From contig CAZPKG010000001.1 in NCBI GenBank assembly GCA_964587105.1, positions 115,508 to 179,507 on the forward strand: a stretch of DNA of 64,000 bases, written 5' to 3'. The notes below the pieces were generated by a model. The model did not search any database. It saw nothing but the letters and a program-made list of their open reading frames with translations, and was not told where the DNA came from. How positions within the stretch are numbered: position 1 is the stretch's first letter; every line of letters begins with the position of its first letter. Positions 1 to 64,000 of this stretch are shown one piece after another. Both the position numbers and the translations under genes were made by a program. The DNA is from an uncultured Alphaproteobacteria bacterium. Its GTDB lineage: Bacteria; Electryoneota; RPQS01.

Positions 1-150
1 TGCGAACGCCGGAGCGGTCGTGCCAATCGAGTTCGGAGAGGCAAACAGAGTCGGCCCAAAGGCAAGAAATCCTGCACAGAGGATAACGAGGCTGGCGATT
101 ACCCACAGTGGCTGAGTCCGGCGCCGTCCGGAGTTGTTGTTCTTCTTCAT
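1..150 (-). CDS. Partial CDS (N-terminus only) for a membrane-anchored exported protein, possibly TlpA-like thiol:disulfide oxidoreductase
   Basis: This ORF is not in the supplied track because it is under 60 aa. Reverse-strand ATG at 148-150 is preceded by AAGGGTGTCC, which matches the window's recurrent GGAGGTGTCC-ATG start context. Translation is MKKNNNSGRRRTQPLWVIASLVILCAGFLAFGPTLFASPNSIGTTAPAFA: a positive N-terminus, a transmembrane helix, then a G..AP.F motif reminiscent of TlpA/ResA N-termini. It runs off the left edge of the window. Confidence 0.35.
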   Translation of the reverse strand, partial: MKKNNNSGRRRTQPLWVIASLVILCAGFLAFGPTLFASPNSIGTTAPAFA

Positions 151-390
151 GGACACCCTTTTGGGTTGTGAATGACTAACTATTTGAAAAGAAAGAATTA
201 CAAGACCGAAGAGAGGGGGAGGAAGTAAGAACCCCGGAGCGCATATACTACGTTTCGGGGCTTACTTAAGACTGCAAGGGGCAAGCAGTTCGGATGAGTC
301 GGAGTTTGCGAAATCTTACACAAAGATACTCATTTTGATAACTCTTGGCAATGGAAACAGACCAAGAACAATAATTTCCAGCATATGTTC

Positions 391-417
391 GCGGGGCACC
401 CGCTGCGGGTGCCCCGC
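391..417. repeat. Perfect 13-bp-stem palindrome GCGGGGCACCCGC-T-GCGGGTGCCCCGC, 7 nt 3' of the stop of the 424..1488 gene. REP-like or terminator-like hairpin without a U-tract.
   Basis: Read directly from the sequence. The same core GGGGCACCCGC-N-GCGGGTGCC recurs at 18626..18646. Confidence 0.55.
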
Positions 418-423
418 ATCCTC

Positions 424-1488
424 TTAGCGCCCCGGATGACTGTAAGCCGGATTATCCCGTTGTGAGAAATGATAGCGGTACTCTTCATCCGCGAGTTTTG
501 TGTTCCAGACTCCGGCGACTTTGGCTACCAGCACAAAGGTCAGCCAAATCCCCAGCACCACTAGCGCGAACTGCTTGCCGGTCATCTTGGTCTTCGGGGT
601 TGGGGCAATCGTGATGCAATCCTTGATCGGGCACACATTCTCGCACTTTAAGCACCCTGTACATTCCGGCGAGATAATCTGTAATTTCGTCGCAACGGGG
701 AGTCTCGACGGACAGGCTTTTGTGCAGCGGTCGCAGTCAATGCAGGTATGCACATCGCGGCGAATCTTCACCGGACTTGCCCACGACACCAGTCCCAGCA
801 TCGCGCCGTAAGGGCACAAGTATCGGCACCACAATCCCTCGACAAAAATACTTCCGACCAGCAAAATCGCCAGCACGACAATTCCCACAATTCCGATTTC
901 CGTGAAGAACAACAGCATCTTCACATCGGCCAGTTGATTGTACGGACTCCCCATGAACCCCGCAATCCCCGAAACTCCCATCAGAAAGAAAGCCGATACA
1001 AACAGCCCCAGTAGAATATACTTGAGACTCATCAGAGAGTAATCCAACCATCTCGGGAGCAAAAATGTCCGGCCAAAAATCTTCTTCCCCAGCAAAGCCA
1101 ATCCTTCGCTGATCGTGCCAATCGGACACAACCACGAGCAAAAACTCTTGCGCATCAAAAACGCGATCGCCAAGAAACACAACGTCAAAATAGCCGAAGC
1201 CGGATGAATCAGATTGAGTTCCCCTCGCGCGAACCAATCAATCACTCCCATCAATCCTGAAATCGGCAGCCACCCCTCAACTCCGGCAGGGCGGGGGGGA
1301 AGCGGCCCCGTTCCGCCTTCCTGCAATGCCCGCACAAAAAACCAGAATTGTATTCCCAGCAACACATTCAGAGCCGCAAACGAAATCTGCACGATGTGCC
1401 TCGGAGTCCAAAACCCCTTGTACATCTTCCCCTTAGCCGTCCCCGGCACAGGCTTCTTGACCGTCCTTGCTAATTCGACAATATACAT
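424..1488 (-). CDS. Membrane-bound 4Fe-4S polyferredoxin of the NapH/MauN/NosR-like family
   Basis: 354-aa ORF. Two CxxCxxCxxxCP ferredoxin motifs (CIDCDRCTKACP, CTGCLKCENVCP) plus CSWLCP and CRYLCP motifs, embedded in multiple hydrophobic helices typical of the NapH/MauN family. Confidence 0.75.
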   Translation of the reverse strand: MYIVELARTVKKPVPGTAKGKMYKGFWTPRHIVQISFAALNVLLGIQFWFFVRALQEGGTGPLPPRPAGVEGWLPISGLMGVIDWFARGELNLIHPASAILTLCFLAIAFLMRKSFCSWLCPIGTISEGLALLGKKIFGRTFLLPRWLDYSLMSLKYILLGLFVSAFFLMGVSGIAGFMGSPYNQLADVKMLLFFTEIGIVGIVVLAILLVGSIFVEGLWCRYLCPYGAMLGLVSWASPVKIRRDVHTCIDCDRCTKACPSRLPVATKLQIISPECTGCLKCENVCPIKDCITIAPTPKTKMTGKQFALVVLGIWLTFVLVAKVAGVWNTKLADEEYRYHFSQRDNPAYSHPGR

Positions 1489-1642
1489 GGCCTTAGCCTC
1501 TATTGAATCGATATTTTGGACTTATTAGTCCGTTATTTATTAATATAGTCAAATGCTGCCCTTTAAGTGTCATAGAAATGTCATGGCCGCACCATGTGTT
1601 TATTGAGGACTACGTAGCCTTGTTCACAGCACCAATAAACAG

Positions 1643-1668
1643 AAACCCCGCACGAAAATGCGGGGTTT
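1643..1668 (-). terminator. Intrinsic terminator hairpin AAACCCCGC-acgaaaat-GCGGGGTTT, 3' of the 1692..2630 gene
   Basis: 9-bp GC-rich stem read from the sequence. A U-rich run follows on the transcribed minus strand (CUGUUUAUU). Confidence 0.6.
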
Positions 1669-1691
1669 CTGTGCGAAATGCTAACACAATT

Positions 1692-2630
1692 CTATTTTAT
1701 CAGCAGCATTTTCTCTGCAAAGGCAAAACCATTCACTTCGAGTTTATAAAGATACATCCCTGACGGTAGGTCCAGTGCGTCAAATGACTCGAAATGAGTG
1801 CCTGCGCCTCGAACATCATTAACAAGCGTCGCAACAAGTTGACCTGTGATTGCATAAACCGAAAGAGTTGTGAATCCACTCTCTTTTAGGTCGTAGCGGA
1901 TCGTAGTCGTCGGGTTAAATGGGTTGGGGTAGTTCGCGTGAAGCGCGTATTCAACAACCAATCCCGTCTCAGGCTCTGGTGTAGCTAAGGCTGTGGCAAC
2001 CTCTTCGTGGATTCCGTTCATGTCAATTGCCGAGAGTGCGTAAGAATACGTTGTTCCGTTCAAAGCTGACTCGTCCACCCAGCGGTACTCATGACCCGAT
2101 GTGGTGTTCCCTTGTGAGGCGATCTCCGCTAACTTCACTCCGTCTCGCAGAATCTCGAATTTGCTATTCTCAGTTTCGCTCCCCGTTGTCCAGTTAAGAA
2201 TCACGCGATTATCACCTGCTATTGCTTCAAATGATGATAATGAAACACCAAGTATCGCTTCAAAGGTTAAACACAGACAGCCCTCACCAGTGCCATAAAT
2301 GAAGTTATCGAAGCTGCCTTCAATTGAATTGTACGTCCATGCTGTTGCATCATACTGAAAAAAGATTGGACCAGGAGGAAAAGGGCACTCGTAGTCACAC
2401 AAAGTCTCTGGCCACGGATTACAAGTCATCATGGCACCGAATACGGGTGTTTGGTGTGGGCCAAGCGGACCATAAACGTGTATTTGTAGTACAGACCCCG
2501 GACAAACTTCGACGCATGTACTGGATCCTAATGCCGGATTCACATATGTTGATCCGTTACACGGCTGCGCAAATGCCGCATTCCACATTCCCAGCGTGAT
2601 TCCAATAAAAGCAATTACCAATCGTCTCAT
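1692..2630 (-). CDS. Secreted protein with T9SS C-terminal sorting domain, function unknown
   Basis: The track ORF is 1692..2660. I prefer the internal start MRRLVIAF at 2630, which is preceded by GGAGGTCAAG. Signal peptide MRRLVIAFIGITLGMWNAAFA. C-terminus ...YPNPFNPTTTIRYDL...MYLYKLEVNGFAFAEKMLLIK matches the T9SS/Por CTD. Confidence 0.7.
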   Translation of the reverse strand: MRRLVIAFIGITLGMWNAAFAQPCNGSTYVNPALGSSTCVEVCPGSVLQIHVYGPLGPHQTPVFGAMMTCNPWPETLCDYECPFPPGPIFFQYDATAWTYNSIEGSFDNFIYGTGEGCLCLTFEAILGVSLSSFEAIAGDNRVILNWTTGSETENSKFEILRDGVKLAEIASQGNTTSGHEYRWVDESALNGTTYSYALSAIDMNGIHEEVATALATPEPETGLVVEYALHANYPNPFNPTTTIRYDLKESGFTTLSVYAITGQLVATLVNDVRGAGTHFESFDALDLPSGMYLYKLEVNGFAFAEKMLLIK

Positions 2631-3068
2631 CTTGACCTCCATGTCCAGATTAATGTGCACTGTCTTATTAAATGTTCTTCTATTTACATAAACATAACAA
2701 AAGACTAACTAATCCTAATTTACTGCGGACAACGGCCAATTGTCAAGTAGATCTAATTTCTAACAGAAATATCAGGGGTTTTGTGAGTACGCAAAACAAT
2801 AGTCTAACAATAGCGCAACTCACCCCAATTTTCTGGGACAGTCTTAATTATTAAGAAGTTAATGAAAAACACAATGTGCTTGGGTCAACAACACTCTTGA
2901 GACTCCAGCAAAAATGGAGGCACATGCCAATTGATCTGAGAAGTGCGCAAACAAGTTCAATGGCAAACGGACAAAAACCATTGAATGGCTCAAATAGAAC
3001 TAAGTTAAGTGGATACAAAAACTAAAGTGAACGTGCCATTCTTGGGATAATTTGCCCTAGTTTCTGAC

Positions 3069-4613
3069 TTAGCCCAACACCACCCCACACCCCTCGCACA
3101 TCCATTCCCCGGTATCATCCACAAGCTTGTACTGCGATTCGTATTTCTTCCCGTTCTTGCTGATGTGATCCACCGCTTCCAACAAACTCTGAAACTCGTC
3201 TTCACTGACCGTCGGTGATAGACTGATTCTCACCCACCCCGGTTTTTCTCCAATGTGTCCATGATCCAGTCGCTCGCGGATTTCCGCCGAGTGCGATTGC
3301 TCTATGTGCAACAGCAAATGTCCGTACGGCCCCGCACACATGCAGCCGCCGCGCACCTGAATGCCGAATAGGTCATTAAACAGCGCCGCCGCTAAATTGT
3401 GATGCAGGTCTTTGAAGATGACGCTGAACACACCGAGTCGCTTCGCGTCCGTGAGTCCCAAAATGAGAATCTTGTCATTCTTGATCCACTCTTTCAGCGC
3501 GCGCGTCATATAGTCGTGTTCAATCCGTTCAATTCGATCACAGCCGATGGCCGCCTTCATGTCAAAAGCTAATCCCGCCTGAATACTCTGCACAATCGGC
3601 GGAGTGCCTCCCGTTTCACGATGGGCAATCGAAGCCAAATACCGATGATCCCACGGTGAAGTATAAAGCACCGTTCCGCCGCCCGGCTCTGCGGGAACGC
3701 GATTCGTAAACAAATGTTTGTTCGCCACCAAAATCCCCGGTGTGCGCGGCCCGCCTAAAAATTTATGCACGGAGAGAAACACCGCGTCGTAATATCCGAG
3801 CGGATCGTTTTCCGGATGCATGTCAATTTCCACATACGGCCCGGCCGCCGCGAAATCGAAAAATGCGAACGCGCCGTGCTCATGCAGCACACGCGCCAGC
3901 GCATGACAATCATTCAATATTCCTGTCACATTTGACGCCGCGCTGAAGGTGCCGTATTTGACCTTGCGATTCTTGTAAGGCTGCATCTTTTCCGCCAAAT
4001 CGTCAGGGCAAATGCAGCCGTGTTCGTTCAGCTCGACATAGACGGTTTCCGCAATCGTTTCCCGCCAGCAGATATCATTGGAATGATGCTCCATCATCGA
4101 GCGAAACACAACGGGCCGCTCGTTGTCGGGAACATGATCTTTCAAATGATACTTCTCTTCCAACTGATCAGGAAGCCGTAACCCCAAGACATGAATCAAA
4201 CGGTTTATCGTTCCCGTCGAACCTGATCCCACCGGAATCACCACATCCTCGTCATTTGCGTTCATGTAACGGGCGATTCTCTGAAAAGCATTCTCAAACA
4301 ATCTCGTCATGTGACGGCCCGTGAATGAACTTTCCGTGTGCGTGTTGGCCATATAAGGCAACACCCGCTCAGAAATCTCTTCTTCTACGTCGCGATGAAA
4401 TCTGCCCGAAGCGATAAAATCGAAATACTGCAACGGTTTACGGCCAAAAGGAGTTTCAATCTCCGCTCCGCTGCCGTACACTCCGGCGCGAAGCCGCTCT
4501 AAAAATCTCCGTTCATCGGCTTCGTCACGGGTCACCACCGGACCGCGCGGCGAAGCCGTGGTACAGTCGCACAATCTTTGCGAAAACGGAGCGGTTGATG
4601 CTGTTGATGACAT
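3069..4613 (-). CDS. Class V aminotransferase-fold PLP-dependent enzyme (cysteine desulfurase / selenocysteine lyase-like)
   Basis: Track ORF 3069..4712. The likely start is M34 (MSSTASTAPF...), which has an AAGGA Shine-Dalgarno 8 nt upstream and lies 10 nt after the stop of the upstream M14 gene. Length and layout (HK-type PLP region, GGTV...) fit the aminotransferase class V fold. Confidence 0.7.
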   Translation of the reverse strand: MSSTASTAPFSQRLCDCTTASPRGPVVTRDEADERRFLERLRAGVYGSGAEIETPFGRKPLQYFDFIASGRFHRDVEEEISERVLPYMANTHTESSFTGRHMTRLFENAFQRIARYMNANDEDVVIPVGSGSTGTINRLIHVLGLRLPDQLEEKYHLKDHVPDNERPVVFRSMMEHHSNDICWRETIAETVYVELNEHGCICPDDLAEKMQPYKNRKVKYGTFSAASNVTGILNDCHALARVLHEHGAFAFFDFAAAGPYVEIDMHPENDPLGYYDAVFLSVHKFLGGPRTPGILVANKHLFTNRVPAEPGGGTVLYTSPWDHRYLASIAHRETGGTPPIVQSIQAGLAFDMKAAIGCDRIERIEHDYMTRALKEWIKNDKILILGLTDAKRLGVFSVIFKDLHHNLAAALFNDLFGIQVRGGCMCAGPYGHLLLHIEQSHSAEIRERLDHGHIGEKPGWVRISLSPTVSEDEFQSLLEAVDHISKNGKKYESQYKLVDDTGEWMCEGCGVVLG

Positions 4614-4623
4614 GATCAGTTCC

Positions 4624-6417
4624 TTAGAGTTGAATTCCGCAGGCCTTAGCCGCCAAGCGGAAGTGGTCTTTATGAATAATTCTTCCGATCGGATAGAGGT
4701 TTGTCCGCTCATCCCAATACGGAGAATGTTTGTACCAATAGTTTAGTCGCTCGCCGGGAGACTTCGCGAACAAGGAATCTGTTTTCACTTTGTTCCAAAA
4801 TTCCGTCGCTGCCAAAGTATCCGTCTTAATCAATCGCTGAGCCATCGTGTCAATGATGTCTCCATCGCCGCCCTCTTTTTGCTCGAAAATCTGCGGGAAG
4901 AAACCCCACTTGCAAAACGAGTCCGGCCCGTTCGCTTCCAGAAGTTGCATGACGCGAAGAGCTTTTCTGTGATTGAGCGGAACAAAGGCCGAGCCTTTGG
5001 GAATCCGCCATTCCTGCAGAACAGGAGGCAGCGTTTTGTAGTTGATGCGAAATCTCCCTTCGTACGGAGTTTTCGCAAAGGTTACGCTGTCGAGATAATT
5101 TGTCTCAACCATGATGGTCAACGTCGTGTCGAACTCCATCACCGGAATCTGGTGAGCCGCGAGAACACCCTTTACTTTCAGATAGTAGGGAAGCGGAATC
5201 ACATATGCCAAAGGCGGCACCACAGATGATTTGACGCGGTTGTTCCACAGCGCAGGCATCTTTTGCGATTCCGGCTCTTGCGTCCAATAGCGGACACTGT
5301 CTCCGGCGATTTCAGAATATCTGACTTCTGATTTGTGACCCTTGAAATCAACCCAAGTTGTGTCGTTTGCCACGTCAAAATCAAGCGGATAGCTCTTGCC
5401 GTTGGCTCGGAGCGTGTCTGCTAAAGTCTGAATCTGCAAATCCGCCAATGCCGACATCTTGAGCAGATTGCCTTTGTCCTTCGCCAATTGATCGAGCGTC
5501 TCTTCGAGATAGACTCTCGTGGCCTCGACTCGCTCGGCAAACGGTTTGCGGCTGTGAGTCTCGATCAAAACAAACGGACGGCCCAGCACAGTTCCAAATC
5601 CGGTTGAGTAGCGCGGAGGATAAACCTCTCGCGTCCAGCCACTCTTTGGGTTGGTGTAGTTCTTGAAAGTCACGTACGGCACAAAATCGTAACCACGCTT
5701 GGACATGCGCTTAGTGATTTCGGGCAGATATGACTTGGTGGAATAGTCTAAAACTGCCGGAGCTTCATTTGTGTCGGTTCCTAAACCCCACGTGATGACA
5801 TATTCGTATTCCGCTCCGTCGGTGACATGAATGTCAATCAGAAAATCGGGATCAAGTTCGTCAATCAGCTTGATCATCGCTCGCATTTCGGGAGCGTCAG
5901 CTTTTAGCCAGTCGCGATTCAAATCAAGATTTTGAGCCGTTATCCGGCGGCCTTGCTCTTTTGGGCCAAGCTGATTGATACGGCGAAATTCACCTTCGCG
6001 CTCGTGTCCGTCCACATTGAAGATTGGCACAAAAGCAATACGCAGGTTTTCTTTTACCGCGCGATGGTTTTGAGTCTGTACGAGGTCGCGCAGAACCATC
6101 AGCCCCGCTTCCTTTCCGTCAATTTCGCCGGAGTGAATTCCGGCAATCACAAAGACGAGCGGTTTGCTCTCATCATTTCCACCGAAGAGCAGCAAGGGAA
6201 GTTCTCGGCCCTCAGAGCTTGTACCGAATGATCGATATTCAATCAGATCGCTCGATCCGTCAAGTCTGCGGCAATAAGTCAAACACTCGCCATAACCGGA
6301 GGTCTCGAGTCCCTTAGAGAGTTCAAAGCGAGTCTGCCACACAGGCGAAACGGATTGGGCATTCAGGAGTCCTGAAAGCAAGAGGCCAAGAAGATAGCAC
6401 GTAGTTCGGAAGTTCAT
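4624..6417 (-). CDS. Secreted M14-family zinc carboxypeptidase
   Basis: Track ORF 4624..6489. The preferred start is MNFRTTCYLLGLLLSGLLNAQS, which carries a signal peptide. HSGEIDGKE matches the H-x-x-E zinc-binding motif of M14, with a downstream HVTDG-type second zinc ligand region. Confidence 0.7.
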   Translation of the reverse strand: MNFRTTCYLLGLLLSGLLNAQSVSPVWQTRFELSKGLETSGYGECLTYCRRLDGSSDLIEYRSFGTSSEGRELPLLLFGGNDESKPLVFVIAGIHSGEIDGKEAGLMVLRDLVQTQNHRAVKENLRIAFVPIFNVDGHEREGEFRRINQLGPKEQGRRITAQNLDLNRDWLKADAPEMRAMIKLIDELDPDFLIDIHVTDGAEYEYVITWGLGTDTNEAPAVLDYSTKSYLPEITKRMSKRGYDFVPYVTFKNYTNPKSGWTREVYPPRYSTGFGTVLGRPFVLIETHSRKPFAERVEATRVYLEETLDQLAKDKGNLLKMSALADLQIQTLADTLRANGKSYPLDFDVANDTTWVDFKGHKSEVRYSEIAGDSVRYWTQEPESQKMPALWNNRVKSSVVPPLAYVIPLPYYLKVKGVLAAHQIPVMEFDTTLTIMVETNYLDSVTFAKTPYEGRFRINYKTLPPVLQEWRIPKGSAFVPLNHRKALRVMQLLEANGPDSFCKWGFFPQIFEQKEGGDGDIIDTMAQRLIKTDTLAATEFWNKVKTDSLFAKSPGERLNYWYKHSPYWDERTNLYPIGRIIHKDHFRLAAKACGIQL

Positions 6418-6548
6418 ATTCCTAAGATACATATTCTCGCGGGGAGCGGCAAGAGCCGATCTTATATTCCGTAAGCTAAGCCGAGACAAATGGTTAAAAA
6501 AAGCCGCCCGAGTATCTGGGCGGCTTTCATCGTTTTCATAAAGAAATA

Positions 6549-9500
6549 CTACTCGGCGCGAACATTAAAGAACCGCAAATTGTTCGGATCGGCGTCAAAG
6601 TCCCATGTCCAATTGGTGGAAGTTGTAGAACCCAATTCGACGGGCGAAAGCTCAAGCTGTTCGAACGACGTTGCGCCGTAGATCAAATAGTGCGATGCCC
6701 CGTTCACTGGGTACCAATTCAGTTGGATTTCGGTTCCGGCAGTAACGGCAATCGAAAGACCGAGCGGAGGAGTCAAGACGGATTGCAGGACATATTCATC
6801 CGCTCCGATGCAAGGCACGGCCGGACGACTGTCTCCGTCAATGTCGGTCGATACTTGCTGAAGTGCGATGCCCTGTGCAAACATTGTGGAGTCGGTTGGC
6901 TGAATATGCAGGTCGGTCGAGGAGATATAGCTTACATGCAAATTGAGGCTCTGGGCATCCTGTCCAGTTGCCTGCCAACTTGCGAGGCTCGCATAGTTCT
7001 GCGTTCCGAGACCGGCAAACCTGAAGTTTGTCGAATTTCCCCACAGACAATTGTAATCGGAGATGACGTCCGCTCCAACCTCGATATCCAAACCGTAACT
7101 TGGAACATCATTCTCATAGACCATTACGCAGTTGTTGTAGATTTCATGCTGGGTCCCGGTAGAGACGAACACTCCGGAGGTTTCATTGTCCGCAGGTGAG
7201 TCGTCCAACCTAATACTGTTATTGGCGACGACGTGATTACCACTCGACAGATAAATTCCGCGTGAACGAAGGGAAGTCAATTGTGAGTATCCGTAGATGA
7301 AATTATTGACAATCTCAACGGATGAAGTAATACCCGGAGCGGAATAGACTCCGCAAGCGCGATTGGTGCGCGGTCCGTTGCCGTCGAGAAATCCGTGAAT
7401 CTTATTGCCGTCCACGCGAAGCGATCCGTTCTCACCAATCTGGACAATGTAAACTCCATAACAGGCTCCGGCCGGGCCGACATTGGAACCGGGGCGAATG
7501 TCGTTGCCCGAAATCAGCGCTTCATGCTGATGATCCACCCACACTCCGTAGTAAACATCCGAGATATCATTTCCCGAAACGATATTGCCATGCGAAATCT
7601 GTGAATTTGCGCTGGTCAACGAGACGCCGATGTAGCAGGCGGAAACTGTATTGCCTGTGATTGTATTCCCGTGGCAATCGGAACCGGAGACACGAATCCC
7701 GACCGTACCTAAATCTCCTGATCCGCTACCGGTGACGACGCATCTATCAATCACATTGTTGCAGGACGTGTTGTCCAATGAAATCCCAATTGCCGTGCCC
7801 GCTTCAGCAGTGATGCCAAGTTGTCTTAATTCGATAAAGTCGGCGTCATGAAAGAGCACTACTGCTTCCGAATTCGCCGCTGTGATCGTCGTTCCAATTG
7901 GATCAAGCGATTCAATGATAACGTGACGCAAACTGTCAGCGCCGGGGATTGCATTGAGAACCAGCGGACCCTGATGAGCCTGCTGCCCAAGCAACACGTA
8001 CAGTTCACCGGCAATCCCGCGCCAGCGCAAATGCTCGGAAAGCTCTGCCAATGTCCCGAAGCTTGAACGGCTCCCGCCGACAAATACACTATCTGAAAGC
8101 GGCGCCCCGGAGATTACAATAGACTGACTTTTCGAATCATTCGCTGCGACTGCATCGCCGGGCGCGAAGGCCGACACTCTGATTGAACCATAGGCCAACT
8201 CAACCTCTGGTGAACTCCAATTCCAAAGCAGTTCGACTTCAGTCCCGTGTGCAATCGAAAATAGTTGGGAATCCACGGGGTCTTCATTGAAATACAACGT
8301 CGCTTGGGCGCCGGTAATGTCGGACTGTCCAACGTTTCCGACGACTGAGAAGAGTTGTTGTAACGTGTTGGCCGGAGCGGGGATCCACGGAATGCCAACG
8401 GACTGCACCGCAAGATCAATTACCGCCGCCTGATAGACGAACTCATCGACGCCAATATCGGGAGTTGAATCGCGCGGCTCGCCGTCTGCATCGAAAGCGA
8501 CCGCCGGAATATACAAACCGCGATTCGACGGTCCTGCCGCGTCAGGTCGCAAGTGAAAATCGACAGGCGACTGAAAACCTGCCGGAGCGGCTGTACTCGC
8601 GCTGTCCTGTCCGGTTGCTGTTGACCAGGCGGACAACGTTTGATAGTCGCCGTCGAGGTTTGAATGACCAAAGCGGAATTGCGTATTCGTGCCGGGGCCG
8701 TCATACAGATTGTGATTGGCGGCTATCACTCCGCCCGTCCATTCGATGAAGCGAGCGATGGCCTGCGGATCGGTGATCTGAATGATGTTGTTCAGCAAGC
8801 TCGCCGCAGTTTGAGTTCCTGATACAGAAATTCCGGTGATATTCGATGAGAGCAAATCCCCAATGCTAACCGTATTGTGATAGAACAGCGCGGTTCCGCT
8901 CGTTGCCGACAAACCAACTACGGCGCCGCTTGTGAGCGAGTTGAAATCACCAATCCAATTGTTGGCCGCGAATAGCACTCCCGCTCCCGACTCGGCTGAA
9001 ATTGCCGTGATTGTTCCGGCGGCGAGGCATTGCGTGATGCGATTATTAAGCACTCTGACCGTATCCGGCGGAGAGAGATTCAAAACGCGAATCCCATAGC
9101 AGGGCGACGGTGCGTTGGCGAAGCCCGCCGTGATCGAGCAATTTTCAATCAGAAGATTCTGCTGCCAACTCGCTTGAATGGAGGTGCGAACCCCGGAGAT
9201 ATTGCAATCTCGCACGATGTTTCCGGCAGAGCTTTGTCCGCTCGCGCCTTCAAAGCGAAGGCCCGTGTAGGCAGTGTTGATATCGAGTTGCTGAAAGAGA
9301 TTGTCTGAGCAACCCGTTGAGACCAACAGCGTGGTGGCGGAGGATTGATCTTGAGATGCGCACGCCAAATGGCAATTGCGAATCACATTGTGGTGGCTGT
9401 TGTTCGCGATCTTCATCGTCTCAAGCGTCGCGCCGCTGCCTTGAAGTATCAATCCTTCAATGGTTACATACGAGACATTCGACAACAGAACCGACGGTTG

Positions 9501-11435
9501 ACTGCCGGGCGGAGAAATCTGCACAATTCCTTCGGAGAAGGGAGATTGTTGAATTGTAAGTGTCGAGACTGAATTGAGTCCAGAGACGTTTTCAAGAGTG
9601 AGATTTTCCGGATAGAGCCCGGCCTCGAGATTCAAAACAACAGGACCGTCCACACCGCGATGATTGAGTTCATTCAGCGCAGTTGAGAGCGTCGGGAAAT
9701 CCGCACCGAAGCCACCGATCTGATAGGTTCCTGACATCGGAAGGCCCGTGACGGCAAGATTAAAGGCGACGGCGTTGTCGGAGGGATTTGCGTCTGTGCC
9801 GAGAATGGTTTCAACAATTAGCTCGGAGGTCGTATGAGCCGAATCGGTGCTCCACAGAAGCAAAAAGGTGTCGGCTTGCGAGGGGATTAGACTAATGAGC
9901 GCTTCTGCGCGTGCGGTATCGTCGTAAGTTAATCTTAAGGGCAGATCGAGAACAGGCGAAGAACCGCGATTTTGCACGACAACTTCGAGCCGAAGGAGAG
10001 AATACTCGGGAAATGACTGTGGCATTCCGAGCACATTGAGAATTGCAACGTCGGAGGCCGGCGCGTCAAACAAGTATTCATCGGCCCCGATGTCCGGTGG
10101 TTGAAAGCGGAGTTGACCGTCAATATCTGACGTCACGTCCAAAGCAACCGCGCCATTCTGATGAGGAAGGGCGGACGATTGCTGGAGATGCAAATCGGAA
10201 TTTGATACAAACAGCGGATTGCCGGAATAGCTTGACAAATCGAGTCCGGTTGTTTGCCATTCGGCAAGTGTCGTAAACGGATTAATCAACCATCCAACTT
10301 TGTAGGCCGTTCCCGTGCCGTAGAAGAGATTGTTGTTGGACACGATCGGCGCGGCTTGAGTCAGCATGAAGGCGTTGTAGGCGGGGCGGGTGGCTTCCTG
10401 ATTCGCCAAAATATTGTTTAGCAAAGTCAAGCTGGCATCAGGCGCAATCAAACCGTTATAGAGTGAGTAGGCCGTGCCCGTTGCCGCGACGTCATTGACC
10501 AGAATGCTATTGTTGACAAGGCGATTTTGACCGCCGGAAACGAAGATTGCCCGGACTTGTGACGAGCCGGTGTTTTGGAAACCGTAGATGAAATTATTGC
10601 TTGCTTGCAGGAAGGCTTGAGAGGAAAGCGGATTATGGCGAATGGCGACGGCGTAGCCGCTGCCGGTTTTGATTTGCGAGAGACTGTTGCTGATGACCAA
10701 AACGCTGTCGGACGGGTTCTGCGTGCCTATGTTGACTGCCGTCGCGCCGCTGCCAAGACCGAGATTGGGTTTGATATCGCAGCCGGTGATTCTGCAAAGG
10801 GTTTGTCGAGAGACGCTAACGCCTTGCTGGACGCTGTCAATTACACAATTGACAATCGAATTGCCGAAAGCAGATGTGGAGTAGCCATCGAGAAAGACTG
10901 CATCTGACGCGCGGCGAATCGTGCAGCCGATGAGCGTTACGTTCTGGACGTCCGGGCCTAAAATTTCGACGGCACGGCTGGTAGAGCGGGCGGTGATGGA
11001 ACAACCAGTGAAAAGAAGATTAGCTGAGGAGCCCCAAATTCTGACGGCAGGTTGAACAACGGTTGGTGATTGGACATATATGTCCGAGAATTGCAAGTTT
11101 GCGCCATTAAAGACTTGCAAGGTCGGTAATGCGGTGTCCGCTGAAACCAAAGTGACGGGTCCTCCCTCAAACGGAGTGAGGGCAAGGGTGAAGCTCGATG
11201 AACCTGCGTAGTTGCCGATTGTGAACGGGCCGATCTGCTGGCCGGGTGTAATTGTTAGCTCTAAATCACCGTCGAGACCATAGTAGGCAACCGAGTCGAG
11301 GGCTTGGCTCAGAGACGAAAAATCCCCGTCGGTTCCCACGAGCAAACGGCCCGAAAGGAAAGCCCACGAGGAATTTGTGCAAACTACTACAAATATTAGG
11401 GTTATACCCCAAAAACGAGCTAACAAAATGTTCAT
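6549..11435 (-). CDS. Very large (1628 aa) secreted parallel beta-helix repeat protein with C-terminal FN3-like domain. Putative surface adhesin or polysaccharide-binding protein. No T9SS CTD.
   Basis: Signal peptide MNILLARFWGITLIFVVVCTNSSWA. Many tandem PbH1-type beta-helix rungs (recurring ...N(N/C)xI..N... motifs, SGN/NNS repeats). The C-terminus has an FN3-like ...LNWYPVNGASHYLIYG... segment. It ends ...NVRAE, without the YPNPFNP tail. Confidence 0.7.
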   Translation of the reverse strand: MNILLARFWGITLIFVVVCTNSSWAFLSGRLLVGTDGDFSSLSQALDSVAYYGLDGDLELTITPGQQIGPFTIGNYAGSSSFTLALTPFEGGPVTLVSADTALPTLQVFNGANLQFSDIYVQSPTVVQPAVRIWGSSANLLFTGCSITARSTSRAVEILGPDVQNVTLIGCTIRRASDAVFLDGYSTSAFGNSIVNCVIDSVQQGVSVSRQTLCRITGCDIKPNLGLGSGATAVNIGTQNPSDSVLVISNSLSQIKTGSGYAVAIRHNPLSSQAFLQASNNFIYGFQNTGSSQVRAIFVSGGQNRLVNNSILVNDVAATGTAYSLYNGLIAPDASLTLLNNILANQEATRPAYNAFMLTQAAPIVSNNNLFYGTGTAYKVGWLINPFTTLAEWQTTGLDLSSYSGNPLFVSNSDLHLQQSSALPHQNGAVALDVTSDIDGQLRFQPPDIGADEYLFDAPASDVAILNVLGMPQSFPEYSLLRLEVVVQNRGSSPVLDLPLRLTYDDTARAEALISLIPSQADTFLLLWSTDSAHTTSELIVETILGTDANPSDNAVAFNLAVTGLPMSGTYQIGGFGADFPTLSTALNELNHRGVDGPVVLNLEAGLYPENLTLENVSGLNSVSTLTIQQSPFSEGIVQISPPGSQPSVLLSNVSYVTIEGLILQGSGATLETMKIANNSHHNVIRNCHLACASQDQSSATTLLVSTGCSDNLFQQLDINTAYTGLRFEGASGQSSAGNIVRDCNISGVRTSIQASWQQNLLIENCSITAGFANAPSPCYGIRVLNLSPPDTVRVLNNRITQCLAAGTITAISAESGAGVLFAANNWIGDFNSLTSGAVVGLSATSGTALFYHNTVSIGDLLSSNITGISVSGTQTAASLLNNIIQITDPQAIARFIEWTGGVIAANHNLYDGPGTNTQFRFGHSNLDGDYQTLSAWSTATGQDSASTAAPAGFQSPVDFHLRPDAAGPSNRGLYIPAVAFDADGEPRDSTPDIGVDEFVYQAAVIDLAVQSVGIPWIPAPANTLQQLFSVVGNVGQSDITGAQATLYFNEDPVDSQLFSIAHGTEVELLWNWSSPEVELAYGSIRVSAFAPGDAVAANDSKSQSIVISGAPLSDSVFVGGSRSSFGTLAELSEHLRWRGIAGELYVLLGQQAHQGPLVLNAIPGADSLRHVIIESLDPIGTTITAANSEAVVLFHDADFIELRQLGITAEAGTAIGISLDNTSCNNVIDRCVVTGSGSGDLGTVGIRVSGSDCHGNTITGNTVSACYIGVSLTSANSQISHGNIVSGNDISDVYYGVWVDHQHEALISGNDIRPGSNVGPAGACYGVYIVQIGENGSLRVDGNKIHGFLDGNGPRTNRACGVYSAPGITSSVEIVNNFIYGYSQLTSLRSRGIYLSSGNHVVANNSIRLDDSPADNETSGVFVSTGTQHEIYNNCVMVYENDVPSYGLDIEVGADVISDYNCLWGNSTNFRFAGLGTQNYASLASWQATGQDAQSLNLHVSYISSTDLHIQPTDSTMFAQGIALQQVSTDIDGDSRPAVPCIGADEYVLQSVLTPPLGLSIAVTAGTEIQLNWYPVNGASHYLIYGATSFEQLELSPVELGSTTSTNWTWDFDADPNNLRFFNVRAE

Positions 11436-11766
11436 GCGGTCAGGTCATATCTTGCAACGGACATGCGAATCCTATTACACACACTTAAAGTAATACATCG
11501 GATTCGGTCTGACAAGGCCCCAGCAAAAAGTTTCAAAAAAAGTCTGTCCTTCAATCGGTTGCCAATTCACGACAGCCGACCCTACTCCAAGTTGAAATCT
11601 CAGTTGAGAAATTGCCAAAATATTCGTATTTTCGATCGTTAGTTCTGTATTTACAGTTGTTCGTGCGACGAATTGCGTGCGTCGCCACAATGCCGGAAAA
11701 TTAATCATTGCACAGATTGTCCAGCATGTCCAGAAGCGTGCCGGAATTTAGAAAGGAATTAGAGGT

Positions 11767-13278
11767 ATGGCAGTAGATATTAAGAAGACCTATACTGAGC
11801 TTGAAGACGAATTCAAACAGTACTCGACGCTGTCCGGTATTGCCGGTGTGCTTGGTTGGGATATGCAGGTCAACATGCCGCCCAAAGGGGCCGAGAAACG
11901 GGCCAATCAATTGGCGATGATCAGCGGATTGGCCCACGAGCGCCTGACTTCCCCGCGCATCGGTGAGATGTTGGCCGCGCTAAAGGGGGCTAACGGTGAA
12001 CTTGGTGAGGCCGAGAAGGCAAATATTCGGGAGATGTCGCGCGATTATGACCGTGCGACTAAGGTGCCGCAAGAATTGGTTGAAGAGCTTTCCCGTCAGG
12101 AATCTCTGGCCCACGAAGTTTGGGTGCGGGCACGCGAGAAAGCGGATTTCGGAATGTTCGCACCGGAGCTTGAGAAGCTTGTCGCATTGACGAAGAGGCT
12201 GGCCGACGCATACGGCTATCAGGGAACGCCGCTCAACGCGCTGATTGAAGGTTTCGAGCCGGGCGCCACGGTGGATTCATTGACGAAATTGTTCGATGAG
12301 GTCAAGGCTGTTACAGTTCCGCTGACGGAAAAGGTGATTGCTTCTCCGGTGAAGGCGAAATTCGATTTTGAAAAGAACAAGTTCGCCGCTGAAAAGCAAA
12401 AGGCATTTGGCGAAACGTTAATTGAGAAGATCGGCTTTGACAAGCAGGCTGGAAGGCTTGATACATCGGTTCATCCATTCTGCTCCGGCGGATTGGGCGA
12501 CGTGCGCTTGACGACACGGTACAATGAACATGCTCCGCAGCAGGCAATCTTCGGAATCATCCATGAGATGGGTCACGGGCTGTACGAGCAGGGCGTCGCA
12601 CCGGAAACGTATGGCACCCCGCTGTCGGAAGCTTTGAGTTATGGTCTGCATGAATCGCAAAGCAGAATGTGGGAGAATTACATCGGGCGGAGCCTGCCGT
12701 TCTGGAAGCACTTCTATCCCACGCTCAAGGCACAATTCAACAGCGAACTGGACGGCATGTCTGTAGAAGATTGGGTGCTGGCGGTCAACCACGTCGAGCG
12801 GAGTCTGGTGCGCGTCGAGGCAGATGAATTGACCTATGATCTGCACATTATTTTGCGCTTCGAGATTGAGCGCGATCTGTTTGCCGGACTGATTTCGGTT
12901 TCAGATCTGCCCGCCGTATGGAACAAAAAGATTGAAACCTATCTTGGTATCACCCCGCCGAACGACGGCAAAGAGGGCGTGATGCAGGACGTGCATTGGG
13001 CAGGCGGCAGTTTCGGTTACTTCCCGTCTTACAGTGTCGGCAACATCGCCGCCGGACAGTTGTGGAAGAAAATGAATTCTGATATGCCAAATATGAGCAA
13101 GCAGATAGAATCCGGTAATTTCAGTGAGATTCTGTCGTGGCTGCGTGAGCACGTCCATCATTTGGGCCGCCGCTATTCGCGCGATGAATTGCTGATGAAA
13201 GCGACCGGCAAGCCGCTGGGGACGGAGGGTTACCTAACCTACCTGACGGAGAAGTTCGGCACACTTTACAAACTCTAA
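11767..13278 (+). CDS. M32 carboxypeptidase (carboxypeptidase Taq family)
   Basis: HEMGH zinc motif (IIHEMGHGLYEQG), HESQS, DxRxxE, GxxQDxHW and IRxxADExTY signatures, and a length of 503 aa. Confidence 0.85.
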   Translation: MAVDIKKTYTELEDEFKQYSTLSGIAGVLGWDMQVNMPPKGAEKRANQLAMISGLAHERLTSPRIGEMLAALKGANGELGEAEKANIREMSRDYDRATKVPQELVEELSRQESLAHEVWVRAREKADFGMFAPELEKLVALTKRLADAYGYQGTPLNALIEGFEPGATVDSLTKLFDEVKAVTVPLTEKVIASPVKAKFDFEKNKFAAEKQKAFGETLIEKIGFDKQAGRLDTSVHPFCSGGLGDVRLTTRYNEHAPQQAIFGIIHEMGHGLYEQGVAPETYGTPLSEALSYGLHESQSRMWENYIGRSLPFWKHFYPTLKAQFNSELDGMSVEDWVLAVNHVERSLVRVEADELTYDLHIILRFEIERDLFAGLISVSDLPAVWNKKIETYLGITPPNDGKEGVMQDVHWAGGSFGYFPSYSVGNIAAGQLWKKMNSDMPNMSKQIESGNFSEILSWLREHVHHLGRRYSRDELLMKATGKPLGTEGYLTYLTEKFGTLYKL

Positions 13279-13290
13279 ATAGAGTATTTG

Positions 13291-13320
13291 AAGGGCGGCT
13301 TCGCCGCCCTTTGTTTTTCG
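13291..13320 (+). terminator. Rho-independent terminator AAGGGCGGC-ttcg-GCCGCCCTT-TGTTTTT
   Basis: 9-bp GC stem, tetraloop and T-tract immediately after the M32 stop. Confidence 0.75.
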
Positions 13321-13445
13321 CTCATGGATTTCTTACGAGATTTGTTTGATTGAGAGAGCGCTTGAGGGAACTTGGGTCGATTGACGTGACGGCAGTATGC
13401 CTGAGGAAGTCACGTACGGTCGGCTTAAAATATAAACGGAGAGTT

Positions 13446-15698
13446 ATGAAACGTCTCATTGTACTTGCCTTGATATTGACTTTGCCAATTTCAGCGGCGA
13501 TTGCCCGTGCTACTATTTCGGGCAAGATTAAGGACGCGGCCACGGGAGAATCTATTCCTGCGGTGGCGGTCGTTGTCGAAGGCGCTAATCGCGGCGCGGC
13601 GGCGAATGTGGAAGGGTTCTTTTCGATACCAAACCTTCAGCCGGGTGAATACACTCTGGTGTTTAGCTCTTTGGGCTACGAGGTTTTGCGAAAAGATGTG
13701 ACGATTGTGGATGGTCAGAGCCACAACATCGAAGTGAAGATGAAAGACGCGGCCTTGCAGTTCAAAGAGGTCGAGATTCTGGCAAAACGTGACCGCGAAC
13801 CGGAGTATGCACCCAAGGTCGCGCAGATCGAAGTGACGCCGCGTGAATTGCTAAGGCTGCCGCAGCTTGCCGAGCCGGATTTGTTCCGCGCGCTTCAGGC
13901 TACTGCAGGAATTTTGCCGTCGAGCGACTTCTCGGCTGAACTGAATATCTGGGGCGGTTCAGGTGATCAAAACTTGATCCTGTTGAACGGAATCAATGTT
14001 TACAAGCCGACGCACTTAGGTGGGTTGTTCTCCATCTTCAATATGGACGCCGTCAAAGACGTGAAGCTGATCAAGGGCGGTTTTGGTGCGAAGTACGGCG
14101 GCAGGCTTTCGGCTGTTGTGGACGTAGCCGACCGCGAAGGTAACCGCAACAAAGTTGAAGGCAAGGTCGGATTGTCGTTGTTGTCCTCGACCGGAATGTT
14201 AGAAGGGCCGTTGCCGCACGGTTCGTGGTTGGTGGCGGGTCGTAGAACATATATTGATGCCGCGACAAAGTTGTTTAAGAGTATGGACATCATTGAAGAT
14301 GAATTCCCGTATTACTTCTACGATTTCAACATCAAGGGAACGCGTGACTTTGCGAACGGAGACAGAATTTCTCCGTCAGGCTACTGGGGCGATGATATTT
14401 TACAGTTGACAGCAGGCACAGGAGACCGATTGAGGCTGAAGTGGGGTAATCGCACTTTCAGCGTCCCGTTTGTCCACATCTTCTCGCCGAAAATTTACTC
14501 GCATACGACGCTTGCGGGAAGTAAATTTTACGGAAGACAGAGATTCGAGTCGTCCGATTCGTGGTTTGAATGGAATAATGAAATCACGGACGTGACCGGC
14601 GAAACGGACTTCACGTATTACGCCAACGCGCGCAATACGATTGACTTCGGAGTCGAAGCGAAGTTCTTTGACGCATTTCTTGAGGGAATTTCTTCGGACT
14701 ATCTGTTTGGTCACAATGATTACAAGGGAAATATCCTGTCGTTCTACGGGTCGGATGACTACCGGCTTACGGACAAGTGGACGATTAGCCCCGGTCTTCG
14801 ATATGAACATTACAGCATCACCAAGTCGGATGAGGTGCTGCCGCGTTTAGCCGCCCGCCGTGATTTGGCGCCGGGAATGTACGTCAGCGGAGCGTGGGGT
14901 CTATATTCGCAATACTTGCAGCAGATGCGCGTGGGAGATCAAGAGTCGTTGTTTGATTCATATGCGCCTTTAAGCGACCGTTTCGGCATCGCGCGCGGTC
15001 AGCAGTTTGCCTTGTCGTTTGCAGATGACAGTTTGGGACAGTTCAAGGTAACAGGCGGCGCGTATTACAAGAATTTTCAAAACATCGTGCAGCTTGACGT
15101 GTTTGAAGCAAAGGATGACGGCGACACGGATTTGGAAGACTATGTACGGCCCGGCAAAGGGTATGCTTATGGAATGGACGTTACCATCGGCGGTACGTTT
15201 GGGAAGTATGACATGAGCCTCGGATATGGCTGGGGACGGACAAGGAGAATCTTTAAGGCCTTTGACACTTACGAACCAATCGACAATGGTTTGTCGTTCC
15301 CGGCTTTTTATGACCGGCAGAACAATACGAACTTGTTCATCAGCCGCAAAATCAGGAATCGAGGAAGCCTCGAAACCAGACTCAATTATCAGTCAGGTCT
15401 GCCGTTTACAAAGCCGGACGGAAATTATTCACCAGGTATTGATCTGCCTCCGCACTACTTTATGCCGGGAAGAACAAACGGTGAACGATTTGACGCGTAT
15501 GTCCGCGTTGACGTAGCTTACCGCCTACATTACGAATGGAGCTGGTGTACGTTCAAACCGTACATCGAAGTCATCAACATTTTGGGGCGCAAGAATCCGC
15601 TCAATATCTCGCCTGACTTGTCCACAAATCCGGTCAGCTTTGAGACAAACGGACAGTTGCCGTTTTTGCCGACATTTGGCTTCACTGCGGAGTTCTAA
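13446..15698 (+). CDS. TonB-dependent outer-membrane receptor with N-terminal CarbopepD_reg-like domain and plug
   Basis: Track ORF 13350..15698. ATG at 13446 is preceded by GGAGAG and gives the signal peptide MKRLIVLALILTLPISAAIARA. A carboxypeptidase-regulatory-like beta-sandwich (ISGKIKDAATGESIPAVAVVVEG...) is followed by plug motifs (NLILLNGINV..., IKGGFGAKYGGRLSAVVDV). The C-terminus is aromatic (...FTAEF). Confidence 0.7.
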   Translation: MKRLIVLALILTLPISAAIARATISGKIKDAATGESIPAVAVVVEGANRGAAANVEGFFSIPNLQPGEYTLVFSSLGYEVLRKDVTIVDGQSHNIEVKMKDAALQFKEVEILAKRDREPEYAPKVAQIEVTPRELLRLPQLAEPDLFRALQATAGILPSSDFSAELNIWGGSGDQNLILLNGINVYKPTHLGGLFSIFNMDAVKDVKLIKGGFGAKYGGRLSAVVDVADREGNRNKVEGKVGLSLLSSTGMLEGPLPHGSWLVAGRRTYIDAATKLFKSMDIIEDEFPYYFYDFNIKGTRDFANGDRISPSGYWGDDILQLTAGTGDRLRLKWGNRTFSVPFVHIFSPKIYSHTTLAGSKFYGRQRFESSDSWFEWNNEITDVTGETDFTYYANARNTIDFGVEAKFFDAFLEGISSDYLFGHNDYKGNILSFYGSDDYRLTDKWTISPGLRYEHYSITKSDEVLPRLAARRDLAPGMYVSGAWGLYSQYLQQMRVGDQESLFDSYAPLSDRFGIARGQQFALSFADDSLGQFKVTGGAYYKNFQNIVQLDVFEAKDDGDTDLEDYVRPGKGYAYGMDVTIGGTFGKYDMSLGYGWGRTRRIFKAFDTYEPIDNGLSFPAFYDRQNNTNLFISRKIRNRGSLETRLNYQSGLPFTKPDGNYSPGIDLPPHYFMPGRTNGERFDAYVRVDVAYRLHYEWSWCTFKPYIEVINILGRKNPLNISPDLSTNPVSFETNGQLPFLPTFGFTAEF

Positions 15699-15701
15699 AC
15701 C

Positions 15702-16538
15702 ATGAAATACATATCATACATAATGCTGGCATTGTTCAGCACCATTTTGTTTTCGGCCTGTGACGATGAAGCTCCGGTTGAGTATGACGAGCAGATCGTT
15801 GTAGATGGTTTTCTGTGGATTGGGCATCGTTTGGAAATTAGTTTGACGAAGACCGTGCCGTTTGGTACGGCGTATTACGAAGATTCCGTCAAGGTAGGCG
15901 GTGCACAGGTTTTTGTCACGGTTGACGGTGTTACGCATGAATTGACGGAAGCGATATCTGGAATTGAAGGGACTTATGCTGCACCGGATTCAGTGCATAC
16001 TGTTGCAACGGGCAAGCGGTATGACTTGCTGGTAACCAAAGACGGTGACACGCTACGGGCGCACACTACAGCGGTTGCTCCGTTGACAATTACTCAATCA
16101 GTGCTGATGAATACCAACGGCGAAGTCACTGATTCTGCTCCTGATACACTTGAGTATGGTGGAGACGCGTTGCATCTGAAATGGACAACGGATCCTTTGA
16201 ATTTTGGCTATGCAATTTTGATTGAGAGTTTGGAAGAGGGGAAGTACGGCGAATCATGCGACTTCGGTGATGATAACGGCCCCGGAACCTACTTGTTTGT
16301 ATGGAGTACACGGTACATTGAAGAGATGGACCTGCCGTGGATCTCATTGTGCTATTCAGGACCAACACAGGTTCGCGTGTTCTCGTGCGATTCAAGCTGG
16401 TGGAATTTCGTTTCCACGATTTTGACCGGCGAAATCCGGAATGATCCTGTGTCGAACATTGAAGGCGGCAGGGGTGTTTTCTGCGCGGTTGGCGTGGACA
16501 CGTTTCAGGTTGCTGTGACTGACACTCTCGAAGACTAG
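15702..16538 (+). CDS. Lipoprotein of unknown function (possibly DUF4249-like partner of the TonB-dependent receptor)
   Basis: Lipobox LFSAC. It lies 3 nt after the receptor gene. A receptor plus DUF4249 pairing is common in FCB genomes, which I recall but did not verify. Confidence 0.5.
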   Translation: MKYISYIMLALFSTILFSACDDEAPVEYDEQIVVDGFLWIGHRLEISLTKTVPFGTAYYEDSVKVGGAQVFVTVDGVTHELTEAISGIEGTYAAPDSVHTVATGKRYDLLVTKDGDTLRAHTTAVAPLTITQSVLMNTNGEVTDSAPDTLEYGGDALHLKWTTDPLNFGYAILIESLEEGKYGESCDFGDDNGPGTYLFVWSTRYIEEMDLPWISLCYSGPTQVRVFSCDSSWWNFVSTILTGEIRNDPVSNIEGGRGVFCAVGVDTFQVAVTDTLED

Positions 16539-16578
16539 CTACTTGCTGAGCGATACTTCAAATTAGCATTGATGTTTT

Positions 16579-16614
16579 GATACCCCCTTAAAGTATAAGG
16601 GGGTATCTTTTTAC
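16579..16614 (+). terminator. Rho-independent terminator GATACCCCCTT-aaagtata-AGGGGGTATC-TTTTT
   Basis: Perfect 10/11-bp stem followed by a T-run, downstream of the lipoprotein gene. Confidence 0.75.
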
Positions 16615-16643
16615 TTGACTTTTCTGAAGTTTCGCTCTACATT
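16615..16643 (+). promoter_or_regulatory. Sigma70-like promoter TTGACT-N17-TACATT for the first BNR/T9SS paralog
   Basis: -35 at 16615-16620, 17-nt spacer, -10 at 16638-16643. The whole promoter and UTR is duplicated almost base-for-base upstream of the second paralog at 18699..18727. Confidence 0.55.
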
Positions 16644-16692
16644 CAGGAAACTTGGAATTTGGGTCCCATATTTTACTCCGCGGAGGTGTCCC

Positions 16693-18612
16693 ATGGAGCG
16701 GCGCGTTATTTTGGTCTTGATGATTGTTTGTTCAGTATTTACGAGTGCATTTGCGAAAAATGCCAAAGATCGTTTGGTTGGGCCGGCGGCAACGACAGGT
16801 TTTGAATCGGTTTCTGCGGCAAGTGTGCAGAGGTTGCCGGGAAGTCCTCTGGATACAGAGGGCGGTACCGAAAACTCAACTTATGCTGTTGTTGGTACAA
16901 CTTGGTATGACTACCAAACCAACGGCACGAACGGCAAGCAGATTGCAGTTGATCCGACTGGAAAAGTACATGTGGCTTGGACGAATGGAGAGCAAGATGG
17001 CTCGGCCGAACGTCATGTTTATTACAACGTGTGGGATCCTGAGCTTGGAAGCTTCATGTTTAATGGCGGTGTGCGCGTGGATGCCGGATCGCGCGCGGGA
17101 TTTGCCAACATTGCGGCGGCTGCGAACGGATTTGGTTTCCCGGCATTTCACGAGGTAGCGATTTCGCTGCCGCATGCGACGGCATCAATTGACTTCTTGC
17201 CTACCAGCGGTGCGTTTACGGGGTTCGAGGTTCCTTATCCGGCAGGCGAACCGCAGATTATCTGGCCACACATTGATATGGATATCAACGGCAAGATTCA
17301 CATGGTCGCGACGGAGAGTGGCGGGGCTTCAGCAGACTATTATGCGCGCGGAGTGCCGCAGTATGACGGCGGATTTGGTTTGGAAATTGTCTGGGAGCAA
17401 GGTTTTGATACCCCGTTTGTCGATGCGACATTTATCACGATGGATGTGGCGTGCTCACGCTCGAGTGAAAAGGTTGCCGTGGCGTGGATTGCCGATCCGG
17501 TTGGTGACCATGATAGCGAGAACATTTGGATGAAAGTCTCGGACGACGGCGGCGAGTCGTGGGGCGATGACATTCCTGTTACAAACATTCCGCCGATTGA
17601 TACCATGTGCGTGATTAACGGCGGCGATTGGATTACCTGCAATGCGGATACGTTCCGTCCGTGGGTGGATTTGTCGATTATCTTGGATGATCAAGACAAC
17701 GTACACATTGCTTATACGGCGCAGGCGTCGTTCTATTTTGATGAAACGGGTGCTGCGAATCCGGCCGGTTACGTCTATGCGACGTTGTGGCACTGGGGCG
17801 AAGATCGTAGAGAATTTAGCTTGATTAATCAGGCTTATTTTGCTAACGACTCCGTCGCACTCGGCGTGAATAATTTGATGTGTCATCGTCCCAGTTTGGC
17901 GATTGATACGACAACGGACTATCTGTATTGCTCGTTCCAGCAGTTTGACCAGCACGCTTACAGCGACGCGGGCTATCCGATGGGTGAATTTTATATGACG
18001 GTTTCGACGGATAACGGACAGACGTGGGCGGTTGCTACAAATGTGAGCAACACGCCGGGTGAGCCGAATCAGGTCACAGGCGAAGACCCGAGTGAACGCG
18101 ATATTACTACTGCGAAGTATGTGACCGACGGTATCATTCACACGATGTACCAGCACGATTACGCGGCAGGCAGCGCGGTGGCGTCGAGCGGTCCGGAAGG
18201 TCCGACGAGTTTGAACGAGATGATTTACATGCAGATTCCGGTTGGTGATATTCCGACGGAGCCGCGGCAGGAAATCTGGGCGTTCCGTGCGGACTCGACC
18301 GGTTTCCCGCAGATTGAATTGGCCGAAGAGCGTGCTGAATTGCCTGCGGGTTTCATGCTGCATCAGAACTATCCGAATCCGTTTAATCCGACGACGAACA
18401 TTCAGTTTGATTTGGCGAAGGCCGCGAATGTCAGATTGACTGTGTTTGACGTGACGGGTCGTGAAGTTGCGACTTTGATCAATAATGAAACTCTGGGCGC
18501 CGGAGTTCACACGGTGAATTTTGACGGGACAGGATTTTCCAGCGGCGTCTATTTTACGAAGCTTGAGATGGGCGGAACTTCTATGACGCGGAAAGTGGTT
18601 TTGTTGAAATAG
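16693..18612 (+). CDS. BNR/Asp-box repeat (sialidase-fold-like) secreted protein with T9SS CTD
   Basis: Start ATG at 16693 after GGAGGTGTCCC. Signal peptide MERRVILVLMIVCSVFTSAFA. Asp-box motifs SDDGGESW and STDNGQTW. C-terminal YPNPFNPTTNIQFDL...VYFTKLEMGGTSMTRKVVLLK. Confidence 0.7.
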   Translation: MERRVILVLMIVCSVFTSAFAKNAKDRLVGPAATTGFESVSAASVQRLPGSPLDTEGGTENSTYAVVGTTWYDYQTNGTNGKQIAVDPTGKVHVAWTNGEQDGSAERHVYYNVWDPELGSFMFNGGVRVDAGSRAGFANIAAAANGFGFPAFHEVAISLPHATASIDFLPTSGAFTGFEVPYPAGEPQIIWPHIDMDINGKIHMVATESGGASADYYARGVPQYDGGFGLEIVWEQGFDTPFVDATFITMDVACSRSSEKVAVAWIADPVGDHDSENIWMKVSDDGGESWGDDIPVTNIPPIDTMCVINGGDWITCNADTFRPWVDLSIILDDQDNVHIAYTAQASFYFDETGAANPAGYVYATLWHWGEDRREFSLINQAYFANDSVALGVNNLMCHRPSLAIDTTTDYLYCSFQQFDQHAYSDAGYPMGEFYMTVSTDNGQTWAVATNVSNTPGEPNQVTGEDPSERDITTAKYVTDGIIHTMYQHDYAAGSAVASSGPEGPTSLNEMIYMQIPVGDIPTEPRQEIWAFRADSTGFPQIELAEERAELPAGFMLHQNYPNPFNPTTNIQFDLAKAANVRLTVFDVTGREVATLINNETLGAGVHTVNFDGTGFSSGVYFTKLEMGGTSMTRKVVLLK

Positions 18613-18627
18613 TTTTAGGCGGTCAGG

Positions 18628-18646
18628 GGCACCCGCAGCGGGTGCC
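18628..18646. repeat. Palindrome GGCACCCGC-A-GCGGGTGCC (second copy of the 391..417 element), 16 nt 3' of the BNR gene stop
   Basis: Read from the sequence. It shares the core GGGGCACCCGC-N-GCGGGTGCC with 391..417. No U-tract follows. Confidence 0.55.
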
Positions 18647-18673
18647 GCCGCGAAATCTGTAGATTTGTCACAC

Positions 18674-18700
18674 AAGCACCTCCGGATAACGGAGGTGCTT
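18674..18700 (+). terminator. Hairpin AAGCACCTCCG-gataa-CGGAGGTGCTT abutting or overlapping the -35 of the next promoter
   Basis: 11-bp perfect stem. It is positioned to insulate the second paralog's promoter from read-through. Confidence 0.45.
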
Positions 18701-18727
18701 GACTTTTGTGGAGTTTCGGTCTAAATT
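18699..18727 (+). promoter_or_regulatory. Duplicated sigma70-like promoter TTGACT-N17-TAAATT for the second BNR/T9SS paralog
   Basis: It aligns with 16615..16643: TTGACTTTT(C/G)TG(A/G)AGTTTCG(C/G)TCTA(C/A)ATTCAG ... GGGTCCC ... GGAGGTGTCCC(A/G)TG. Confidence 0.55.
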
Positions 18728-18769
18728 CAGAGCATGGGTCCCGCGTTCATTTTTCACTGGAGGTGTCCC

Positions 18770-20575
18770 GTGAAGCGCGTGGTTTTATTCAGTTTAGTTT
18801 TTGGGTTGGTTTCGGTTGTCTTTGCCCAAGAGGGCGGCACGCCGGGTTCGGTGTGGATGTATGTGGGGAGTACGTGGTATGACGCTCAAGCTTCTATAAC
18901 TCCCGCGCGAGCAATCGCAGTGGCTCCTGATGGTGAGGTACACTTTGTTTGGACCAAAGGGAGTCAAGATTTGGCATTTCGACAGGCGTTCTACAATTGT
19001 TGGAATACAGAAGCTGGCACGCTGTTAAGCCCTGAAGGTATTCGGATCAGCGCTGGCCGAACCGGTTTTCCTTCAGTTGCGTCCGGCCAGTTTGGCCACG
19101 CACTCGCGGCTTACCACGACAATGGAGGTTCACAAGTCGAAATCAAGCCAGCGATTGAATTCCTCCCTTGCAGTGGAGCGTTCACTCTGAATCTTGATTT
19201 CCCAGAGCCTCCGGTTAATACATACTTCCCGAAATCGGATGTTGATCGTTTAGGTGCATTTCATGTAGCAGGAACTTTAGAGGACAATACCGCGATCAGC
19301 GTGTTTCACGCCCGTGGAATTCCTGCGTATGAAGACGGCACAGGCTACGGAATTGACTGGGAACACACGACGACTTTACAGTCAGTTGATTACGTATATA
19401 ATACAGTCAATATCGCGTGCTCGCCTGTGTCCGATCGTGTCGCGATAGCATGGATAGTTGATCCGCCCGCAGCAAACGACGCGGAGAACATCTTGTTGTC
19501 TTACTCAGAGGATGGCGGTTGGAATTGGAACCCGCCTATATCGGTTACCGGAATTCCTGCGATTGACACGAACTGTGTTGTTGAAGGCGGCAATTGGCGT
19601 GTGTGCAACGCAGACACGTTCCGACCTTTTCGAGACTTGTCTATGATCTTTGACTACGATGATTTTCTGCATATTGCGTTTACTACAAGAGGATGGTACT
19701 ATTTCGACGAAAATGGCGACCCGAATTCAACGGTTAATACTAACGGCTCTATATGGCACTGGAGTGAAGAGGGCTTCTTCAGCCTGATAGCTTATGCATC
19801 TTCGGAACATGACTCCACGAGATTTTTAGGCGACGATAATTTGATGTGTCAACGTCCGTGTTTGGCACTTGACACCTTGAACTTTGGTCTTCATGATCCT
19901 CAATTAATTTGCTCGTTCCAGCAATTTGACAGCTTGGCTTATAGTAGTGGCGGATACGCAATCGGAGAGTATTTTGTCTCCGGCTCATATGATAGGGGGA
20001 GAAATTGGGCGATTCCTACAAATGTGAGTAATACTCCGGGAGAAATGAATGATCCCGAGGGACAGAATCCAAGCGAGCGGGATATTACGATTGCGAAGCT
20101 TGCTTATGACAATTCTATCCACGCCTTGTATTTGCACGATTATGTTGCGGGTTCGACCGGTTGGGATCAGACGCCTGCTCACTTGTGCTCACTCGTTTAC
20201 ATGCGAACGCCTATTGAAGATATCGATATGTCCCGTCTGCAGGAGAACATCCCGTTTCGAGCGGACTCGACTGGGTTCCCCACTGCCAGTGACCAAATTT
20301 CTCCCCTGAAAATCTCTTTTGAATTGCATCCTAATTACCCCAATCCGTTTAATCCGAGCACAACGATTCAGTTTGATTTGGCGAAGGCGGGGGATGTGAA
20401 ATTGATGGTGTTTGATGTGTTGGGGAAGGAAGTGGCGACGCTTGTAAACGGGAGAATGGGTGCGGGAGCGCGTTCGGCCCAGTTTGACGGTGAGAAGTTT
20501 GCGAGCGGAGTTTATTTTGCGCGGTTGTCGGTGGGGAAATTGGCGATGACGCGGAAGATGGTGCTCTTGAAATAG
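18770..20575 (+). CDS. BNR/Asp-box repeat secreted protein with T9SS CTD, tandem paralog of 16693..18612
   Basis: Track ORF starts at 18734. The conserved GGAGGTGTCCC-GTG context supports a GTG start at 18770, giving VKRVVLFSLVFGLVSVVFAQ. It is colinear with the upstream paralog (VGSTWYDAQ.../VGTTWYDYQ..., VSNTPGE...PSERDIT...). Asp-box-like SEDGGWNW and SYDRGRNW. CTD ...YPNPFNPSTTIQFDL...KMVLLK. Confidence 0.7.
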   Translation: MKRVVLFSLVFGLVSVVFAQEGGTPGSVWMYVGSTWYDAQASITPARAIAVAPDGEVHFVWTKGSQDLAFRQAFYNCWNTEAGTLLSPEGIRISAGRTGFPSVASGQFGHALAAYHDNGGSQVEIKPAIEFLPCSGAFTLNLDFPEPPVNTYFPKSDVDRLGAFHVAGTLEDNTAISVFHARGIPAYEDGTGYGIDWEHTTTLQSVDYVYNTVNIACSPVSDRVAIAWIVDPPAANDAENILLSYSEDGGWNWNPPISVTGIPAIDTNCVVEGGNWRVCNADTFRPFRDLSMIFDYDDFLHIAFTTRGWYYFDENGDPNSTVNTNGSIWHWSEEGFFSLIAYASSEHDSTRFLGDDNLMCQRPCLALDTLNFGLHDPQLICSFQQFDSLAYSSGGYAIGEYFVSGSYDRGRNWAIPTNVSNTPGEMNDPEGQNPSERDITIAKLAYDNSIHALYLHDYVAGSTGWDQTPAHLCSLVYMRTPIEDIDMSRLQENIPFRADSTGFPTASDQISPLKISFELHPNYPNPFNPSTTIQFDLAKAGDVKLMVFDVLGKEVATLVNGRMGAGARSAQFDGEKFASGVYFARLSVGKLAMTRKMVLLK

Positions 20576-20602
20576 GAAATTTGAAAAATAGGAAATAGTC
20601 AG

Positions 20603-20642
20603 ATTCCGGCGGGGAACCGCTTCGCTTAATCCCCGCTCGGCG
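20603..20642 (+). repeat. 40-nt GC-rich hairpin element ATTCCGGCGGGGAACCGCTTCGCTTAATCCCCGCTCGGCG, 27 nt 3' of a T9SS-cargo gene
   Basis: Its near-exact reverse complement occurs at 56127..56166, with 1 mismatch over about 40 nt. That copy is also immediately 3' of a T9SS-cargo gene, 1 nt after its stop. Confidence 0.6.
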
Positions 20643-20716
20643 AGTAGAGTTGTCGAGTTGCTGAACATTTTACCCCCCTTAATCCCCCCAGAAGACTGGG
20701 GGGAAATCATACTAAT

Positions 20717-21811
20717 ATGACACTTGTACCACCTTACATTGAATCATTAATTCCATACAAGCCGGGGAAGTCGGCTGAGCAGATTCGTGAGCAGTATGGG
20801 CTCAGCAAGATTATTAAGCTTGCTTCCAATGAAAATCCGATCGGGTCTTCTCCGAAGGGAATTGAAGCCGCGAAGAACTCGTATCACGATATTCAGCTTT
20901 ATCCTGACGGCGGATTGATGCTGCGAAACAAGCTTGCGAAACTTTATGAAGTCAAGCTTGACAACGTGGTCGTGGGAAACGGATCAGAATCCATTTTGGC
21001 CAACATCGTGCGCACGTTCATGGACGACGATGAAGAGGTCTTGACCGTCGCCGGAACGTTTATCGGCATCTATGTCGCGGCATGGTCGCGCGGTGTAAAA
21101 CTGGTGACGCTGCCGCTGAAGGATTTCGCCTTTGATCTTGAGGCAATTGCCGACGCGATCAACCCGAAGACGAAGATTATCTATCTTTCGAATCCGAATA
21201 ATCCGACGGGGACTTACTTCAAGAAGCATGAGTTTGAAAAATTCATGAAGCGTGTGCCGTCGCGGACTTTGGTGATATTGGACGAAGCCTATTGCGAATA
21301 TGCGGAAGATTTCGACGACTATCCCGATTCGATGACATACCGGCTTGACAATGTGATAACGCTCAGAACGTTTTCCAAGGCCTATGGCTTAGCCGCCGTG
21401 CGAATCGGATACGGATTTGCGCATGAGGATTTGTGCCGCAATGTTTTGAAAGTCAAGCTGCCGTTCGAGCCGTCGAGCATTGCGCAAGCCGCCGGTGCGG
21501 GCGCTCTTGATGACACGGAGTTTTTGAAGCTCACGCAGGACACAAATCGTGCGGGCCGCATGGAAATGCCCAAGCTTTATGACGAACTCGGACTAAAATA
21601 CATTCCGACAGCGGCGAATTTCTTTATGTTACCGTTTGAAACTGAAGAGGAAGCGCTGAAGTTTTCGGAGGAGCTTGAACGGCGCGGAGTTATTGTCAGG
21701 CCTTTGCGCGGGTTCATGCTGCCGCATTGTGTGCGGATAACGATCGGCACGAAAGAGCAGAATGAGATGCTGTCGGGCGCGCTTCGCGAGATTTGTTTGA
21801 AGAAGGTTTGA
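20717..21811 (+). CDS. hisC: Histidinol-phosphate aminotransferase
   Basis: KLASNENPIG, YPD and SKAYGLAAVRIGYG (PLP-lysine region), 364 aa, class II aminotransferase layout. Confidence 0.8.
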   Translation: MTLVPPYIESLIPYKPGKSAEQIREQYGLSKIIKLASNENPIGSSPKGIEAAKNSYHDIQLYPDGGLMLRNKLAKLYEVKLDNVVVGNGSESILANIVRTFMDDDEEVLTVAGTFIGIYVAAWSRGVKLVTLPLKDFAFDLEAIADAINPKTKIIYLSNPNNPTGTYFKKHEFEKFMKRVPSRTLVILDEAYCEYAEDFDDYPDSMTYRLDNVITLRTFSKAYGLAAVRIGYGFAHEDLCRNVLKVKLPFEPSSIAQAAGAGALDDTEFLKLTQDTNRAGRMEMPKLYDELGLKYIPTAANFFMLPFETEEEALKFSEELERRGVIVRPLRGFMLPHCVRITIGTKEQNEMLSGALREICLKKV

Positions 21812-21852
21812 GGGCTTGTAAAGCCCTTCTTGCGCTGACGTGTGAGATCATA

Positions 21853-21880
21853 AAAAAGCCCGCTTGTGCGGGCTTTTTTT
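21853..21880 (+). terminator. Rho-independent terminator AAAAAAGCCCGC-ttgt-GCGGGC-TTTTTTT
   Basis: Classic hairpin plus T7 tract after hisC. Confidence 0.85.
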
Positions 21881-21963
21881 GTGCTGTTGTTTTTTTGAGT
21901 TAGTCAGAGAGTCTTGGGAGTTTGACCCCCCTTTGTTCCTCCGGTGGACCGGGGGAAATGGAA

Positions 21964-22980
21964 TCAGAATCCGACGACTTCGGTGATGTATATTTCGCCT
22001 TCGTGCGTGAAAGCGACTTTGGAGCCGTTGCTGTTCAGGGCGGGTTCGTCCGGCCAGAAGTCGTTGAGGCCGAGGACCGAACGGGACTGGGCGAGGGCGA
22101 TGTCATAGACGAGGAGTTCGGCGAACCTGACCTCCGGTTTGTCGCGGATGATAACCACCCGGTTGCCGTCTCCAGACCAGCCGGGCCAACGGCCTTTGCC
22201 GAGGCTAATTACTGCTCCCGTTGAGATCTGGATGAGCCGAACTTGCCGCTCTGACGCTGTTTTGGCTACCGCCGCAACCCATTGGCCGTTGGGCGAAATC
22301 TCAAATCCTTCGATGATTTCGTCAGCGGGAGAAGCGTACTGCAACGTCTGAGTCGAGTCGGATATGCTCAGCTTGCCGTCAAGCAAATTGACGATTTTCG
22401 ACCACGGCTGTCCATTCACTGAGATCAGCGGTTGGTCAAGAGCTAACCTGTAAAACAGTTTATTTTCAATGCGATAGGGACCGAGGACTTTGGCATCGTT
22501 GGTCGTTAGCATCTTTGGGTCGTGGGAGTAGAACGAGCTTGAGAAGATGCGCTCGGGGTGGGTGCTGATGGCACCCACGATCGTGCGGAAGGCCAGCCTG
22601 TCCTCTCCGGGGACGAAGGCGAATCGGTGGCCGACTCCGTCAAGATTAGAGACCCGGTACAAAGATTGCTTCGCCTTTACTTCGTTAAGCTCAAGGACAT
22701 AGAGTTCGTTCATGTCCACTGTGGTGTAGGCAAGGAAGCGATTGTCCGGGCTCCAGAGGGGGGCGGAGAGGCCGCGACCGACCAAGTCGGCGGCCTTTCG
22801 TGGCTCGGAGTATGTAAGGTTAGTAAAAACAACAATCGCTCCAAGTGCGAGGAGGAGGATGCGCTGCGGATTCGCAACAAAGCTCCGGGTGGCTTGCGCG
22901 AAAACTCGCAAGGCTTGAGCGAGGTTGTCAACAATTGATTTTCGTTGCACTTGCGGGGAGAAAAGGGTTGACTGCTTCAC
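21964..22980 (-). CDS. Membrane-anchored PD40/TolB-like beta-propeller repeat protein
   Basis: N-terminal transmembrane segment (ILLLALGAIVVFTNL). Repeated S(P)DG/N..(L/V)AF-type PD40 motifs (LWSPDNRFLAYTT, ISPNGQWVAAVA, SNGSKVAFTHEG). Confidence 0.55.
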   Translation of the reverse strand: MKQSTLFSPQVQRKSIVDNLAQALRVFAQATRSFVANPQRILLLALGAIVVFTNLTYSEPRKAADLVGRGLSAPLWSPDNRFLAYTTVDMNELYVLELNEVKAKQSLYRVSNLDGVGHRFAFVPGEDRLAFRTIVGAISTHPERIFSSSFYSHDPKMLTTNDAKVLGPYRIENKLFYRLALDQPLISVNGQPWSKIVNLLDGKLSISDSTQTLQYASPADEIIEGFEISPNGQWVAAVAKTASERQVRLIQISTGAVISLGKGRWPGWSGDGNRVVIIRDKPEVRFAELLVYDIALAQSRSVLGLNDFWPDEPALNSNGSKVAFTHEGEIYITEVVGF

Positions 22981-23265
22981 GAGAAATGGTTATCTTTCTA
23001 AGCCCTGCATGGATTCACTTCTGTGCCGGGGGCTTTTGCTTTTGGCTAAATCAATAGAAGATAAACACCTGAACGAGGATTTGCAAGACATGGCGCGGAA
23101 AATAGTTTGCTCCGTCCCGTGGACAGCAAAACTGCCTGTCCTGAGGGCTTTTTGCCTCCCCCATTTTGGACTGCAACACAGTCCCGATTCCTATACCGCT
23201 GGGACTCTGAATGAGTTCCGCGCGTGTCCATCCCGTGATTTGTTACTTGTTGTGGAGGTTATACG

Positions 23266-26200
23266 ATGAAGTTTAAGACATTGCTTTTCGCCGGTTGCAT
23301 TCTGCTCGTCTCGGGGTTGGCAAATGCGCAGTTCAATGCGACACTTTACGATTTCAATGGCGAATTGACCGATGCGTGCACAGGTGGTACACCCTACCCA
23401 GATAATGCCGTCACGATCGAAATCTTCTGGGATGACAATGCGAGCGGCCCGGATCCAACGGACGAACAGCCTGTGGTTGGCGACGGGTTTGCTGAATGCA
23501 ATTTCAATAGCTTCTTGATCAACGGCGAACAGTTCGGATTACCGGGGACTTTCTACACGGACCCGTTGTTCACAATCTCAACTGTAACTCCTCAGCCGTC
23601 GCTGTATTGGCTACGCATATGTGACAATGCGAATGGGATTATGTGGATCAGCGACACCGTACGTATCTTGAACGGCCTGAATGACTACGATTTTGGTGGA
23701 CTGTTCACATGCCATGATTCAACTTGTGGCGGCTGTACGAATCCAACTACAGTATTGGGATTCCAGGCGACGGATGTATCATGCTCACAAGTCTCGATGA
23801 CTTGGAACGCTTATCCTGCAGATCAAGATGTTGATTCGCTTTTCATCTATCGAACCAACGATCAGACATTGGTGACAAGACTGGCTCGGACGGCAACAAG
23901 TTTCAACTACACAAATGCGCCGGATGGGACTTTCAATTACTACATTAAGGCACGCAAGATTTGTGCGGCTCCGGCCGATACGTCTTTCTCAACAGCGGCA
24001 TCCGACTTCGGAACTCGCGTTGCTGCGGCCATTCCACCTGCGGACACATCGTTCACGGCATTTCCGCATCCTACGCAGTGTGGTGCGGTTATTTTGCAAT
24101 GGCGTGTGCCAACAAGTTTGGCAACAATTGATTCATTCAGTGTGTTCTTGAATGGAGTTCTGTACGACAGAACAGGCCCGGGACTTCCGAACCAGCAGCA
24201 GCGTGACACCGTTTTTACGGGGCTATCCGGAGTCCAAAACTACACGGTATCTGGCTGGAGTGAAGAGTGTGGTAATGGTGTTCAGACGATTGCCCGCCAA
24301 GCTACTGCGGCACAACCTCCTGCGCAAGTGACGGGATTGACAGCTTCGACGGGGCTGTGTTCAGTCAACTTAGCGTGGACAGCAGTGCCGGGGGCGACGA
24401 GCTATATTGTGCGCCGTAACGGTTCTCAGATCGGAACTCCTGTGACGAATAGCTTCTCGGATGCGACGGCAACTGTAAATACGGTTTTTGCCTACACCGT
24501 TTCGGCAGTTAACACGTCGTTCCCGGCGGCCTGTCAGGAAGGTGCACAATCAACTTCGGCGAACGGATCGAGAATAGGTACGCCACTCGCGCCAACAAGT
24601 GTGGTGGCCAGTGACTCGACGTTCTGTACGCATGTGGCTATCAGTTGGACGGACAATAGCTCTGATGAATCGGGCTTTGTGGTTCGTCGCGACGGCGCGA
24701 CCATTGTTACAACAGCAGCTGGTGTAACATCGTTCAATGATTCGTTGGCCACTGCAGGGAATCACAACTATGACGTAGCCGCGACCAATACGTGCGGAAC
24801 CAGTACATTCGCAACTGTGAATGTGGGTTCAAAGAAGGCGGTGCCAACAACACCGACTGGACTTCTGGCGACCGACAATCTGCCGACCCATGTTCGCGTC
24901 ACTTGGAATGCGATTATTCGTGAAACCAATATGCGAGTGTTGCGTAACGGCGTTTTACTGGCCACAATTCCTGCAGACTCTGTCGGATACAACGACTTGA
25001 CGGCGGTGGCAGGCCAGGTCTATGCCTACTCAGTTCTGGGTTTCAATGAATGTGGCGACGGTGCTGTGTCTAACGTTGATTCTGGACGCGTGTTGGCTTC
25101 ACTGAACGCCCCAACGAACATTCTTGCTACAGATAACCTTTGTGATCGCGTTACCGTGACCTGGACGGATAACAACTCCGCTCCGCAGGAAACGAGTCAT
25201 TCGATCTTGCGCGACGGAGTGATTGTTGGGAACGTCGGTGCGAACATTACGACATTTGACGACTTCACGGGTACGCCGGGCGTTGTCTATGCTTATAACG
25301 TTCAGGCCGAAGGTACGGGCGGCCCGGCCATTGGAGTTACGCCGGATAACGGAAAGCGCCGGGCGGCGCCTGCGGCTCCGGTGATTGCGGCGGACTCGGT
25401 GGATTGTGAAACCGTCTATGTGAGCTTTACACGCGCCGCGGATTCGGACTCGACGATCTTCTTCCTTGACGGCGTTCAATCGGTACATTCCACTTCGGCA
25501 TCCGGCGCGCTTTCAATTGCCTTGAATGATGACGCTGTGCATGTTCTGACAGCTCAAAGCGCGAATGCCTGTGGTCGTGGAACGGCGACAACTGGAATCA
25601 ATGTGCAACGTGATCAAACACCGACCGGCATTTTGAATCTTGCCGGAACGAGCACAGATTGTAATACGATTCAGGTGACGTGGACTTCGCCAGTTGATGC
25701 TACGAGCTTTGACATGTACATGGATGGCGTTCCACAGGGCAACGTTGCTGCTACTGTACCCCAGCCAGTAACATTGATTTCCGGAAATGGTCCCGCAACG
25801 CGCCAGATCTACTTCATTTCGCGAAATGCTTGTGGAGTTGGTGATACAAGTAACGTGATCAACGTTAGTGTTCAACAAGCTCCGACCGCACCAACAAACG
25901 TCGCTGCGTCTGACACCTCGTGTGCATTGGTTTACGTGACGTGGACAGCGTCCAGCGGCGACGTGGATGGCTATACTGTTCTTGAAGGTGCAAACGTTGT
26001 GGGTTCAACTGGACCGGGAGTGACTACATTCTCTTATGATCCGGGCAACAGCGATGTTCATCAATACACGGTGTTCGCGTTCAGCACGACCTGCGGCAAC
26101 TCTGCGTCTGCCGGACCTGATGCGGGTAACAAGGTTGCGCAGCCGGGCGTTCCGACTAACTTGACGTTTGCGAATAACAGCTGTGACAGCATTCGTATCT

Positions 26201-29200
26201 CGTGGGACGCGGCGAGTGGTTCTCCTGCCAGCTACGTGATTATCGAAAACGGCGACAGTGTCGCCTCGACCACTAACTTGCACTTCGAGTATGTGCCTGC
26301 AGGTGGGCCGGGAACGTATGATATCAGTGTGGCATCGTATTCAGCGTTTTGCGGTACGGGTACACCCTCAGCCCCGGTCGCAATTATTTTGTTCGCGCAA
26401 CCCACGCCGGTAAGCGGGCTGACTGCTTCAAGCAATCGTTGTGACGGCGTGCAGTTGGCGTGGAATACCTACACAGGTATCAATGACGGCTTCATTATTT
26501 ATCGCAACGGCGTACTGGTCACGACGACCGCGGCTGATGCAGTTGGATATTTTGACGCGGCGGCCGGTCTGGGAGCAAATCACTATGCCGTGATCACACT
26601 CTCGAATTTGACGGGCTGTGCCGAGTCTGATTCGGCGACGGCAAACGGTGCGGTTCTTCCGCTCCCCACCGTTCCGACCAACGTTGCGGCGACCGATACG
26701 TCGTGCGCCGATGTGTTTGTGACTTGGACGGCTTCCAGCGGCACTCTCGATGGGTATATTGTCTATCGCGGCGGAGTTCAAATCGCGACTGTGAATGCAC
26801 CGGCTACGAGCTATACTGATACAGGTATTTCTGGTGGCACGACGGCGGCTTATACAGTGGCTGCATTTGATGACATTTGCGGCACCTCAAGCCAATCGAC
26901 CGGCGATAACGGCACGCGCCTGCAAGGGCCGGCGGCGCCGACGGGTGTTGTCGCGTCTGACAATAGCTGTACTCAAGTTGACATAACTTGGAACACGGCT
27001 CCGGGTGACGTGACCGAGTATCGAGTCTATCGTAGCGGCGTGTTCATTGGCTCTGTGACACCTCCGACTACTTCATTTACGGACGCGATTGCGACAGGGA
27101 CGTTTGCTTACACTGTTACGGCGTTCAGCACGAACTGTGGAGAGACGGCTCAATCCGTTGCAGATGACGGAACCCGTCTGCCGCAAATGGGACAGGTGAC
27201 CGGCGTAACGGCGTCTGTTGACAGTTGCCAAGGGATTCTGGTGACGTGGGCGGCGCATTTGGGCGCAGTTAGCTACCGCATTTCTCGTGATGCTTCATTT
27301 ATCGCTGAAGTCAATGCACCGACGCTTCAGTATTTCGACAACACGGTGGCTGAAGGCGTTACGCACAGCTATACCGTGGCAGCGGTTAATCCGTGCAATA
27401 CGGGTGTTGAGTCTGGGGCGGCTGTGGGTTCGCGCGCTTCGACGCCATCGCAAGTGACGGGTTTGACCGCGTCAACTAACTTGGTCAGCCAGGTTTGTTT
27501 GAGCTGGACAGACGTGACAGGTGAACTTAGCTATCATATCTACCGTGACGCCGTTCTGATTGCTACAAACGGCGCGGATGACGTTGACTACTGTGATATT
27601 ACAGCTACACCGGGCACGACATACACTTATACCGTTGCGGCCGCGAATGTTTGTGGCGAAGGCACTCTCTCCGTCGGCGCGCAAGGTTCGGCAGTGTTCA
27701 GCCTCGGTCAAGTGACAGGATTGGCCGCGACCACGACCGATTGTGCGCAGATTTGCCTGACGTGGACGGATATTTCTAATGAGACCGGTTACGAAATTTT
27801 GCGTAACGGCACGACACTGGCAACGGTCGGCGCAGGAGTGGTTACCTATTGCGACTTAACACCCGCTCCGGGTGAGTGTTTCACATATGTGGTCCGAGGC
27901 TTTAACATCGGCGGCAACGGTCCGCTTTCGGCTGAAGTTCAGGGTTGCCGTCGGAGTATCCCGACTCAGGTGACGGGACTTACGACGACGAGTACGAATT
28001 GCAATGCGGTCGTGTTGAACTGGAACGACGCGACAGATGAAGATCGCTATGACGTCTATCGAGACGGCGGATTGTTGGTTCAAAACGTCGGCGCGCTGAC
28101 TTATACTGATAACTCGGCTGTGGCCGGAGTTGTGTATGCATACACGATTTTGGCTGTCAACGCCTGTGGCAATGCGCCGCAGAGCGTTGCCGTAAACGGC
28201 GTTCGTGCAATGACCCCGCCGCCGGTTACCGGCGGAGTCGCCTCGATAGACGTTTGTAACCAGATTGGCTTGAATTGGTCGGATCAACTCTCGGAACTTG
28301 GCTATCGCATTTATCGTGACGGTAACTTCCTGACTCCGATTGCAACGGTCAATGCGAATACGACCATCTATGTTGACGCGAATATTACCGGCTCACATAC
28401 CTATAATATCCGCGCATTCAATGATTGCGGCAACGGCGACCTGAGTGCTGACATTGTCGGCCTCGGTTTGACCACCCCGGGTATTGCTACGAACGTGGCA
28501 GCGGTTGAAAACTGCGGCGACGTTACGGTCACATGGACAGCGCCGAATACGACTCCGATTACAGAGTACCGTATTTTGCGCAACGGCGTTCAGGTCGGCG
28601 TTGTATCGGCTCCGGCGACGACGTATCAAGACTTGAATCTTCCGGCGGGAAGCTACAACTACCGCGTGGTGACAGCGAACCAGTGCGGAGCGGGCACGCA
28701 ATCGGCGCAGAGCAACGGCGTGACGGTTATCCCCACTCTGGTGCAAGTTCCGACCTTTACCGCGACCGCCAGCCCGTGCTTCTGTATCGACGTGACATGG
28801 GGCAACGTGGCCAATGAAGACGGTTACTATCTCTATTGTGACGGCGTGATTGTGGATACGTTGGGTGCGAACGTGACCTCGACAAACTACTGTCCTGCAG
28901 ATACGCAGTCTTGCGTCGTGCAAGTAGCGGCGTTCAATGCGTGCGAAATCGGACCGTTGTCGGTTGGAAATTCGGTTACTCCGAATACATATCCGGCGAT
29001 GGTCAGCGGATTCTCGGCAAGCGAAAATATTTGTGACCGCGTGCGCTTGACTTGGAATGCATATAACCAGCCGGGCGTAACGAGACTGAAGATTCGTCGC
29101 GACGGCGTGGCGATCGCAACTCTGTTGTCGGGCAACACGTCGTTTGAACAGCTTGGTTTGTGGCCGCAGAGCGTTTACAGCATCACAGCCTTGCGCGTGT

Positions 29201-31674
29201 GCGCCGCCGGCGATACGATTGAAGCTCCGCTTGCGATTGACAATGGCCGGACGGCTCCGACGCCTGCTGCTCCAACGCAGATGGCTGCATCGGATGACGG
29301 CTGTGGTATCGTAACGGTGACATTTACGTTCGCAAATGTGGATGGTCAAGACTCGGTGATGGTGAAGCGCAATGGCGTTATCATTGCCCGTCTTGCGGGT
29401 GGCGTGGCAAACGTGCAGCGATCATTTGTTGATACCAGCCCGCTGGGTGTGACGGCGACCTATGAAGTCTGCCCGGTTTCGAATTTGTGCGGTCAGGGCG
29501 GATGTGCCAGCGATCTGGGCCAAGCGGCTCCGACGGCAGGTCTTGTAACCGACGTGACGGCAACAACCGATCGTTGTACTTCGATTATCGTCAGTTGGAC
29601 CGGAACGCAGTTCGCTTTGAACTATCAGGTTCGTCGAAATGGAACGCTGATCGCCACCGTGCCGCAAGGACAGTTTTCCCATACGGACAACGTCTCGACC
29701 GGCGTGGTGAATACCTATACTGTAACGGCTACAAACGCGTGCGGAAGCGGACCGCAGTCACAACCTGCGCAAGGTTCGACGATTCCGTTGCCGCCTGTTC
29801 CGACCGGAGTTTCGGCTTCAGACGGTTTGTGCAACCAGGTTGTTGTGACCTGGAATGAGATCGGCGTTGCGACGGGTTATGAAGTGTGGCGCAACAACGC
29901 GCTCTTGGCCGAAGTGCCGGGCGGTGTTGAAGTGTACACGGACCTTGCCGTGACACCGGGAACGACTTACAACTATCAAGTGCGCGGCGTTAACCAGTGC
30001 GGCAGCGGCAACTTGTCGGCAGCAACGACAGGTTTCTCGGCGCAAGTGATTACAACTGTCACAAACGTCGTAGCGACGACGAATTTGAATGACCGCGTCC
30101 GCATCACGTGGAACAACGTTCCGCAAGAAACGGGCTATCAGATTCTGCGCGGCTTCCCGGCGGAAGTGATTGCAACGGTCGGCATTGACGTGACCAGCTA
30201 CAATGACTTCTCGGCAGCTCCGGGTGAAGAGTATGAATACCGCGTGCGGGCATTTAACGGTTGCGGCGAAGGCGAAATGTCCGTCGTGACATACGGATAC
30301 CGCGTGCCGGTAGATCCCATTCCGTTCGGCGTCATAACCGTTACTGAAGAGTTGTTCGGCTGTTTGTCGGCGGTAGCGCAGGATATGGATAACGACGGCG
30401 ACGCGGACGTTGTGGCCGCCGGTATGTTTGCGGACAAAGTAGTGTGGTACGAGAATACGGGCACGTGGGATTACATTCCTCACGTCGTGGTCGAGAACTG
30501 GGATGGCGCGCGCTCGGTTGCGGTCGGCGATATTGACGACGACGGCGACATAGACATCGCGGCTGTGGCGCAGTTTGCCGATCAGCTGGTGTGGTTCCGC
30601 CACAATGCCAACGGCACATATACGACCTTCGTCATTGCGAATAATTACGACGGCGCGCGTGACGTGTCCATTGTGGACCTTGACCGCGACGGCGACAAGG
30701 ACCTCGTGACGGCAGCCTGCGACGCGAACGATATTTCTTGGTGGCGTAATAACGGTACGGAAACATTTACCCGCGTCGTGGTGGATAATAACTTCATTGG
30801 CGCGCGCACCGTGGAAGTCAAGGATATCGGCGGCGACAACGATTGGGACATTCTGGCGTCGGCCTACGAAGGTGGAATGCTGGCGTGGTACTCAAACAAC
30901 GGTACACAGACGTTTACGCGCAACGTGCTGATGTCTGACGTGTATGGCGCGTCGTATATCAGCGCGGCCCGCTTGAACAGTGATAACGTGCTGGATATCT
31001 ACTTCTGCGTCGCGCAACAGCCGATGATCGGATGGATTGACGGCGCAACGCAAACATTCCATGAAGTGACGACGTTGGTTCCGTTCCCGCGCGAAATGGA
31101 CGCGGTGGACATGGATCAGGATAATCGCGCGGATCTCTTGCTGGCGGCCAACGAGAACCAGGAAATTTCGTGGTGGCGCAATACAGACAACCGTTTCTAT
31201 CGCAATCCGATTACGACTACTCTGACGCAGGCGTCCGTGGTACATGGTGGTGACTTTGACAACGACGGCGACAATGACGTGTTGGGCGCAGGCGAAGGCA
31301 CCATCAAGATTTGGCTGTCGGCACTGTCGGACGATACGCATGAATCCGAACTTATCATTCCGCAGGATGACGGAACCGACAAGCCGACCTATAGCCAGTC
31401 GATCGTTCCGTTGAACTACGAACTGTCGGCGAACTACCCGAACCCGTTCAATCCGATGACGCAAATTCGGTTCGGTTTGCCGGAAGCACAGAATGTCAAG
31501 CTGACGGTGTATGACGTGACCGGTCGTGAAGTCGCCCGATTGGTGGACGGCTCGTTCGGAGCGGGTTACCATACCGTGACGTTTGATGCGACGAATCTGG
31601 CCAGCGGATTGTATCTGTATCGCATCGAAGCGGGTGACTTCGTGTCGAGCCGCAAGATGATCTTGATGAAGTAA
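23266..31674 (+). CDS. Giant (2802 aa) T9SS cargo protein with about 26 tandem FN3-like repeats, a 7-bladed FG-GAP/VCBS beta-propeller and a T9SS CTD. Putative cell-surface adhesin.
   Basis: RBS GGAGGTTATACG-ATG. Signal peptide MKFKTLLFAGCILLVSGLANA. About 26 units of roughly 90 aa, each with the pattern P..PT.(V/L).A(S/T)D..C..V.(V/L)TW...........Y.(V/I).R.G..(I/V)....TS(Y/F)TD......Y.Y.V.A.N.CG. Seven D(M/I/L/F)D.DGD.D FG-GAP calcium-binding blades (DMDNDGDAD ... DFDNDGDND). It ends YPNPFNPMTQIRFGL...VSSRKMILMK. Confidence 0.85.
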   Translation: MKFKTLLFAGCILLVSGLANAQFNATLYDFNGELTDACTGGTPYPDNAVTIEIFWDDNASGPDPTDEQPVVGDGFAECNFNSFLINGEQFGLPGTFYTDPLFTISTVTPQPSLYWLRICDNANGIMWISDTVRILNGLNDYDFGGLFTCHDSTCGGCTNPTTVLGFQATDVSCSQVSMTWNAYPADQDVDSLFIYRTNDQTLVTRLARTATSFNYTNAPDGTFNYYIKARKICAAPADTSFSTAASDFGTRVAAAIPPADTSFTAFPHPTQCGAVILQWRVPTSLATIDSFSVFLNGVLYDRTGPGLPNQQQRDTVFTGLSGVQNYTVSGWSEECGNGVQTIARQATAAQPPAQVTGLTASTGLCSVNLAWTAVPGATSYIVRRNGSQIGTPVTNSFSDATATVNTVFAYTVSAVNTSFPAACQEGAQSTSANGSRIGTPLAPTSVVASDSTFCTHVAISWTDNSSDESGFVVRRDGATIVTTAAGVTSFNDSLATAGNHNYDVAATNTCGTSTFATVNVGSKKAVPTTPTGLLATDNLPTHVRVTWNAIIRETNMRVLRNGVLLATIPADSVGYNDLTAVAGQVYAYSVLGFNECGDGAVSNVDSGRVLASLNAPTNILATDNLCDRVTVTWTDNNSAPQETSHSILRDGVIVGNVGANITTFDDFTGTPGVVYAYNVQAEGTGGPAIGVTPDNGKRRAAPAAPVIAADSVDCETVYVSFTRAADSDSTIFFLDGVQSVHSTSASGALSIALNDDAVHVLTAQSANACGRGTATTGINVQRDQTPTGILNLAGTSTDCNTIQVTWTSPVDATSFDMYMDGVPQGNVAATVPQPVTLISGNGPATRQIYFISRNACGVGDTSNVINVSVQQAPTAPTNVAASDTSCALVYVTWTASSGDVDGYTVLEGANVVGSTGPGVTTFSYDPGNSDVHQYTVFAFSTTCGNSASAGPDAGNKVAQPGVPTNLTFANNSCDSIRISWDAASGSPASYVIIENGDSVASTTNLHFEYVPAGGPGTYDISVASYSAFCGTGTPSAPVAIILFAQPTPVSGLTASSNRCDGVQLAWNTYTGINDGFIIYRNGVLVTTTAADAVGYFDAAAGLGANHYAVITLSNLTGCAESDSATANGAVLPLPTVPTNVAATDTSCADVFVTWTASSGTLDGYIVYRGGVQIATVNAPATSYTDTGISGGTTAAYTVAAFDDICGTSSQSTGDNGTRLQGPAAPTGVVASDNSCTQVDITWNTAPGDVTEYRVYRSGVFIGSVTPPTTSFTDAIATGTFAYTVTAFSTNCGETAQSVADDGTRLPQMGQVTGVTASVDSCQGILVTWAAHLGAVSYRISRDASFIAEVNAPTLQYFDNTVAEGVTHSYTVAAVNPCNTGVESGAAVGSRASTPSQVTGLTASTNLVSQVCLSWTDVTGELSYHIYRDAVLIATNGADDVDYCDITATPGTTYTYTVAAANVCGEGTLSVGAQGSAVFSLGQVTGLAATTTDCAQICLTWTDISNETGYEILRNGTTLATVGAGVVTYCDLTPAPGECFTYVVRGFNIGGNGPLSAEVQGCRRSIPTQVTGLTTTSTNCNAVVLNWNDATDEDRYDVYRDGGLLVQNVGALTYTDNSAVAGVVYAYTILAVNACGNAPQSVAVNGVRAMTPPPVTGGVASIDVCNQIGLNWSDQLSELGYRIYRDGNFLTPIATVNANTTIYVDANITGSHTYNIRAFNDCGNGDLSADIVGLGLTTPGIATNVAAVENCGDVTVTWTAPNTTPITEYRILRNGVQVGVVSAPATTYQDLNLPAGSYNYRVVTANQCGAGTQSAQSNGVTVIPTLVQVPTFTATASPCFCIDVTWGNVANEDGYYLYCDGVIVDTLGANVTSTNYCPADTQSCVVQVAAFNACEIGPLSVGNSVTPNTYPAMVSGFSASENICDRVRLTWNAYNQPGVTRLKIRRDGVAIATLLSGNTSFEQLGLWPQSVYSITALRVCAAGDTIEAPLAIDNGRTAPTPAAPTQMAASDDGCGIVTVTFTFANVDGQDSVMVKRNGVIIARLAGGVANVQRSFVDTSPLGVTATYEVCPVSNLCGQGGCASDLGQAAPTAGLVTDVTATTDRCTSIIVSWTGTQFALNYQVRRNGTLIATVPQGQFSHTDNVSTGVVNTYTVTATNACGSGPQSQPAQGSTIPLPPVPTGVSASDGLCNQVVVTWNEIGVATGYEVWRNNALLAEVPGGVEVYTDLAVTPGTTYNYQVRGVNQCGSGNLSAATTGFSAQVITTVTNVVATTNLNDRVRITWNNVPQETGYQILRGFPAEVIATVGIDVTSYNDFSAAPGEEYEYRVRAFNGCGEGEMSVVTYGYRVPVDPIPFGVITVTEELFGCLSAVAQDMDNDGDADVVAAGMFADKVVWYENTGTWDYIPHVVVENWDGARSVAVGDIDDDGDIDIAAVAQFADQLVWFRHNANGTYTTFVIANNYDGARDVSIVDLDRDGDKDLVTAACDANDISWWRNNGTETFTRVVVDNNFIGARTVEVKDIGGDNDWDILASAYEGGMLAWYSNNGTQTFTRNVLMSDVYGASYISAARLNSDNVLDIYFCVAQQPMIGWIDGATQTFHEVTTLVPFPREMDAVDMDQDNRADLLLAANENQEISWWRNTDNRFYRNPITTTLTQASVVHGGDFDNDGDNDVLGAGEGTIKIWLSALSDDTHESELIIPQDDGTDKPTYSQSIVPLNYELSANYPNPFNPMTQIRFGLPEAQNVKLTVYDVTGREVARLVDGSFGAGYHTVTFDATNLASGLYLYRIEAGDFVSSRKMILMK

Positions 31675-31709
31675 TGCGAACCCGCGCAACGGTTTGCATC
31701 TGAAATACA

Positions 31710-31738
31710 CAAAGCGACGGAGTTACTCCGTCGCTTTG
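31710..31738 (+). terminator. Hairpin CAAAGCGACGGAG-tta-CTCCGTCGCTTTG after the giant gene
   Basis: 13-bp perfect stem with a weak U-tract. Confidence 0.5.
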
Positions 31739-31795
31739 TGCTCGTAATATGTGGTACTGCTACTGTCACTTCAACCGGAATTACCGGAGCACAAT

Positions 31796-33817
31796 ATGTC
31801 TGAAGCGTTAGATCGTCTGAGTATTAACACGGTGCGTGGTTTAGCAATTGACGCGGTTCAAGCGGCGAACTCGGGGCATCCTGGATTGCCGCTTGGAGCC
31901 GCAGTGATGGGCTACACGATTTTTCAGAAGCATCTGCGGCATAATCCGCTTGATCCGGCTTGGGTGAATCGAGATCGATTTGTTCTGTCGGCGGGACATG
32001 GTTGCGCGCTGTTGTATTCGTTGCTGCATTTGACAGGTTACGATTTGCCGATGGAGCAACTTAAGAAATTTCGTCAATGGGACAGCATCACGCCGGGGCA
32101 TCCAGAGTTAGGGATGACGCCGGGCGTGGAAGCGACGACTGGTCCGCTTGGTCAAGGCGTCGGAAATATCGTGGGGATCGCAATAGCGCGCGAAATGCTG
32201 GCAGCGATGTTCAATCGAGAAGGGCACGACGTTATCAATTTCCGCGTGTTTGGAATTTGTTCCGACGGCGATTTGATGGAAGGAGTGGCGGCGGAAGCAG
32301 CTTCGCTTGCGGGCCATCTCGGACTTGGATCGATTGTCATGCTTTATGACGATAATCACATCACGATTGACGGTTCAACTGAGATTGCGTTCACTGAAGA
32401 CGTCGGCGTGCGATTTGAAAGCTACGGCTGGCAAGTTTTAGCGTGCGACGGGATGAACGCAGACGAAGTGGATCAAGCCATTCGCGAGGGGATTGCCGAG
32501 AGCGAGCGACCGACGTTGATTCGCTGCCGAACGCAGATTGGCTATGGTTCTCCGAACCGCGCAGGCACTTCGAAGGTGCATGGCGCGCCGCTGGGTGATG
32601 AAGAGTTGTCTTTGACCAAAAAAGCGCTCAGCTTGCCTGAGAACGAGAAATTCTATGTTGCTTCGGAAGTTTTCAAGTATATGGGCGCGGCGCGGCAATC
32701 GGGCGCGGAACGTCAGGCGGCTTGGCAGAGTTCATTAGAAAAATCGTTTGCGGCGAATGCTGGATTGCAGCATCTGTGGCAGCAATTTTGGTCACGCAGA
32801 CTGCCGGAAAATTGGGCCGACAAGCTTCCGACGTGGAAAACAACGGATAAGCCGATTGCCACGCGCAAGGCCTCGGAGATGTGTTTACATGCGGTGACAG
32901 AATTGCCGTGGATCGTCGGCGGCAGCGCGGACTTGGTGGAATCGAATCTCACTTATCTTGAAGGCAAGGGTGATTTTCAGCGCGATCATCATGCGGGCCG
33001 CAATATTCGATTCGGGATTCGTGAGCACGGCATGGGTGCGATCCTGAACGGACTGGCTGCCAGCGCGCCATTCATCGCGTTTGGCGCTACGTTCATGAAT
33101 TTTCTCGATTACATGAAACCGTCAGTGAGAATCGCGGCATTGTCGCATTTGCCGGTGCTGTATATTTTCACACATGACAGCATTGGCTTGGGCGAAGACG
33201 GCCCGACGCACCAGCCTATTGAGCACTTGACGCACATGCGCGCTACGCCGAACTTGTGGACCATGCGGCCGGCTGATGCGAATGAAACCGCGCAGTGCTA
33301 CCGAGTAGCGCTCGAGCGTACGGATGGGCCGGTGGCGCTGTGTTTGACGCGCCAGGCGTTGCCGATTCTTGAGTACCCAGGCGAACGGTTGCCGGTTGAG
33401 TTGGGCGCCTATGTTCTCGCGGAAGCGAAGAACGAAAAGCCGGAGATAATCCTCATGGCGAGCGGAAGTGAAGTGGAGATTGCGTTGGGCGCCAAGTCGA
33501 TGCTGGAACAGGAAGGGATTGCGACGCGCGTCGTATCCGTGCCGTGCGTAGAACTGTTCGACAAGCAGCCGCAAGCCTATCGCGAGCAGGTGTTGCCGGG
33601 CAATGTGCGCGCGCGCGTTGCAGTTGAGGCGGGCGCTACGTTGGGCTGGTGGAAATATATCGGGCTTGACGGCGACGTGGTGGGACTCGATCGGTTTGGT
33701 GCGTCTGCTCCCGCAAAGACTTTATATGAGAAATTCGGATTGACTGCCGAGAATGTCGCACGCCGCGCGATGTCGGTGCGTGAGCGCGCGCGCTCTGCTG
33801 AGGGAGTCTTGAAATGA
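31796..33817 (+). CDS. tkt: Transketolase
   Basis: Track ORF begins at an in-frame GTG at 31751. ATG at 31796 has a GGAG RBS. GHPG thiamine-diphosphate motif and GEDGPTHQP in the transketolase-family region. Confidence 0.9.
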
Positions 33818-34263
33818 AACTTGCAGTTGGAAGCGATCATGCGGGATTCGAACTCAAGAAAGAATTGGTAGATTGGCTGACTGCGCAAGGACACGTCGTC
33901 GTGGACGTGGGCACGCACTCAACGGAAGCCGCCGACTATCCCGATTTTGCACAGAAAGTCGGTCACGAAGTAACCGAGCGACGCGCTGAACGCGGAATCA
34001 TCGTATGCGGTAGTGGAGTGGGCGCGTGTGTGGCGGCGAACAAAATGAAGGGCATTCGCGCAGGAATGTGCCACGACACGTTTTCAGCCCGGCAGGGAGT
34101 GGAAGACGACGATATGAACACGCTGTGTTTGGGCGCGCGAATCATCGGAGGAGAACTCGCGCGCGAAGTGTTGAAGGCCTTTCTGAATGCGAAATTCTCA
34201 GGTCTCGAACGGCATCAACGTCGATTGAACAAAGTCCTCGCCATTGAGGCTGCCGGAAAGTAA
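33814..34263 (+). CDS. rpiB: Ribose-5-phosphate isomerase B
   Basis: [15 protein letters not shown]...[13 protein letters not shown] are RpiB/LacAB signatures. There is a 4-nt ATGA overlap with tkt. Confidence 0.9.
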
Positions 34264-34289
34264 GCGAACGAACAATTTAGGAGATAAAA

Positions 34290-35390
34290 ATGAGTCATCC
34301 GATTATGAAGGCCACGCTCGACTTAGGGCAGTCGTTGTGGCTTGATTACATCAGTCGGGAGTTGATGGACTCCGGCGGTCTTGAGCGACACGTTGCGGAA
34401 GGGCTGCGGGGTATGACCTCAAATCCGACTATTTTTGAGAAGGCGATTTCCGGAAGCGCGGACTATGATAACGACATTCGCAAAGGGATCGCGAGCGATC
34501 TGTCAGCCGGCGACGTGTTTGAGAATCTGGCCGTTTCTGACGTGGCGCGTGCATGCAACATGCTGTCGGGAGTGTACCACGATTCACAGGGCGTGGACGG
34601 CTATGTCAGTTTAGAAGTTTCGCCGACGCTCGCGCATGACACAAAAGGAACCGTGAAGGAAGCGCTGCGCTTGTGGGAGCGCGTGAACCGTCCGAACTTA
34701 ATGATCAAAGTTCCCGGCACGTCGGCGGGGATTCCTGCCGTTCTGGAACTCCTGACGCGTGGAGTGAATGTAAATATTACGTTACTGTTTACATTGGACC
34801 AGTACAAGCAGGTGCTTGAGACATACATTCAAGCTCTGGAAGCGCGCCATGCCGCTGGACAAAATCTCGCTCAAATGGCGTCAGTTGCGAGTTTCTTCAT
34901 CAGCCGAATTGATTCAGTGGCCGACGCGCAGCTTGAAAAACTGGGACGCAAAGACTTGATGGCTAAGGGTGCGATTGCGAACGCCTGTTTGGCTTACAAG
35001 CACTTTCAAAATGTCACCGCCTCGCCACGCTGGCAAAAGCTTGCACAGGCCGGCGCGCGCGTCCAAAGACCACTCTGGGCATCAACATCAACCAAGAATC
35101 CCGAGTACTCAGATGTACTCTATATCGAAGAACTGATCGCGGATCATACCGTGAATACCGTCCCGCCGCAAACGCTGTCGGCATTTAAGGATCACGGCAA
35201 GCCCGCTCTGAAGCTGCTGAAGAACATGGAAACGGCGGACAAGACTCTGACGGAAATGAAAAGCCTCGGAGTTGACATTGACAAGATTGCCTTCGATTTG
35301 ATTGAAGACGGCGTGGTCAAATTTGCTCAGTCGTTCGACGCGATGCTTGGCGCAATTAGTTCAAAGCTGAAAGCCGGCGCGACGGCATAG
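34290..35390 (+). CDS. tal: Transaldolase
   Basis: SLWLDYISRE...TSNPTIFEKAI...NLMIKVPGT...NITLLF is the transaldolase signature including the Schiff-base lysine region. Confidence 0.9.
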   Translation: MSHPIMKATLDLGQSLWLDYISRELMDSGGLERHVAEGLRGMTSNPTIFEKAISGSADYDNDIRKGIASDLSAGDVFENLAVSDVARACNMLSGVYHDSQGVDGYVSLEVSPTLAHDTKGTVKEALRLWERVNRPNLMIKVPGTSAGIPAVLELLTRGVNVNITLLFTLDQYKQVLETYIQALEARHAAGQNLAQMASVASFFISRIDSVADAQLEKLGRKDLMAKGAIANACLAYKHFQNVTASPRWQKLAQAGARVQRPLWASTSTKNPEYSDVLYIEELIADHTVNTVPPQTLSAFKDHGKPALKLLKNMETADKTLTEMKSLGVDIDKIAFDLIEDGVVKFAQSFDAMLGAISSKLKAGATA

Positions 35391-35411
35391 CAGTATTTCA
35401 AATTGAAAACT

Positions 35412-35449
35412 AAAAAGCGGCAGACCGGAATGGCCTGCCGCTTTATTTT
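35412..35449. terminator. Bidirectional terminator GCGGCAG-loop-CTGCCGC-TTTATTTT between tal (+) and the carbonic anhydrase gene (-)
   Basis: 7-bp GC stem flanked by an A-run on the left and a T-run on the right. Confidence 0.7.
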
Positions 35450-35465
35450 GCGATCTTTAGTGCAC

Positions 35466-36308
35466 TTAGTGTTTGTACTTTGAGCCGCTGGTTTTGCGCG
35501 AGGCTTCTGAATGCTCAGAAGAGGATTTGTCATCCTTCTTTTCAGTTTTGGCTACTGACTTATGCGAATCACCCGCCTTGGTTTCTTCGGCTTTGGGAGC
35601 TTCAGCTACGGGATGAGACTCAGCTTCAGCTTTCTGCATGGCCACTGCACCAAGCTGAGATTGCCACAACACCGCGCCGGATTCGATGTCGTACACTGCC
35701 GAAAGCACGACGCAATTTCCGTCTGAGACGGCCTGTTCAATTTCGCGGGAACCTGAGATTAGAATGGAAGCACCGTTGCGCGCATTTTCTTTGATCACTC
35801 CCGAATAGAGATCGTCGGCGCCGTAGCCTTTTGACTGGCAAGCTTCAACGCTTGGTCTGATTTCATTCACGAGAGTGTTGAGTGGCTCAGGAAAATCGGA
35901 TTCTGACAAGGCCGCTCCGACTGCGCCGCACTTGGTGTGGCCCATGACGAGCACAACTGGACAATGCAAATGACCTACTGCATAATCTGCCGATGCTTGC
36001 ACCTCTTTTGGCGTGACGTTTCCGGCCACGCGGATCACGAACAGCTCGCCGAGACCGGCGTCGAAAATCTGTTCTGGCGGGACACGCGAGTCCGAACATG
36101 TGATGATGCAGGCATAAGGCGTTTGACCGGCCGAGAGATGCTCACGCTTGGTTGCGCCGCTATCCCAGACCTTCGGTTTGCCTTTCACAAAGCGTTCATT
36201 GCCTTTTTGCAGATTGGTCATGGCCTGATCAACCGTCCAAGCCGGGGCGTTGTCGTTCGCAAACGCGACTGCGCAAGAAACGAATATGAGTATGAAGATT
36301 CTAAACAT
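35466..36308 (-). CDS. Secreted beta-class carbonic anhydrase with K/E/S-rich disordered C-terminal tail
   Basis: Signal peptide MFRIFILIFVSCAVAFA. CSDSRVPPE and HxxCGAV zinc-ligand motifs. The roughly 60-aa tail is lysine, glutamate and serine-rich. Confidence 0.85.
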   Translation of the reverse strand: MFRIFILIFVSCAVAFANDNAPAWTVDQAMTNLQKGNERFVKGKPKVWDSGATKREHLSAGQTPYACIITCSDSRVPPEQIFDAGLGELFVIRVAGNVTPKEVQASADYAVGHLHCPVVLVMGHTKCGAVGAALSESDFPEPLNTLVNEIRPSVEACQSKGYGADDLYSGVIKENARNGASILISGSREIEQAVSDGNCVVLSAVYDIESGAVLWQSQLGAVAMQKAEAESHPVAEAPKAEETKAGDSHKSVAKTEKKDDKSSSEHSEASRKTSGSKYKH

Positions 36309-36451
36309 TGTGTTCTCCGTTTTTGGTTAGACGGTTTCCGAAGCGCAAACCTTATTCCAGAGCGATGCAAAATGAAGCTCACCCAAAGGCGCGTTTATTG
36401 CTCGTACACATTCGACTTATCATTCAATTGGATACTCCACGTTAGCTGCAC

Positions 36452-36823
36452 ATGGAACAATCTATAACAACTTCAACGCCGCACGTCAGTCGAGGTCGCT
36501 TGGACGAAATAGGAATGGGCGACCCGGTGTTTACAGCCGAACTGATTGATATCATGCTTGAAGACGGCGCGACGCGGATTCAGAAGATTCGTGCCGCCTG
36601 TCAAGCCGGATTTCAGGATGAAGTCGGAAAGCTTGCGCATTCATTGAAGGGCGCGGCCCTAAATGTCGGCGCGCTTTCGCTTGCCAATATGTGCGCGGCA
36701 ATTGATGAGGCAGTGCGCAAGCATGGAACTCCGTGTACGGGTGACCAAGTTGCGACTTTAGCGCAAGAATTTGCGGACGTTTCACATGAACTCACGTTAA
36801 TCAAGAGTGAACTAAGTGCATGA
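36452..36823 (+). CDS. Histidine phosphotransfer (Hpt) domain protein
   Basis: HSLKGAALNVGA is the Hpt H-x-x-K-G phospho-histidine motif. 123-aa four-helix-bundle size. Confidence 0.75.
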   Translation: MEQSITTSTPHVSRGRLDEIGMGDPVFTAELIDIMLEDGATRIQKIRAACQAGFQDEVGKLAHSLKGAALNVGALSLANMCAAIDEAVRKHGTPCTGDQVATLAQEFADVSHELTLIKSELSA

Positions 36824-37464
36824 AAGTGCTTGCCGTTGATGATGATCGCGTTACGCTCTTAACGCTGCGCCGGTTGCTGGAGAAATTCGGTTACGAGGCT
36901 TTAACTGCGGCAAACGGCACGGAAGCGCTCCAACTCTTTCTTGATCACCGCCCGAAGATGCTCGTCACGGATTGGATGATGCCCGAGATGGAAGGTCCGA
37001 CCGTCGTGAAGACGATTCGAGCATTTGCCGAGTCTGAGTACACGTATATTATCATGTTGACGTCGCGCCAGGATAAAGACGACATGATGGCGGGAATGCT
37101 TGCCGGAGTGGACGAGTTTCTGACTAAACCGATTGATCCGGATCAACTGCGGGCGAGACTGCGCGTGGGTAAGCGCATCATGTTGCTGCAAGAGAGCCTC
37201 GGCAGACGTGTTCGCGAGCTTGAGGAAGAACGTGAACACGTCAAGATGTTGCAAGGGTTCTTGCCGATCTGTTCTTACTGCAAAAAGATTCGCAACGATG
37301 AAAATTTGTGGTCGCAAATTGAAGAGTACATTTCCGACCATCAAGCGAACATACAGTTCTCGCATTCGATTTGTCCGGAGTGCTACGATTCCAAAGTGAA
37401 GCCGATGGAAGAGGCATTTTGGGCGAAGAAGAAAGCCGAGCAGGAGTGCTTGCACGAGCATTAG
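36820..37464 (+). CDS. Response regulator: receiver domain plus C-terminal Cys4 (CxxC...CPxC) putative zinc-binding output domain
   Basis: REC signatures (VDDD, TDWMMP, LTS...K). C-terminus LPICSYCKKIRNDENLWSQIEEYISDHQANIQFSHSICPECY. There is a 4-nt ATGA overlap with the Hpt gene. No DNA-binding domain is present. Confidence 0.8.
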   Translation: MKVLAVDDDRVTLLTLRRLLEKFGYEALTAANGTEALQLFLDHRPKMLVTDWMMPEMEGPTVVKTIRAFAESEYTYIIMLTSRQDKDDMMAGMLAGVDEFLTKPIDPDQLRARLRVGKRIMLLQESLGRRVRELEEEREHVKMLQGFLPICSYCKKIRNDENLWSQIEEYISDHQANIQFSHSICPECYDSKVKPMEEAFWAKKKAEQECLHEH

Positions 37465-37482
37465 ACGATATTTCATTGCACT

Positions 37483-37518
37483 AAGCGGCTCAGACTCACG
37501 TTGGGCCGCTTTTTTGTG
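37483..37518 (+). terminator. Probable terminator AGCGGC-15-nt loop-GCCGCT-TTTTTTGTG after the response regulator
   Basis: Weak: long loop, but a T6 tract follows. Confidence 0.45.
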
Positions 37519-37574
37519 CTTGCGATATTCACGGGCATGTCGTATATTTACGGTCAACAACCTTGTGAGGTACC

Positions 37575-38252
37575 ATGACGGCAGAACAGCTTGCGGCCTA
37601 TATTGATCATACAATTCTTAAGCCCGAGGCTACTTTGGAGCAGGTCGAAAAATTGTGTGCTGAAGCGCGAGAATTTCGATTCAAAACGGTGTGCGTGAAT
37701 CCGCGATTCGTCAATCGATGCGCTGTGTTGCTTGAGGGTAGCGGCGTCGCGGTTTGTACGGTCATTGGATTTCCGTTAGGTGCGACGTGCACCGAGTCCA
37801 AGGTTGCAGAGTGTTTGCAGGCTGTTGCGGATGGAGCTACCGAGATTGACATGGTTTTGTGGATCGGCGGATTGATTGGAGGACGAAACGCAGATGTCGA
37901 GTTCGATATTCACGCCGTAGCTGACGCATGCCGACGGAGCGGCGCTTCTCTGAAAGTGATTTTTGAAACGGCGATGTTAACCGAAGATCAGATTATCACT
38001 GCGTGTGGGTTGTGCGTCAGAGCGGGAGCGAAATGGGTAAAGACGTCCACTGGATTTGGACCTGGCGGCGCAACGGTTGAGGCTGTCAAGATTATGCATC
38101 GTGAGGTTTCTGCTCACGGCCTAAAGGTGAAGGCGTCAGGCGGGATTCGCACGCTCGCAGATTTTAACAAAATGATCGAAGCGGGGGCCGAGCGGATTGG
38201 GACTTCGAGCGGAGTGGGGATTGTGAATGAGTTACTGAGTCAGTACTCGTAG
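37575..38252 (+). CDS. deoC: Deoxyribose-phosphate aldolase
   Basis: IDHTILKPEAT, VCVNP, GFPLG and KASGGIR (Schiff-base lysine) signatures. 225 aa. Confidence 0.85.
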   Translation: MTAEQLAAYIDHTILKPEATLEQVEKLCAEAREFRFKTVCVNPRFVNRCAVLLEGSGVAVCTVIGFPLGATCTESKVAECLQAVADGATEIDMVLWIGGLIGGRNADVEFDIHAVADACRRSGASLKVIFETAMLTEDQIITACGLCVRAGAKWVKTSTGFGPGGATVEAVKIMHREVSAHGLKVKASGGIRTLADFNKMIEAGAERIGTSSGVGIVNELLSQYS

Positions 38253-38288
38253 ATTTAGTTCGACCACAACATAATGATAACCAACAAA

Positions 38289-38328
38289 AGCGGGCGACCT
38301 ACTGGGCCGCCCGCTCTTGTTTTGGTTT
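38289..38328. terminator. Bidirectional terminator AGCGGGCG-loop-CGCCCGCT-CTTGTTTTGGTTT between deoC (+) and the Trx-NHL gene (-)
   Basis: 8-bp GC stem plus T-rich tail. Confidence 0.65.
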
Positions 38329-38336
38329 ATGAGAAT

Positions 38337-40397
38337 CTATTGAGGAATTGACTCGATCTTTGCGCTTAGCTCAGTGACACCTACGGCAGATTGGCCTTCC
38401 TGCAAATGGATATTCCAAGCAATTGAAACGGGAACACATAGGCCGGAGTTCTTGTCCGTGCAATAAGCGAAAAAGAGCATCGCTTTCAATGTGCCGCCGC
38501 TGTTCAAGGCTGACGCTGGAATGATTGCGCGAGCAGGCAACACGCCTTTGGTGGCCAAGCCTTCAATGGATTTGCCGCTCGCAGGCTGAATCACATAGCC
38601 GATGGGGGCTTCCTTGTTCAGGTGGACTCCTGCGGGCAGCATCGCCGTCAAATCCAAATGCAGATCCATTCCGGCACGGAATGCGACGGTCGTATCACTG
38701 ACAGCATCGTGATCCATGCCGGTACTCTCCATCGAGCGCAGTCCATGAATCTCAAAAACTCTCCATGAATTCTCTTTAAGGGATACGCGGACGATGCGAT
38801 CGTGATTGGTATCGGCGATATAGAGCCAATCTCCACTTATCGAGATTCCACCCGGTTCATAAAGCGAAAGCTTGTCGGGAGAATCCGAGGTTACATCCGG
38901 ATTGCCCGATCCGATTTGATCGCTTGATTGTTTGGTGGCGAGCGTGAGTCGCTTAATTTTGTGGTTATAGGTGTCGGCTACCAGCACGTCACCGTTGTAG
39001 TAGGCCACACCGAGCGGGTGCTGCAAGAGCGTGCGGTCGAACTTACCGGTTTGATCGCCGAAGTCAAACAGACCGCTACCGACTAACGTCTGCACTTCTG
39101 TGGTTTTGATATTTGCACGACGCACGGCGCTGACTTCGCTGTCGGCAAAATAGAGCCAGTCTCCGTCGAGCGAGAGTCCCGATGGTTGTGCCAATGACGC
39201 GGAGCGGGTCCCCGTACCGTCAATAATATCTTCGCGCCCGTTTCCAGCCCAGGCTCGCGCGACGCCGGTAGGCAAATCGAGCGTCCATAACTGATGCGGG
39301 CCTGCCATTGCGATGTACAACGTGTTTCCGTTCAGCGCCACGTCCCAGGGGCTGTTCAAACCTTGCGCCGTACCTTGTCCTCCGCCGAGCCGATCATATA
39401 CTTGAATACCTGTGCCACAAATCGTTGTAACGGTTTGTGCGGTCAGGTCGAGTTTGCGAATCAGATGATTATCCGTATCGGCAACGTAGAGTAGGTTCTT
39501 AGCCTCATCGTATGCCATACCTTGCGGATTGTCAAATTCCGCTTCTTTGAAATCGCCGTCAGAATTACCATTTGTACCTGAACCTGCTATGGAAACCACG
39601 TTGCCGTCACTATCAGTAATGACGATGCGATCGTGATTGGAGTCGGCAATGAAGACTCGATCCTTCACTGCGAGAACTTTGCCGGGGAAGGCAAGGCCCG
39701 AGGCAGATGGCACACGAGAATTGCGATTAAAATCCGGTGGGCCGGAGGCGAGCACGCCTTTTTCACGGCCTTCGTCGAGTAAAGCTTGAATCACGCCGTC
39801 GAGAATTTCGCGATTGCCTTCGCCGGAGAGTTGACCAACGACGCGGCCTTCTGCATCAAAGACCGCAAGGGTCGGCCAGCTTTGCACACCGTACTCTGAC
39901 CAGATGCGGTGATTCTCATCAACGATGACAGGATGGGCAATGTTGTATCTATGGCATGCGGTCAGGATATTCTCTTTGTCGCCCTCGTTGTCGAACTTCG
40001 CGGAATGTACGCCTACAAATACGACGGGCTGGCTGGCGTACTTGTGTTCGAGATATTCCAAGTCTGGGAGAATATGCATACAATTAATGCAGCAGTAAGT
40101 CCAAAAATCGAGCACGACGACGCGGCCTTTAAGTTCATTCTGAACGTACAGAGGGCGATCCGTATTCACCCACGCGAAGTTACGCGGGAATTCGGGAGCG
40201 CGAACACGCGAGGTCGGAAGTTGCGGGCGTGACATTGATGGTGACTCCGGAGTGGTTTCGCCTGCGACCGTTTGGGCCGCAGTTTTGAACGGGAATGGCA
40301 ACCGTGCCGCAGGAGCTGGTCCTGAACAAGACGCGACAGCCAAGACGGCCAAGACAGGCAGTATTCCTGCCCATAGCCGCTTAATCGTGACAATCAT
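38337..40397 (-). CDS. Exported thioredoxin-like (TlpA/ResA-type CxxC) domain fused to a multi-blade NHL-repeat beta-propeller
   Basis: Signal/lipobox MIVTIKRLWAGILPVLAVLAVASCSG. VVVLDFWTYCCINCMHILP is a thioredoxin-fold CxxC motif. About six NHL-like repeats follow (DRIVITDSDGNVV, NHLIRKLDL, HKIKRLTL, DRIVRVSL...). Confidence 0.75.
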   Translation of the reverse strand: MIVTIKRLWAGILPVLAVLAVASCSGPAPAARLPFPFKTAAQTVAGETTPESPSMSRPQLPTSRVRAPEFPRNFAWVNTDRPLYVQNELKGRVVVLDFWTYCCINCMHILPDLEYLEHKYASQPVVFVGVHSAKFDNEGDKENILTACHRYNIAHPVIVDENHRIWSEYGVQSWPTLAVFDAEGRVVGQLSGEGNREILDGVIQALLDEGREKGVLASGPPDFNRNSRVPSASGLAFPGKVLAVKDRVFIADSNHDRIVITDSDGNVVSIAGSGTNGNSDGDFKEAEFDNPQGMAYDEAKNLLYVADTDNHLIRKLDLTAQTVTTICGTGIQVYDRLGGGQGTAQGLNSPWDVALNGNTLYIAMAGPHQLWTLDLPTGVARAWAGNGREDIIDGTGTRSASLAQPSGLSLDGDWLYFADSEVSAVRRANIKTTEVQTLVGSGLFDFGDQTGKFDRTLLQHPLGVAYYNGDVLVADTYNHKIKRLTLATKQSSDQIGSGNPDVTSDSPDKLSLYEPGGISISGDWLYIADTNHDRIVRVSLKENSWRVFEIHGLRSMESTGMDHDAVSDTTVAFRAGMDLHLDLTAMLPAGVHLNKEAPIGYVIQPASGKSIEGLATKGVLPARAIIPASALNSGGTLKAMLFFAYCTDKNSGLCVPVSIAWNIHLQEGQSAVGVTELSAKIESIPQ

Positions 40398-40625
40398 GAA
40401 GGGGTGGGGTGGTTCCGGAAGGGAGGGCGCGTGACATATCCCAAAGACTACTTCGCGCGGAAAAAGTTCCGAAGAGTAAGTGAACGCACATTTAAGTTTT
40501 ATTTAATTAATTATTTATATAAAAAAATTCCGGGAACTCGGAGATGGGGAAATTGTTTATTCCTTGAATGAGAAGCCGATTTTCCGTATTATTAGCAGCA
40601 ATTTACGAATCCAGAACCCTGACCC

Positions 40626-41555
40626 ATGTCCCATTCCCCAAAGAACCGCCTGACCGAGTCGCTAACTGACTTGCATAATCAATTCGGCGGCGCCCAGCAC
40701 TACAATTCGTCTCCAGAAAGCTCGCTTGCTTATCACCGGGTATTGCGGCGAGCACATACTGCTGACACAGTAGTTGGTGTGCGCGGCGTGGCGGTTGGCG
40801 GGCAGGAATTGACCGTTATCGCGGGGCCGTGCGCTGTTGAATCCGCACATCAGTTGATGACTGCGGCTGAGCAGGCGGCGACCAGTGGGGCGCATCTGTT
40901 GCGAGGAGGCGCGTTCAAATTGCGAACGTCGCCGTATGCGTTCGCAGGTCTTGGCGAACCTGCGTTAAAGATGCTGAGTGAAGCACGGCGTGTGTCCGGA
41001 TTGCCGGTCGTAACTGAAGTTGTGGACGAAGAGAGCGTTCTGCTCGCGGCGGCTCATGCAGACATGCTGCAAATCGGTACGCGGAATATGCACAACTACG
41101 TGTTACTGAAACAAGCGGCGGCGACGGGAAAGCCAATTCTCTTGAAGCGCGGCATGTCGGCGACACTGGATGAGTTTCTGCACGCGGCGGAGTATATTCT
41201 TGCGGCGGGGAATTCGCAAGTTGTTTTGTGCGAACGCGGTATTCGCACGTTTTCCGATTTTACGCGCAATACGCTTGATCTGAATATTGTTCCTGCGCTG
41301 AAACAGATTTCACATCTTCCAGTCATTACCGATCCATCGCATGGCACGGGCCGCAGCGATCTGGTTCCCCCGATGGCGCGCGCGTCCGTTGCAGCGGGAG
41401 CGGATGGTGTGCTGATTGAAATGCATCCTGACCCTGCGAAAGCTCTGTCAGATGGTTATCAATCGCTGGATCCTGCGGAGTTTGGTGAACTCGTCTCGGA
41501 TCTTGCCCGCATAGCGCCGATTGTCGGACGCACATTAACGCTCCGTGGCCGTTAA
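40626..41555 (+). CDS. aroF: 3-deoxy-7-phosphoheptulonate (DAHP) synthase, class I-beta (KDO8PS-like) type
   Basis: LTVIAGPCAVES...GAFKLRTSPYAFAGLGE...LLKRGM...HGTGR are class I-beta signatures. It leads the shikimate operon. The N-terminal roughly 55 aa is poorly conserved, so the start is uncertain. Confidence 0.75.
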   Translation: MSHSPKNRLTESLTDLHNQFGGAQHYNSSPESSLAYHRVLRRAHTADTVVGVRGVAVGGQELTVIAGPCAVESAHQLMTAAEQAATSGAHLLRGGAFKLRTSPYAFAGLGEPALKMLSEARRVSGLPVVTEVVDEESVLLAAAHADMLQIGTRNMHNYVLLKQAAATGKPILLKRGMSATLDEFLHAAEYILAAGNSQVVLCERGIRTFSDFTRNTLDLNIVPALKQISHLPVITDPSHGTGRSDLVPPMARASVAAGADGVLIEMHPDPAKALSDGYQSLDPAEFGELVSDLARIAPIVGRTLTLRGR

Positions 41556-42849
41556 TTTTCACTCGGCGCATGTGACTGCGGCAAATTCGCCGTTGTTTGC
41601 GCAGCTTACACTTTCCGGCGACAAATCCGTTTCGATTCGGCGCGCGCTCTTTTCGTTGTTCACGACGGACACGATTCGGTTGACGAATTACGGTTCAGGT
41701 GAAGATTGTCAGACTGCCCTTTTTTGTCTTGGTGAGCTTGGTAAGCGGATTGAGCGCGAAGAGAATCGAGTGACAATTTCTCATCGCGAGACGCCTAAAC
41801 AGGCGACCCTCGATTGTCGCAATTCGGGAACGACGGCCAGACTGCTCATGGGATTGCTGGCAGGCCGTGAAGGAGAGTGGACTCTCGTTGGCGATGATTC
41901 ACTATCACGACGACCAATGGAGCGGGTGGCGACTCCATTGCGAGCGATGGGGGCGAAAATTGAGCTTGCATCAGGCGGATGTTTACCGGCAAATATTGTC
42001 GGTCGGACGCTTAAGGGGACGGATCACGATTTGAAGATTTCAAGCGCGCAAGTCAAAAGCGCGCTTTTGTTAGCTGGACTTTTTGCCGACGGAGTAACGC
42101 GTGTTCGCGAACCGGTTGCCTCGCGGGATCACACGGAACGGTTACTTGGTTTGACTCAAGCGCCGGACGGATATTGGGGTGTTGATCGCTCGCTGCAACT
42201 GAGTGCAGGTTTGAGTTTGCGCGGCGCGATACCTGGAGATGTTTCAAGCGCGGCATTTTGGGCTGTGGCGGGATTGCTCGTGCCGGGTTCGGATATTTCA
42301 ATTGATAATGTGGTGTTGAATCCAACGCGCACTGGATGGCTAACATGTTTGAGGAACGGGGGCGCGAACGTGAGCGCGCGTTTCGAGCGCGAAACTGCCG
42401 GAGAGCCGGTCGGATCTTTGCAGATTCGGTATGGAAAGTTCTCCCCTCTGCATGTTCATGCTTCGGAAGTTCCCGGTCTGATTGATGAAATCCCTGCGTT
42501 GGCCGTATTGGCTGCGACGATCGACGGCGTTTCTACATTCGAACAGGTTGGCGAGTTGCGCGTCAAAGAGAGCGACCGATTGCAGTCGGTTGTCAGCGGA
42601 CTCACCGCAATGGGCGCAAAGGCGGAAGTTAAGGGCGACGATCTGATCGTACACGGTGGCGCGAAACTGCGAGGCGCGAAAATTGACTCGCAGAAAGACC
42701 ACAGAATTGCCATGTCGTTCGCGCTGGCGGGGCTTGCCGCATCGGGCAATACCGTTATTCAAGACGCCGATTGCGCCGCCGTATCATATCCTGAGTTTTT
42801 TGCCGAACTCTCTAAACTTGTTCCGGACTCCGTGAATCTAATTGAATAA
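41545..42849 (+). CDS. aroA: 3-phosphoshikimate 1-carboxyvinyltransferase (EPSP synthase)
   Basis: LSGDKSVSIRRALF, NSGTTARLLMG, LRVKESDRL and KDHRIAMSFALAGL signatures. Start is GTG at 41545 or 41572. Confidence 0.88.
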   Translation: MAVNFHSAHVTAANSPLFAQLTLSGDKSVSIRRALFSLFTTDTIRLTNYGSGEDCQTALFCLGELGKRIEREENRVTISHRETPKQATLDCRNSGTTARLLMGLLAGREGEWTLVGDDSLSRRPMERVATPLRAMGAKIELASGGCLPANIVGRTLKGTDHDLKISSAQVKSALLLAGLFADGVTRVREPVASRDHTERLLGLTQAPDGYWGVDRSLQLSAGLSLRGAIPGDVSSAAFWAVAGLLVPGSDISIDNVVLNPTRTGWLTCLRNGGANVSARFERETAGEPVGSLQIRYGKFSPLHVHASEVPGLIDEIPALAVLAATIDGVSTFEQVGELRVKESDRLQSVVSGLTAMGAKAEVKGDDLIVHGGAKLRGAKIDSQKDHRIAMSFALAGLAASGNTVIQDADCAAVSYPEFFAELSKLVPDSVNLIE

Positions 42850-43689
42850 ATGGCTTATCGCTTCGGCCTGATTGGCGAACATATCGCGACAAGTTTGTCA
42901 CCTGTGTTGTTCTCGTGGGCATTTCAGCAGACGGGAACCTCAGGTTCGTACACGCTGTTTGATTTTCCACGTCGATTGGCGCGATCGTTTCTGCTGCGCG
43001 CGCGCGTGGACTGGGACGGCCTGAATGTGACCGCACCGCATAAAGATCTGGCGTACACGTTGTGCGATGAGTTGACGGACGCCGCGATGAAAGTGCGTGC
43101 GGTGAACACTCTGGTGAGAAAACAAAGCAAGCTTGTCGGATACAACACGGACGTGGCCGGATTTCGCTACGCGTTGGAACAGAAACTCGAACTTGCGTCG
43201 AAAGCGGATCGCGTGCTGATTATCGGCACAGGCGGCGCGGCGCGCGCGGCCTTGGTTGCCGTTAGTCAGGTCTTGTCTCCGCTCGAAATCGCTGTGACTT
43301 CGCGCAAACCTGCCGAGGCTTTGGACAGAATCGCACCCGTGCTGCCTGCGCCGTTTGCGCCCGTGTTGTTGACGCACACAAAGGCGCGCAAGCGACTACA
43401 TGAGTTTGACGTTGTCGTGCAGGCCACGCCGATCGGGCATTTGGCAAATCCGGGTTTTCCGCTTGATCCGCCGTTTACATTTAAGCCCGGCGCGCTTGTG
43501 TTTGATTTGATATATTCGCCACGCAAAACGCTGTTTCTTGAGGCCGCGCAATCTTTTAACGCAGTCACGGAAAACGGACTGGTGATGCTGCTTGCGCAGG
43601 CGGCAGAGAGCTATCAAATTTGGACCGGCAAGCCGTTTCCGCTCGAGCTTGCCGTGCGCGAGCTCTTGCCTGAATTGCGCAACACATGA
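42850..43689 (+). CDS. aroE: Shikimate 5-dehydrogenase
   Basis: GLIGEHI.TSLSP, GLNVTAPHK, NTDVAGF and IIGTGGAARA (Rossmann GxGGA) signatures. Confidence 0.85.
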   Translation: MAYRFGLIGEHIATSLSPVLFSWAFQQTGTSGSYTLFDFPRRLARSFLLRARVDWDGLNVTAPHKDLAYTLCDELTDAAMKVRAVNTLVRKQSKLVGYNTDVAGFRYALEQKLELASKADRVLIIGTGGAARAALVAVSQVLSPLEIAVTSRKPAEALDRIAPVLPAPFAPVLLTHTKARKRLHEFDVVVQATPIGHLANPGFPLDPPFTFKPGALVFDLIYSPRKTLFLEAAQSFNAVTENGLVMLLAQAAESYQIWTGKPFPLELAVRELLPELRNT

Positions 43690-44849
43690 TCAGATTCTTA
43701 ACTGCAGGTGAGAGCCACGGACCGGGACTGACGGGGATTCTTGAGGGAATGCCCGCCGGATTAACATTGTCTGAAGCGGAGATCGCCTTTGATCTGGCGC
43801 GTCGTCAACGCGGTCATGGACGCGGTGGACGAATGAAAATTGAAATGGATTACGCGCGCATCACGAGTGGCGTCCGCTATGGTTTGACGCTCGGTTCGCC
43901 AATTGCTCTATTTATTGAGAATCGAGATTGGGAGAATTGGCGCGATAAGATGTCCGTTGCCGATCCGGGTGCAGAGAAACGAATTGACAGACTCGCGAGT
44001 CCACGTCCCGGTCATGCGGACTATGCAGGTTCAATCAAATACCACCAGGATGACATTCGCAACGTCATCGAGCGCTCATCGGCGCGTGAAACCACGATGC
44101 GAGTGGCGCTTGCGGCAATCTGCCGCAAGTTCCTGAGCGAATTTGGCGTGAGAGTTTATAGTCACGTCGTCAAAATCGGCGGCGTCGAAGCGGCGCAGCT
44201 TGCGCATGACGCGAACCTCGCTGAGCATTTCGCTAAAGTGGAAGAGAGTCCGGTGCGGTGCGGCGATTCAATTGCGGAACGAAAGATGATCGAGATTATT
44301 GACCGTGCGACGGAAGCTAAAGATACGGTCGGCGGAGAGTTTGAGGTCATTGTGGAAGGATTGCCCGTCGGATTGGGGAGCTATGTTCATTACGATCGCA
44401 GGATTGACGGCATTCTCGCGCAAGCGATGCTGTCGATTCATGCAATGAAGGGCGTCGAATTTGGGATGGGTTTTGAAGTGGCGAACGTATTCGGAAGTCA
44501 AGTTCACGACCGAATCTTTCCATTTGAAAAAGATATTGTGCGCACGACTAATAACGCGGGCGGCACAGAAGGCGGCATGACCAATGGGGAGCGCTTGGTG
44601 CTGCGCGTGGCGATGAAACCGCTGTCGTCGCTGATGCAGCCGCTGGAATCTGTGAACCTCAAAACGAATGAACCGATTGAAGCGTTGCGCGAGAGGAGCG
44701 ACGTGTGTGCCGTTCCCGCCGGAGGAATCGTCGGCGAAGCGATGGCGTTGCTCGCGTTGATGAATCCGTTTATGGAGAAATTCGGCGGAGATTCAATGAC
44801 TGAAATTCGTGCGCACATTCAGGCAACACCGGGGTCGCCATGGCGATAG
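43686..44849 (+). CDS. aroC: Chorismate synthase
   Basis: FLTAGESHGPGL...RRQRGHGRGGRM...RPGHADY...GGTEGGMTNGE are chorismate synthase signatures. Confidence 0.9.
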   Translation: MIRFLTAGESHGPGLTGILEGMPAGLTLSEAEIAFDLARRQRGHGRGGRMKIEMDYARITSGVRYGLTLGSPIALFIENRDWENWRDKMSVADPGAEKRIDRLASPRPGHADYAGSIKYHQDDIRNVIERSSARETTMRVALAAICRKFLSEFGVRVYSHVVKIGGVEAAQLAHDANLAEHFAKVEESPVRCGDSIAERKMIEIIDRATEAKDTVGGEFEVIVEGLPVGLGSYVHYDRRIDGILAQAMLSIHAMKGVEFGMGFEVANVFGSQVHDRIFPFEKDIVRTTNNAGGTEGGMTNGERLVLRVAMKPLSSLMQPLESVNLKTNEPIEALRERSDVCAVPAGGIVGEAMALLALMNPFMEKFGGDSMTEIRAHIQATPGSPWR

Positions 44850-45361
44850 TTTACTTGTGCGGCCTGCCGGGATCAGGGAAGAGTACCATTGGCCCGCTGC
44901 TTGCAAAATTGCGCGGTCAGCCGTTCATAGATTTGGATACGATGATTGCTGAGCGCGCCGGGATGGATATTCCGGCGATTTTTCGTTCATTGGGCGAGCC
45001 GAAATTTCGCGACTTTGAAAATCTTGCTCTTGTGCAGGCAGCGAGTCGCGGCGACAGTGTGATTGCGCTGGGCGGCGGCGCATTGGGCCGTGAAGACAAC
45101 CGTGATATTGTGCTCGCGAGCGGAATGCTGATTCACCTCGAAGCGCCGTTGGCATTGTTGGCTGCACGGACCATGAATCAACTCAACCGGCCGCTGCTTG
45201 ACAGCAATGATTCGCTGACTGAGCGGTTGGCGGCGCTGAAGAGTTTGAACGAGCGGCGCAAAGACCAGTACGAGCTTGCACCGCTAAGTTTTCCGACGAC
45301 GGATGAGGATCCGATGCAGACTGCGCTGATGATTTTTGAGGCAATTGATGGACTCGTTTGA
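44840..45361 (+). CDS. aroK: Shikimate kinase
   Basis: VYLCGLPGSGKSTIG P-loop, FIDLDT, and a size of 173 aa. Confidence 0.85.
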   Translation: MAIVYLCGLPGSGKSTIGPLLAKLRGQPFIDLDTMIAERAGMDIPAIFRSLGEPKFRDFENLALVQAASRGDSVIALGGGALGREDNRDIVLASGMLIHLEAPLALLAARTMNQLNRPLLDSNDSLTERLAALKSLNERRKDQYELAPLSFPTTDEDPMQTALMIFEAIDGLV

Positions 45362-46913
45362 CCTGAAAACACAGAGCGGCATTGTGCCTATCCGTTATGC
45401 TTTTTCAAACGCGACGTGGGTGGCGAATGAGATCGCTCGCATGTTGGGAGTGCGCAGACCGCGTTTGTTCGTCGTGACAGATGAAAACGTGGCGCTGCAC
45501 CATCTTGAAAACCTGAAGTCTGCGCTCATTTCGGACGGATTCAGCCTTGACGTGTGCATCTTGCCGCCGGGTGAGGAGCAGAAGACGATTGCCCGCACGA
45601 AGTTCCTGCTTGACATTTTGGCGCAGAAGAGATTCGCCCGTGATGATATTGTACTTGCTTTGGGCGGTGGAGTGATTACGGACTTGGCTGGATTTTCGGC
45701 GAGCGTGTACCAGCGTGGGATTCAATGGATTGCAATTCCGACGACGCTGTTGGGAATGGTGGACGCTGCGATTGGCGGAAAGACGGGCGTCAATCACGAA
45801 CTGGGCAAAAACTTGATCGGCTCGTTTCATCAACCCAGGATGGTGCTGGCTGAGTTGTCGATGTTGAGCACGTTGGCGCCGCGCGGGATTCGTTCAGGCG
45901 CCGCTGAGATTGTCAAGGGCGCGCTGCTCGCGGGTGGAGATTTTTGGAGTGAAATTGAGTCTGCGAGTGCAGACGCGATGCAGTGGAGTCCACGGCAATT
46001 GGAGCGTTTTGTCGCACGCGGAGCGGCAGTGAAGATTGATATCGTAGCACGCGATGAACGCGAAAGTGGCGACAGAATGCTGCTCAATTTGGGGCACACA
46101 TTCGGGCATGCGCTTGAACAGGTTAGCGGTTACGGCTCACTTGCCCATGGTGAAGCGGTGTTCTACGGCATTCGCGCGGCGATCAGGCTCTCTGAGAAAT
46201 GCGGCATGATGCCGCAGCCGAAAGCACGCTCTCTCGACAAATGGATCGCAACGCTTGAGTTGCCAGGAGCGAAATGCACGGCGGATGAACTCATGTCTGC
46301 GATTCAATCCGACAAGAAGACGGCATCTGGGAAACTCCGATGGATTCTCTTGCGCGAGCCGGGAAAGCCTGTGATCAGTCACGATGTACCGGAACAGGTC
46401 GTGCGCGAGTGCGCTGAATGGCTTGCCGAGGTCACAAGTAGTGGGGCGGAGGCAATTTCGATTCCGCGTCGGCGGCGCGTCGTCGTATTAAATGGTCCGA
46501 ATTTGAATTTGTTGGGGTCGCGTGAACCTTCGGTGTATGGCTCCATGACGTATGAAGAATTGAGCAAACAATGTTTTGAGTGGGCTGAAGACCTCAATTT
46601 TGATCTGTTGATTCGGCAAAGCAATCACGAAGGTGAGTTTGCCGAGTTGATTCAGTGGGCGCGCCGCTGGGCAGACGGATTGATTCTAAATCCCGGCGCG
46701 TTTACACATACATCTGTTGCTGTCCGCGATGCGCTTGCCGCCGCAAAATTACCTGCGGTTGAGGTTCATCTTTCGGACCCGTCCGCGCGTGAAGAGTTTC
46801 GCCACACCTCCCTCATTTCGGATTTGTGCCGCCGGACCATCAAAGGGCTCGGCCCTGATGGCTACCGGGAGGCCCTGACCGAACTTGCCTTCTCCCTGCC
46901 GGAAACCGCCTAA
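45348..46913 (+). CDS. aroB-aroQ: Bifunctional fusion: 3-dehydroquinate synthase (N-terminal, about 370 aa) plus type II 3-dehydroquinate dehydratase (C-terminal, about 150 aa)
   Basis: Track ORF starts at TTG 45336; ATG at 45348 gives MDSFDLK. The N-terminal half has GGGVITDLAGF...GGKTGVNH...GHTFGHALE DHQ-synthase motifs. The C-terminal half has VLNGPNLNLLG..EP.VYG, QSNHEGE, NPGAFTHTS and EVHLSD...REEFRH type II dehydroquinase motifs. Confidence 0.85.
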   Translation: MDSFDLKTQSGIVPIRYAFSNATWVANEIARMLGVRRPRLFVVTDENVALHHLENLKSALISDGFSLDVCILPPGEEQKTIARTKFLLDILAQKRFARDDIVLALGGGVITDLAGFSASVYQRGIQWIAIPTTLLGMVDAAIGGKTGVNHELGKNLIGSFHQPRMVLAELSMLSTLAPRGIRSGAAEIVKGALLAGGDFWSEIESASADAMQWSPRQLERFVARGAAVKIDIVARDERESGDRMLLNLGHTFGHALEQVSGYGSLAHGEAVFYGIRAAIRLSEKCGMMPQPKARSLDKWIATLELPGAKCTADELMSAIQSDKKTASGKLRWILLREPGKPVISHDVPEQVVRECAEWLAEVTSSGAEAISIPRRRRVVVLNGPNLNLLGSREPSVYGSMTYEELSKQCFEWAEDLNFDLLIRQSNHEGEFAELIQWARRWADGLILNPGAFTHTSVAVRDALAAAKLPAVEVHLSDPSAREEFRHTSLISDLCRRTIKGLGPDGYREALTELAFSLPETA

Positions 46914-47094
46914 CCCCTCCTCCCGTACAATGGTTACTTTCAGGCGACAGGTTGTGCTTGAAATTCCGCCCGATATTCCGTAAGTTGAGTATTCACCGGA
47001 ATCTAATCAGACTTCATGTGAAGCTCGTCACAATCTCCGGCTGAGCGATCACCTCAATTGGTTAAGATAATTATTTACAGGACTTTTCGTTGAC

Positions 47095-48084
47095 ATGAGC
47101 CGCGAAATTCACAATGTTATTATCATCGGCTCCGGCCCGGCCGGACTGACCGCCGCGATTTATGCCGGACGCGCTAACTTGAATCCCGTCGTGATTGACG
47201 GCATCCAGCCCGGAGGCCAACTCATGATCACGAGCGACGTCGAGAACTATCCGGGCTTTCCAGATGGCATCGAAGGCCCCGCCTTGATGGACCTCATGCG
47301 CCGTCAGGCCGAGCGATTCGGGACCAAGTATGTCGAAGACGAGGTGACCTCCCTTGACGTGACACAGCGGCCATTTAAGGTAAACCTCGGCTACTTGCCG
47401 TCTATGTATGCGCATACAGTGATTCTGGCGTCCGGGGCTTCTGCCAAGTGGCTTGGACTCGAGAGCGAAAAGCGATTGCAGGGTAAAGGTGTTTCCGCCT
47501 GCGCAACGTGCGACGGATTCTTCTTCCGTGGTAAAGTTGTGGCCGTCGTGGGTGGCGGTGACACAGCCATGGAAGAGGCGTCCTACTTGACACGTCATGC
47601 TTCAAAAGTTTATTTGATTCACCGTCGTGATTCGTTCCGCGCATCGAAGATTATGCAAGATCGCGTGCTGGAAAATCCCAAGATCGAAGTTATCTATAAC
47701 TCGGGAATTACTGAAGTTCTTGCAGAAGCAGGTGATACTCACGTCAACGGGTTGCGGATTAAGAACCTTGTTACGGGCGCAGAGACCACATTGCCGGTGG
47801 ATGGGTTCTTTGTTGCTATCGGCCATGAACCGAATACAAGAATCATTCGCGATATATTGAAAACCGACGAAAATGGTTACGTTCTGCATCATCCTGATTC
47901 GAGCTACACCGATATCGAAGGATTGTTTGTAGCCGGCGACGTGCATGATCATCACTACCGTCAGGCCATCACTGCCGCCGGCGCTGGCTGCATGGCGGCG
48001 ATTGACGCCGAACGCTGGCTCGAAATTGAAGCTCATGAAGGCCGCTTGAAAGCCGCCGAAGAGAAACTGTTCGCAACTGCATAA
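47095..48084 (+). CDS. trxB: Thioredoxin-disulfide reductase
   Basis: GSGPAG FAD motif, CATCDG redox-active disulfide, GGGD NADPH motif, 329 aa. Confidence 0.9.
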   Translation: MSREIHNVIIIGSGPAGLTAAIYAGRANLNPVVIDGIQPGGQLMITSDVENYPGFPDGIEGPALMDLMRRQAERFGTKYVEDEVTSLDVTQRPFKVNLGYLPSMYAHTVILASGASAKWLGLESEKRLQGKGVSACATCDGFFFRGKVVAVVGGGDTAMEEASYLTRHASKVYLIHRRDSFRASKIMQDRVLENPKIEVIYNSGITEVLAEAGDTHVNGLRIKNLVTGAETTLPVDGFFVAIGHEPNTRIIRDILKTDENGYVLHHPDSSYTDIEGLFVAGDVHDHHYRQAITAAGAGCMAAIDAERWLEIEAHEGRLKAAEEKLFATA

Positions 48085-48089
48085 ATAAA

Positions 48090-49493
48090 ATGGCCGCATC
48101 TGAATTTGATATCGTCGTCTTGGGCGGCGGACCCGGAGGATATGTCGCCGCAATTCGCGCCGCACAGCTTGGACTCAAGACATGCGTTGTTGATGAGCAA
48201 CCGCTCGGCGGAGTGTGCGTTAATTGGGGCTGTATTCCGTCGAAGGCGTTGCTGAAAGCTGCTGAACTCTACCAAGATATTCAGCACGTCGCGCCGCAAA
48301 TGGGCATTCACGCCAAGACCGAAGGCTTTGACTGGTCGAGGATTATTCAGCGCTCGCGCGAAGTTTCCGAAAAGAACTCGTCCGGCGTCGAGTTTCTTGT
48401 GCGAAAAAGCAAGATTCACCGGCCCGTCGGCCGATTTACGATTGTCGGCGACCACGAAATCGAAGTGCGCGATTCTAAGGACAAATCCAAGGTCATTGAC
48501 AATATCCGCGGCAAGCACATGATTATTGCCACGGGCAGCGTCAATCGTACTTTGCCCGGCGTGACAATGGATCGCAAGCGCATCATCACCTACATGGAAG
48601 CGATGTCGCTGGAAAAACAGCCGAAATCCTTGGTGATTGTTGGCGCGGGCGCAATTGGCTGTGAGTTTGCATATTTCTACCGCGCCTTGGGAACCGAAGT
48701 CACACTCGTTGAAGTTCAGCCGCGTATTCTGCCGCTTGAAGACAGCGAATCGAGTAAGTTCGTCGAAACTGCATTCAAGAAAATGGGCATGAACGTGTTG
48801 ACCAACACACGCGTTAGCTCAATTGTTGCCACAAATAGCGGCGTTTCCGTTCAGCTTGAAGGGCAGGACAAACCGATGAATGCCGACCATTGCTTAGTGG
48901 CTATAGGGTTTGCGGCAAACGTTGAGGGCTGGGGCTTTGACAAAACTGGCGTCGCGCTTGAACGCGGTTTTATCAAAGTTGATAGTTATTTCAAGACAAA
49001 TAAACCCGGCTACTATGCCATCGGCGACGTGATCGGCGCACCGCAGCTTGCTCACACCGCTTCGCACGAAGGTATCGTGTGCGTTGACGCGATTGCGGGA
49101 AAACATCCGCATCCAATAGACTATTCGAATAATCCGGCGTGCACATACTGCCAGCCGCAAGTTGCGAGCGTCGGTTATACCGAAGAGAAGTGTAAAGAGC
49201 TTGGACTCGAATACAAAGTCGGCAGATTTCCGTTCAGCGCATCAGGTAAGGCGCGCGCGATCGGTCATACCGACGGCCACGTGAAGCTTTTATTCGACAA
49301 GAAATATGGACAGCTGCTTGGCGCGCATATCGTCGGCTCGGAAGCGACGGAGATGATAGCACAACTCGCGCTGGCGCGTGTGTTGGAAGCGACCGCCGAA
49401 ACAATCTACAATACTGTTCACGCACATCCGACGTTGACTGAAGCGGTTATGGAAGCCGCCCTTGCTGCTGATGGTCGCGCCGTTCACATGTAA
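48090..49493 (+). CDS. lpdA: Dihydrolipoyl dehydrogenase
   Basis: GGGPGGY, GGVCVNWGCIPSK disulfide-active-site motif, HAHPTL.E C-terminal interface motif. Confidence 0.9.
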   Translation: MAASEFDIVVLGGGPGGYVAAIRAAQLGLKTCVVDEQPLGGVCVNWGCIPSKALLKAAELYQDIQHVAPQMGIHAKTEGFDWSRIIQRSREVSEKNSSGVEFLVRKSKIHRPVGRFTIVGDHEIEVRDSKDKSKVIDNIRGKHMIIATGSVNRTLPGVTMDRKRIITYMEAMSLEKQPKSLVIVGAGAIGCEFAYFYRALGTEVTLVEVQPRILPLEDSESSKFVETAFKKMGMNVLTNTRVSSIVATNSGVSVQLEGQDKPMNADHCLVAIGFAANVEGWGFDKTGVALERGFIKVDSYFKTNKPGYYAIGDVIGAPQLAHTASHEGIVCVDAIAGKHPHPIDYSNNPACTYCQPQVASVGYTEEKCKELGLEYKVGRFPFSASGKARAIGHTDGHVKLLFDKKYGQLLGAHIVGSEATEMIAQLALARVLEATAETIYNTVHAHPTLTEAVMEAALAADGRAVHM

Positions 49494-49547
49494 GACCATA
49501 ATTGCCGAACGTGAGCGCCTTCGCCCCGCCGGAATTGGAGCTTTATC

Positions 49548-49967
49548 ATGAAGTCAATTATTCTTGTTTCCTTGTTGTTTGCTGTGTCAATTGCTTTTGC
49601 TGAAGAGCATAGCGCCGGACCGCTGCTTGCACAAGCCACGCAATTTGATTCCAAGAATGCCGCCACGCGCGTCATGCCGCTTTACGAACAAGGCTGGAAT
49701 GAGGGCGCGCCTGTAGGAGATGCGCACTCTGGTAAACTCGGCTGGTTCGGATTGGGGTTGGTCGGAAATATTCCGTTCATTTGGCTGCCGTGGGTGGTTG
49801 AACCGCGCCGCCCCGCCAAGCCCCCCGTGCAAGCCGAAGAAGAATTTAAAAGCGGTTTCAAGAACGGACATCGAGCCGGATGGAAGAACGCGCACAAAGG
49901 GTTCTATATCGCGGGCGCAATAGTGTCCACTGCAGCGGCAGTAACCGTCGTCGCAACTCAGGAGTAG
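49548..49967 (+). CDS. Small exported or membrane protein of unknown function
   Basis: Signal peptide MKSIILVSLLFAVSIAFA. Two hydrophobic segments. No recognisable motif. Confidence 0.45.
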   Translation: MKSIILVSLLFAVSIAFAEEHSAGPLLAQATQFDSKNAATRVMPLYEQGWNEGAPVGDAHSGKLGWFGLGLVGNIPFIWLPWVVEPRRPAKPPVQAEEEFKSGFKNGHRAGWKNAHKGFYIAGAIVSTAAAVTVVATQE

Positions 49968-49968
49968 C

Positions 49969-50355
49969 ATGTTTCGTTTTGTCCCGCTCGTTTTCATGTT
50001 GGTAATTTTGATCGGCTGCAGCAAAGAAGAGGTCAAGAAAACACAGACCGCAACTCCACCGCAGGAGATGCAAAAGCGCGATCCAGCCTCCTTTGTTGAT
50101 GCAAATTTCTTGGGCAAACAATCGGTAAAGCGCGATGAAGTGAGACACGAGCTTGATTCGCTGCGCAGTGCTTCCGTAATTGACCGGAAACGCATCGCCG
50201 TGTTGATCAACCATCGCAAAGGCGAGTTGATGGCGCTGAAGAAAAATCTACGAGGAAGCACGCAGCTGACTCCGGCAGAGCGCGATTCACTGATTGCGCC
50301 GCTTGACGAAGAGTCTCTTGAATTGACGAACGACCTGATTGCGGTCGCGAAATAG
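49969..50355 (+). CDS. Small lipoprotein of unknown function
   Basis: MFRFVPLVFMLVILIGCSKEE lipobox. The remainder is predicted helical and charged. It starts 1 nt after the previous gene. Confidence 0.45.
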   Translation: MFRFVPLVFMLVILIGCSKEEVKKTQTATPPQEMQKRDPASFVDANFLGKQSVKRDEVRHELDSLRSASVIDRKRIAVLINHRKGELMALKKNLRGSTQLTPAERDSLIAPLDEESLELTNDLIAVAK

Positions 50356-50390
50356 CTACAGTTTTCGATAACAAACTTACTTCTTGATAC

Positions 50391-51857
50391 ATGGCTAAGA
50401 ACATCACCCCTCGCGAAAAGGACTATTCCGAGTGGTATCTCGATTTGGTTCGCGAAGCTAAACTTGCCGATTACTCGCCCGTCAAAGGCTGCATGGTAAT
50501 TCGTCCCAACGGTTATGCCATTTGGGAGGGAATCCAGAGGCAGCTTGACAAGATGTTCAAGGACACAGGACACGTCAACGCCTACTTTCCGATGCTAATT
50601 CCGCAGAGCTTTCTCGAAAAGGAAGCTGACCACGTGGAAGGGTTTGCAATGGAGTGTGCGGTGGTGACGCATTCGGGTCTTGAACCGGACGGCGCAGGGA
50701 AACTGAAACCGAAAGGCAAGCTCGAAGAGAACTATGTGCTTCGCCCGACTTCCGAGACGATTATCTGGTCAAAGTATAAAGATTGGATTCAAAGTTATCG
50801 CGATCTGCCGATTCTAATCAATCAGTGGGCGAACGTCTATCGCTGGGAAATGCGTACGCGTTTGTTCTTGCGCACGGCAGAGTTTCTTTGGCAAGAAGGT
50901 CACACGGCTCATGCGACCGCTGAAGAAGCAGTTGATGAGACGATCAAAATGCTGAACGTCTATCGGGACTTTGCCGAAAATTACATGGCGATGCCGGTCA
51001 TTTGCGGTCTGAAGAGCGAAGGCCAGAAGTTTCCCGGCGCGGTGAATACGTATTGCATCGAGGCTATGATGCAGGACAAGAAAGCTCTGCAAGCCGGTAC
51101 ATCGCACTTTCTGGGACAGAATTTTGCGAAAGCCTTCGATGTGCAATTCCAGACGGATCACAACACGTTGGATTACGTGTGGGCCACGTCGTGGGGAGTT
51201 TCAACGCGCTTGATTGGCGCAATTATCATGTGTCACGCCGATGACGACGGCGTCATTATTCCGCCAAAACTCGCGCAATGGCCGGTGATTTTTGTCCCGA
51301 TTGCCCGCAAAGAAGACGAACGTGCATCAGTTGGAGCCGCGATTGACAAACTGCGCGCCGATCTTAATTCCAAGAATATTGGTTCTCGAGTGGACGATCG
51401 CGACAACGTGACGCCCGGTTTCAAATTCGCTGAAGCGGAGATGTTCGGATATCCGCTGCGCGTCGAGCTTGGACCGCGCGATTTGGCGGCGGGCAATTGC
51501 ATCATCACGCTGCGACATAACCGTGAGAAGATCACGCTGCCGTTGGATACGGTTGCAAATGAAATCCCGAAACTGCTCGAGCGCGTGCAAAACGAACTGT
51601 TCGAGCAAGCCAAAGCGCGTATGATGGCCAGCATGAAGAAGATAGATTCCTACGAGGAATTCAAAGAATTCATTGCCGCTGATCAAGGATTCGCGCTCGT
51701 GCATTGGGCCGGCGATACTGCCGACGAAAAACGCATTCAGGAAGAGACGAAAGCAACTTTGCGCGTCATTCCAATGGACTGGGAGAAAGAATCCGGCACC
51801 TGTATGCTGACGGGCAAACCTTCTCCACAGCGCGTTGTTTTTGCAAAAGCATATTAA
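50391..51857 (+). CDS. proS: Proline--tRNA ligase (archaeal/eukaryotic-like type found in the FCB group)
   Basis: N-terminus [20 protein letters not shown]...GCMVIRP.GYAIWE...GHVNAYFP matches the Bacteroides-type ProRS. Class II motifs are present. Confidence 0.9.
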
Positions 51858-51907
51858 CATCTGGTCTTGGGTCCCGGGTAGATAAACCCGCATTGCGGAG
51901 GTGCTTC

Positions 51908-52573
51908 ATGTTTAGAGCTTCTCGTTCCGCACAATTAGTTTTTGGACTTTTGGTATTTGCAGCAATTGCGAATGCCCAAAATGTATCCAACGGCCTCTCG
52001 TGGGGCTTCACGCGCACGTACTGGGACGGCACATGGTATGAAGACGGTTATGCAGGTGCTGGAACAGGCGGCAACATGATTAGCTTCAGACGCGAAATGC
52101 CGATGAACAATCAGACGCGCATCAACGTCATGGGTAGCTACAGTTGGCTGCGGCACACGACGACGACGTTGCTTGAGCCGGTGATTATCGACCCGTTGAC
52201 CGATGAAGTGATTTCCGGCGGCATGATGGCCACGCGCACAGATCACACCTACTTCCGTGAAATTGAGTTGGCCGCGCACATTCACCAGTATCTCGACAGC
52301 GAAGGCCATTCAACATTCTACATCGGTGGCGGCCCGTCCGCCCGTTGGGGTTCAGCAGGTATTCGTGAGGAACATTCACGCAAATCAGATTTTCACACCA
52401 AGGCCGCGTGGTTCGGATTGTCTGCGCTTGTGGGAATGCGCCAGCAGTGGGCCGACGATGGGCTGGTAACTTTTTTCGAGCCGCGATTGCTGTGGAGTCC
52501 CGATCCTTCCGATCGTTTTCAAGAAACTTTCCCGCCCGTCAACTTGATTGTCGCGATGGGCGTACTCTGGTAA
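51908..52573 (+). CDS. Secreted hypothetical protein, possibly a small outer-membrane beta-barrel
   Basis: Track ORF 51704..52573 overlaps proS. An internal ATG at 51908 has a GGAGGTG RBS and gives the signal peptide MFRASRSAQLVFGLLVFAAIANA. The C-terminal residue is aromatic (W). Confidence 0.5.
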   Translation: MFRASRSAQLVFGLLVFAAIANAQNVSNGLSWGFTRTYWDGTWYEDGYAGAGTGGNMISFRREMPMNNQTRINVMGSYSWLRHTTTTLLEPVIIDPLTDEVISGGMMATRTDHTYFREIELAAHIHQYLDSEGHSTFYIGGGPSARWGSAGIREEHSRKSDFHTKAAWFGLSALVGMRQQWADDGLVTFFEPRLLWSPDPSDRFQETFPPVNLIVAMGVLW

Positions 52574-53147
52574 TCTTACATTGACTGACACAGAAACACA
52601 AGCTGCCGAGCGCGAACAGCCCGATGGGCTCGTGCTGATCAACACGGGGGACGGCAAGGGGAAAACCACGGCGGCGCTCGGAACGGTTCTGCGCGCCGTA
52701 GGCTATGGCCATCACGTGCTAATTGTCCAGTTTATCAAAGGCAGTTGGACATATGGCGAGATGAAGTCCATCAAGCGGCTTGAACCGGAAGTGGAATTTC
52801 ATCGCATGGGCAAAGGCTTTGTCGGCATTATTGACGACAACTTGCCGCGCGAGGCGCATGAACAAGCCGCCAAAGATGCGCTTGAGTTTGCGATTGAGAG
52901 AATGAAATCCGGCGACTACCAGCTTGTTCTTCTGGATGAGATTTTTGTCGCCGTGATGCTGAATCTGTTGACCGTTGCGGACCTGCATCGCGTGCTCGAT
53001 GAACGTCCGAAACATACTACTCTGATCTTGACGGGGCGCGGGGCTCCGACAGAAATACTCGAACGCGGGGACACCGTGACCGAGATGAAAGAAATCAAAC
53101 ACGCCTACCAGCGCGGGATTCTTGCCCAACGCGGGGTGGATTACTGA
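52548..53147 (+). CDS. cobO: Cob(I)yrinic acid a,c-diamide / cob(I)alamin adenosyltransferase (CobO/BtuR family)
   Basis: GDGKGKTTAALG P-loop-like motif, VQFIKG and LDEI signatures. Start is TTG at 52548 or 52581. Confidence 0.8.
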   Translation: MSRWAYSGNLTLTDTETQAAEREQPDGLVLINTGDGKGKTTAALGTVLRAVGYGHHVLIVQFIKGSWTYGEMKSIKRLEPEVEFHRMGKGFVGIIDDNLPREAHEQAAKDALEFAIERMKSGDYQLVLLDEIFVAVMLNLLTVADLHRVLDERPKHTTLILTGRGAPTEILERGDTVTEMKEIKHAYQRGILAQRGVDY

Positions 53148-53149
53148 CC

Positions 53150-55144
53150 TTGAGCGAAATAAAAGAAAAAAATAATTCACCGAAAAAACCGCAGCCGGCC
53201 GGAGTCAAGAAATTCAATTTTTCACTCTGGTATCTCGTTGCGGTCTTGCTTGCTCTATTCATCGCGCAGGCCTACATGGGCGGCCAGCACTTTGAAAAGC
53301 TGTCATATTCGCGCTTCAAAGAGCTGTTGAACGATGACAAGATCAAGAACGTCGTCATTACGCAGGAGAATATTCGCGGCGATGCGATGATGGACTCCGC
53401 CGGAGTTCAAGTGCAGACTCCGTTTGAAGTCGTGCGCGTCGAAGACCCTGATTTGGTTAAGCAGCTTGAAGAGAAGAAAATCAGTTTCGAGGGCCGTTTT
53501 GACTCGGATTGGTTGAAAGGCTTCTTCTTTGCATGGATATTGCCACTTGGAATTATCATTCTGCTGTGGAGCTTCCTAATTCGCCGCATGGGCGGAGGGG
53601 GCGGCGCGGGCGGATTGATGTCATTTGGCAAGTCACGCGCGAAAGTTTATGTCGAGAGTTCAACCAAAATCAACTTCAGCGATGTTGCCGGAATTGACGA
53701 GGCCGTCGAAGAACTGAAAGAGGTCGTGGACTTTTTGAAACACCCTGCGAAGTTCCGCGCGCTTGGCGCGCAGATTCCCAAAGGTGTGATGTTAGTCGGC
53801 CCTCCGGGGACGGGCAAGACGCTGCTTGCGAAAGCTGTCGCAGGTGAAGCGAATGTACCGTTCTTCTCGATCTCCGGTTCCGACTTCGTGGAAATGTTTG
53901 TCGGTGTCGGCGCGGCGCGTGTGCGCGACCTATTTGCACAAGCGCAGGCAAAAGCCCCGTGCATCGTGTTTATTGATGAGCTTGACGCATTGGGTAAAGC
54001 GCGCGGAGCAAATCCGTGGGCCAGCCATGACGAGCGTGAACAGACGTTGAATGCGTTGTTGGTCGAGATGGACGGCTTTGAAAGTTCAAAGGGCGTCATC
54101 ATCATGGCGGCCACGAACCGTCCGGAAATACTCGATATGGCCTTGATGCGTCCGGGCCGCTTCGACCGTCAAGTCGTGGTTGATCCACCGAACATTGATG
54201 GCCGCGAAGCGATTCTCCGTGTGCACTCAAAAGGTAAGAAGTTCGCCAAAGACGTCAACCTGCGCGTCATCGCGGCGCGTACACCGGGATTTGCCGGAGC
54301 GGATTTAGCCAACTCGATCAATGAAGCCGCGCTGCTCGCTGCACGTCGCGGGAAGAAAGAAGTCGGGATGCGCGAACTCGAAGAGGCCATCGATCGCGAA
54401 ATGACCGGACTTGAGCGCCGCAGCCGTGTGATGACTCCCAAAGTCAAAGAGAAAATTGCCTATCACGAATGCGGGCACGCCTTAGTCGGAGCGAAGCTTC
54501 CCAATACCGATCCGATCCACCGTGTTTCGATTATTCCACGCGGCACCTCGACGCTTGGTCATACGCTCTATCTGCCCTCTGAAGAACAGATTCTTATCAC
54601 CAAGCAAGAGATTGTCGATAAAATCAAAGTAGCGTTAGGCGGACGAGCGGCCGAAGAGTTAATCTACGGTGAAGTCTCGTCGGGAGCCTACAGCGATCTG
54701 CAACAGGTCACCGGCATGGCGCGCGCGATGGTGATGGATTACGGCATGTCTGATAAACTCGGCCAGGTTGTCTATCGCAAACGCGGCGGCGGTCGTGATA
54801 ATCCCTTCCAAGCACAGGACGATTACTACGGCGAGAAAACCGCTGAGACAATCGATCATGAAGTCCGTCAAATAATCGATACCTGCTACGACGAAGCCAA
54901 ACGGTTGCTGTCGGAAAATCTCGACGTGTTGAAGAATATGACCACCGAATTGCTCAAGGTCGAAATCCTTGAGGGAGATGCGTTGGCGGAATTCCTCGGC
55001 AAAGACCGCATCACCGATTTCGCTGCGCACATGAAGGACGGCAAAGGCCCCATCGTCGAAGAGGCTGCAAAGTCCGAAGACGACACACCTTCCGTCGAAG
55101 AAGAAGACCCTAACGTCGGACACAAACTCGACCGCGAAGGTTGA
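53150..55144 (+). CDS. ftsH: ATP-dependent zinc metalloprotease FtsH
   Basis: N-terminal transmembrane region, AAA Walker A GPPGTGKT, Walker [12 protein letters not shown], and HEAGHAL-type zinc motif (HECGHAL). TTG start. Confidence 0.9.
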
Positions 55145-55155
55145 TATCAACCAAT

Positions 55156-55172
55156 TTCGCAAATTGCGAAAC
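55156..55172. promoter_or_regulatory. Perfect 17-bp palindrome TTTCGCAAATTGCGAAA followed by four TTTGCG direct repeats in the promoter region of the 55318 gene
   Basis: Read from the sequence. TTTGCG recurs at roughly 13-20-nt spacing through about 55250. Confidence 0.35.
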
Positions 55173-55317
55173 CCGATTTGCGACTGGCGTGCAGTTTGCG
55201 TGGTTGATTTGCACCAGAGCGTTCAAATTTATTTAGTTTGCGCTCCGCAACACCCTTAAAACCGTGGGCACAACCCTTGCCCAAAGTATGAACACACAAG
55301 CCGAAGGATGACGAACA

Positions 55318-55875
55318 ATGTTGCCGCTGATTCTGTTGACTCTACTCTGCACCGCCGCATTTGCCGATGACAAAACGCCCGTGCAAATCAATTTCAATCT
55401 CGTGCAGGTCAACAAATATGATGCTCAGGATGCTGTATTAGAGGATATACAGACTCCCGGGCAGCGCATCGTGATTGACGTGGCTAATGGCGAGACGATG
55501 CTGCAATACCTTGCAGCCGCCGCCAAGGTGCCCGTCAAGGTGCGGCAGTACACCGTCTCAGGACCCGGAAGCTCAACCGAGTTCTGTATCGTGGATTGGG
55601 AGACGCATCAAGTCATCTATGCGCCCAGCGGCGCGGATTCGTTCAAAGTGAGTGCTTCCCGTACGGGCTGTCCCGGCACGGAAGTAGGTCCTTCGGTGGC
55701 GGTATCGTTCGCGTCAAAGGGCGGCTGGAGCGACCCGATTCGCTTCGGTCCTTTGACCTCGAACACCACATGCCCCCTCGGCCACGGCTTCACGCTCGAA
55801 GTCGCCGGACAGGGCACACAACCGCCGCGTATCAAACTTGTGGAAGCAGGTTCGTCCATGTTGGGTAAACGATAG
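55318..55875 (+). CDS. Secreted hypothetical protein
   Basis: AAGGA RBS. Signal peptide MLPLILLTLLCTAAFA. No recognisable motif. Confidence 0.5.
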   Translation: MLPLILLTLLCTAAFADDKTPVQINFNLVQVNKYDAQDAVLEDIQTPGQRIVIDVANGETMLQYLAAAAKVPVKVRQYTVSGPGSSTEFCIVDWETHQVIYAPSGADSFKVSASRTGCPGTEVGPSVAVSFASKGGWSDPIRFGPLTSNTTCPLGHGFTLEVAGQGTQPPRIKLVEAGSSMLGKR

Positions 55876-55903
55876 GGTGCTGAAGCTGACACTTGGAAAA
55901 GAA

Positions 55904-55943
55904 GAAGCGGGCGATGAGAAATCATCGCCCGCTTCGTTTGTCT
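55904..55943 (+). terminator. Rho-independent terminator GAAGCGGGCGATGA-gaaa-TCATCGCCCGCTTC-GTTTGTCTG
   Basis: 14-bp perfect stem plus T-rich tail. Confidence 0.75.
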
Positions 55944-56067
55944 GATTATGTAGGGGCGGATGGCAATCCGCCCGCGCCAAGCCACATCGAAATTCGTCGG
56001 CACTTTGTCATCCTGAACGAAGTGAAGGATCTCGCCAAGCAACCCAACAAATAAAGGTGTCACCACA

Positions 56068-56169
56068 AACGAATGACCGCCGAGCCGGGTTAAGGTCCTC
56101 CGCAACCCGGCCGGAATCTGCCTGTTCGCCGAGCGGGGATTAAGCGTAGCGGTTCCCCGCCGGAATCTC
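56068..56169 (-). repeat. Two tandem units of a structured REP-like element (56126..56169 and 56068..56119), positioned 3' of the PD40/T9SS gene
   Basis: Each unit is CGCCGAG-C-stem-TTAAG-loop-stem'-(G/C)CCGGAATCT. The stems differ but remain complementary: GGGGA/TCCCC versus CCGGGTT/AACCCGG. Confidence 0.55.
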
Positions 56170-57331
56170 ATTTCAGCAAGACCACCTTCCGCATCTCCGC
56201 CCGACCTCCCGCTTCCGCCCGCACAAAATAGATCCCACTGGCCAGCCCCGCAGGCGCACGATACGAAATCGTAGAGTTCGTAAGCCGCCCCCGATTGATC
56301 ACATCCACCTCGCGCCCCAATAAATCATAGAGAGCAACCGTCGTCTCCTGATGAGGCGGAATTGTGAGCGAGATGGATAACGTTGAGTTGAAAGGGTTTG
56401 GGTAAGCGGAAAGAGAAAATGAAGATGAAATTAGTGATCGCTCATGTGCCGAAGATACAATTCTCCTCGCCTGATACAAGCGAGCAGCACCCGTCGGATT
56501 AATGCGCCTGCTGTCAAAAACCAAGTATCTTCCATCTGAAGGACAGCTCGGGCTGTTGTCCCACGGTGGAGTGTTGATTGTCGAGTCACATCGAATCGCT
56601 GGCCCAAACCCTGTGTCGTTTCGCACCGCATAGAAGATATCAAAGTGTTCTCCGCCATACATACCGAAAACCAATGTATTTCCAAAATCAGTTAGACACG
56701 GGTGGTAAGAAGGGTTCAACGCATTTAGGTGCGCGGCGAGCGGGAGCGTTTCAGACCAACTATTATCCAGTTGTAGACGACTAGTGAACATCGCTTCCTC
56801 AAAATGTCCTGGCTGGCCTGTTGAAGTGAATACCAATGTCGAGTCATCAAATGATATCTGTCCTGTGAATTCACGCCCCCTGTTAATTGGATCAGGCAAG
56901 GCCTCTCCAACCGTCCAGTCATCCCAATCCGGCCCAGTCCGATAGGAGACGAAGAAATCGTAGGAGACACCTGTCCATTTCACATAATAGAGGCGTTGCC
57001 GATCAGAAGTAATTGAAGGACTCAAATTGCGCGCTTCATTGTTTACATTCGGCCCAGCATTTACCGGACGAGTCCAAGTTGAATCATCAATTCGCTCGGA
57101 AATATACACGTCGTCGTCACCGTATTGACCGGGGAAAATGGTCATACACAATACTTGACCGTCCGCAGAAATTGTTGAATAATAGTAACTTCCCGGTGGA
57201 TCAACGTTGATCGGAGGCCTCAAAAGCACCGGTTCCGTCCACTGCCCCTGCGTTATTTGATTCGCACCCAAAAACAAAAAAGCGAATCCCACCCACCCGA
57301 GACTTCGGAATATGAATGAGATTCGCTTCAT
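56168..57331 (-). CDS. PD40/TolB-like beta-propeller protein with T9SS CTD
   Basis: Signal peptide. PD40 motifs (SPSITSDRQRLYY, SCPSDGRYLVFDSRR). C-terminus ...AYPNPFNSTLSISL...GIYFVRAEAGGRAEMRKVVLLK. Confidence 0.7.
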   Translation of the reverse strand: MKRISFIFRSLGWVGFAFLFLGANQITQGQWTEPVLLRPPINVDPPGSYYYSTISADGQVLCMTIFPGQYGDDDVYISERIDDSTWTRPVNAGPNVNNEARNLSPSITSDRQRLYYVKWTGVSYDFFVSYRTGPDWDDWTVGEALPDPINRGREFTGQISFDDSTLVFTSTGQPGHFEEAMFTSRLQLDNSWSETLPLAAHLNALNPSYHPCLTDFGNTLVFGMYGGEHFDIFYAVRNDTGFGPAIRCDSTINTPPWDNSPSCPSDGRYLVFDSRRINPTGAARLYQARRIVSSAHERSLISSSFSLSAYPNPFNSTLSISLTIPPHQETTVALYDLLGREVDVINRGRLTNSTISYRAPAGLASGIYFVRAEAGGRAEMRKVVLLK

Positions 57332-57354
57332 AATCGTGCGAAATTGAAAGGTTG

Positions 57355-58155
57355 CTATAGGTTCAAACGTATTCTTCTTAACTCCGCTTTCGAGCCTGCC
57401 CCAATCTCAAACTTTGCGCCGTCGAGTGTGTACCATTCACTCACACCTTGCACAGGCGAAAACGGACGCGGCAGATAGAGCGTCGTGCTCGGTGTCCCGC
57501 ACATCCCCAACAGCAACAGCCGCTCACCTTTTTGATTGCGGCACAGATCCATCACCATCCCCACCCAACTCTCCTTTTCGTTGCGCAGCGCGACAATCAA
57601 ATCGCCAATCGCAATCGAATCGTCGGTAATTGCCTGCGTCTCGCGTCGTAGAGCAATCGCACCCATCTCTTCGGCAACAAAACTCAAATAGCGTTCGTAG
57701 TTGTCTGCGCTTCCGTCGGGCGTCGTTTGCTGGACGAATGTGTAACGTCCGCCGCTTTTCTTGGGCCGCAATCCGTCGAACCAATCACTCCAGCGCGCCG
57801 CCTGTCCATTATCAAGCGGAAAGGCAATGTCCCCGCGTCGCGCGTGTTCCCACAGATAGCTCCCCCACAACCGCACAATCCCGTCCACACCAACGTCGCG
57901 CAAATTGCTGAACGGCTGAATCGGCGTTTTGCCGATTACATTCTCATCACAGAGCAGCGTTTTGCCGTCGCCGGCGAGCATATCTCCCACAGGAGAAAGC
58001 CGCGTGTCGCGCAAGGTCTTCGCAAAATCACCCGCGACTTTGCCCACACGATCGTAACCCGGCGGAGTCTGAATATCGCCGATGGTCTGTGCAAAGCTTG
58101 ATGCGAACCCGATACTCAGAAGCAATGCCGCGATGAGAAGTTTCATGATGTTCAC
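57355..58155 (-). CDS. Secreted hypothetical protein
   Basis: Signal peptide MNIMKLLIAALLLSIGFASSFAQ. It overlaps the upstream TauE gene by 4 nt (operonic). Confidence 0.55.
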   Translation of the reverse strand: MNIMKLLIAALLLSIGFASSFAQTIGDIQTPPGYDRVGKVAGDFAKTLRDTRLSPVGDMLAGDGKTLLCDENVIGKTPIQPFSNLRDVGVDGIVRLWGSYLWEHARRGDIAFPLDNGQAARWSDWFDGLRPKKSGGRYTFVQQTTPDGSADNYERYLSFVAEEMGAIALRRETQAITDDSIAIGDLIVALRNEKESWVGMVMDLCRNQKGERLLLLGMCGTPSTTLYLPRPFSPVQGVSEWYTLDGAKFEIGAGSKAELRRIRLNL

Positions 58156-58880
58156 TCAAAGAAAAATAGAAAACGAATACCGACGCCTGCCAACACTGCG
58201 AGCATGATCCCCTTAAAGACACGTGCCCGCATCCGCGATACCAGCACCTTCCCGAAATAAGAACCCGCAACCATCAGAACCATCAGAGGCAAAAGTAGCA
58301 AATAATCATTCAGCGTAAATAGCGAAGCGCCGCTCCACACAATCAATTTCGCGATGTGCGTTCCCGCCGTTGAAAGCGCTTCGGTAGCAAGAAAACTCTC
58401 TTTCATCAATCCGTAGCGCAGGAAATACGGAGCGAGAATGAGTCCTGATCCGCCGACCACTGCGCTTGAAATGCCCGCCGGAACGCCAATCACCGAGATT
58501 GAATGAATATTCGCACTCTTGGGCCACTGCACGCGCATGAAATTTAGCCCGACATAGATCAGTAAGTACGCACCGAGTATTTTCGCAATCCAGAACGCCG
58601 GAAGATACGCATACGCCAGCGCTCCGAGAGCCGCTGCGGGCATTCCTGTAATCAAGAACGCGCGCACGACCTTCCAATCCACGAAGTCTCGTGCAAACCA
58701 CGCGCGCGAGAAATTGCCGGCCAGCAACAGCAGGGAAAGATAAGGCACGGCGAGCTTCATGCCGACAATCTCAGCGAGAATCGGCAAGTAAATCATGCCG
58801 CCGCCGACGCCTGCAATCCCCGATACAGTCGAGGCCAACAGCGCGCCGGCGGCCAATATGACGTAATCTGTTACCGGCAA
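58152..58880 (-). CDS. TauE/SafE family sulfite/anion exporter (membrane protein)
   Basis: Duplicated 4-TM halves with G.GGG..(Y/I)LP(I/A)L motifs, 242 aa. Confidence 0.8.
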   Translation of the reverse strand: MPVTDYVILAAGALLASTVSGIAGVGGGMIYLPILAEIVGMKLAVPYLSLLLLAGNFSRAWFARDFVDWKVVRAFLITGMPAAALGALAYAYLPAFWIAKILGAYLLIYVGLNFMRVQWPKSANIHSISVIGVPAGISSAVVGGSGLILAPYFLRYGLMKESFLATEALSTAGTHIAKLIVWSGASLFTLNDYLLLLPLMVLMVAGSYFGKVLVSRMRARVFKGIMLAVLAGVGIRFLFFFE

Positions 58881-58884
58881 AAGA

Positions 58885-60303
58885 TCAACCGCCGCCCGCT
58901 CCCGCCGACTGCATATCCGGATCGGTCAAACGGCGCGGATCAAGAATTTCTTTCAATTGCTCTTCGGTCAGAAGTTTGTGCTCACGAATCAGATCAACAA
59001 TCGAGCGGCCTGTTTTCACGGACTCTTTGGCCAAATCCGCGGCCTTCGCATAACCAATGTAAGGATTCATAATCGTAGCCATACCGACCGACGATTCAAA
59101 ATACATCCGGCAGCGCTCACGATCAACCGTGATGCCTTCGATGCAGCGCTTGCTGAACACTTCCATTGACGTGCTCAAGATATGCAAGGCCTGCTGCAAA
59201 TTGTAATTCACAACCGGCATCATCACATTCAAATCCATCTGACCGGCTTGCGCGCAATAGGCGACAGTCTGATCAAACCCAACAACCTGATAGCAAACTT
59301 GATTCATCATTTCAGCCATTGAAGGATTCACCTTACCCGGCATGATCGAAGAACCCGGCTGCACGGCGGGCAGATAGATTTCCTGCAATCCTGTGCGCGG
59401 CCCACTACTCAGATAGCGAATATCCGAAACAATCTTGCCAAGTTCAAGCGCAAGTAATCTCAAAGCTGACGAGAAATGCAGGAAGTCACCCAAACTTTGT
59501 GTCACTTCAAACAAATTCTCAGCAGGCTTAAAGGCGATACCTGTACGCGCCGAAATTTCTTTTGCCACCCGCACGCGATATTCAGGATGAGCATTCATTC
59601 CCGTCCCGGCAGCTGTTCCGCCGAGATTCAGTTGGCGCAAACCTGCTTCAGCTTCAATCAGTCGCTCGCGGCAACGGCGCATGATCGAGGCATAACCGCC
59701 AAACTCTTGACCCAAGCGTATTGGCACGGCGTCTTGTAAATGCGTGCGCGCGCTCTTAATTACGTCGTCAAACTCAGCGGCCTTTTTGTCAAGCGCGGCG
59801 ATAACCATGTCAACCGATTTCAACAAGTCGGGAAACTTCAAACTCAACCCGATGCGAATCGCGGCGGGGTAGGTGTCGTTCGTTGACTGCGCCATGTTGA
59901 CATGGTCGTTCGGATTTACTTTGCTGTAATCTCCGCGCTTCAAACCCATCAGTTCTGCCGCGCGATTGGCAATCACCTCGTTGACGTTCATGTTCGTCGA
60001 GGTGCCCGCGCCGGCCTGATAAACATCAACTGCAATCTCATTCGCGAGTTTACCCGCAAGCATTTCATCTGACGCAGATATAATCGCGTTTGCCTGTTCG
60101 TCCGTCAGCAAGTGCAAGTCACGGTGGACGACGGCTGCCGAGCGTTTGATTGTCACATATGCTCTTATAAATACCGGATGCGGCCGCAATCCCGAAATTG
60201 GATAGTTGGCCACAGCGCGCGCCGTTTGCACGCCGTAGTAGGCATTCGCCGGAACCTGCAGTTCACCGAGCGAGTCCTTTTCAATTCTAAATTCGCTGCT
60301 CAT
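58885..60303 (-). CDS. aspA: Aspartate ammonia-lyase (aspartase/fumarase superfamily)
   Basis: GSSIMPGKVNP signature. It is closer to aspartase than to fumarase C: QAGAGTSTNMN, NPNDHVN..QSTNDTYP, and KVNPSMAEMMNQVCYQVVGFD aligned against aspartase VNQVCFKVIGND. Confidence 0.75.
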   Translation of the reverse strand: MSSEFRIEKDSLGELQVPANAYYGVQTARAVANYPISGLRPHPVFIRAYVTIKRSAAVVHRDLHLLTDEQANAIISASDEMLAGKLANEIAVDVYQAGAGTSTNMNVNEVIANRAAELMGLKRGDYSKVNPNDHVNMAQSTNDTYPAAIRIGLSLKFPDLLKSVDMVIAALDKKAAEFDDVIKSARTHLQDAVPIRLGQEFGGYASIMRRCRERLIEAEAGLRQLNLGGTAAGTGMNAHPEYRVRVAKEISARTGIAFKPAENLFEVTQSLGDFLHFSSALRLLALELGKIVSDIRYLSSGPRTGLQEIYLPAVQPGSSIMPGKVNPSMAEMMNQVCYQVVGFDQTVAYCAQAGQMDLNVMMPVVNYNLQQALHILSTSMEVFSKRCIEGITVDRERCRMYFESSVGMATIMNPYIGYAKAADLAKESVKTGRSIVDLIREHKLLTEEQLKEILDPRRLTDPDMQSAGAGGG

Positions 60304-60324
60304 GATCTTTTTGTTTCTGATATG

Positions 60325-61356
60325 TTATTCGTTGGCAACGCTGTATGGAAGGGTTAGGTTGTCACGAGTTTCTCCGGTTAACTCAAACATGCGGTTTAGC
60401 GCCATGCGTGCCCGCGACCGCACGGGTTCATCAACTTCAATCTGGAATCTATTTTGAAGCAACGATTGCTCGACGTCGTCAAGCGAAATCGCCTTCATAA
60501 AACGGCAGATTTTACAAGCTCGGTAAAAATGTTTGTCCGGCACATTAATTTGCAATAAGTCGGACAATCCGCATTCTGTTACAGCAAGAAAATTCGTAGC
60601 GTCACTCGCCTGCGCATATTCAACCATCCCCGAAGTCGAGAGCGCAGCGTCGGCGAGCGCGACCACGTCGTCGCGGCACTCGGGGTGAACAAGAATCTTG
60701 ATTCCCGGAATCTCTCTGCGCATCGTCATCACCGTTTCAGGAGTGATTTGATGATGCACATAACAATACCCGTCCCAAGCGATGATTGTCTTATCCGGGA
60801 CATGTAACGCGACGTGCCGGGCAAGATTCTGGTCGGGAATAAAAAGAATGTGCTGGCTTTCGAGAGCGCGCACGACTGAAACCGCATTGGAACTTGTGCA
60901 ACAAGCGTCGGACTGCGCTTTGACTTCCGCCGTTGTGTTGACATAGGTCACCACTTGCAAATCAGGATAGGTCTTGCGCAATTCAGCAACGCGCTTGGCG
61001 ACATCCGGACCTGTGGCCATATCCGCGAGCGAACAGCCAGCAGCGAGATTGGGAAGAAGCACAACTTTTTCAGGATTGACAATCTTAGCCGTTTCGGCCA
61101 TGAAGTGCACGCCGCAGAAAACGATCACGTCGGCGTTCTTTACTTCAGCGGCTTTCAGCGACAAGCCAAGAGAATCGCCGAGAAAATCCGCAACTTCAAA
61201 TATTTCGGGACGCTGGTAGTTATGAGCAAGCACAACGGCGTTGCGCTCTTGCTTGAGCCGCTTAATGCGCTCAATTGCCGCAAGCATGGGTGTAACGCGA
61301 TCCTCCGAGTAGAATTCGGGATCGAGGCCGTGAAGTTTTTCGTAAAGCGTGTTCAT
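60325..61356 (-). CDS. nadA: Quinolinate synthase A
   Basis: VVLAHNYQ, FCGVHFMAE, HPEC and conserved Cys ligands, 343 aa. Confidence 0.9.
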   Translation of the reverse strand: MNTLYEKLHGLDPEFYSEDRVTPMLAAIERIKRLKQERNAVVLAHNYQRPEIFEVADFLGDSLGLSLKAAEVKNADVIVFCGVHFMAETAKIVNPEKVVLLPNLAAGCSLADMATGPDVAKRVAELRKTYPDLQVVTYVNTTAEVKAQSDACCTSSNAVSVVRALESQHILFIPDQNLARHVALHVPDKTIIAWDGYCYVHHQITPETVMTMRREIPGIKILVHPECRDDVVALADAALSTSGMVEYAQASDATNFLAVTECGLSDLLQINVPDKHFYRACKICRFMKAISLDDVEQSLLQNRFQIEVDEPVRSRARMALNRMFELTGETRDNLTLPYSVANE

Positions 61357-61365
61357 CGTAGCTGG

Positions 61366-63552
61366 CTATCCATTCAGGAATCGACGGAGATTCTTGCCCG
61401 TCAGATTAAACATATCGTCGCGCGAAAAGCCGGCTTCATAGAGCTTTCTGATTGCCGCCTTCTGATCGCTTTCGCGCATGTCATCGAATGATTCACCGAA
61501 GTTCAGGTGGACATAACGCTGACGACTGGCGCGGATGGATTCAATTTGTTCGAGCGTGGGTTCGCTGTCCACGTCAATCAAAAGCAGCGCAGAGCTAACT
61601 AAAAGCGAATCTCGAATTTCTTTGGGCGCTTCGGCAAATTTCGCGAGCGATGACGTGACAATGGATTGCGAACCCCATCGCTGCACGCGGGGAGACGTAT
61701 TGTAATCAATCGGAATCAGCGCGTAAACTCCGGCGGCCTTCAAAGTCTTAAACGTCTCCTCTGACATCGCGAGTTTAGTTGCTTCGGCACCGGGGGTCAA
61801 ATGAACGAGCGAGAGCCCCATTTTTGTTAGAGTCACAATGTCCTGCAGCGGGCGTTTTTGCAATCCTACTTCAGGAATTGCGATCATTACGCCTTGTTTC
61901 AGTTCATTCAGCTTGTTTACGGCATCTTTTAGTCCCGTGCTCGTAATCTCTTTACCGGAGCAGTATGTGTGCAGATGCGCCGCGCTGCTAATGAGTTCAG
62001 TAATCGGCGTGGAAGAGTTATGCGGCAACCAGGCTGCTTCGATTGAAGGCGAAGATTTGACGGTGCCCGTTTTGTCAACGAAAAAGCCGTCGATGTCAAG
62101 AGTTGTAGCGTACCGCGTGATCACACGAATCGAATCTGAGCGCGCGGCGAGTGACTGCTGTTGTGTTCCGAGATGGCGAATGAGCGCCTCGGCTTGTGTG
62201 CCAACAGTTTTGAATGACTCGACATTCAACCAGCCGCCATCGTCGCAGAAGTGATGATAGAACGGATGGCTGCCGCTTGACCAAAAGGCAATTCCCGGCG
62301 CGCCAAACTCCGCGAATGGCGCATAATCACTCGCACCTTCGCCGTCGTACATCGAGAGCTTTGAAGGTTTCGCCGCGTGTGATATCGAATCCGCCCACGC
62401 ACGGCCAATCGATCCGAGTTGCTCGAGACCGGTTATTGCCGAACCGCCATCGCCTTGACCAACCATGTCAAAATTGAGCATGGCGACAATGTTACCAAAC
62501 GGGACGGTCGGTTGTTCAACGAAATGCTTGCTGCCGAGCAAGCCGTCTTCTTCGCCCGTAAACCAGATAAACATGACCGAGCGCTTAAGCGCCGGGCCTT
62601 CTGCAATCGCGCGCGCAAGTTCGGCGATCAATCCGCTGCCGGATGCATTATCACCTGCGCCGTTGTAGATAATCTTGTTGGCGTTTATTCCGCAATGATC
62701 AAGGTGCGCGCCGACGACGATAATCTCATTTTTCAAGACGGCGTCTGTGCCAAACTTCATTGCGCAGACATTCCGACCGGTTTTGCCTTTGATCTGCTTG
62801 TTGCCAATGGTCAGCGAAACTTGTTTGCCCGTGTTCAGCGGAGCGACGTCCTTTTGAATTTTGTCCTGATAACTCTTGATCGAATAGCCTGTGTTTTCGA
62901 GCAGGACTTGCAAGACTCGATCTCCAATGTAAATCATTGGGAAAGAGGGGTCGTAACTCTTTTCAGGAATCGCCGCACCGTTAACCGGCATTGAGCGATC
63001 GTGCCACATGACACCGACTGCGCCGCGCTGCTTGGCCCATTCCATCATACGCGAACGGCGGTTCTCCTCGGCGAAACTGTAGGGACTCTTCGGTTCGCCG
63101 CGCAGGATCACGACGATTTTGCCATCAACGTCAACATCGCCATAGTCGTTGTGGCCTTTTTCTTCCGAAAACAAACCGTGTCCGACAATTACCGCTTCCG
63201 TGTTGACATATTTTGAACCCGTGTGAGTAACGAGATTGAAATCGAGTCCCTGTACGAACGTGATTTTGCCGAGTTCGCTGCCCGTGATGGACATGGACGC
63301 GTTCTGCTCTTCTGTGACGAGCATCGGAACAGGTTGAAAGAAACCGTCCGTGCCCATGGGATCAAGCCCAAGTACTTTGCAATAATTTGCAATATACTCT
63401 TCAGCTTTTTGTCCGCCCGGATGACCGGAGCGGCGACCCTCGTATTTGTCACTCGCGAGTTCATTGGCGAAGTCAAACGCTTTTTTCCCGTCAAAGGACT
63501 GTGCAAATAGCGTTGATGCTGAAACGAGCGTGAGCAGAAATAGTTTAATCAT
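61366..63552 (-). CDS. Secreted M28-family zinc aminopeptidase with an additional roughly 330-aa C-terminal domain of uncertain identity
   Basis: Signal peptide [20 protein letters not shown]28 motifs [25 protein letters not shown]. The C-terminal half (...IDYNTSP...[10 protein letters not shown]...) has no motif I can place confidently. It overlaps the uvrA stop by 4 nt. Confidence 0.7.
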
Positions 63553-64000
63553 GCACCCGCCTCGACGATTCGGCGCTTGCCGTTGGATTGAGGAACGATA
63601 TTGCGCCGGGCTTCGAGTTCGAGTTTCAAATAGCGTCCAGTGTGACTTAACTTGTGTTTAGCGACGTCTTCGGGAGTACCGGCCACAAGAATTTCGCCGC
63701 CACGCTCACCGCCTTCGGGACCAAGGTCGATGATCCAATCGGCTGTCTTAATCACGTCCAAGTTATGCTCAATGACGAGAACTGTGTTGCCACGATCCAC
63801 GAGGGTGTGCAATACTTTCAACAGCAGCTTGATGTCGTGAAAATGCAGGCCGGTGGTTGGTTCATCGAGAATATAAATTGTGCGGCCAGTGGCGATGCGC
63901 GAGAGTTCCGTAGCGAGTTTGACGCGTTGCGCTTCGCCGCCGGAGAGCGTCGTGGCCTGTTGACCGAGGTGAATGTAGCCCAAACCGACTTCTTCGAGAG
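63549..64000 (-). CDS. uvrA: Excinuclease ABC subunit A, C-terminal portion (gene continues beyond the right edge)
   Basis: [15 protein letters not shown] signature, [10 protein letters not shown] Walker B, and [10 protein letters not shown] are UvrA C-terminal motifs. The start lies outside the window. Confidence 0.9.

Follow-up and report, generated by a model that had tools for sequence, protein, structure and literature searches.

A conserved AroB–AroQ fusion closes a six-gene shikimate pathway operon in an uncultured bacterium

The window analysed here, a 64,000-nucleotide stretch of DNA from an uncultured bacterium, carries six aro open reading frames on its forward strand between positions 40626 and 46913, and an ORF check of the window placed them at the coordinates given in a preliminary description of this DNA. 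In the order aroF, aroA, aroE, aroC, aroK and aroBQ, with identities backed by Pfam and NCBIfam, this compact unit encodes the whole seven-step route leading from sugar phosphates to chorismate, as had been claimed at the outset. The unit begins with aroF for class Iβ DAHP synthase (step 1; 40626-41555, 309 aa; PF00793, DAHP_synth_1, 243 bits), followed by aroA for EPSP synthase (step 6; 41545-42849, 434 aa, GTG start; PF00275, EPSP_synthase, 321 bits), aroE for shikimate dehydrogenase (step 4; 42850-43689, 279 aa; PF08501, Shikimate_dh_N, 70 bits and PF18317, SDH_C, 34 bits), aroC for chorismate synthase (step 7; 43686-44849, 387 aa; PF01264, Chorismate_synt, 384 bits) and aroK for shikimate kinase (step 5; 44840-45361, 173 aa; PF01202, SKI, 123 bits). 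It ends with aroBQ (steps 2 and 3; 45348-46913, 521 aa; Pfam and NCBIfam), the AroB–AroQ fusion, whose start is an ATG, a TTG 12 nt upstream not being the start kept in homologues. The aroF/aroA, aroA/aroE, aroE/aroC, aroC/aroK and aroK/aroBQ junctions have overlaps of 11, 0, 4, 10 and 14 nt, respectively; thus, the overlap of 4-14 nt initially ascribed to all gene boundaries holds for four junctions but not for aroA/aroE, where a TAA directly abuts an ATG.

Profile comparisons of the five unfused enzymes placed AroF in class Iβ (TIGR01361, 362.9 bits versus a cut-off of 267.75; NF006421, 409.3 versus 335), with a match that spans only profile positions 64-336 at the TIGR01361/NF006421 level, i.e. 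a core-only form. Pfam and NCBIfam profile searches found neither an FXD regulatory domain (PF18152) nor a chorismate-mutase domain in AroF, and PF18152 does occur in the operon-encoded DAHP synthase of the deeper relatives L086 and L087. AroA scored 340 bits with TIGR01356 (cut-off 287), and the 11-nt aroF/aroA overlap recurs in relatives L083 and L085. AroC scored 423 bits with NF003793 (cut-off 321), its gene overlapping aroE by the 4 nt ATGA. AroE is divergent (TIGR00507, 184 bits, under the cut-off of 200) and AroK also lies below its best NCBIfam equivalog (111 versus a cut-off of 186), yet both are clearly in-family by Pfam. The AroE translation contains SLS, NVTAPHK, NTD and GTGGAARA, which we take to be meaningful AroE motifs, and that of AroK contains a Walker A GLPGSGKST along with DLD and GGG. 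As both enzymes score under the equivalog cut-offs, their exact substrate specificity is deduced from such motifs and from context.

Upstream of aroF, a consensus scan detected a σ70-like promoter on the forward strand at 40564-40592, with a −35 hexamer TTGAAT (40564-40569), a 17-nt spacer and a −10 hexamer TATTAT (40587-40592), leaving a predicted leader of ~26 nt before the aroF ATG. The corresponding hexamers are TTGAAT/TATAAT in relatives whose fusion proteins are 73% and 63% identical and TTGACT/TATTTT in a relative at 61%, a pattern suggesting that this element acts as a promoter. It would drive the six close-packed genes from aroF to aroBQ, probably as a single co-transcribed unit that jointly supplies all seven enzyme activities. 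A seven-codon mini-ORF on the same strand (40544-40567), found by ORF scan and containing a single Phe, ends in a stop codon that overlaps the −35 hexamer, so that the mini-ORF precedes the predicted transcript. The 10-nt insertion in which it falls is missing from relatives. No terminator-like hairpin was found between the mini-ORF and aroF, and at E ≤ 1 the leader gave no hit to Rfam. On the basis of its overlap with a conserved −35 box and its lack of conservation, together with the one Phe and the missing hairpin and Rfam match, we rejected the mini-ORF as an attenuator leader peptide, and the reservations first expressed about attenuation were justified.

At the 3' boundary of the unit, a promoter-like element (46958-46982, forward strand) with the motif TTGAA-N9-GATWTTCCGTA precedes the next gene, which is trxB-like (47095-48084). 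This motif occurs twice in the 64 kb versus 0.08 expected occurrences, namely at the aroF promoter and upstream of trxB only, and the latter element is kept in relatives L081, L083 and L085. No terminator-like hairpin was found in the interval between aroBQ and trxB, and trxB overlaps aroBQ in relative L086, which means that the unit may reach beyond aroBQ, with some read-through.

The last gene of the unit had been described as a fusion of AroB to a type II dehydroquinase, and Pfam, NCBIfam and ~60 clusters of homologues all confirm a true in-frame fusion: DHQ_synthase and DHQS_C domains at residues 74-329 are followed by DHquinase_II at residues 382-517 (175 bits), and the four type II dehydroquinase motifs originally quoted are all found in the translation. 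The 3-dehydroquinate synthase (DHQS) domain (step 2) comprises residues 1-364 (45348-46439; PF01761, PF24621, TIGR01357), the inter-domain linker SGAEAISIPRR residues 365-375 (46440-46472; delimited from an AlphaFold2 model and the homologue alignment) and the type II 3-dehydroquinate dehydratase domain (step 3) residues 376-521 plus the stop codon (46473-46913; PF01220, TIGR01088), all on the forward strand. By sequence, the AroB half belongs to EC 4.2.3.4 (TIGR01357, 339.9 bits versus a cut-off of 305; PF01761, 148 bits; PF24621, 137 bits) and aligns end to end with the Acinetobacter baumannii DHQS 5eks (252 bits). Its fold is likewise that of DHQS: a Foldseek comparison of the AlphaFold2 model with the PDB returned DHQS or its close relative DOI synthase as the top 24 matches, with TM-scores normalised to the target of 0.77-0.91 (0.87-0.91 for solved DHQS targets) and E-values down to 3.5e-29. 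The AroQ half belongs to EC 4.2.1.10 (PF01220, 175.3 bits versus a cut-off of 23.3; NF003807, 178.2 versus 130), barely exceeds the TIGR01088 cut-off (171.4 versus 169.85) and matches the Mycobacterium tuberculosis dehydroquinase 1h05 without gaps (residues 378-514 against chain residues 5-141).

Hallmarks of DHQS are a glycine-rich NAD+ motif, a GGK(T)G loop, Glu/His/His metal ligands and the LNxGHTxGHAxE and HGEAV motifs. In the AroB half, the 26 fusion proteins compared share without exception GGGV..D..GF (106-116), D139, K145, N155, E187, K190, K229, R243, N247, H250, H254 and H267; by analogy with the structure of the Aspergillus nidulans enzyme, GGGV..D..GF, K145, E187, H250, H254 and H267 presumably represent these hallmarks. 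In the AroQ half, the alignment with 1h05 equates N385 with Asn12, R392 with Arg19, Y397 with Tyr24, N448 with Asn75, H454 with His81, D461 with Asp88, E472 with Glu99, H474 with His101, S476 with Ser103, R481 with Arg108 and R485 with Arg112. All 11 are invariant in 26 diverse members, the one exception being S476 with a conservation of 90% or more, and they presumably represent the catalytic Tyr/Arg lid, the His-Glu pair and the substrate-binding Asn, His, Ser and Arg residues. The AlphaFold2 monomer model of the fusion predicts two compact domains (pLDDT 87.4, pTM 0.85) in which a helix (349-364) leads through coil to a strand (376-382), the linker of ~11 residues having a pLDDT of 75-79, and its low-confidence patches fall on known mobile loops of both enzymes. 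Judging from this residue conservation, both halves are probably active: the N-terminal NAD+- and metal-dependent domain would cyclise DAHP to 3-dehydroquinate, which the C-terminal domain would dehydrate to 3-dehydroshikimate.

The fusion had been thought uncommon, and this is what we observed: among 16,820 family representatives drawn from 1.84 billion proteins, nine of the best 150 span both domains, and five of these nine are AroK–AroB–AroQ proteins. The nearest named relatives carry the labels Calditrichota and candidate division KSB1, and the host of the operon would be an uncultured bacterium of the FCB group. In relatives at 73%, 63% and 61% identity the operon is kept with its flanks (Hpt–RR–DeoC–Trx/NHL on one side, trxB–lpd–…–proS–cobO–ftsH on the other), and variant forms exist in relatives at 49-51% identity. 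An AroB–AroQ fusion is described in no paper of the literature searched and in no solved structure, and in databases such proteins mostly go by the name "3-dehydroquinate synthase" alone. Some database entries that would count as fusions look spurious, P0068 having a scrambled AroB C-terminus and P0067/P0070 being N-terminally truncated, mycobacterial-like sequences.

In other phyla, aroB and aroQ commonly lie next to each other with one in-frame stop codon between them, and these pairs, like the few spurious-looking entries, could suggest that errors of assembly or sequencing created the fusion by removing a stop or introducing a frameshift between two ordinary genes. We regard such an artefact as extremely improbable: the ~60 independent clusters (90% identity) with this architecture are 44-100% identical and 508-538 aa long and share the same open frame across four data sources, one orthologue, P0009, recurs unchanged on at least 24 independent contigs from NCBI, JGI, ENA and Logan, the linker frame is open and alignable in 26/26 core-clade homologues, and the confident, compact two-domain arrangement of the predicted structure also argues against it. 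The AroB–AroQ fusion is genuine, conserved and rare. In unfused relatives from Chloroflexi, Actinomycetota, Zixibacteria and Poribacteria, aroQ directly follows aroB; the two lie in the same frame at 12/15 inspected loci, eight of these 12 with one stop codon between them. From this widespread pair the fusion seems to have emerged on several occasions: loss of the stop codon, the route we infer, would have created it, and purifying selection would then have kept it in the clade of the window. Very unlikely as well, if somewhat less so than an artefact, is that AroBQ serves quinate/shikimate catabolism or acts as a sugar-phosphate cyclase in secondary metabolism, or that one of its domains is dead. 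Type II dehydroquinases do also serve quinate catabolism, and AroB homologues include 2-deoxy-scyllo-inosose and related cyclases (weaker PDB matches 2d2x and 4p53). In addition, only four of the five domains of Candida albicans Aro1 are reported to be active (PMC9074039). On the other hand, the AroB half exceeds the TIGR01357 cut-off and scores far under that of the related cyclase TIGR04425 (226 versus 400), no catalytic residue varies in either domain, and the operon encodes the other five shikimate enzymes with no second aroB or aroQ and with no quinate-utilisation genes adjoining it, although further aroB, aroQ or aroD copies may lie beyond these 64 kb.

A more serious contender, though still an unlikely one, is the mechanism suggested in the preliminary description, in which the fusion exists to channel 3-dehydroquinate, there called labile; DHQS dimers and a dehydroquinase oligomer would then form a defined higher-order particle that sequesters the intermediate. 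The two domains catalyse consecutive steps, and the short linker and high pTM of the model suggest a fixed domain orientation. Oligomerisation is probably retained, D461, presumably the equivalent of the Asp supplied by the neighbouring subunit in type II dehydroquinase trimers, being invariant, and N-terminal appendages are tolerated, solved type II dehydroquinases with ~25-residue N-terminal tags having 12 or 24 chains (3n59, 4kiw). However, 3-dehydroquinate diffuses freely, is reasonably stable and is not notably labile, and the vast majority of bacteria use separate enzymes. Moreover, CM–CDT, another rare shikimate-related fusion whose structure and kinetics have been studied, displayed neither channelling nor a catalytic benefit (PMC10520331). 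Channelling is no more likely a reason for the fusion than guaranteed 1:1 co-expression, and we consider that the main benefit most probably lies in making two consecutive enzymes strictly 1:1 and in the same place, with proximity effects on 3-dehydroquinate possible. The operon serves housekeeping chorismate biosynthesis and is otherwise ordinary metabolism; a housekeeping shikimate operon with one promoter and a bifunctional AroBQ that arose by stop loss and is of benefit through 1:1 co-expression is, in our judgement, the likely complete explanation.

Type II dehydroquinase forms a tetrahedral dodecamer (a tetramer of trimers), and DHQS is obligately homodimeric. We therefore propose, quite tentatively and as a doubtful prospect, that the fused chain forms a discrete particle of ~0.7 MDa (12 × 57 kDa) in which six DHQS dimers occupy the two-fold axes of the dehydroquinase core. 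Such a particle, should it exist, would amount to a naturally occurring cage made of dimers and trimers, with 12 + 12 active sites brought together and 3-dehydroquinate perhaps kept inside. The shikimate pathway would then have a quaternary structure of a new type, matching in nature the fusion cages obtained by design.

Like AroBQ, AROM/Aro1 of fungi and protists carries a DHQS and a dehydroquinase of the shikimate pathway on a single chain, and its DHQS is homologous to that of AroBQ (PDB 6hqv, 7u5s and 1dqs match residues ~61-342). However, AROM has five domains (DHQS-EPSPS-SK-DHQD-SD) in which DHQS and dehydroquinase are not adjacent, whereas the two domains of AroBQ directly adjoin; the AROM dehydroquinase is of type I, which typically dimerises (PMC6851490), and the AroBQ dehydratase is of type II (PF01220), an unrelated fold. 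With two domains, a type II dehydratase and EPSPS, SK and SDH encoded by separate genes, AroBQ lies outside the AROM family and would work like a fragment of AROM without being a member. The NCBI-curated AroK–AroB proteins (NF010556, NF010627) are also bacterial AroB fusions derived from neighbouring genes in an aroC-aroK-aroB-aroQ order. They carry shikimate kinase N-terminally and join the non-consecutive steps 5 and 2, whereas the partner in AroBQ is C-terminal and the aroK of the window stands as a gene of its own, with a 14-nt overlap with aroBQ; the rare tri-domain AroK–AroB–AroQ proteins unite both fusions. Plant DHQD–SDH (AroD–AroE) likewise fuses two consecutive steps including dehydroquinase and has been proposed to favour the local supply of an intermediate (PMC10305709), but links step 3 to step 4 instead of step 2 to step 3, with a type I dehydroquinase and another partner. 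Finally, stand-alone aroB and aroQ in the actinobacterial and Chloroflexi aroC-aroK-aroB-aroQ arrangement encode the same enzymes in the same order with the same neighbours as in the window; they yield two polypeptides, whereas the clade of the window appears to have lost the stop codon and has the ~11-residue linker instead.

The predicted chemistry of the AroB–AroQ protein is ordinary. Multifunctional shikimate enzymes such as AROM, AroK–AroB and plant DHQD–SDH are textbook cases for the question of whether fusion serves channelling or mere co-regulation, and AroB–AroQ adds to this debate a distinct, minimal and experimentally tractable case, in which two well-understood enzymes with incompatible-looking oligomeric states are joined by 11 residues. 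Moreover, since the fusion is mostly annotated as a 3-dehydroquinate synthase alone, pathway reconstructions of Calditrichota- and KSB1-like MAGs could wrongly report step 3 of the shikimate pathway as missing.

The preliminary description had placed the whole seven-step shikimate pathway in one operon, and annotation with Pfam and NCBIfam models agreed: six ORFs on the + strand (40626-46913) were all assigned, so that all seven steps to chorismate are accounted for by six genes. These are aroF (class Iβ DAHP synthase, DAHPS; 40626-41555, 309 aa; TIGR01361, 363 bits, cut-off 268), aroA (EPSP synthase; 41545-42849, GTG start, 434 aa; TIGR01356, 340 bits, cut-off 287), aroE (shikimate dehydrogenase; 42850-43689, 279 aa; Pfam Shikimate_dh_N and SDH_C), aroC (chorismate synthase; 43686-44849, 387 aa; NF003793, 423 bits, cut-off 321), aroK (shikimate kinase; 44840-45361, 173 aa; Pfam SKI, 123 bits) and aroBQ (45348-46913, 521 aa), which joins DHQ_synthase and DHQS_C domains to DHquinase_II. 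AroE and AroK lie below all NCBIfam equivalog cut-offs (best scores 184 versus 200 and 111 versus 186, respectively) and are therefore divergent; both are clearly in-family by Pfam, diagnostic motifs were found in their translations, and automated pipelines might give them generic names only. Junction overlaps along the operon, 5' to 3', are 11, 0, 4, 10 and 14 nt, meaning that the overlaps earlier noted throughout hold for four junctions (4-14 nt) but not for aroA/aroE, where TAA directly abuts ATG. The start of aroBQ is the ATG at 45348, which is common to all homologues (MDSF…), and not an upstream TTG.

Within AroBQ, the N-terminal part matched DHQ_synthase and DHQS_C at residues 74-329 (TIGR01357, 340 bits, cut-off 305), and domain annotation upheld the proposed C-terminal type II dehydroquinase (DHquinase_II at residues 382-517, 175 bits; TIGR01088, 171.4 bits, cut-off 169.85). 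The solved 3-dehydroquinate synthase (DHQS) 5eks aligned with the AroB half end to end (252 bits), and the Mycobacterium tuberculosis dehydroquinase 1h05 aligned without gaps (chain 5-141 with query 378-514), such that N385, R392, Y397, N448, H454, D461, E472, H474, S476, R481 and R485 align with the published active-site positions Asn12, Arg19, Tyr24, Asn75, His81, Asp88, Glu99, His101, Ser103, Arg108 and Arg112; we presume that these residues have the roles familiar from the family. In an alignment of 26 diverse fusion members, the functional residues do not vary in either half (except S476, kept in at least 90%), and the linker region stays in open frame and can be aligned. An AlphaFold2 model built with the family alignment as input (pLDDT 87.4, pTM 0.85) placed the last DHQS helix at 349-364, an 11-residue linker at 365-375 and the first dehydroquinase strand at 376-382, with soft regions only at the DHQS GGKTG loop and the dehydroquinase catalytic lid, both of which are known to move. 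A WADG motif that is invariant in the AroQ domain was discarded as a fusion-specific interface, as separately encoded AroQ proteins of Chloroflexi and Poribacteria have it too.

Searching 5.8 billion protein clusters gave approximately 60 full-length ones with AroB plus DHquinase_II (508-538 aa, 44-100% identical), named 'bacterium', 'Calditrichota bacterium' or 'candidate division KSB1 bacterium', and an orthologue with 73% identity recurred unchanged on at least 24 contigs, which came from four independent sources of data. Together with the linker and the two-domain model, this recurrence indicates that both enzymes are encoded in one frame, as had been claimed, and effectively excludes a frameshift artefact as the source of the fusion.

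To gauge rarity, we ran the family profile against one representative per 50%-identity cluster (~15 billion proteins) and obtained 16,820 relatives at E ≤ 1e-30. Fusions are expected at the top of this ranking because both domains add score, and only nine of the best 150 of the 16,820 relatives spanned both domains, although divergent fusions may rank lower. The nine comprise P0025 (one representative of the window's clade), two fragments, a divergent 505-aa protein (P0127) and five proteins of 673-711 aa with the Pfam architecture AroK–AroB–AroQ, in line with the earlier impression that the AroB–AroQ fusion is uncommon. Tri-domain proteins of this size occur in metagenomes (P0129, P0131, P0132, P0135, P0152 and P0066, the last at L089/L090), and the 784-aa P0063 carries an extra C-terminal CDGSH iron-sulfur zinc-finger domain.

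When each domain was scored on its own, unfused AroB (260-276 bits in Zixibacteria, for example) resembled the window's AroB domain more than the other fused proteins did (143-238 bits), which argues that the fusion is probably polyphyletic and suggests at least three independent fusion events. Varied gene contexts support polyphyly: P0064, on a hydrothermal-vent contig, lies in an aroC–aroK–aroBQ context; P0062, from a spore-forming Firmicute (L091, 3660-7213), belongs to a series of AroC–AroK fusion, AroB–AroQ fusion, pepP and efp; and the tri-domain P0066, on metagenome contigs, adjoins anthranilate-synthase-like genes. At the Firmicute locus the 625-aa AroC–AroK is followed directly by the independent 559-aa AroB–AroQ, four consecutive aro genes thus being condensed into two polypeptides. 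The matches listed in a contig profile scan were mostly unfused AroB, with no close relative of the window's protein among them. Of these matches, 15 loci spanning both halves (Chloroflexi, Actinomycetota, Zixibacteria, Poribacteria) have a separate aroB followed immediately by aroQ; the two genes share a frame at 12 of the 15, and a single stop codon lies between them at eight (for example …IGE*MSLTKVIVLNGPN). Loss of one stop codon would suffice to create an AroB–AroQ fusion.

AroBQ is predicted to convert DAHP to 3-dehydroquinate and on to 3-dehydroshikimate on one chain, leaving steps 1 and 4-7 to the remaining genes of the operon. We consider it likely that one chain performs both steps, with guaranteed equimolar synthesis and co-localisation as the favoured benefit. 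True channelling of 3-dehydroquinate between the two active sites, envisaged in the preliminary description, which called this intermediate labile, appears improbable, as 3-dehydroquinate is not known to be particularly unstable. Moreover, a comparable rare shikimate-related fusion (CM–CDT) confers neither channelling nor kinetic gain (PMC10520331). The assembly states of the two halves would have to be reconciled in one chain, DHQS being an obligate dimer (PMC6851490). Type II dehydroquinase is dodecameric, and its solved entries in the PDB contain 12-24 chains. The invariant D461 of AroBQ, which matches the Asp that type II subunits lend to a neighbour in the trimer, suggests that at least dehydroquinase trimers persist.

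Upstream of aroF, a σ70-like promoter (TTGAAT-17-TATTAT; 40564-40592, + strand) is predicted, which would place the transcript start near 40599, and is conserved in three relatives. A 7-codon mini-ORF (40544-40567) terminates within the −35 box and is situated in a 10-nt indel, which rules it out as a leader peptide or attenuator; the doubt voiced about attenuation from the outset was thus justified, and Rfam matched nothing in the whole window at gathering thresholds or in the aroF leader at E ≤ 1, which speaks against a riboswitch, T-box or attenuator there. A 25-nt motif, TTGAA-N9-GATWTTCCGTA, occurs at two sites in the window (0.08 expected), before aroF (40564-40588) and before the trxB-like gene (46958-46982), and the trxB copy is kept in relatives. 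This arrangement suggests that trxB has its own promoter and that aroBQ is the last gene of the aro unit. A search for a terminator behind aroBQ found none, so read-through is possible. Downstream of the trxB motif copy, a 27-nt stretch (GTAAGTTGAGTATTCACCGGAATCTAA; 46980-47006), which includes the inverted repeat ATTCCG…CGGAAT, has the same sequence in the window and the syntenic loci L081 and L083 and is one base off in L085, at a protein identity of only 61-73%; it had no Rfam match in the whole-window scan. The motif and this stretch could be a shared operator or 5'-UTR element.

The identical six-gene operon is found in the relatives nearest to the window (at 73%, 63% and 61% identity, with the 61% one from GCA_020637395.1, labelled Calditrichota), which share with it the upstream flank Hpt–response regulator–DeoC-type aldolase–(divergent thioredoxin/NHL protein) and the downstream flank trxB–lpd–two unknowns–proS–cobO–ftsH. 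Deeper branches vary on the 5' side: the KSB1-labelled locus (L084) lacks aroF at this place, the 51%-identity locus (L086) has a GATase gene and a DAHPS with a ferredoxin-like regulatory (FXD) domain in front, and in another (L087) aroA-E-C-K-BQ is preceded by chorismate mutase, tyrA and two genes for FXD-DAHPS. The complete seven-step unit is thus a feature of the window's sub-clade, and the conserved core is the 3' block aroC–aroK–aroBQ. The window's AroF has no recognisable allosteric domain, only ~40 low-complexity N-terminal residues, whereas the operon DAHPS of the deeper fusion-bearing relatives carries the FXD domain PF18152 (L086, 2178-3203; L087, 261-2298), and feedback control may therefore differ in the window's sub-clade.

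Several neighbouring genes deserve mention. The DeoC/LacD-family aldolase (37575-38252, +, 225 aa) closely precedes the operon region and is conserved there in every syntenic relative, the KSB1 locus without aroF among them; an aldolase of this superfamily performs the alternative first step of aromatic biosynthesis in archaea. Transketolase (31751-33817), RpiB (33814-34263) and transaldolase (34290-35390; all +) are tightly clustered at a distance of 5-9 kb on the upstream side of the aro operon, with transaldolase also upstream in L084; as enzymes of the non-oxidative pentose-phosphate pathway they yield erythrose-4-phosphate, one of the DAHP synthase substrates. Two ORFs between lpd and proS (49548-49967 and 49969-50355, +; 139 and 128 aa) have no Pfam match and are conserved genes, as ORFs of similar size occupy the same place in L081, L084, L085 and L086. 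Farther away lie a 1,628-aa NosD-like β-helix protein (6549-11435, −) and a 2,802-aa protein (23266-31674, +) with fibronectin-III, FG-GAP and rhamnogalacturonan-lyase-like domains and a T9SS C-terminal sorting tail, which fits an FCB-group organism.

No PDB chain covers both AroBQ halves by sequence or fold, the best query-normalised TM score (0.64) being for DHQS only. AROM also combines the two activities, but its chain has five domains, and the dehydroquinase is non-adjacent and of type I (PMC6851490). The curated NCBIfam bifunctionals are AroK–AroB and AroD–AroE, no AroB–AroQ model was among the NCBIfam matches of the window proteins, and NCBI names the fusion homologues "3-dehydroquinate synthase". 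Full-text literature searches yielded no description of a natural AroB–AroQ fusion, their single 'aroBQ' match being a gene list ('aroBQEA') and not a fusion; an earlier mention is possible, for example in InterPro architecture tables or in Richards et al. 2006, which reportedly deals with shikimate gene fusions. The literature likewise gave no support for complete shikimate clusters in a single operon elsewhere; Thermotoga maritima probably has a like-ordered aroF-tyrA-aroA-aroE-aroC-aroKB-aroQ. The AroB–AroQ architecture is thus rare, conserved and apparently uncharacterised, composed of two very well-known enzymes, and its modest, specialist interest lies mainly in enzyme quaternary structure, the evolution of fusions and pathway annotation in uncultured FCB-group genomes.

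Follow-up and report, generated by a model that had tools for sequence, protein, structure and literature searches.

The DNA analysed here, a stretch of 64 kb that we call the window, carries two adjacent hairpin units directly downstream of a PD40/T9SS gene, with shared flanks and stems that differ in sequence and still pair. An earlier note described them as REP-like units with compensatory stem changes and also entertained a structured RNA and a BIME-like mosaic. The locus raises the question of what these units are, whether they belong to a wider family, and what could have placed them there. We consider it very likely that units a and b, together with a third copy 20.6 kb into the window, are REPs, that is, non-autonomous imperfect palindromes of about 44 nt, of a family propagated and maintained by a RAYT.

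Hairpin units in the window

The coordinates of the units and of the surrounding features are collected in Table 1. Unit a reads C-CGCCGAGC-CGGGTT-AAGGTCCTCCGC-AACCCG-GCCGGAATCT, and unit b reads T-CGCCGAGC-GGGGA-TTAAGCGTAGCGGT-TCCCC-GCCGGAATCT, with an inner GC/GC mini-hairpin. The sequences that the earlier note quoted for its two hairpin units are indeed present in the window; the interval it gave holds both, but the start assigned to unit a, 56068, lies about 10 nt too low. In an ungapped alignment, CGCCGAGC and GCCGGAATCT are common to both units, which differ in two compensatory pairs (C-G/G-C and T-A/A-T) and in most of the loop. Each unit folds in the order CCG, bulged A, GC, variable stem, loop, stem, GC, CGG, with energies of -23.6 kcal/mol (z = -3.0) for unit a and -20.8 kcal/mol (z = -2.1) for unit b. 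The stems as first drawn are self-complementary, but the helix is longer, about 10-11 bp, and the flanks also pair (CCG/CGG) around the bulged A.

The flank pattern was matched three times in the window, against 0.00 matches expected from 100 shuffles. With the covariance model R1, the three copies scored 60-68 bits (E ~1e-15 to 1e-17), including 60.2 bits (E 1.3e-15) for unit a and 66.6 bits for unit b, and the next best match reached 12.3 bits; with filters off, no degenerate copy above that value was found in the 64-kb window. The reverse-strand R1 scores of the units were merely 8-12 bits, so the units have a defined polarity.

Table 1. Positions of the repeat units and neighbouring features in the window.
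Feature	Position	Strand	Details
REP unit a (subtype A)	56078-56119, leading C at 56077	+	42 nt; pattern match, covariance model, fold
REP unit b (subtype B)	56127-56168, leading T at 56126	+	42 nt; pattern match, covariance model, fold
Spacer between units a and b	56120..56125	+	GCCTGT; GCCTGTT with the leading T of unit b
Third unit (subtype B)	20601-20642	-	41/42 identical to unit b; covariance model 67.6 bits
PD40 / T9SS C-terminal sorting domain gene	56168..57331	-	Pfam PF18962 and PF07676
185-aa ORF, convergent, bounding the other side of the intergenic region	55318..55875	+	no Pfam match; 94.8% nt identical in L241
Bidirectional intrinsic terminator, 14-bp stem	55904..55935	both	T-rich tails on both strands
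GTAG-headed hairpin, GTAG-GGGCGGAT-GGCA-ATCCGCCC	55950..55973	+	stem-loop at 55954-55973
Third repeat family, GAGATCCTTC-ACTTCG-TTCAGGATGAC	56007..56033	-	conserved flanks, variable palindromic core
T9SS-sorted gene 5' of the third copy	18734..20575	+	Pfam PF18962

The repeat-filled 3' UTR at 56 kb

The strong terminator that had been noticed near 55904 is real and bidirectional. It is common to the two convergent genes, marks the far end of the repeat-filled region and is kept in the related loci L225 and L241. Because the terminator sits there, window positions 55938-56169 can be read as the 232-nt 3' UTR of the PD40/T9SS gene, whose product is 100% identical to the protein P0001. Units a and b lie head to tail within this UTR and appear on the mRNA as their reverse complement, and the last base of unit b is the last base of the gene's TGA stop codon. 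A PD40 homologue without a unit after it was observed in L227.

Two other repeat types were identified in the same UTR. Copies of the GTAG-headed hairpin occur in L181, L186, L221, L224, L226 and L241, and variants of the GAGATCCTTC...GGATGAC element in L130, L134, L154, L175, L189 and L225-L229. Since both families recur in related MAG loci, a mosaic of REP-type elements is an apt description of the UTR. The GTAG-headed hairpin belongs to a second, classical-looking REP family and may be a member of the GTAG REP super-family. Its stem, GCGGAT/ATCCGC, had already been pointed out; the hairpin is real but misplaced in the earlier note, the stem-loop given there at 55946-55961 lying farther along the strand. 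The GTCA...TGAC hairpin proposed alongside it has a 4-bp stem and an 11-nt loop, is absent from the repeat search and was not considered meaningful. Subtypes A and B, the GTAG hairpin and the GAGATCCTTC...GGATGAC element thus all lie inside 232 nt, a clustering of the kind seen in BIMEs. The BIME-like label suggested for the region fits in that several repeat families cluster; it does not fit in that the units run head to tail and do not alternate. A larger mobile element at 56 kb was considered and rejected, as the region resolves into several distinct families of small repeats.

The copy at 20.6 kb

The third unit lies 25 nt past the stop codon of a T9SS-sorted gene, antisense to that gene, and 74 nt before the start codon of an aminotransferase gene. 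All three window copies follow T9SS-sorted genes, a class with very many members in these genomes. In the syntenic locus L238 (GCA_013360195.1), the 20.6-kb unit is kept in place and perfectly conserved. There, the T9SS protein is 56% identical to that of the window and the flanking DNA about 74% identical, and the 141-nt intergenic region with the unit is 97% identical (96-100% per 50-nt bin). The parts of this intergenic region outside the REP are unique to the locus, and a larger mobile element at 20.6 kb was rejected, the flanks of the unit being unique to that place. This conservation points to host-level constraint or recombination over simple selfish turnover: the spacer may be a conserved leader or promoter in which a REP has been exapted, or it may be a recombination tract.

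A family of units in related uncultured genomes

The pattern CGCCGAGC-SSSS-N10-32-SSSS-GCCGGAATCT was used in a species-level scan with one genome per species. Repeated hits with clean hairpins were obtained in at least eight species-level MAGs, and the chance matches of the same scan were spread over many phyla. The MAGs with units are JADKHW01, CAZHAK01, JADLDM01, JAPKYT01, CAYORN01, JACJWA01 (record title Calditrichaeota), JAGVEU01 (record title Calditrichaeota) and RPQS01 (record title candidate division KSB1). A looser pattern, CGCCGAGC-N20-40-CCGGAATCT, had been applied to viral contigs; the best 25 of at least 120 matches by folding energy were chance matches without a family-type hairpin, hence the need for the tighter pattern.

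From the three copies in the 64-kb window, the family extends to at least 51 units with R1 scores above 30 bits in 34 loci of at least eight related species, and further units were found in five other assemblies or metagenomes. The total came to over 60 distinct units homologous to those of the window, from 12 or more related uncultured genomes. The pattern first seen in two copies could have ended with them; many further units exist, and the covariation holds among them.

All recovered units share the CGCCGAGC and GCCGGAATCT flanks and the bulged A, and their stems vary with compensatory changes. The foot of the hairpin is fixed (CCG-A(bulge)-GC ... GC-CGG) and is bordered by largely single-stranded tags, (Y)CG at the 5' side and AATCT(G) at the 3' side; the upper stem and the loop vary, with pairing kept. 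Several subtypes were distinguished by their stems. Subtype A is GAGC-CGGGTT...AACCCG-GCCGG, and subtype B is GAGC-GGGGA...TCCCC-GCCGG with an inner mini-hairpin GC-GAA-GC, which is lengthened compensatorily in some units to GGAC-GAA-GTCC, GCAC-GAA-GTGC or GCGC-GTCA-GCGC. Subtype C is GAGC-AGGGTC-TCCA-GACCCT-GCCGG, and subtypes D and E have the stems GGACTG/CAGTCC and GGTGGCG/CGCCCC, respectively. Additionally, a hybrid in L155 has the loop of subtype A together with G-C pairing at the first variable position.

Covariation across the family

In a MAFFT alignment of 46 distinct units, 93.8% of the cells pair. With 64 distinct units the value is 94.1%, against 24-55% with the 3' partners shifted by 1-3 columns; these percentages are partly pre-selected at the pairs where the scan pattern forced G/C at four stem positions on each side, and biased at the same pairs by the regular expression for extra variants, which required pairing at four positions. 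Both sides change in eight of the 15 pairs among the 64 units. For instance, pair 11-40 is GC in 34 units, CG in 22, AU in 5 and UG in 1; pair 16-36 is UA in 33, AU in 23, CG in 2 and GU in 1; and pair 17-35 is UA in 23, GC in 6, CG in 5 and GU in 1. The observed covariation score was reached by none of 500 shuffles, so that the compensatory changes first noticed between two neighbours hold on the wider alignment. As the changes sort into a few subfamilies (A, B, C, D and E), the independent covariation events are few. An unbiased check with a regular expression for the flanks alone supports the structure: five or six of six stem positions paired in 48 of the 62 cases at family loci, against 6 of 101 chance matches in unrelated genomes, where mostly two or three of the six paired.

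Association with RAYT genes

Three loci were found to contain two units in inverted orientation, and at two of these loci a small ORF lies between the units (L170, 6513-7013; L143, 438-980). Both ORFs match Pfam Y1_Tnp above the gathering score and the NCBIfam equivalog NF047646, 'REP-associated tyrosine transposase', with 90.7 and 92.6 bits (cut-off 80). The two proteins are 54% identical and carry the HUH motif (PDHLHALL) and the tyrosine motif Y-M/V-H-x-NPV (YMHQNPV). Their best match among solved structures is E. coli TnpA-REP (4ER8), a remote likeness (E = 0.028). A protein search returned 38 homologues, some of them titled 'REP element-mobilizing transposase RayT' or 'REP-associated tyrosine transposase [Calditrichota bacterium]'.

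Five further homologue loci were fetched and searched with R1. In four of them, a plus-strand unit lies 4-9 nt before the ATG and a minus-strand unit 0-7 nt after the stop codon; L235 fits this unit-gene-unit layout once its over-called start codon is corrected. A REPtron built from these units is thus present at six of the seven RAYT loci in relatives, each with an HUH/Tyr transposase gene of 160-170 aa and with the units within 0-9 nt. The exception is L232 (a KSB1 MAG), where the RAYT homologue has another hairpin repeat on either side, directly oriented. Furthermore, the flanking subtype tracks the RAYT: subtype B is found in L170 and L230, whose RAYTs are 68% identical; subtype A in L143, L233 and L236, where the flanking units are near-identical to unit a; and subtype D, a fourth stem type, in L235. 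A tblastn search of the 64-kb window found no RAYT. Because the RAYT gene of the relatives is flanked by these very units, the identification as REP is stronger than the earlier wording, 'REP-like'.

Genomic distribution and turnover

Gene context was called with a crude longest-ORF caller. The units occupy 13 convergent, 23 tandem and one divergent spacer; six of the remaining cases are called 'inside' a gene, probably because of over-called ORFs, and 11 lie at locus edges. By our own binomial estimate, at most one divergent spacer among 37 has a probability of ~3e-4 if 25% is expected. Relative to the upstream gene, about 13 units are in sense and about 10 in antisense orientation, and for roughly one-fifth of the units a stop codon is found within 10 nt. 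Such a distribution is classical for REPs, which Di Nocera et al. 2013 (PMC3733652) place downstream of ORFs, in unidirectional or convergent spacers, and it argues against a strand-specific RNA gene.

Close homologues of the PD40/T9SS protein led to two syntenic loci, L225 and L241, the latter via the shared terminator. In L225, the PD40/T9SS protein is 88% identical and the gene order is the same. The locus matches window 58876-56170 at 81.7% identity and window 55937-55822 at 90.5%; the 134-nt spacer between these two blocks shares nothing with the 232 nt in the window. No units were found at the syntenic L225 locus, which has other small repeats instead. The homology of L225 ends inside the stop codon, TAG there and TGA in the window, the G and the A being the first bases past the end. 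In L241, the flanking genes are 94.8% and about 85% identical at the nucleotide level to those of the window. Four head-to-tail units, A, E, B and E, end at the stop codon there, and the spacer GCTGGT is repeated, giving A-GCTGGT-E-...-B-GCTGGT-E in place of A-GCCTGT-B in the window.

Comparison of syntenic loci, which the earlier note had suggested as a check for mobility, reveals that copy number is polymorphic at 56 kb, with zero units in L225, two in the window and four in L241. The window array and that of L241 are exactly two E units apart, a difference that could have arisen by insertion beside the AATCY tag or by deletion between directly repeated flanks. Direct arrays, their units spaced by 2 to about 48 nt, were also identified in L180, L189, L191, L203, L233 and L236, as in L241. 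Inverted pairs occur mainly around RAYT genes, and also in L130 and in L233 (1386-1423 on the minus strand with 1453-1497 on the plus strand).

Structured RNA and other readings of the units

The units could instead be chiefly a cis-acting structured RNA, either a stabiliser or regulator in the 3' UTR or a small RNA, with repetition by convergence or duplication. Stable hairpins with compensatory changes would suit such a role, the three window copies lie in 3' UTRs between the stop codon and the next signal, and the 20.6-kb copy is perfectly conserved in a relative at 74% nucleotide identity. However, the orientation of the units to the upstream gene is mixed (about 13 sense to 10 antisense) although their flanks are not palindromic, inverted pairs of them flank RAYT genes, and one locus holds 0, 2 or 4 copies in close relatives. 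With Rfam 15, no hit was obtained in the window at gathering thresholds, and a permissive search of the units returned microRNA models alone (E = 6-9); no promoter-like site was found. The structured-RNA gene that had been proposed as an alternative does not agree with these observations, and we regard this explanation as improbable. A side effect at the RNA level is compatible with the REP explanation too.

A function as Rho-independent terminators of the T9SS gene is much less probable still. The hairpins are rich in G+C and lie directly downstream of stop codons, but no U/T tract follows them on either strand, where the flanks are CCGGAATCTG and CTCGGCGA; a terminator scan reports the hairpin at 55904-55935 alone, and this one is kept in relatives without units. 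Drift after a local tandem duplication, or chance resemblance with no wider family, would account for the two adjacent copies on which the earlier note was based, but it has next to no probability in view of the third copy 35 kb away, the over 60 distinct units spread across 12 or more other genomes and the zero matches expected by chance.

Sites of another site-specific recombination system, such as integron attC sites, share with the units conserved flanks, a variable palindromic core, an extrahelical base and a position right after stop codons. attC sites have the core motifs RYYYAAC and GTTRRRY. Such an origin is vanishingly improbable, as these cores are absent from the unit alignment, the units, at 42 nt, fall short of the length of attC sites, the gene found with them encodes a Y1/HUH RAYT and not an integrase, and the flanking genes are ordinary chromosomal ones in conserved synteny.

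Proposed mechanism and significance

The preferred reading, a REP family with covarying stems as the earlier note had proposed, is supported by the homologous units in related genomes and by their link to RAYT genes. The family would be propagated and maintained by a dedicated RAYT of the HUH/Y1 type (IS200/IS605 superfamily). If it acts like E. coli TnpA-REP and IS608 TnpA, this enzyme would recognise the hairpin, folded in single-stranded DNA, by the foot, bulge and tag, and would cut and rejoin the single-stranded DNA next to the hairpin. Binding of that kind would account for the near-invariant foot and tags and for the covarying stem among genomes whose RAYTs are only about 50% identical.

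When transcribed with the 3' UTR, units a and b would form two stable RNA hairpins, which probably block 3'-to-5' exonucleases, as shown for E. coli REPs. Terminating ribosomes may be hindered as well, since unit b begins right at the stop codon; for E. coli REPs within about 15 nt of stop codons, reduced translation or tmRNA tagging has been reported (Liang, Rudd & Deutscher 2015). The array at the 56-kb locus is unstable over short evolutionary distances, judging from the 0, 2 or 4 units in close relatives.

A more specific proposal, which we put forward tentatively and hold to be unlikely, is that the RAYT inserts new units site-specifically 3' of an AATCY tag or a similar target by stop codons, that some copies have been co-opted by the host, and that units at stop codons tune expression. 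If insertion were site-specific in this way, it would yield head-to-tail hetero-arrays, a mode of propagation unlike the inverted-doublet REPIN model. The 20.6-kb copy is possibly domesticated, since its 141-nt spacer is 97% conserved between loci whose flanking genes are 74% identical. If the proposal is true, units flush with the stop codons of secreted-protein genes could tune the expression of those genes.

These results define, precisely and in a testable way, a REP/RAYT system of an uncultured lineage that appears in the records under KSB1, Calditrichota or 'bacterium'. The definition could also aid annotation, as the repeats attract spurious ORF calls and may interrupt short-read assemblies. 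Furthermore, a REP family that lacks GTAG and combines an invariant foot, bulge and tags with a covarying stem constitutes a natural data set for what a RAYT reads.

Comparison with known systems

Like the REPs and BIMEs of E. coli, the units are short imperfect palindromes in which a mismatch or bulge lies close to the hairpin foot and a conserved tag stays unpaired; they also have many extragenic copies at gene 3' ends, and different REP types cluster in one intergenic region. The likeness extends to the gene of E. coli TnpA-REP (RAYT, YafM; 4ER8), an HUH/Tyr gene flanked by inverted REPs (a REPtron). That enzyme binds the REP hairpin through a stem mismatch and a 5' GTAG tag, which is read base-specifically (Messing et al. 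2012, PMC3479197). Here, in contrast, the tag is not GTAG, and the conserved parts are CGCCGAGC and GCCGGAATCT. By analogy, the invariant foot with its bulged A and the CG... / ...AATCT tags agree with what a RAYT would be expected to read. E. coli BIMEs alternate in orientation and have defined linkers, whereas the units described here run head to tail with variable spacers; as successive units are direct and not alternating, they do not form a strict BIME.

With the REPIN-RAYT systems of Pseudomonas, the family shares a repeat population tied to a RAYT gene that is flanked by the repeat (Bertels & Rainey 2011, PMC3116915), and within-genome subfamilies that are paired with their own RAYT. 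It also recurs across related species with diverged RAYTs, which is compatible with long vertical persistence (Bertels et al. 2017, PMC5581495). The REPIN unit, however, is an inverted REP doublet that forms one long hairpin, whereas singletons and direct arrays predominate here. In a covariance-model search of the window, no inverted partner was found at either locus, and the units are not REPINs because the inverted doublet is missing.

In general anatomy and genomic distribution, the units match the GTAG and CGTC super-families (Di Nocera et al. 2013, PMC3733652). GTAG and CGTC tags are absent from the units (alignments A1 and A3), which places the family outside these two described REP super-families, although it carries a conserved tag of its own. 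The same paper (PMC3733652) describes 'TIRYT' genes, tyrosine-transposase genes with non-GTAG, partly self-complementary inverted repeats that make up moderate repeat families. The units resemble these non-GTAG repeats flanking some tyrosine-transposase genes, but the GGGGWSAS motif given there for some TIRs (PMC3733652) is absent from them. The likeness to the IS200/IS605 elements IS608 and ISDra2 lies in imperfect hairpins that are read as single-stranded DNA by a Y1 HUH transposase, with a conserved foot sequence; the difference is that the units are not IS ends and stand alone at about 44 nt, the REP-gene-inverted REP cassette being found at six of the seven RAYT loci.

For Caldithrix abyssi, the sole reported repeat is an 18-nt palindrome that is not related to the units (PMC5317091), and the literature combining REPs with Calditrichota or KSB1 gave no description of this unit family. 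What is described here is a genuine REP/RAYT system, a well-known kind of repeat, in a little-studied uncultured lineage (KSB1/Calditrichota in the records). The known picture of REPs is left unchanged by it; its unusual aspects are the head-to-tail hetero-arrays, the units flush with stop codons and the one copy in an ultra-conserved spacer.

Stop codon and REP junction of the PD40/T9SS gene

The PD40/T9SS gene (56168-57331, minus strand) ends in a TGA stop codon in the window (56168-56170), compared with a TAG stop codon in the syntenic locus L225 (2719-2721). Homology between the two loci ends after the T of this codon, leaving the final two stop bases of the window beyond the homologous region. 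Read on the strand of the gene, REP unit b begins with the final base of the window's stop codon. In L241, the other locus syntenic to this region, a TAG stop codon also overlaps AGATTCCGG.

L241 carries four head-to-tail REP units (1311-1488) of stem subtypes A, E, B and E, in a region syntenic to window positions 56077-56168, and a GCTGGT spacer precedes each E unit. This A-E-B-E array with its repeated GCTGGT suggests that modules of a spacer plus a unit were gained by insertion or lost by deletion at the AATCY tag, the 3' tag of the units.

Spacer around the third REP copy

The intergenic spacer around the third REP copy, including the unit itself, is 97% identical to L238 4283-4422, compared with only about 74% for the flanking genes. 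Identity peaks at 100% inside the spacer and falls off to either side. The parts of the spacer outside the REP unit had no other occurrence in the sequence data searched. This spacer also holds a C6/G6 element in which either of the two C6 runs could pair with the single G6 run. Elements resembling it were observed close to the starts or ends of genes in L128, L146, L227 and L241.

Features in the window (repeats, spacer and ORFs)
Feature	Position	Strand	Description
141-nt spacer	20576-20716		between T9SS gene and aminotransferase gene; contains REP unit
CCCCCC-TTAAT-CCCCCC-AGAAGACT-GGGGGG	20673-20703	+	C6/G6 element
Mechanical ORF, 184 aa	55617-56171	-	runs through repeat mosaic
Mechanical ORF, 53 aa	55893-56054	+	runs through repeat mosaic
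GTAG-GGGCGGAT-GGCA-ATCCGCCC	55950-55973	+	classical GTAG-headed REP-like hairpin
GAGATCCTTC-ACTTCG-TTCAGGATGAC	56007-56033	-	repeat family whose flanks are conserved around a palindromic insert that varies (0-30 nt)

Other repeat families and a RAYT homologue

The two ORFs across the repeat mosaic are probably spurious, and mosaics of this kind are a likely origin of false "hypothetical proteins" in related MAGs. Members of the palindrome-insert family are spread over many related loci. One of these is the syntenic L225, whose copy has the orientation opposite to that in the window.

Another recurrent hairpin, GGCGGCAGGCGTCTTCGGTCTTCGCCTGCCCCGCTTC, often directly adjoins REP units in several MAGs (L128, L175, L197, L217), and a similar sequence was observed in L241 at about 910-945. 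MAG JADKHW01 has a PD40/T9SS paralogue with several tandem repeats of approximately 60-115 nt downstream of it (L226 4255-4490). Most of these repeats hold GATCCTTCCAGGATGACAAGGTGATTT or a variant, and the GTAG-type hairpin comes after them.

A RAYT homologue of a KSB1 MAG (L232 1350-2160) is 53% identical to the L170 RAYT, the transposase flanked by an inverted pair of REP units. Its flanking repeats do not include the REP unit family of the window; on both sides it is bordered by another hairpin repeat, CCGATGGGGCACTTGAAGACAAGTGCCGCCAAGA, present as several copies in direct orientation.

The GTAG-headed hairpin occurs once within the window and recurs in L181, L186, L221, L224, L226 and L241, often with a similar tail rich in G and C, for example GCGCCAAGC, after it. 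It probably represents a second REP family that has a RAYT of its own.
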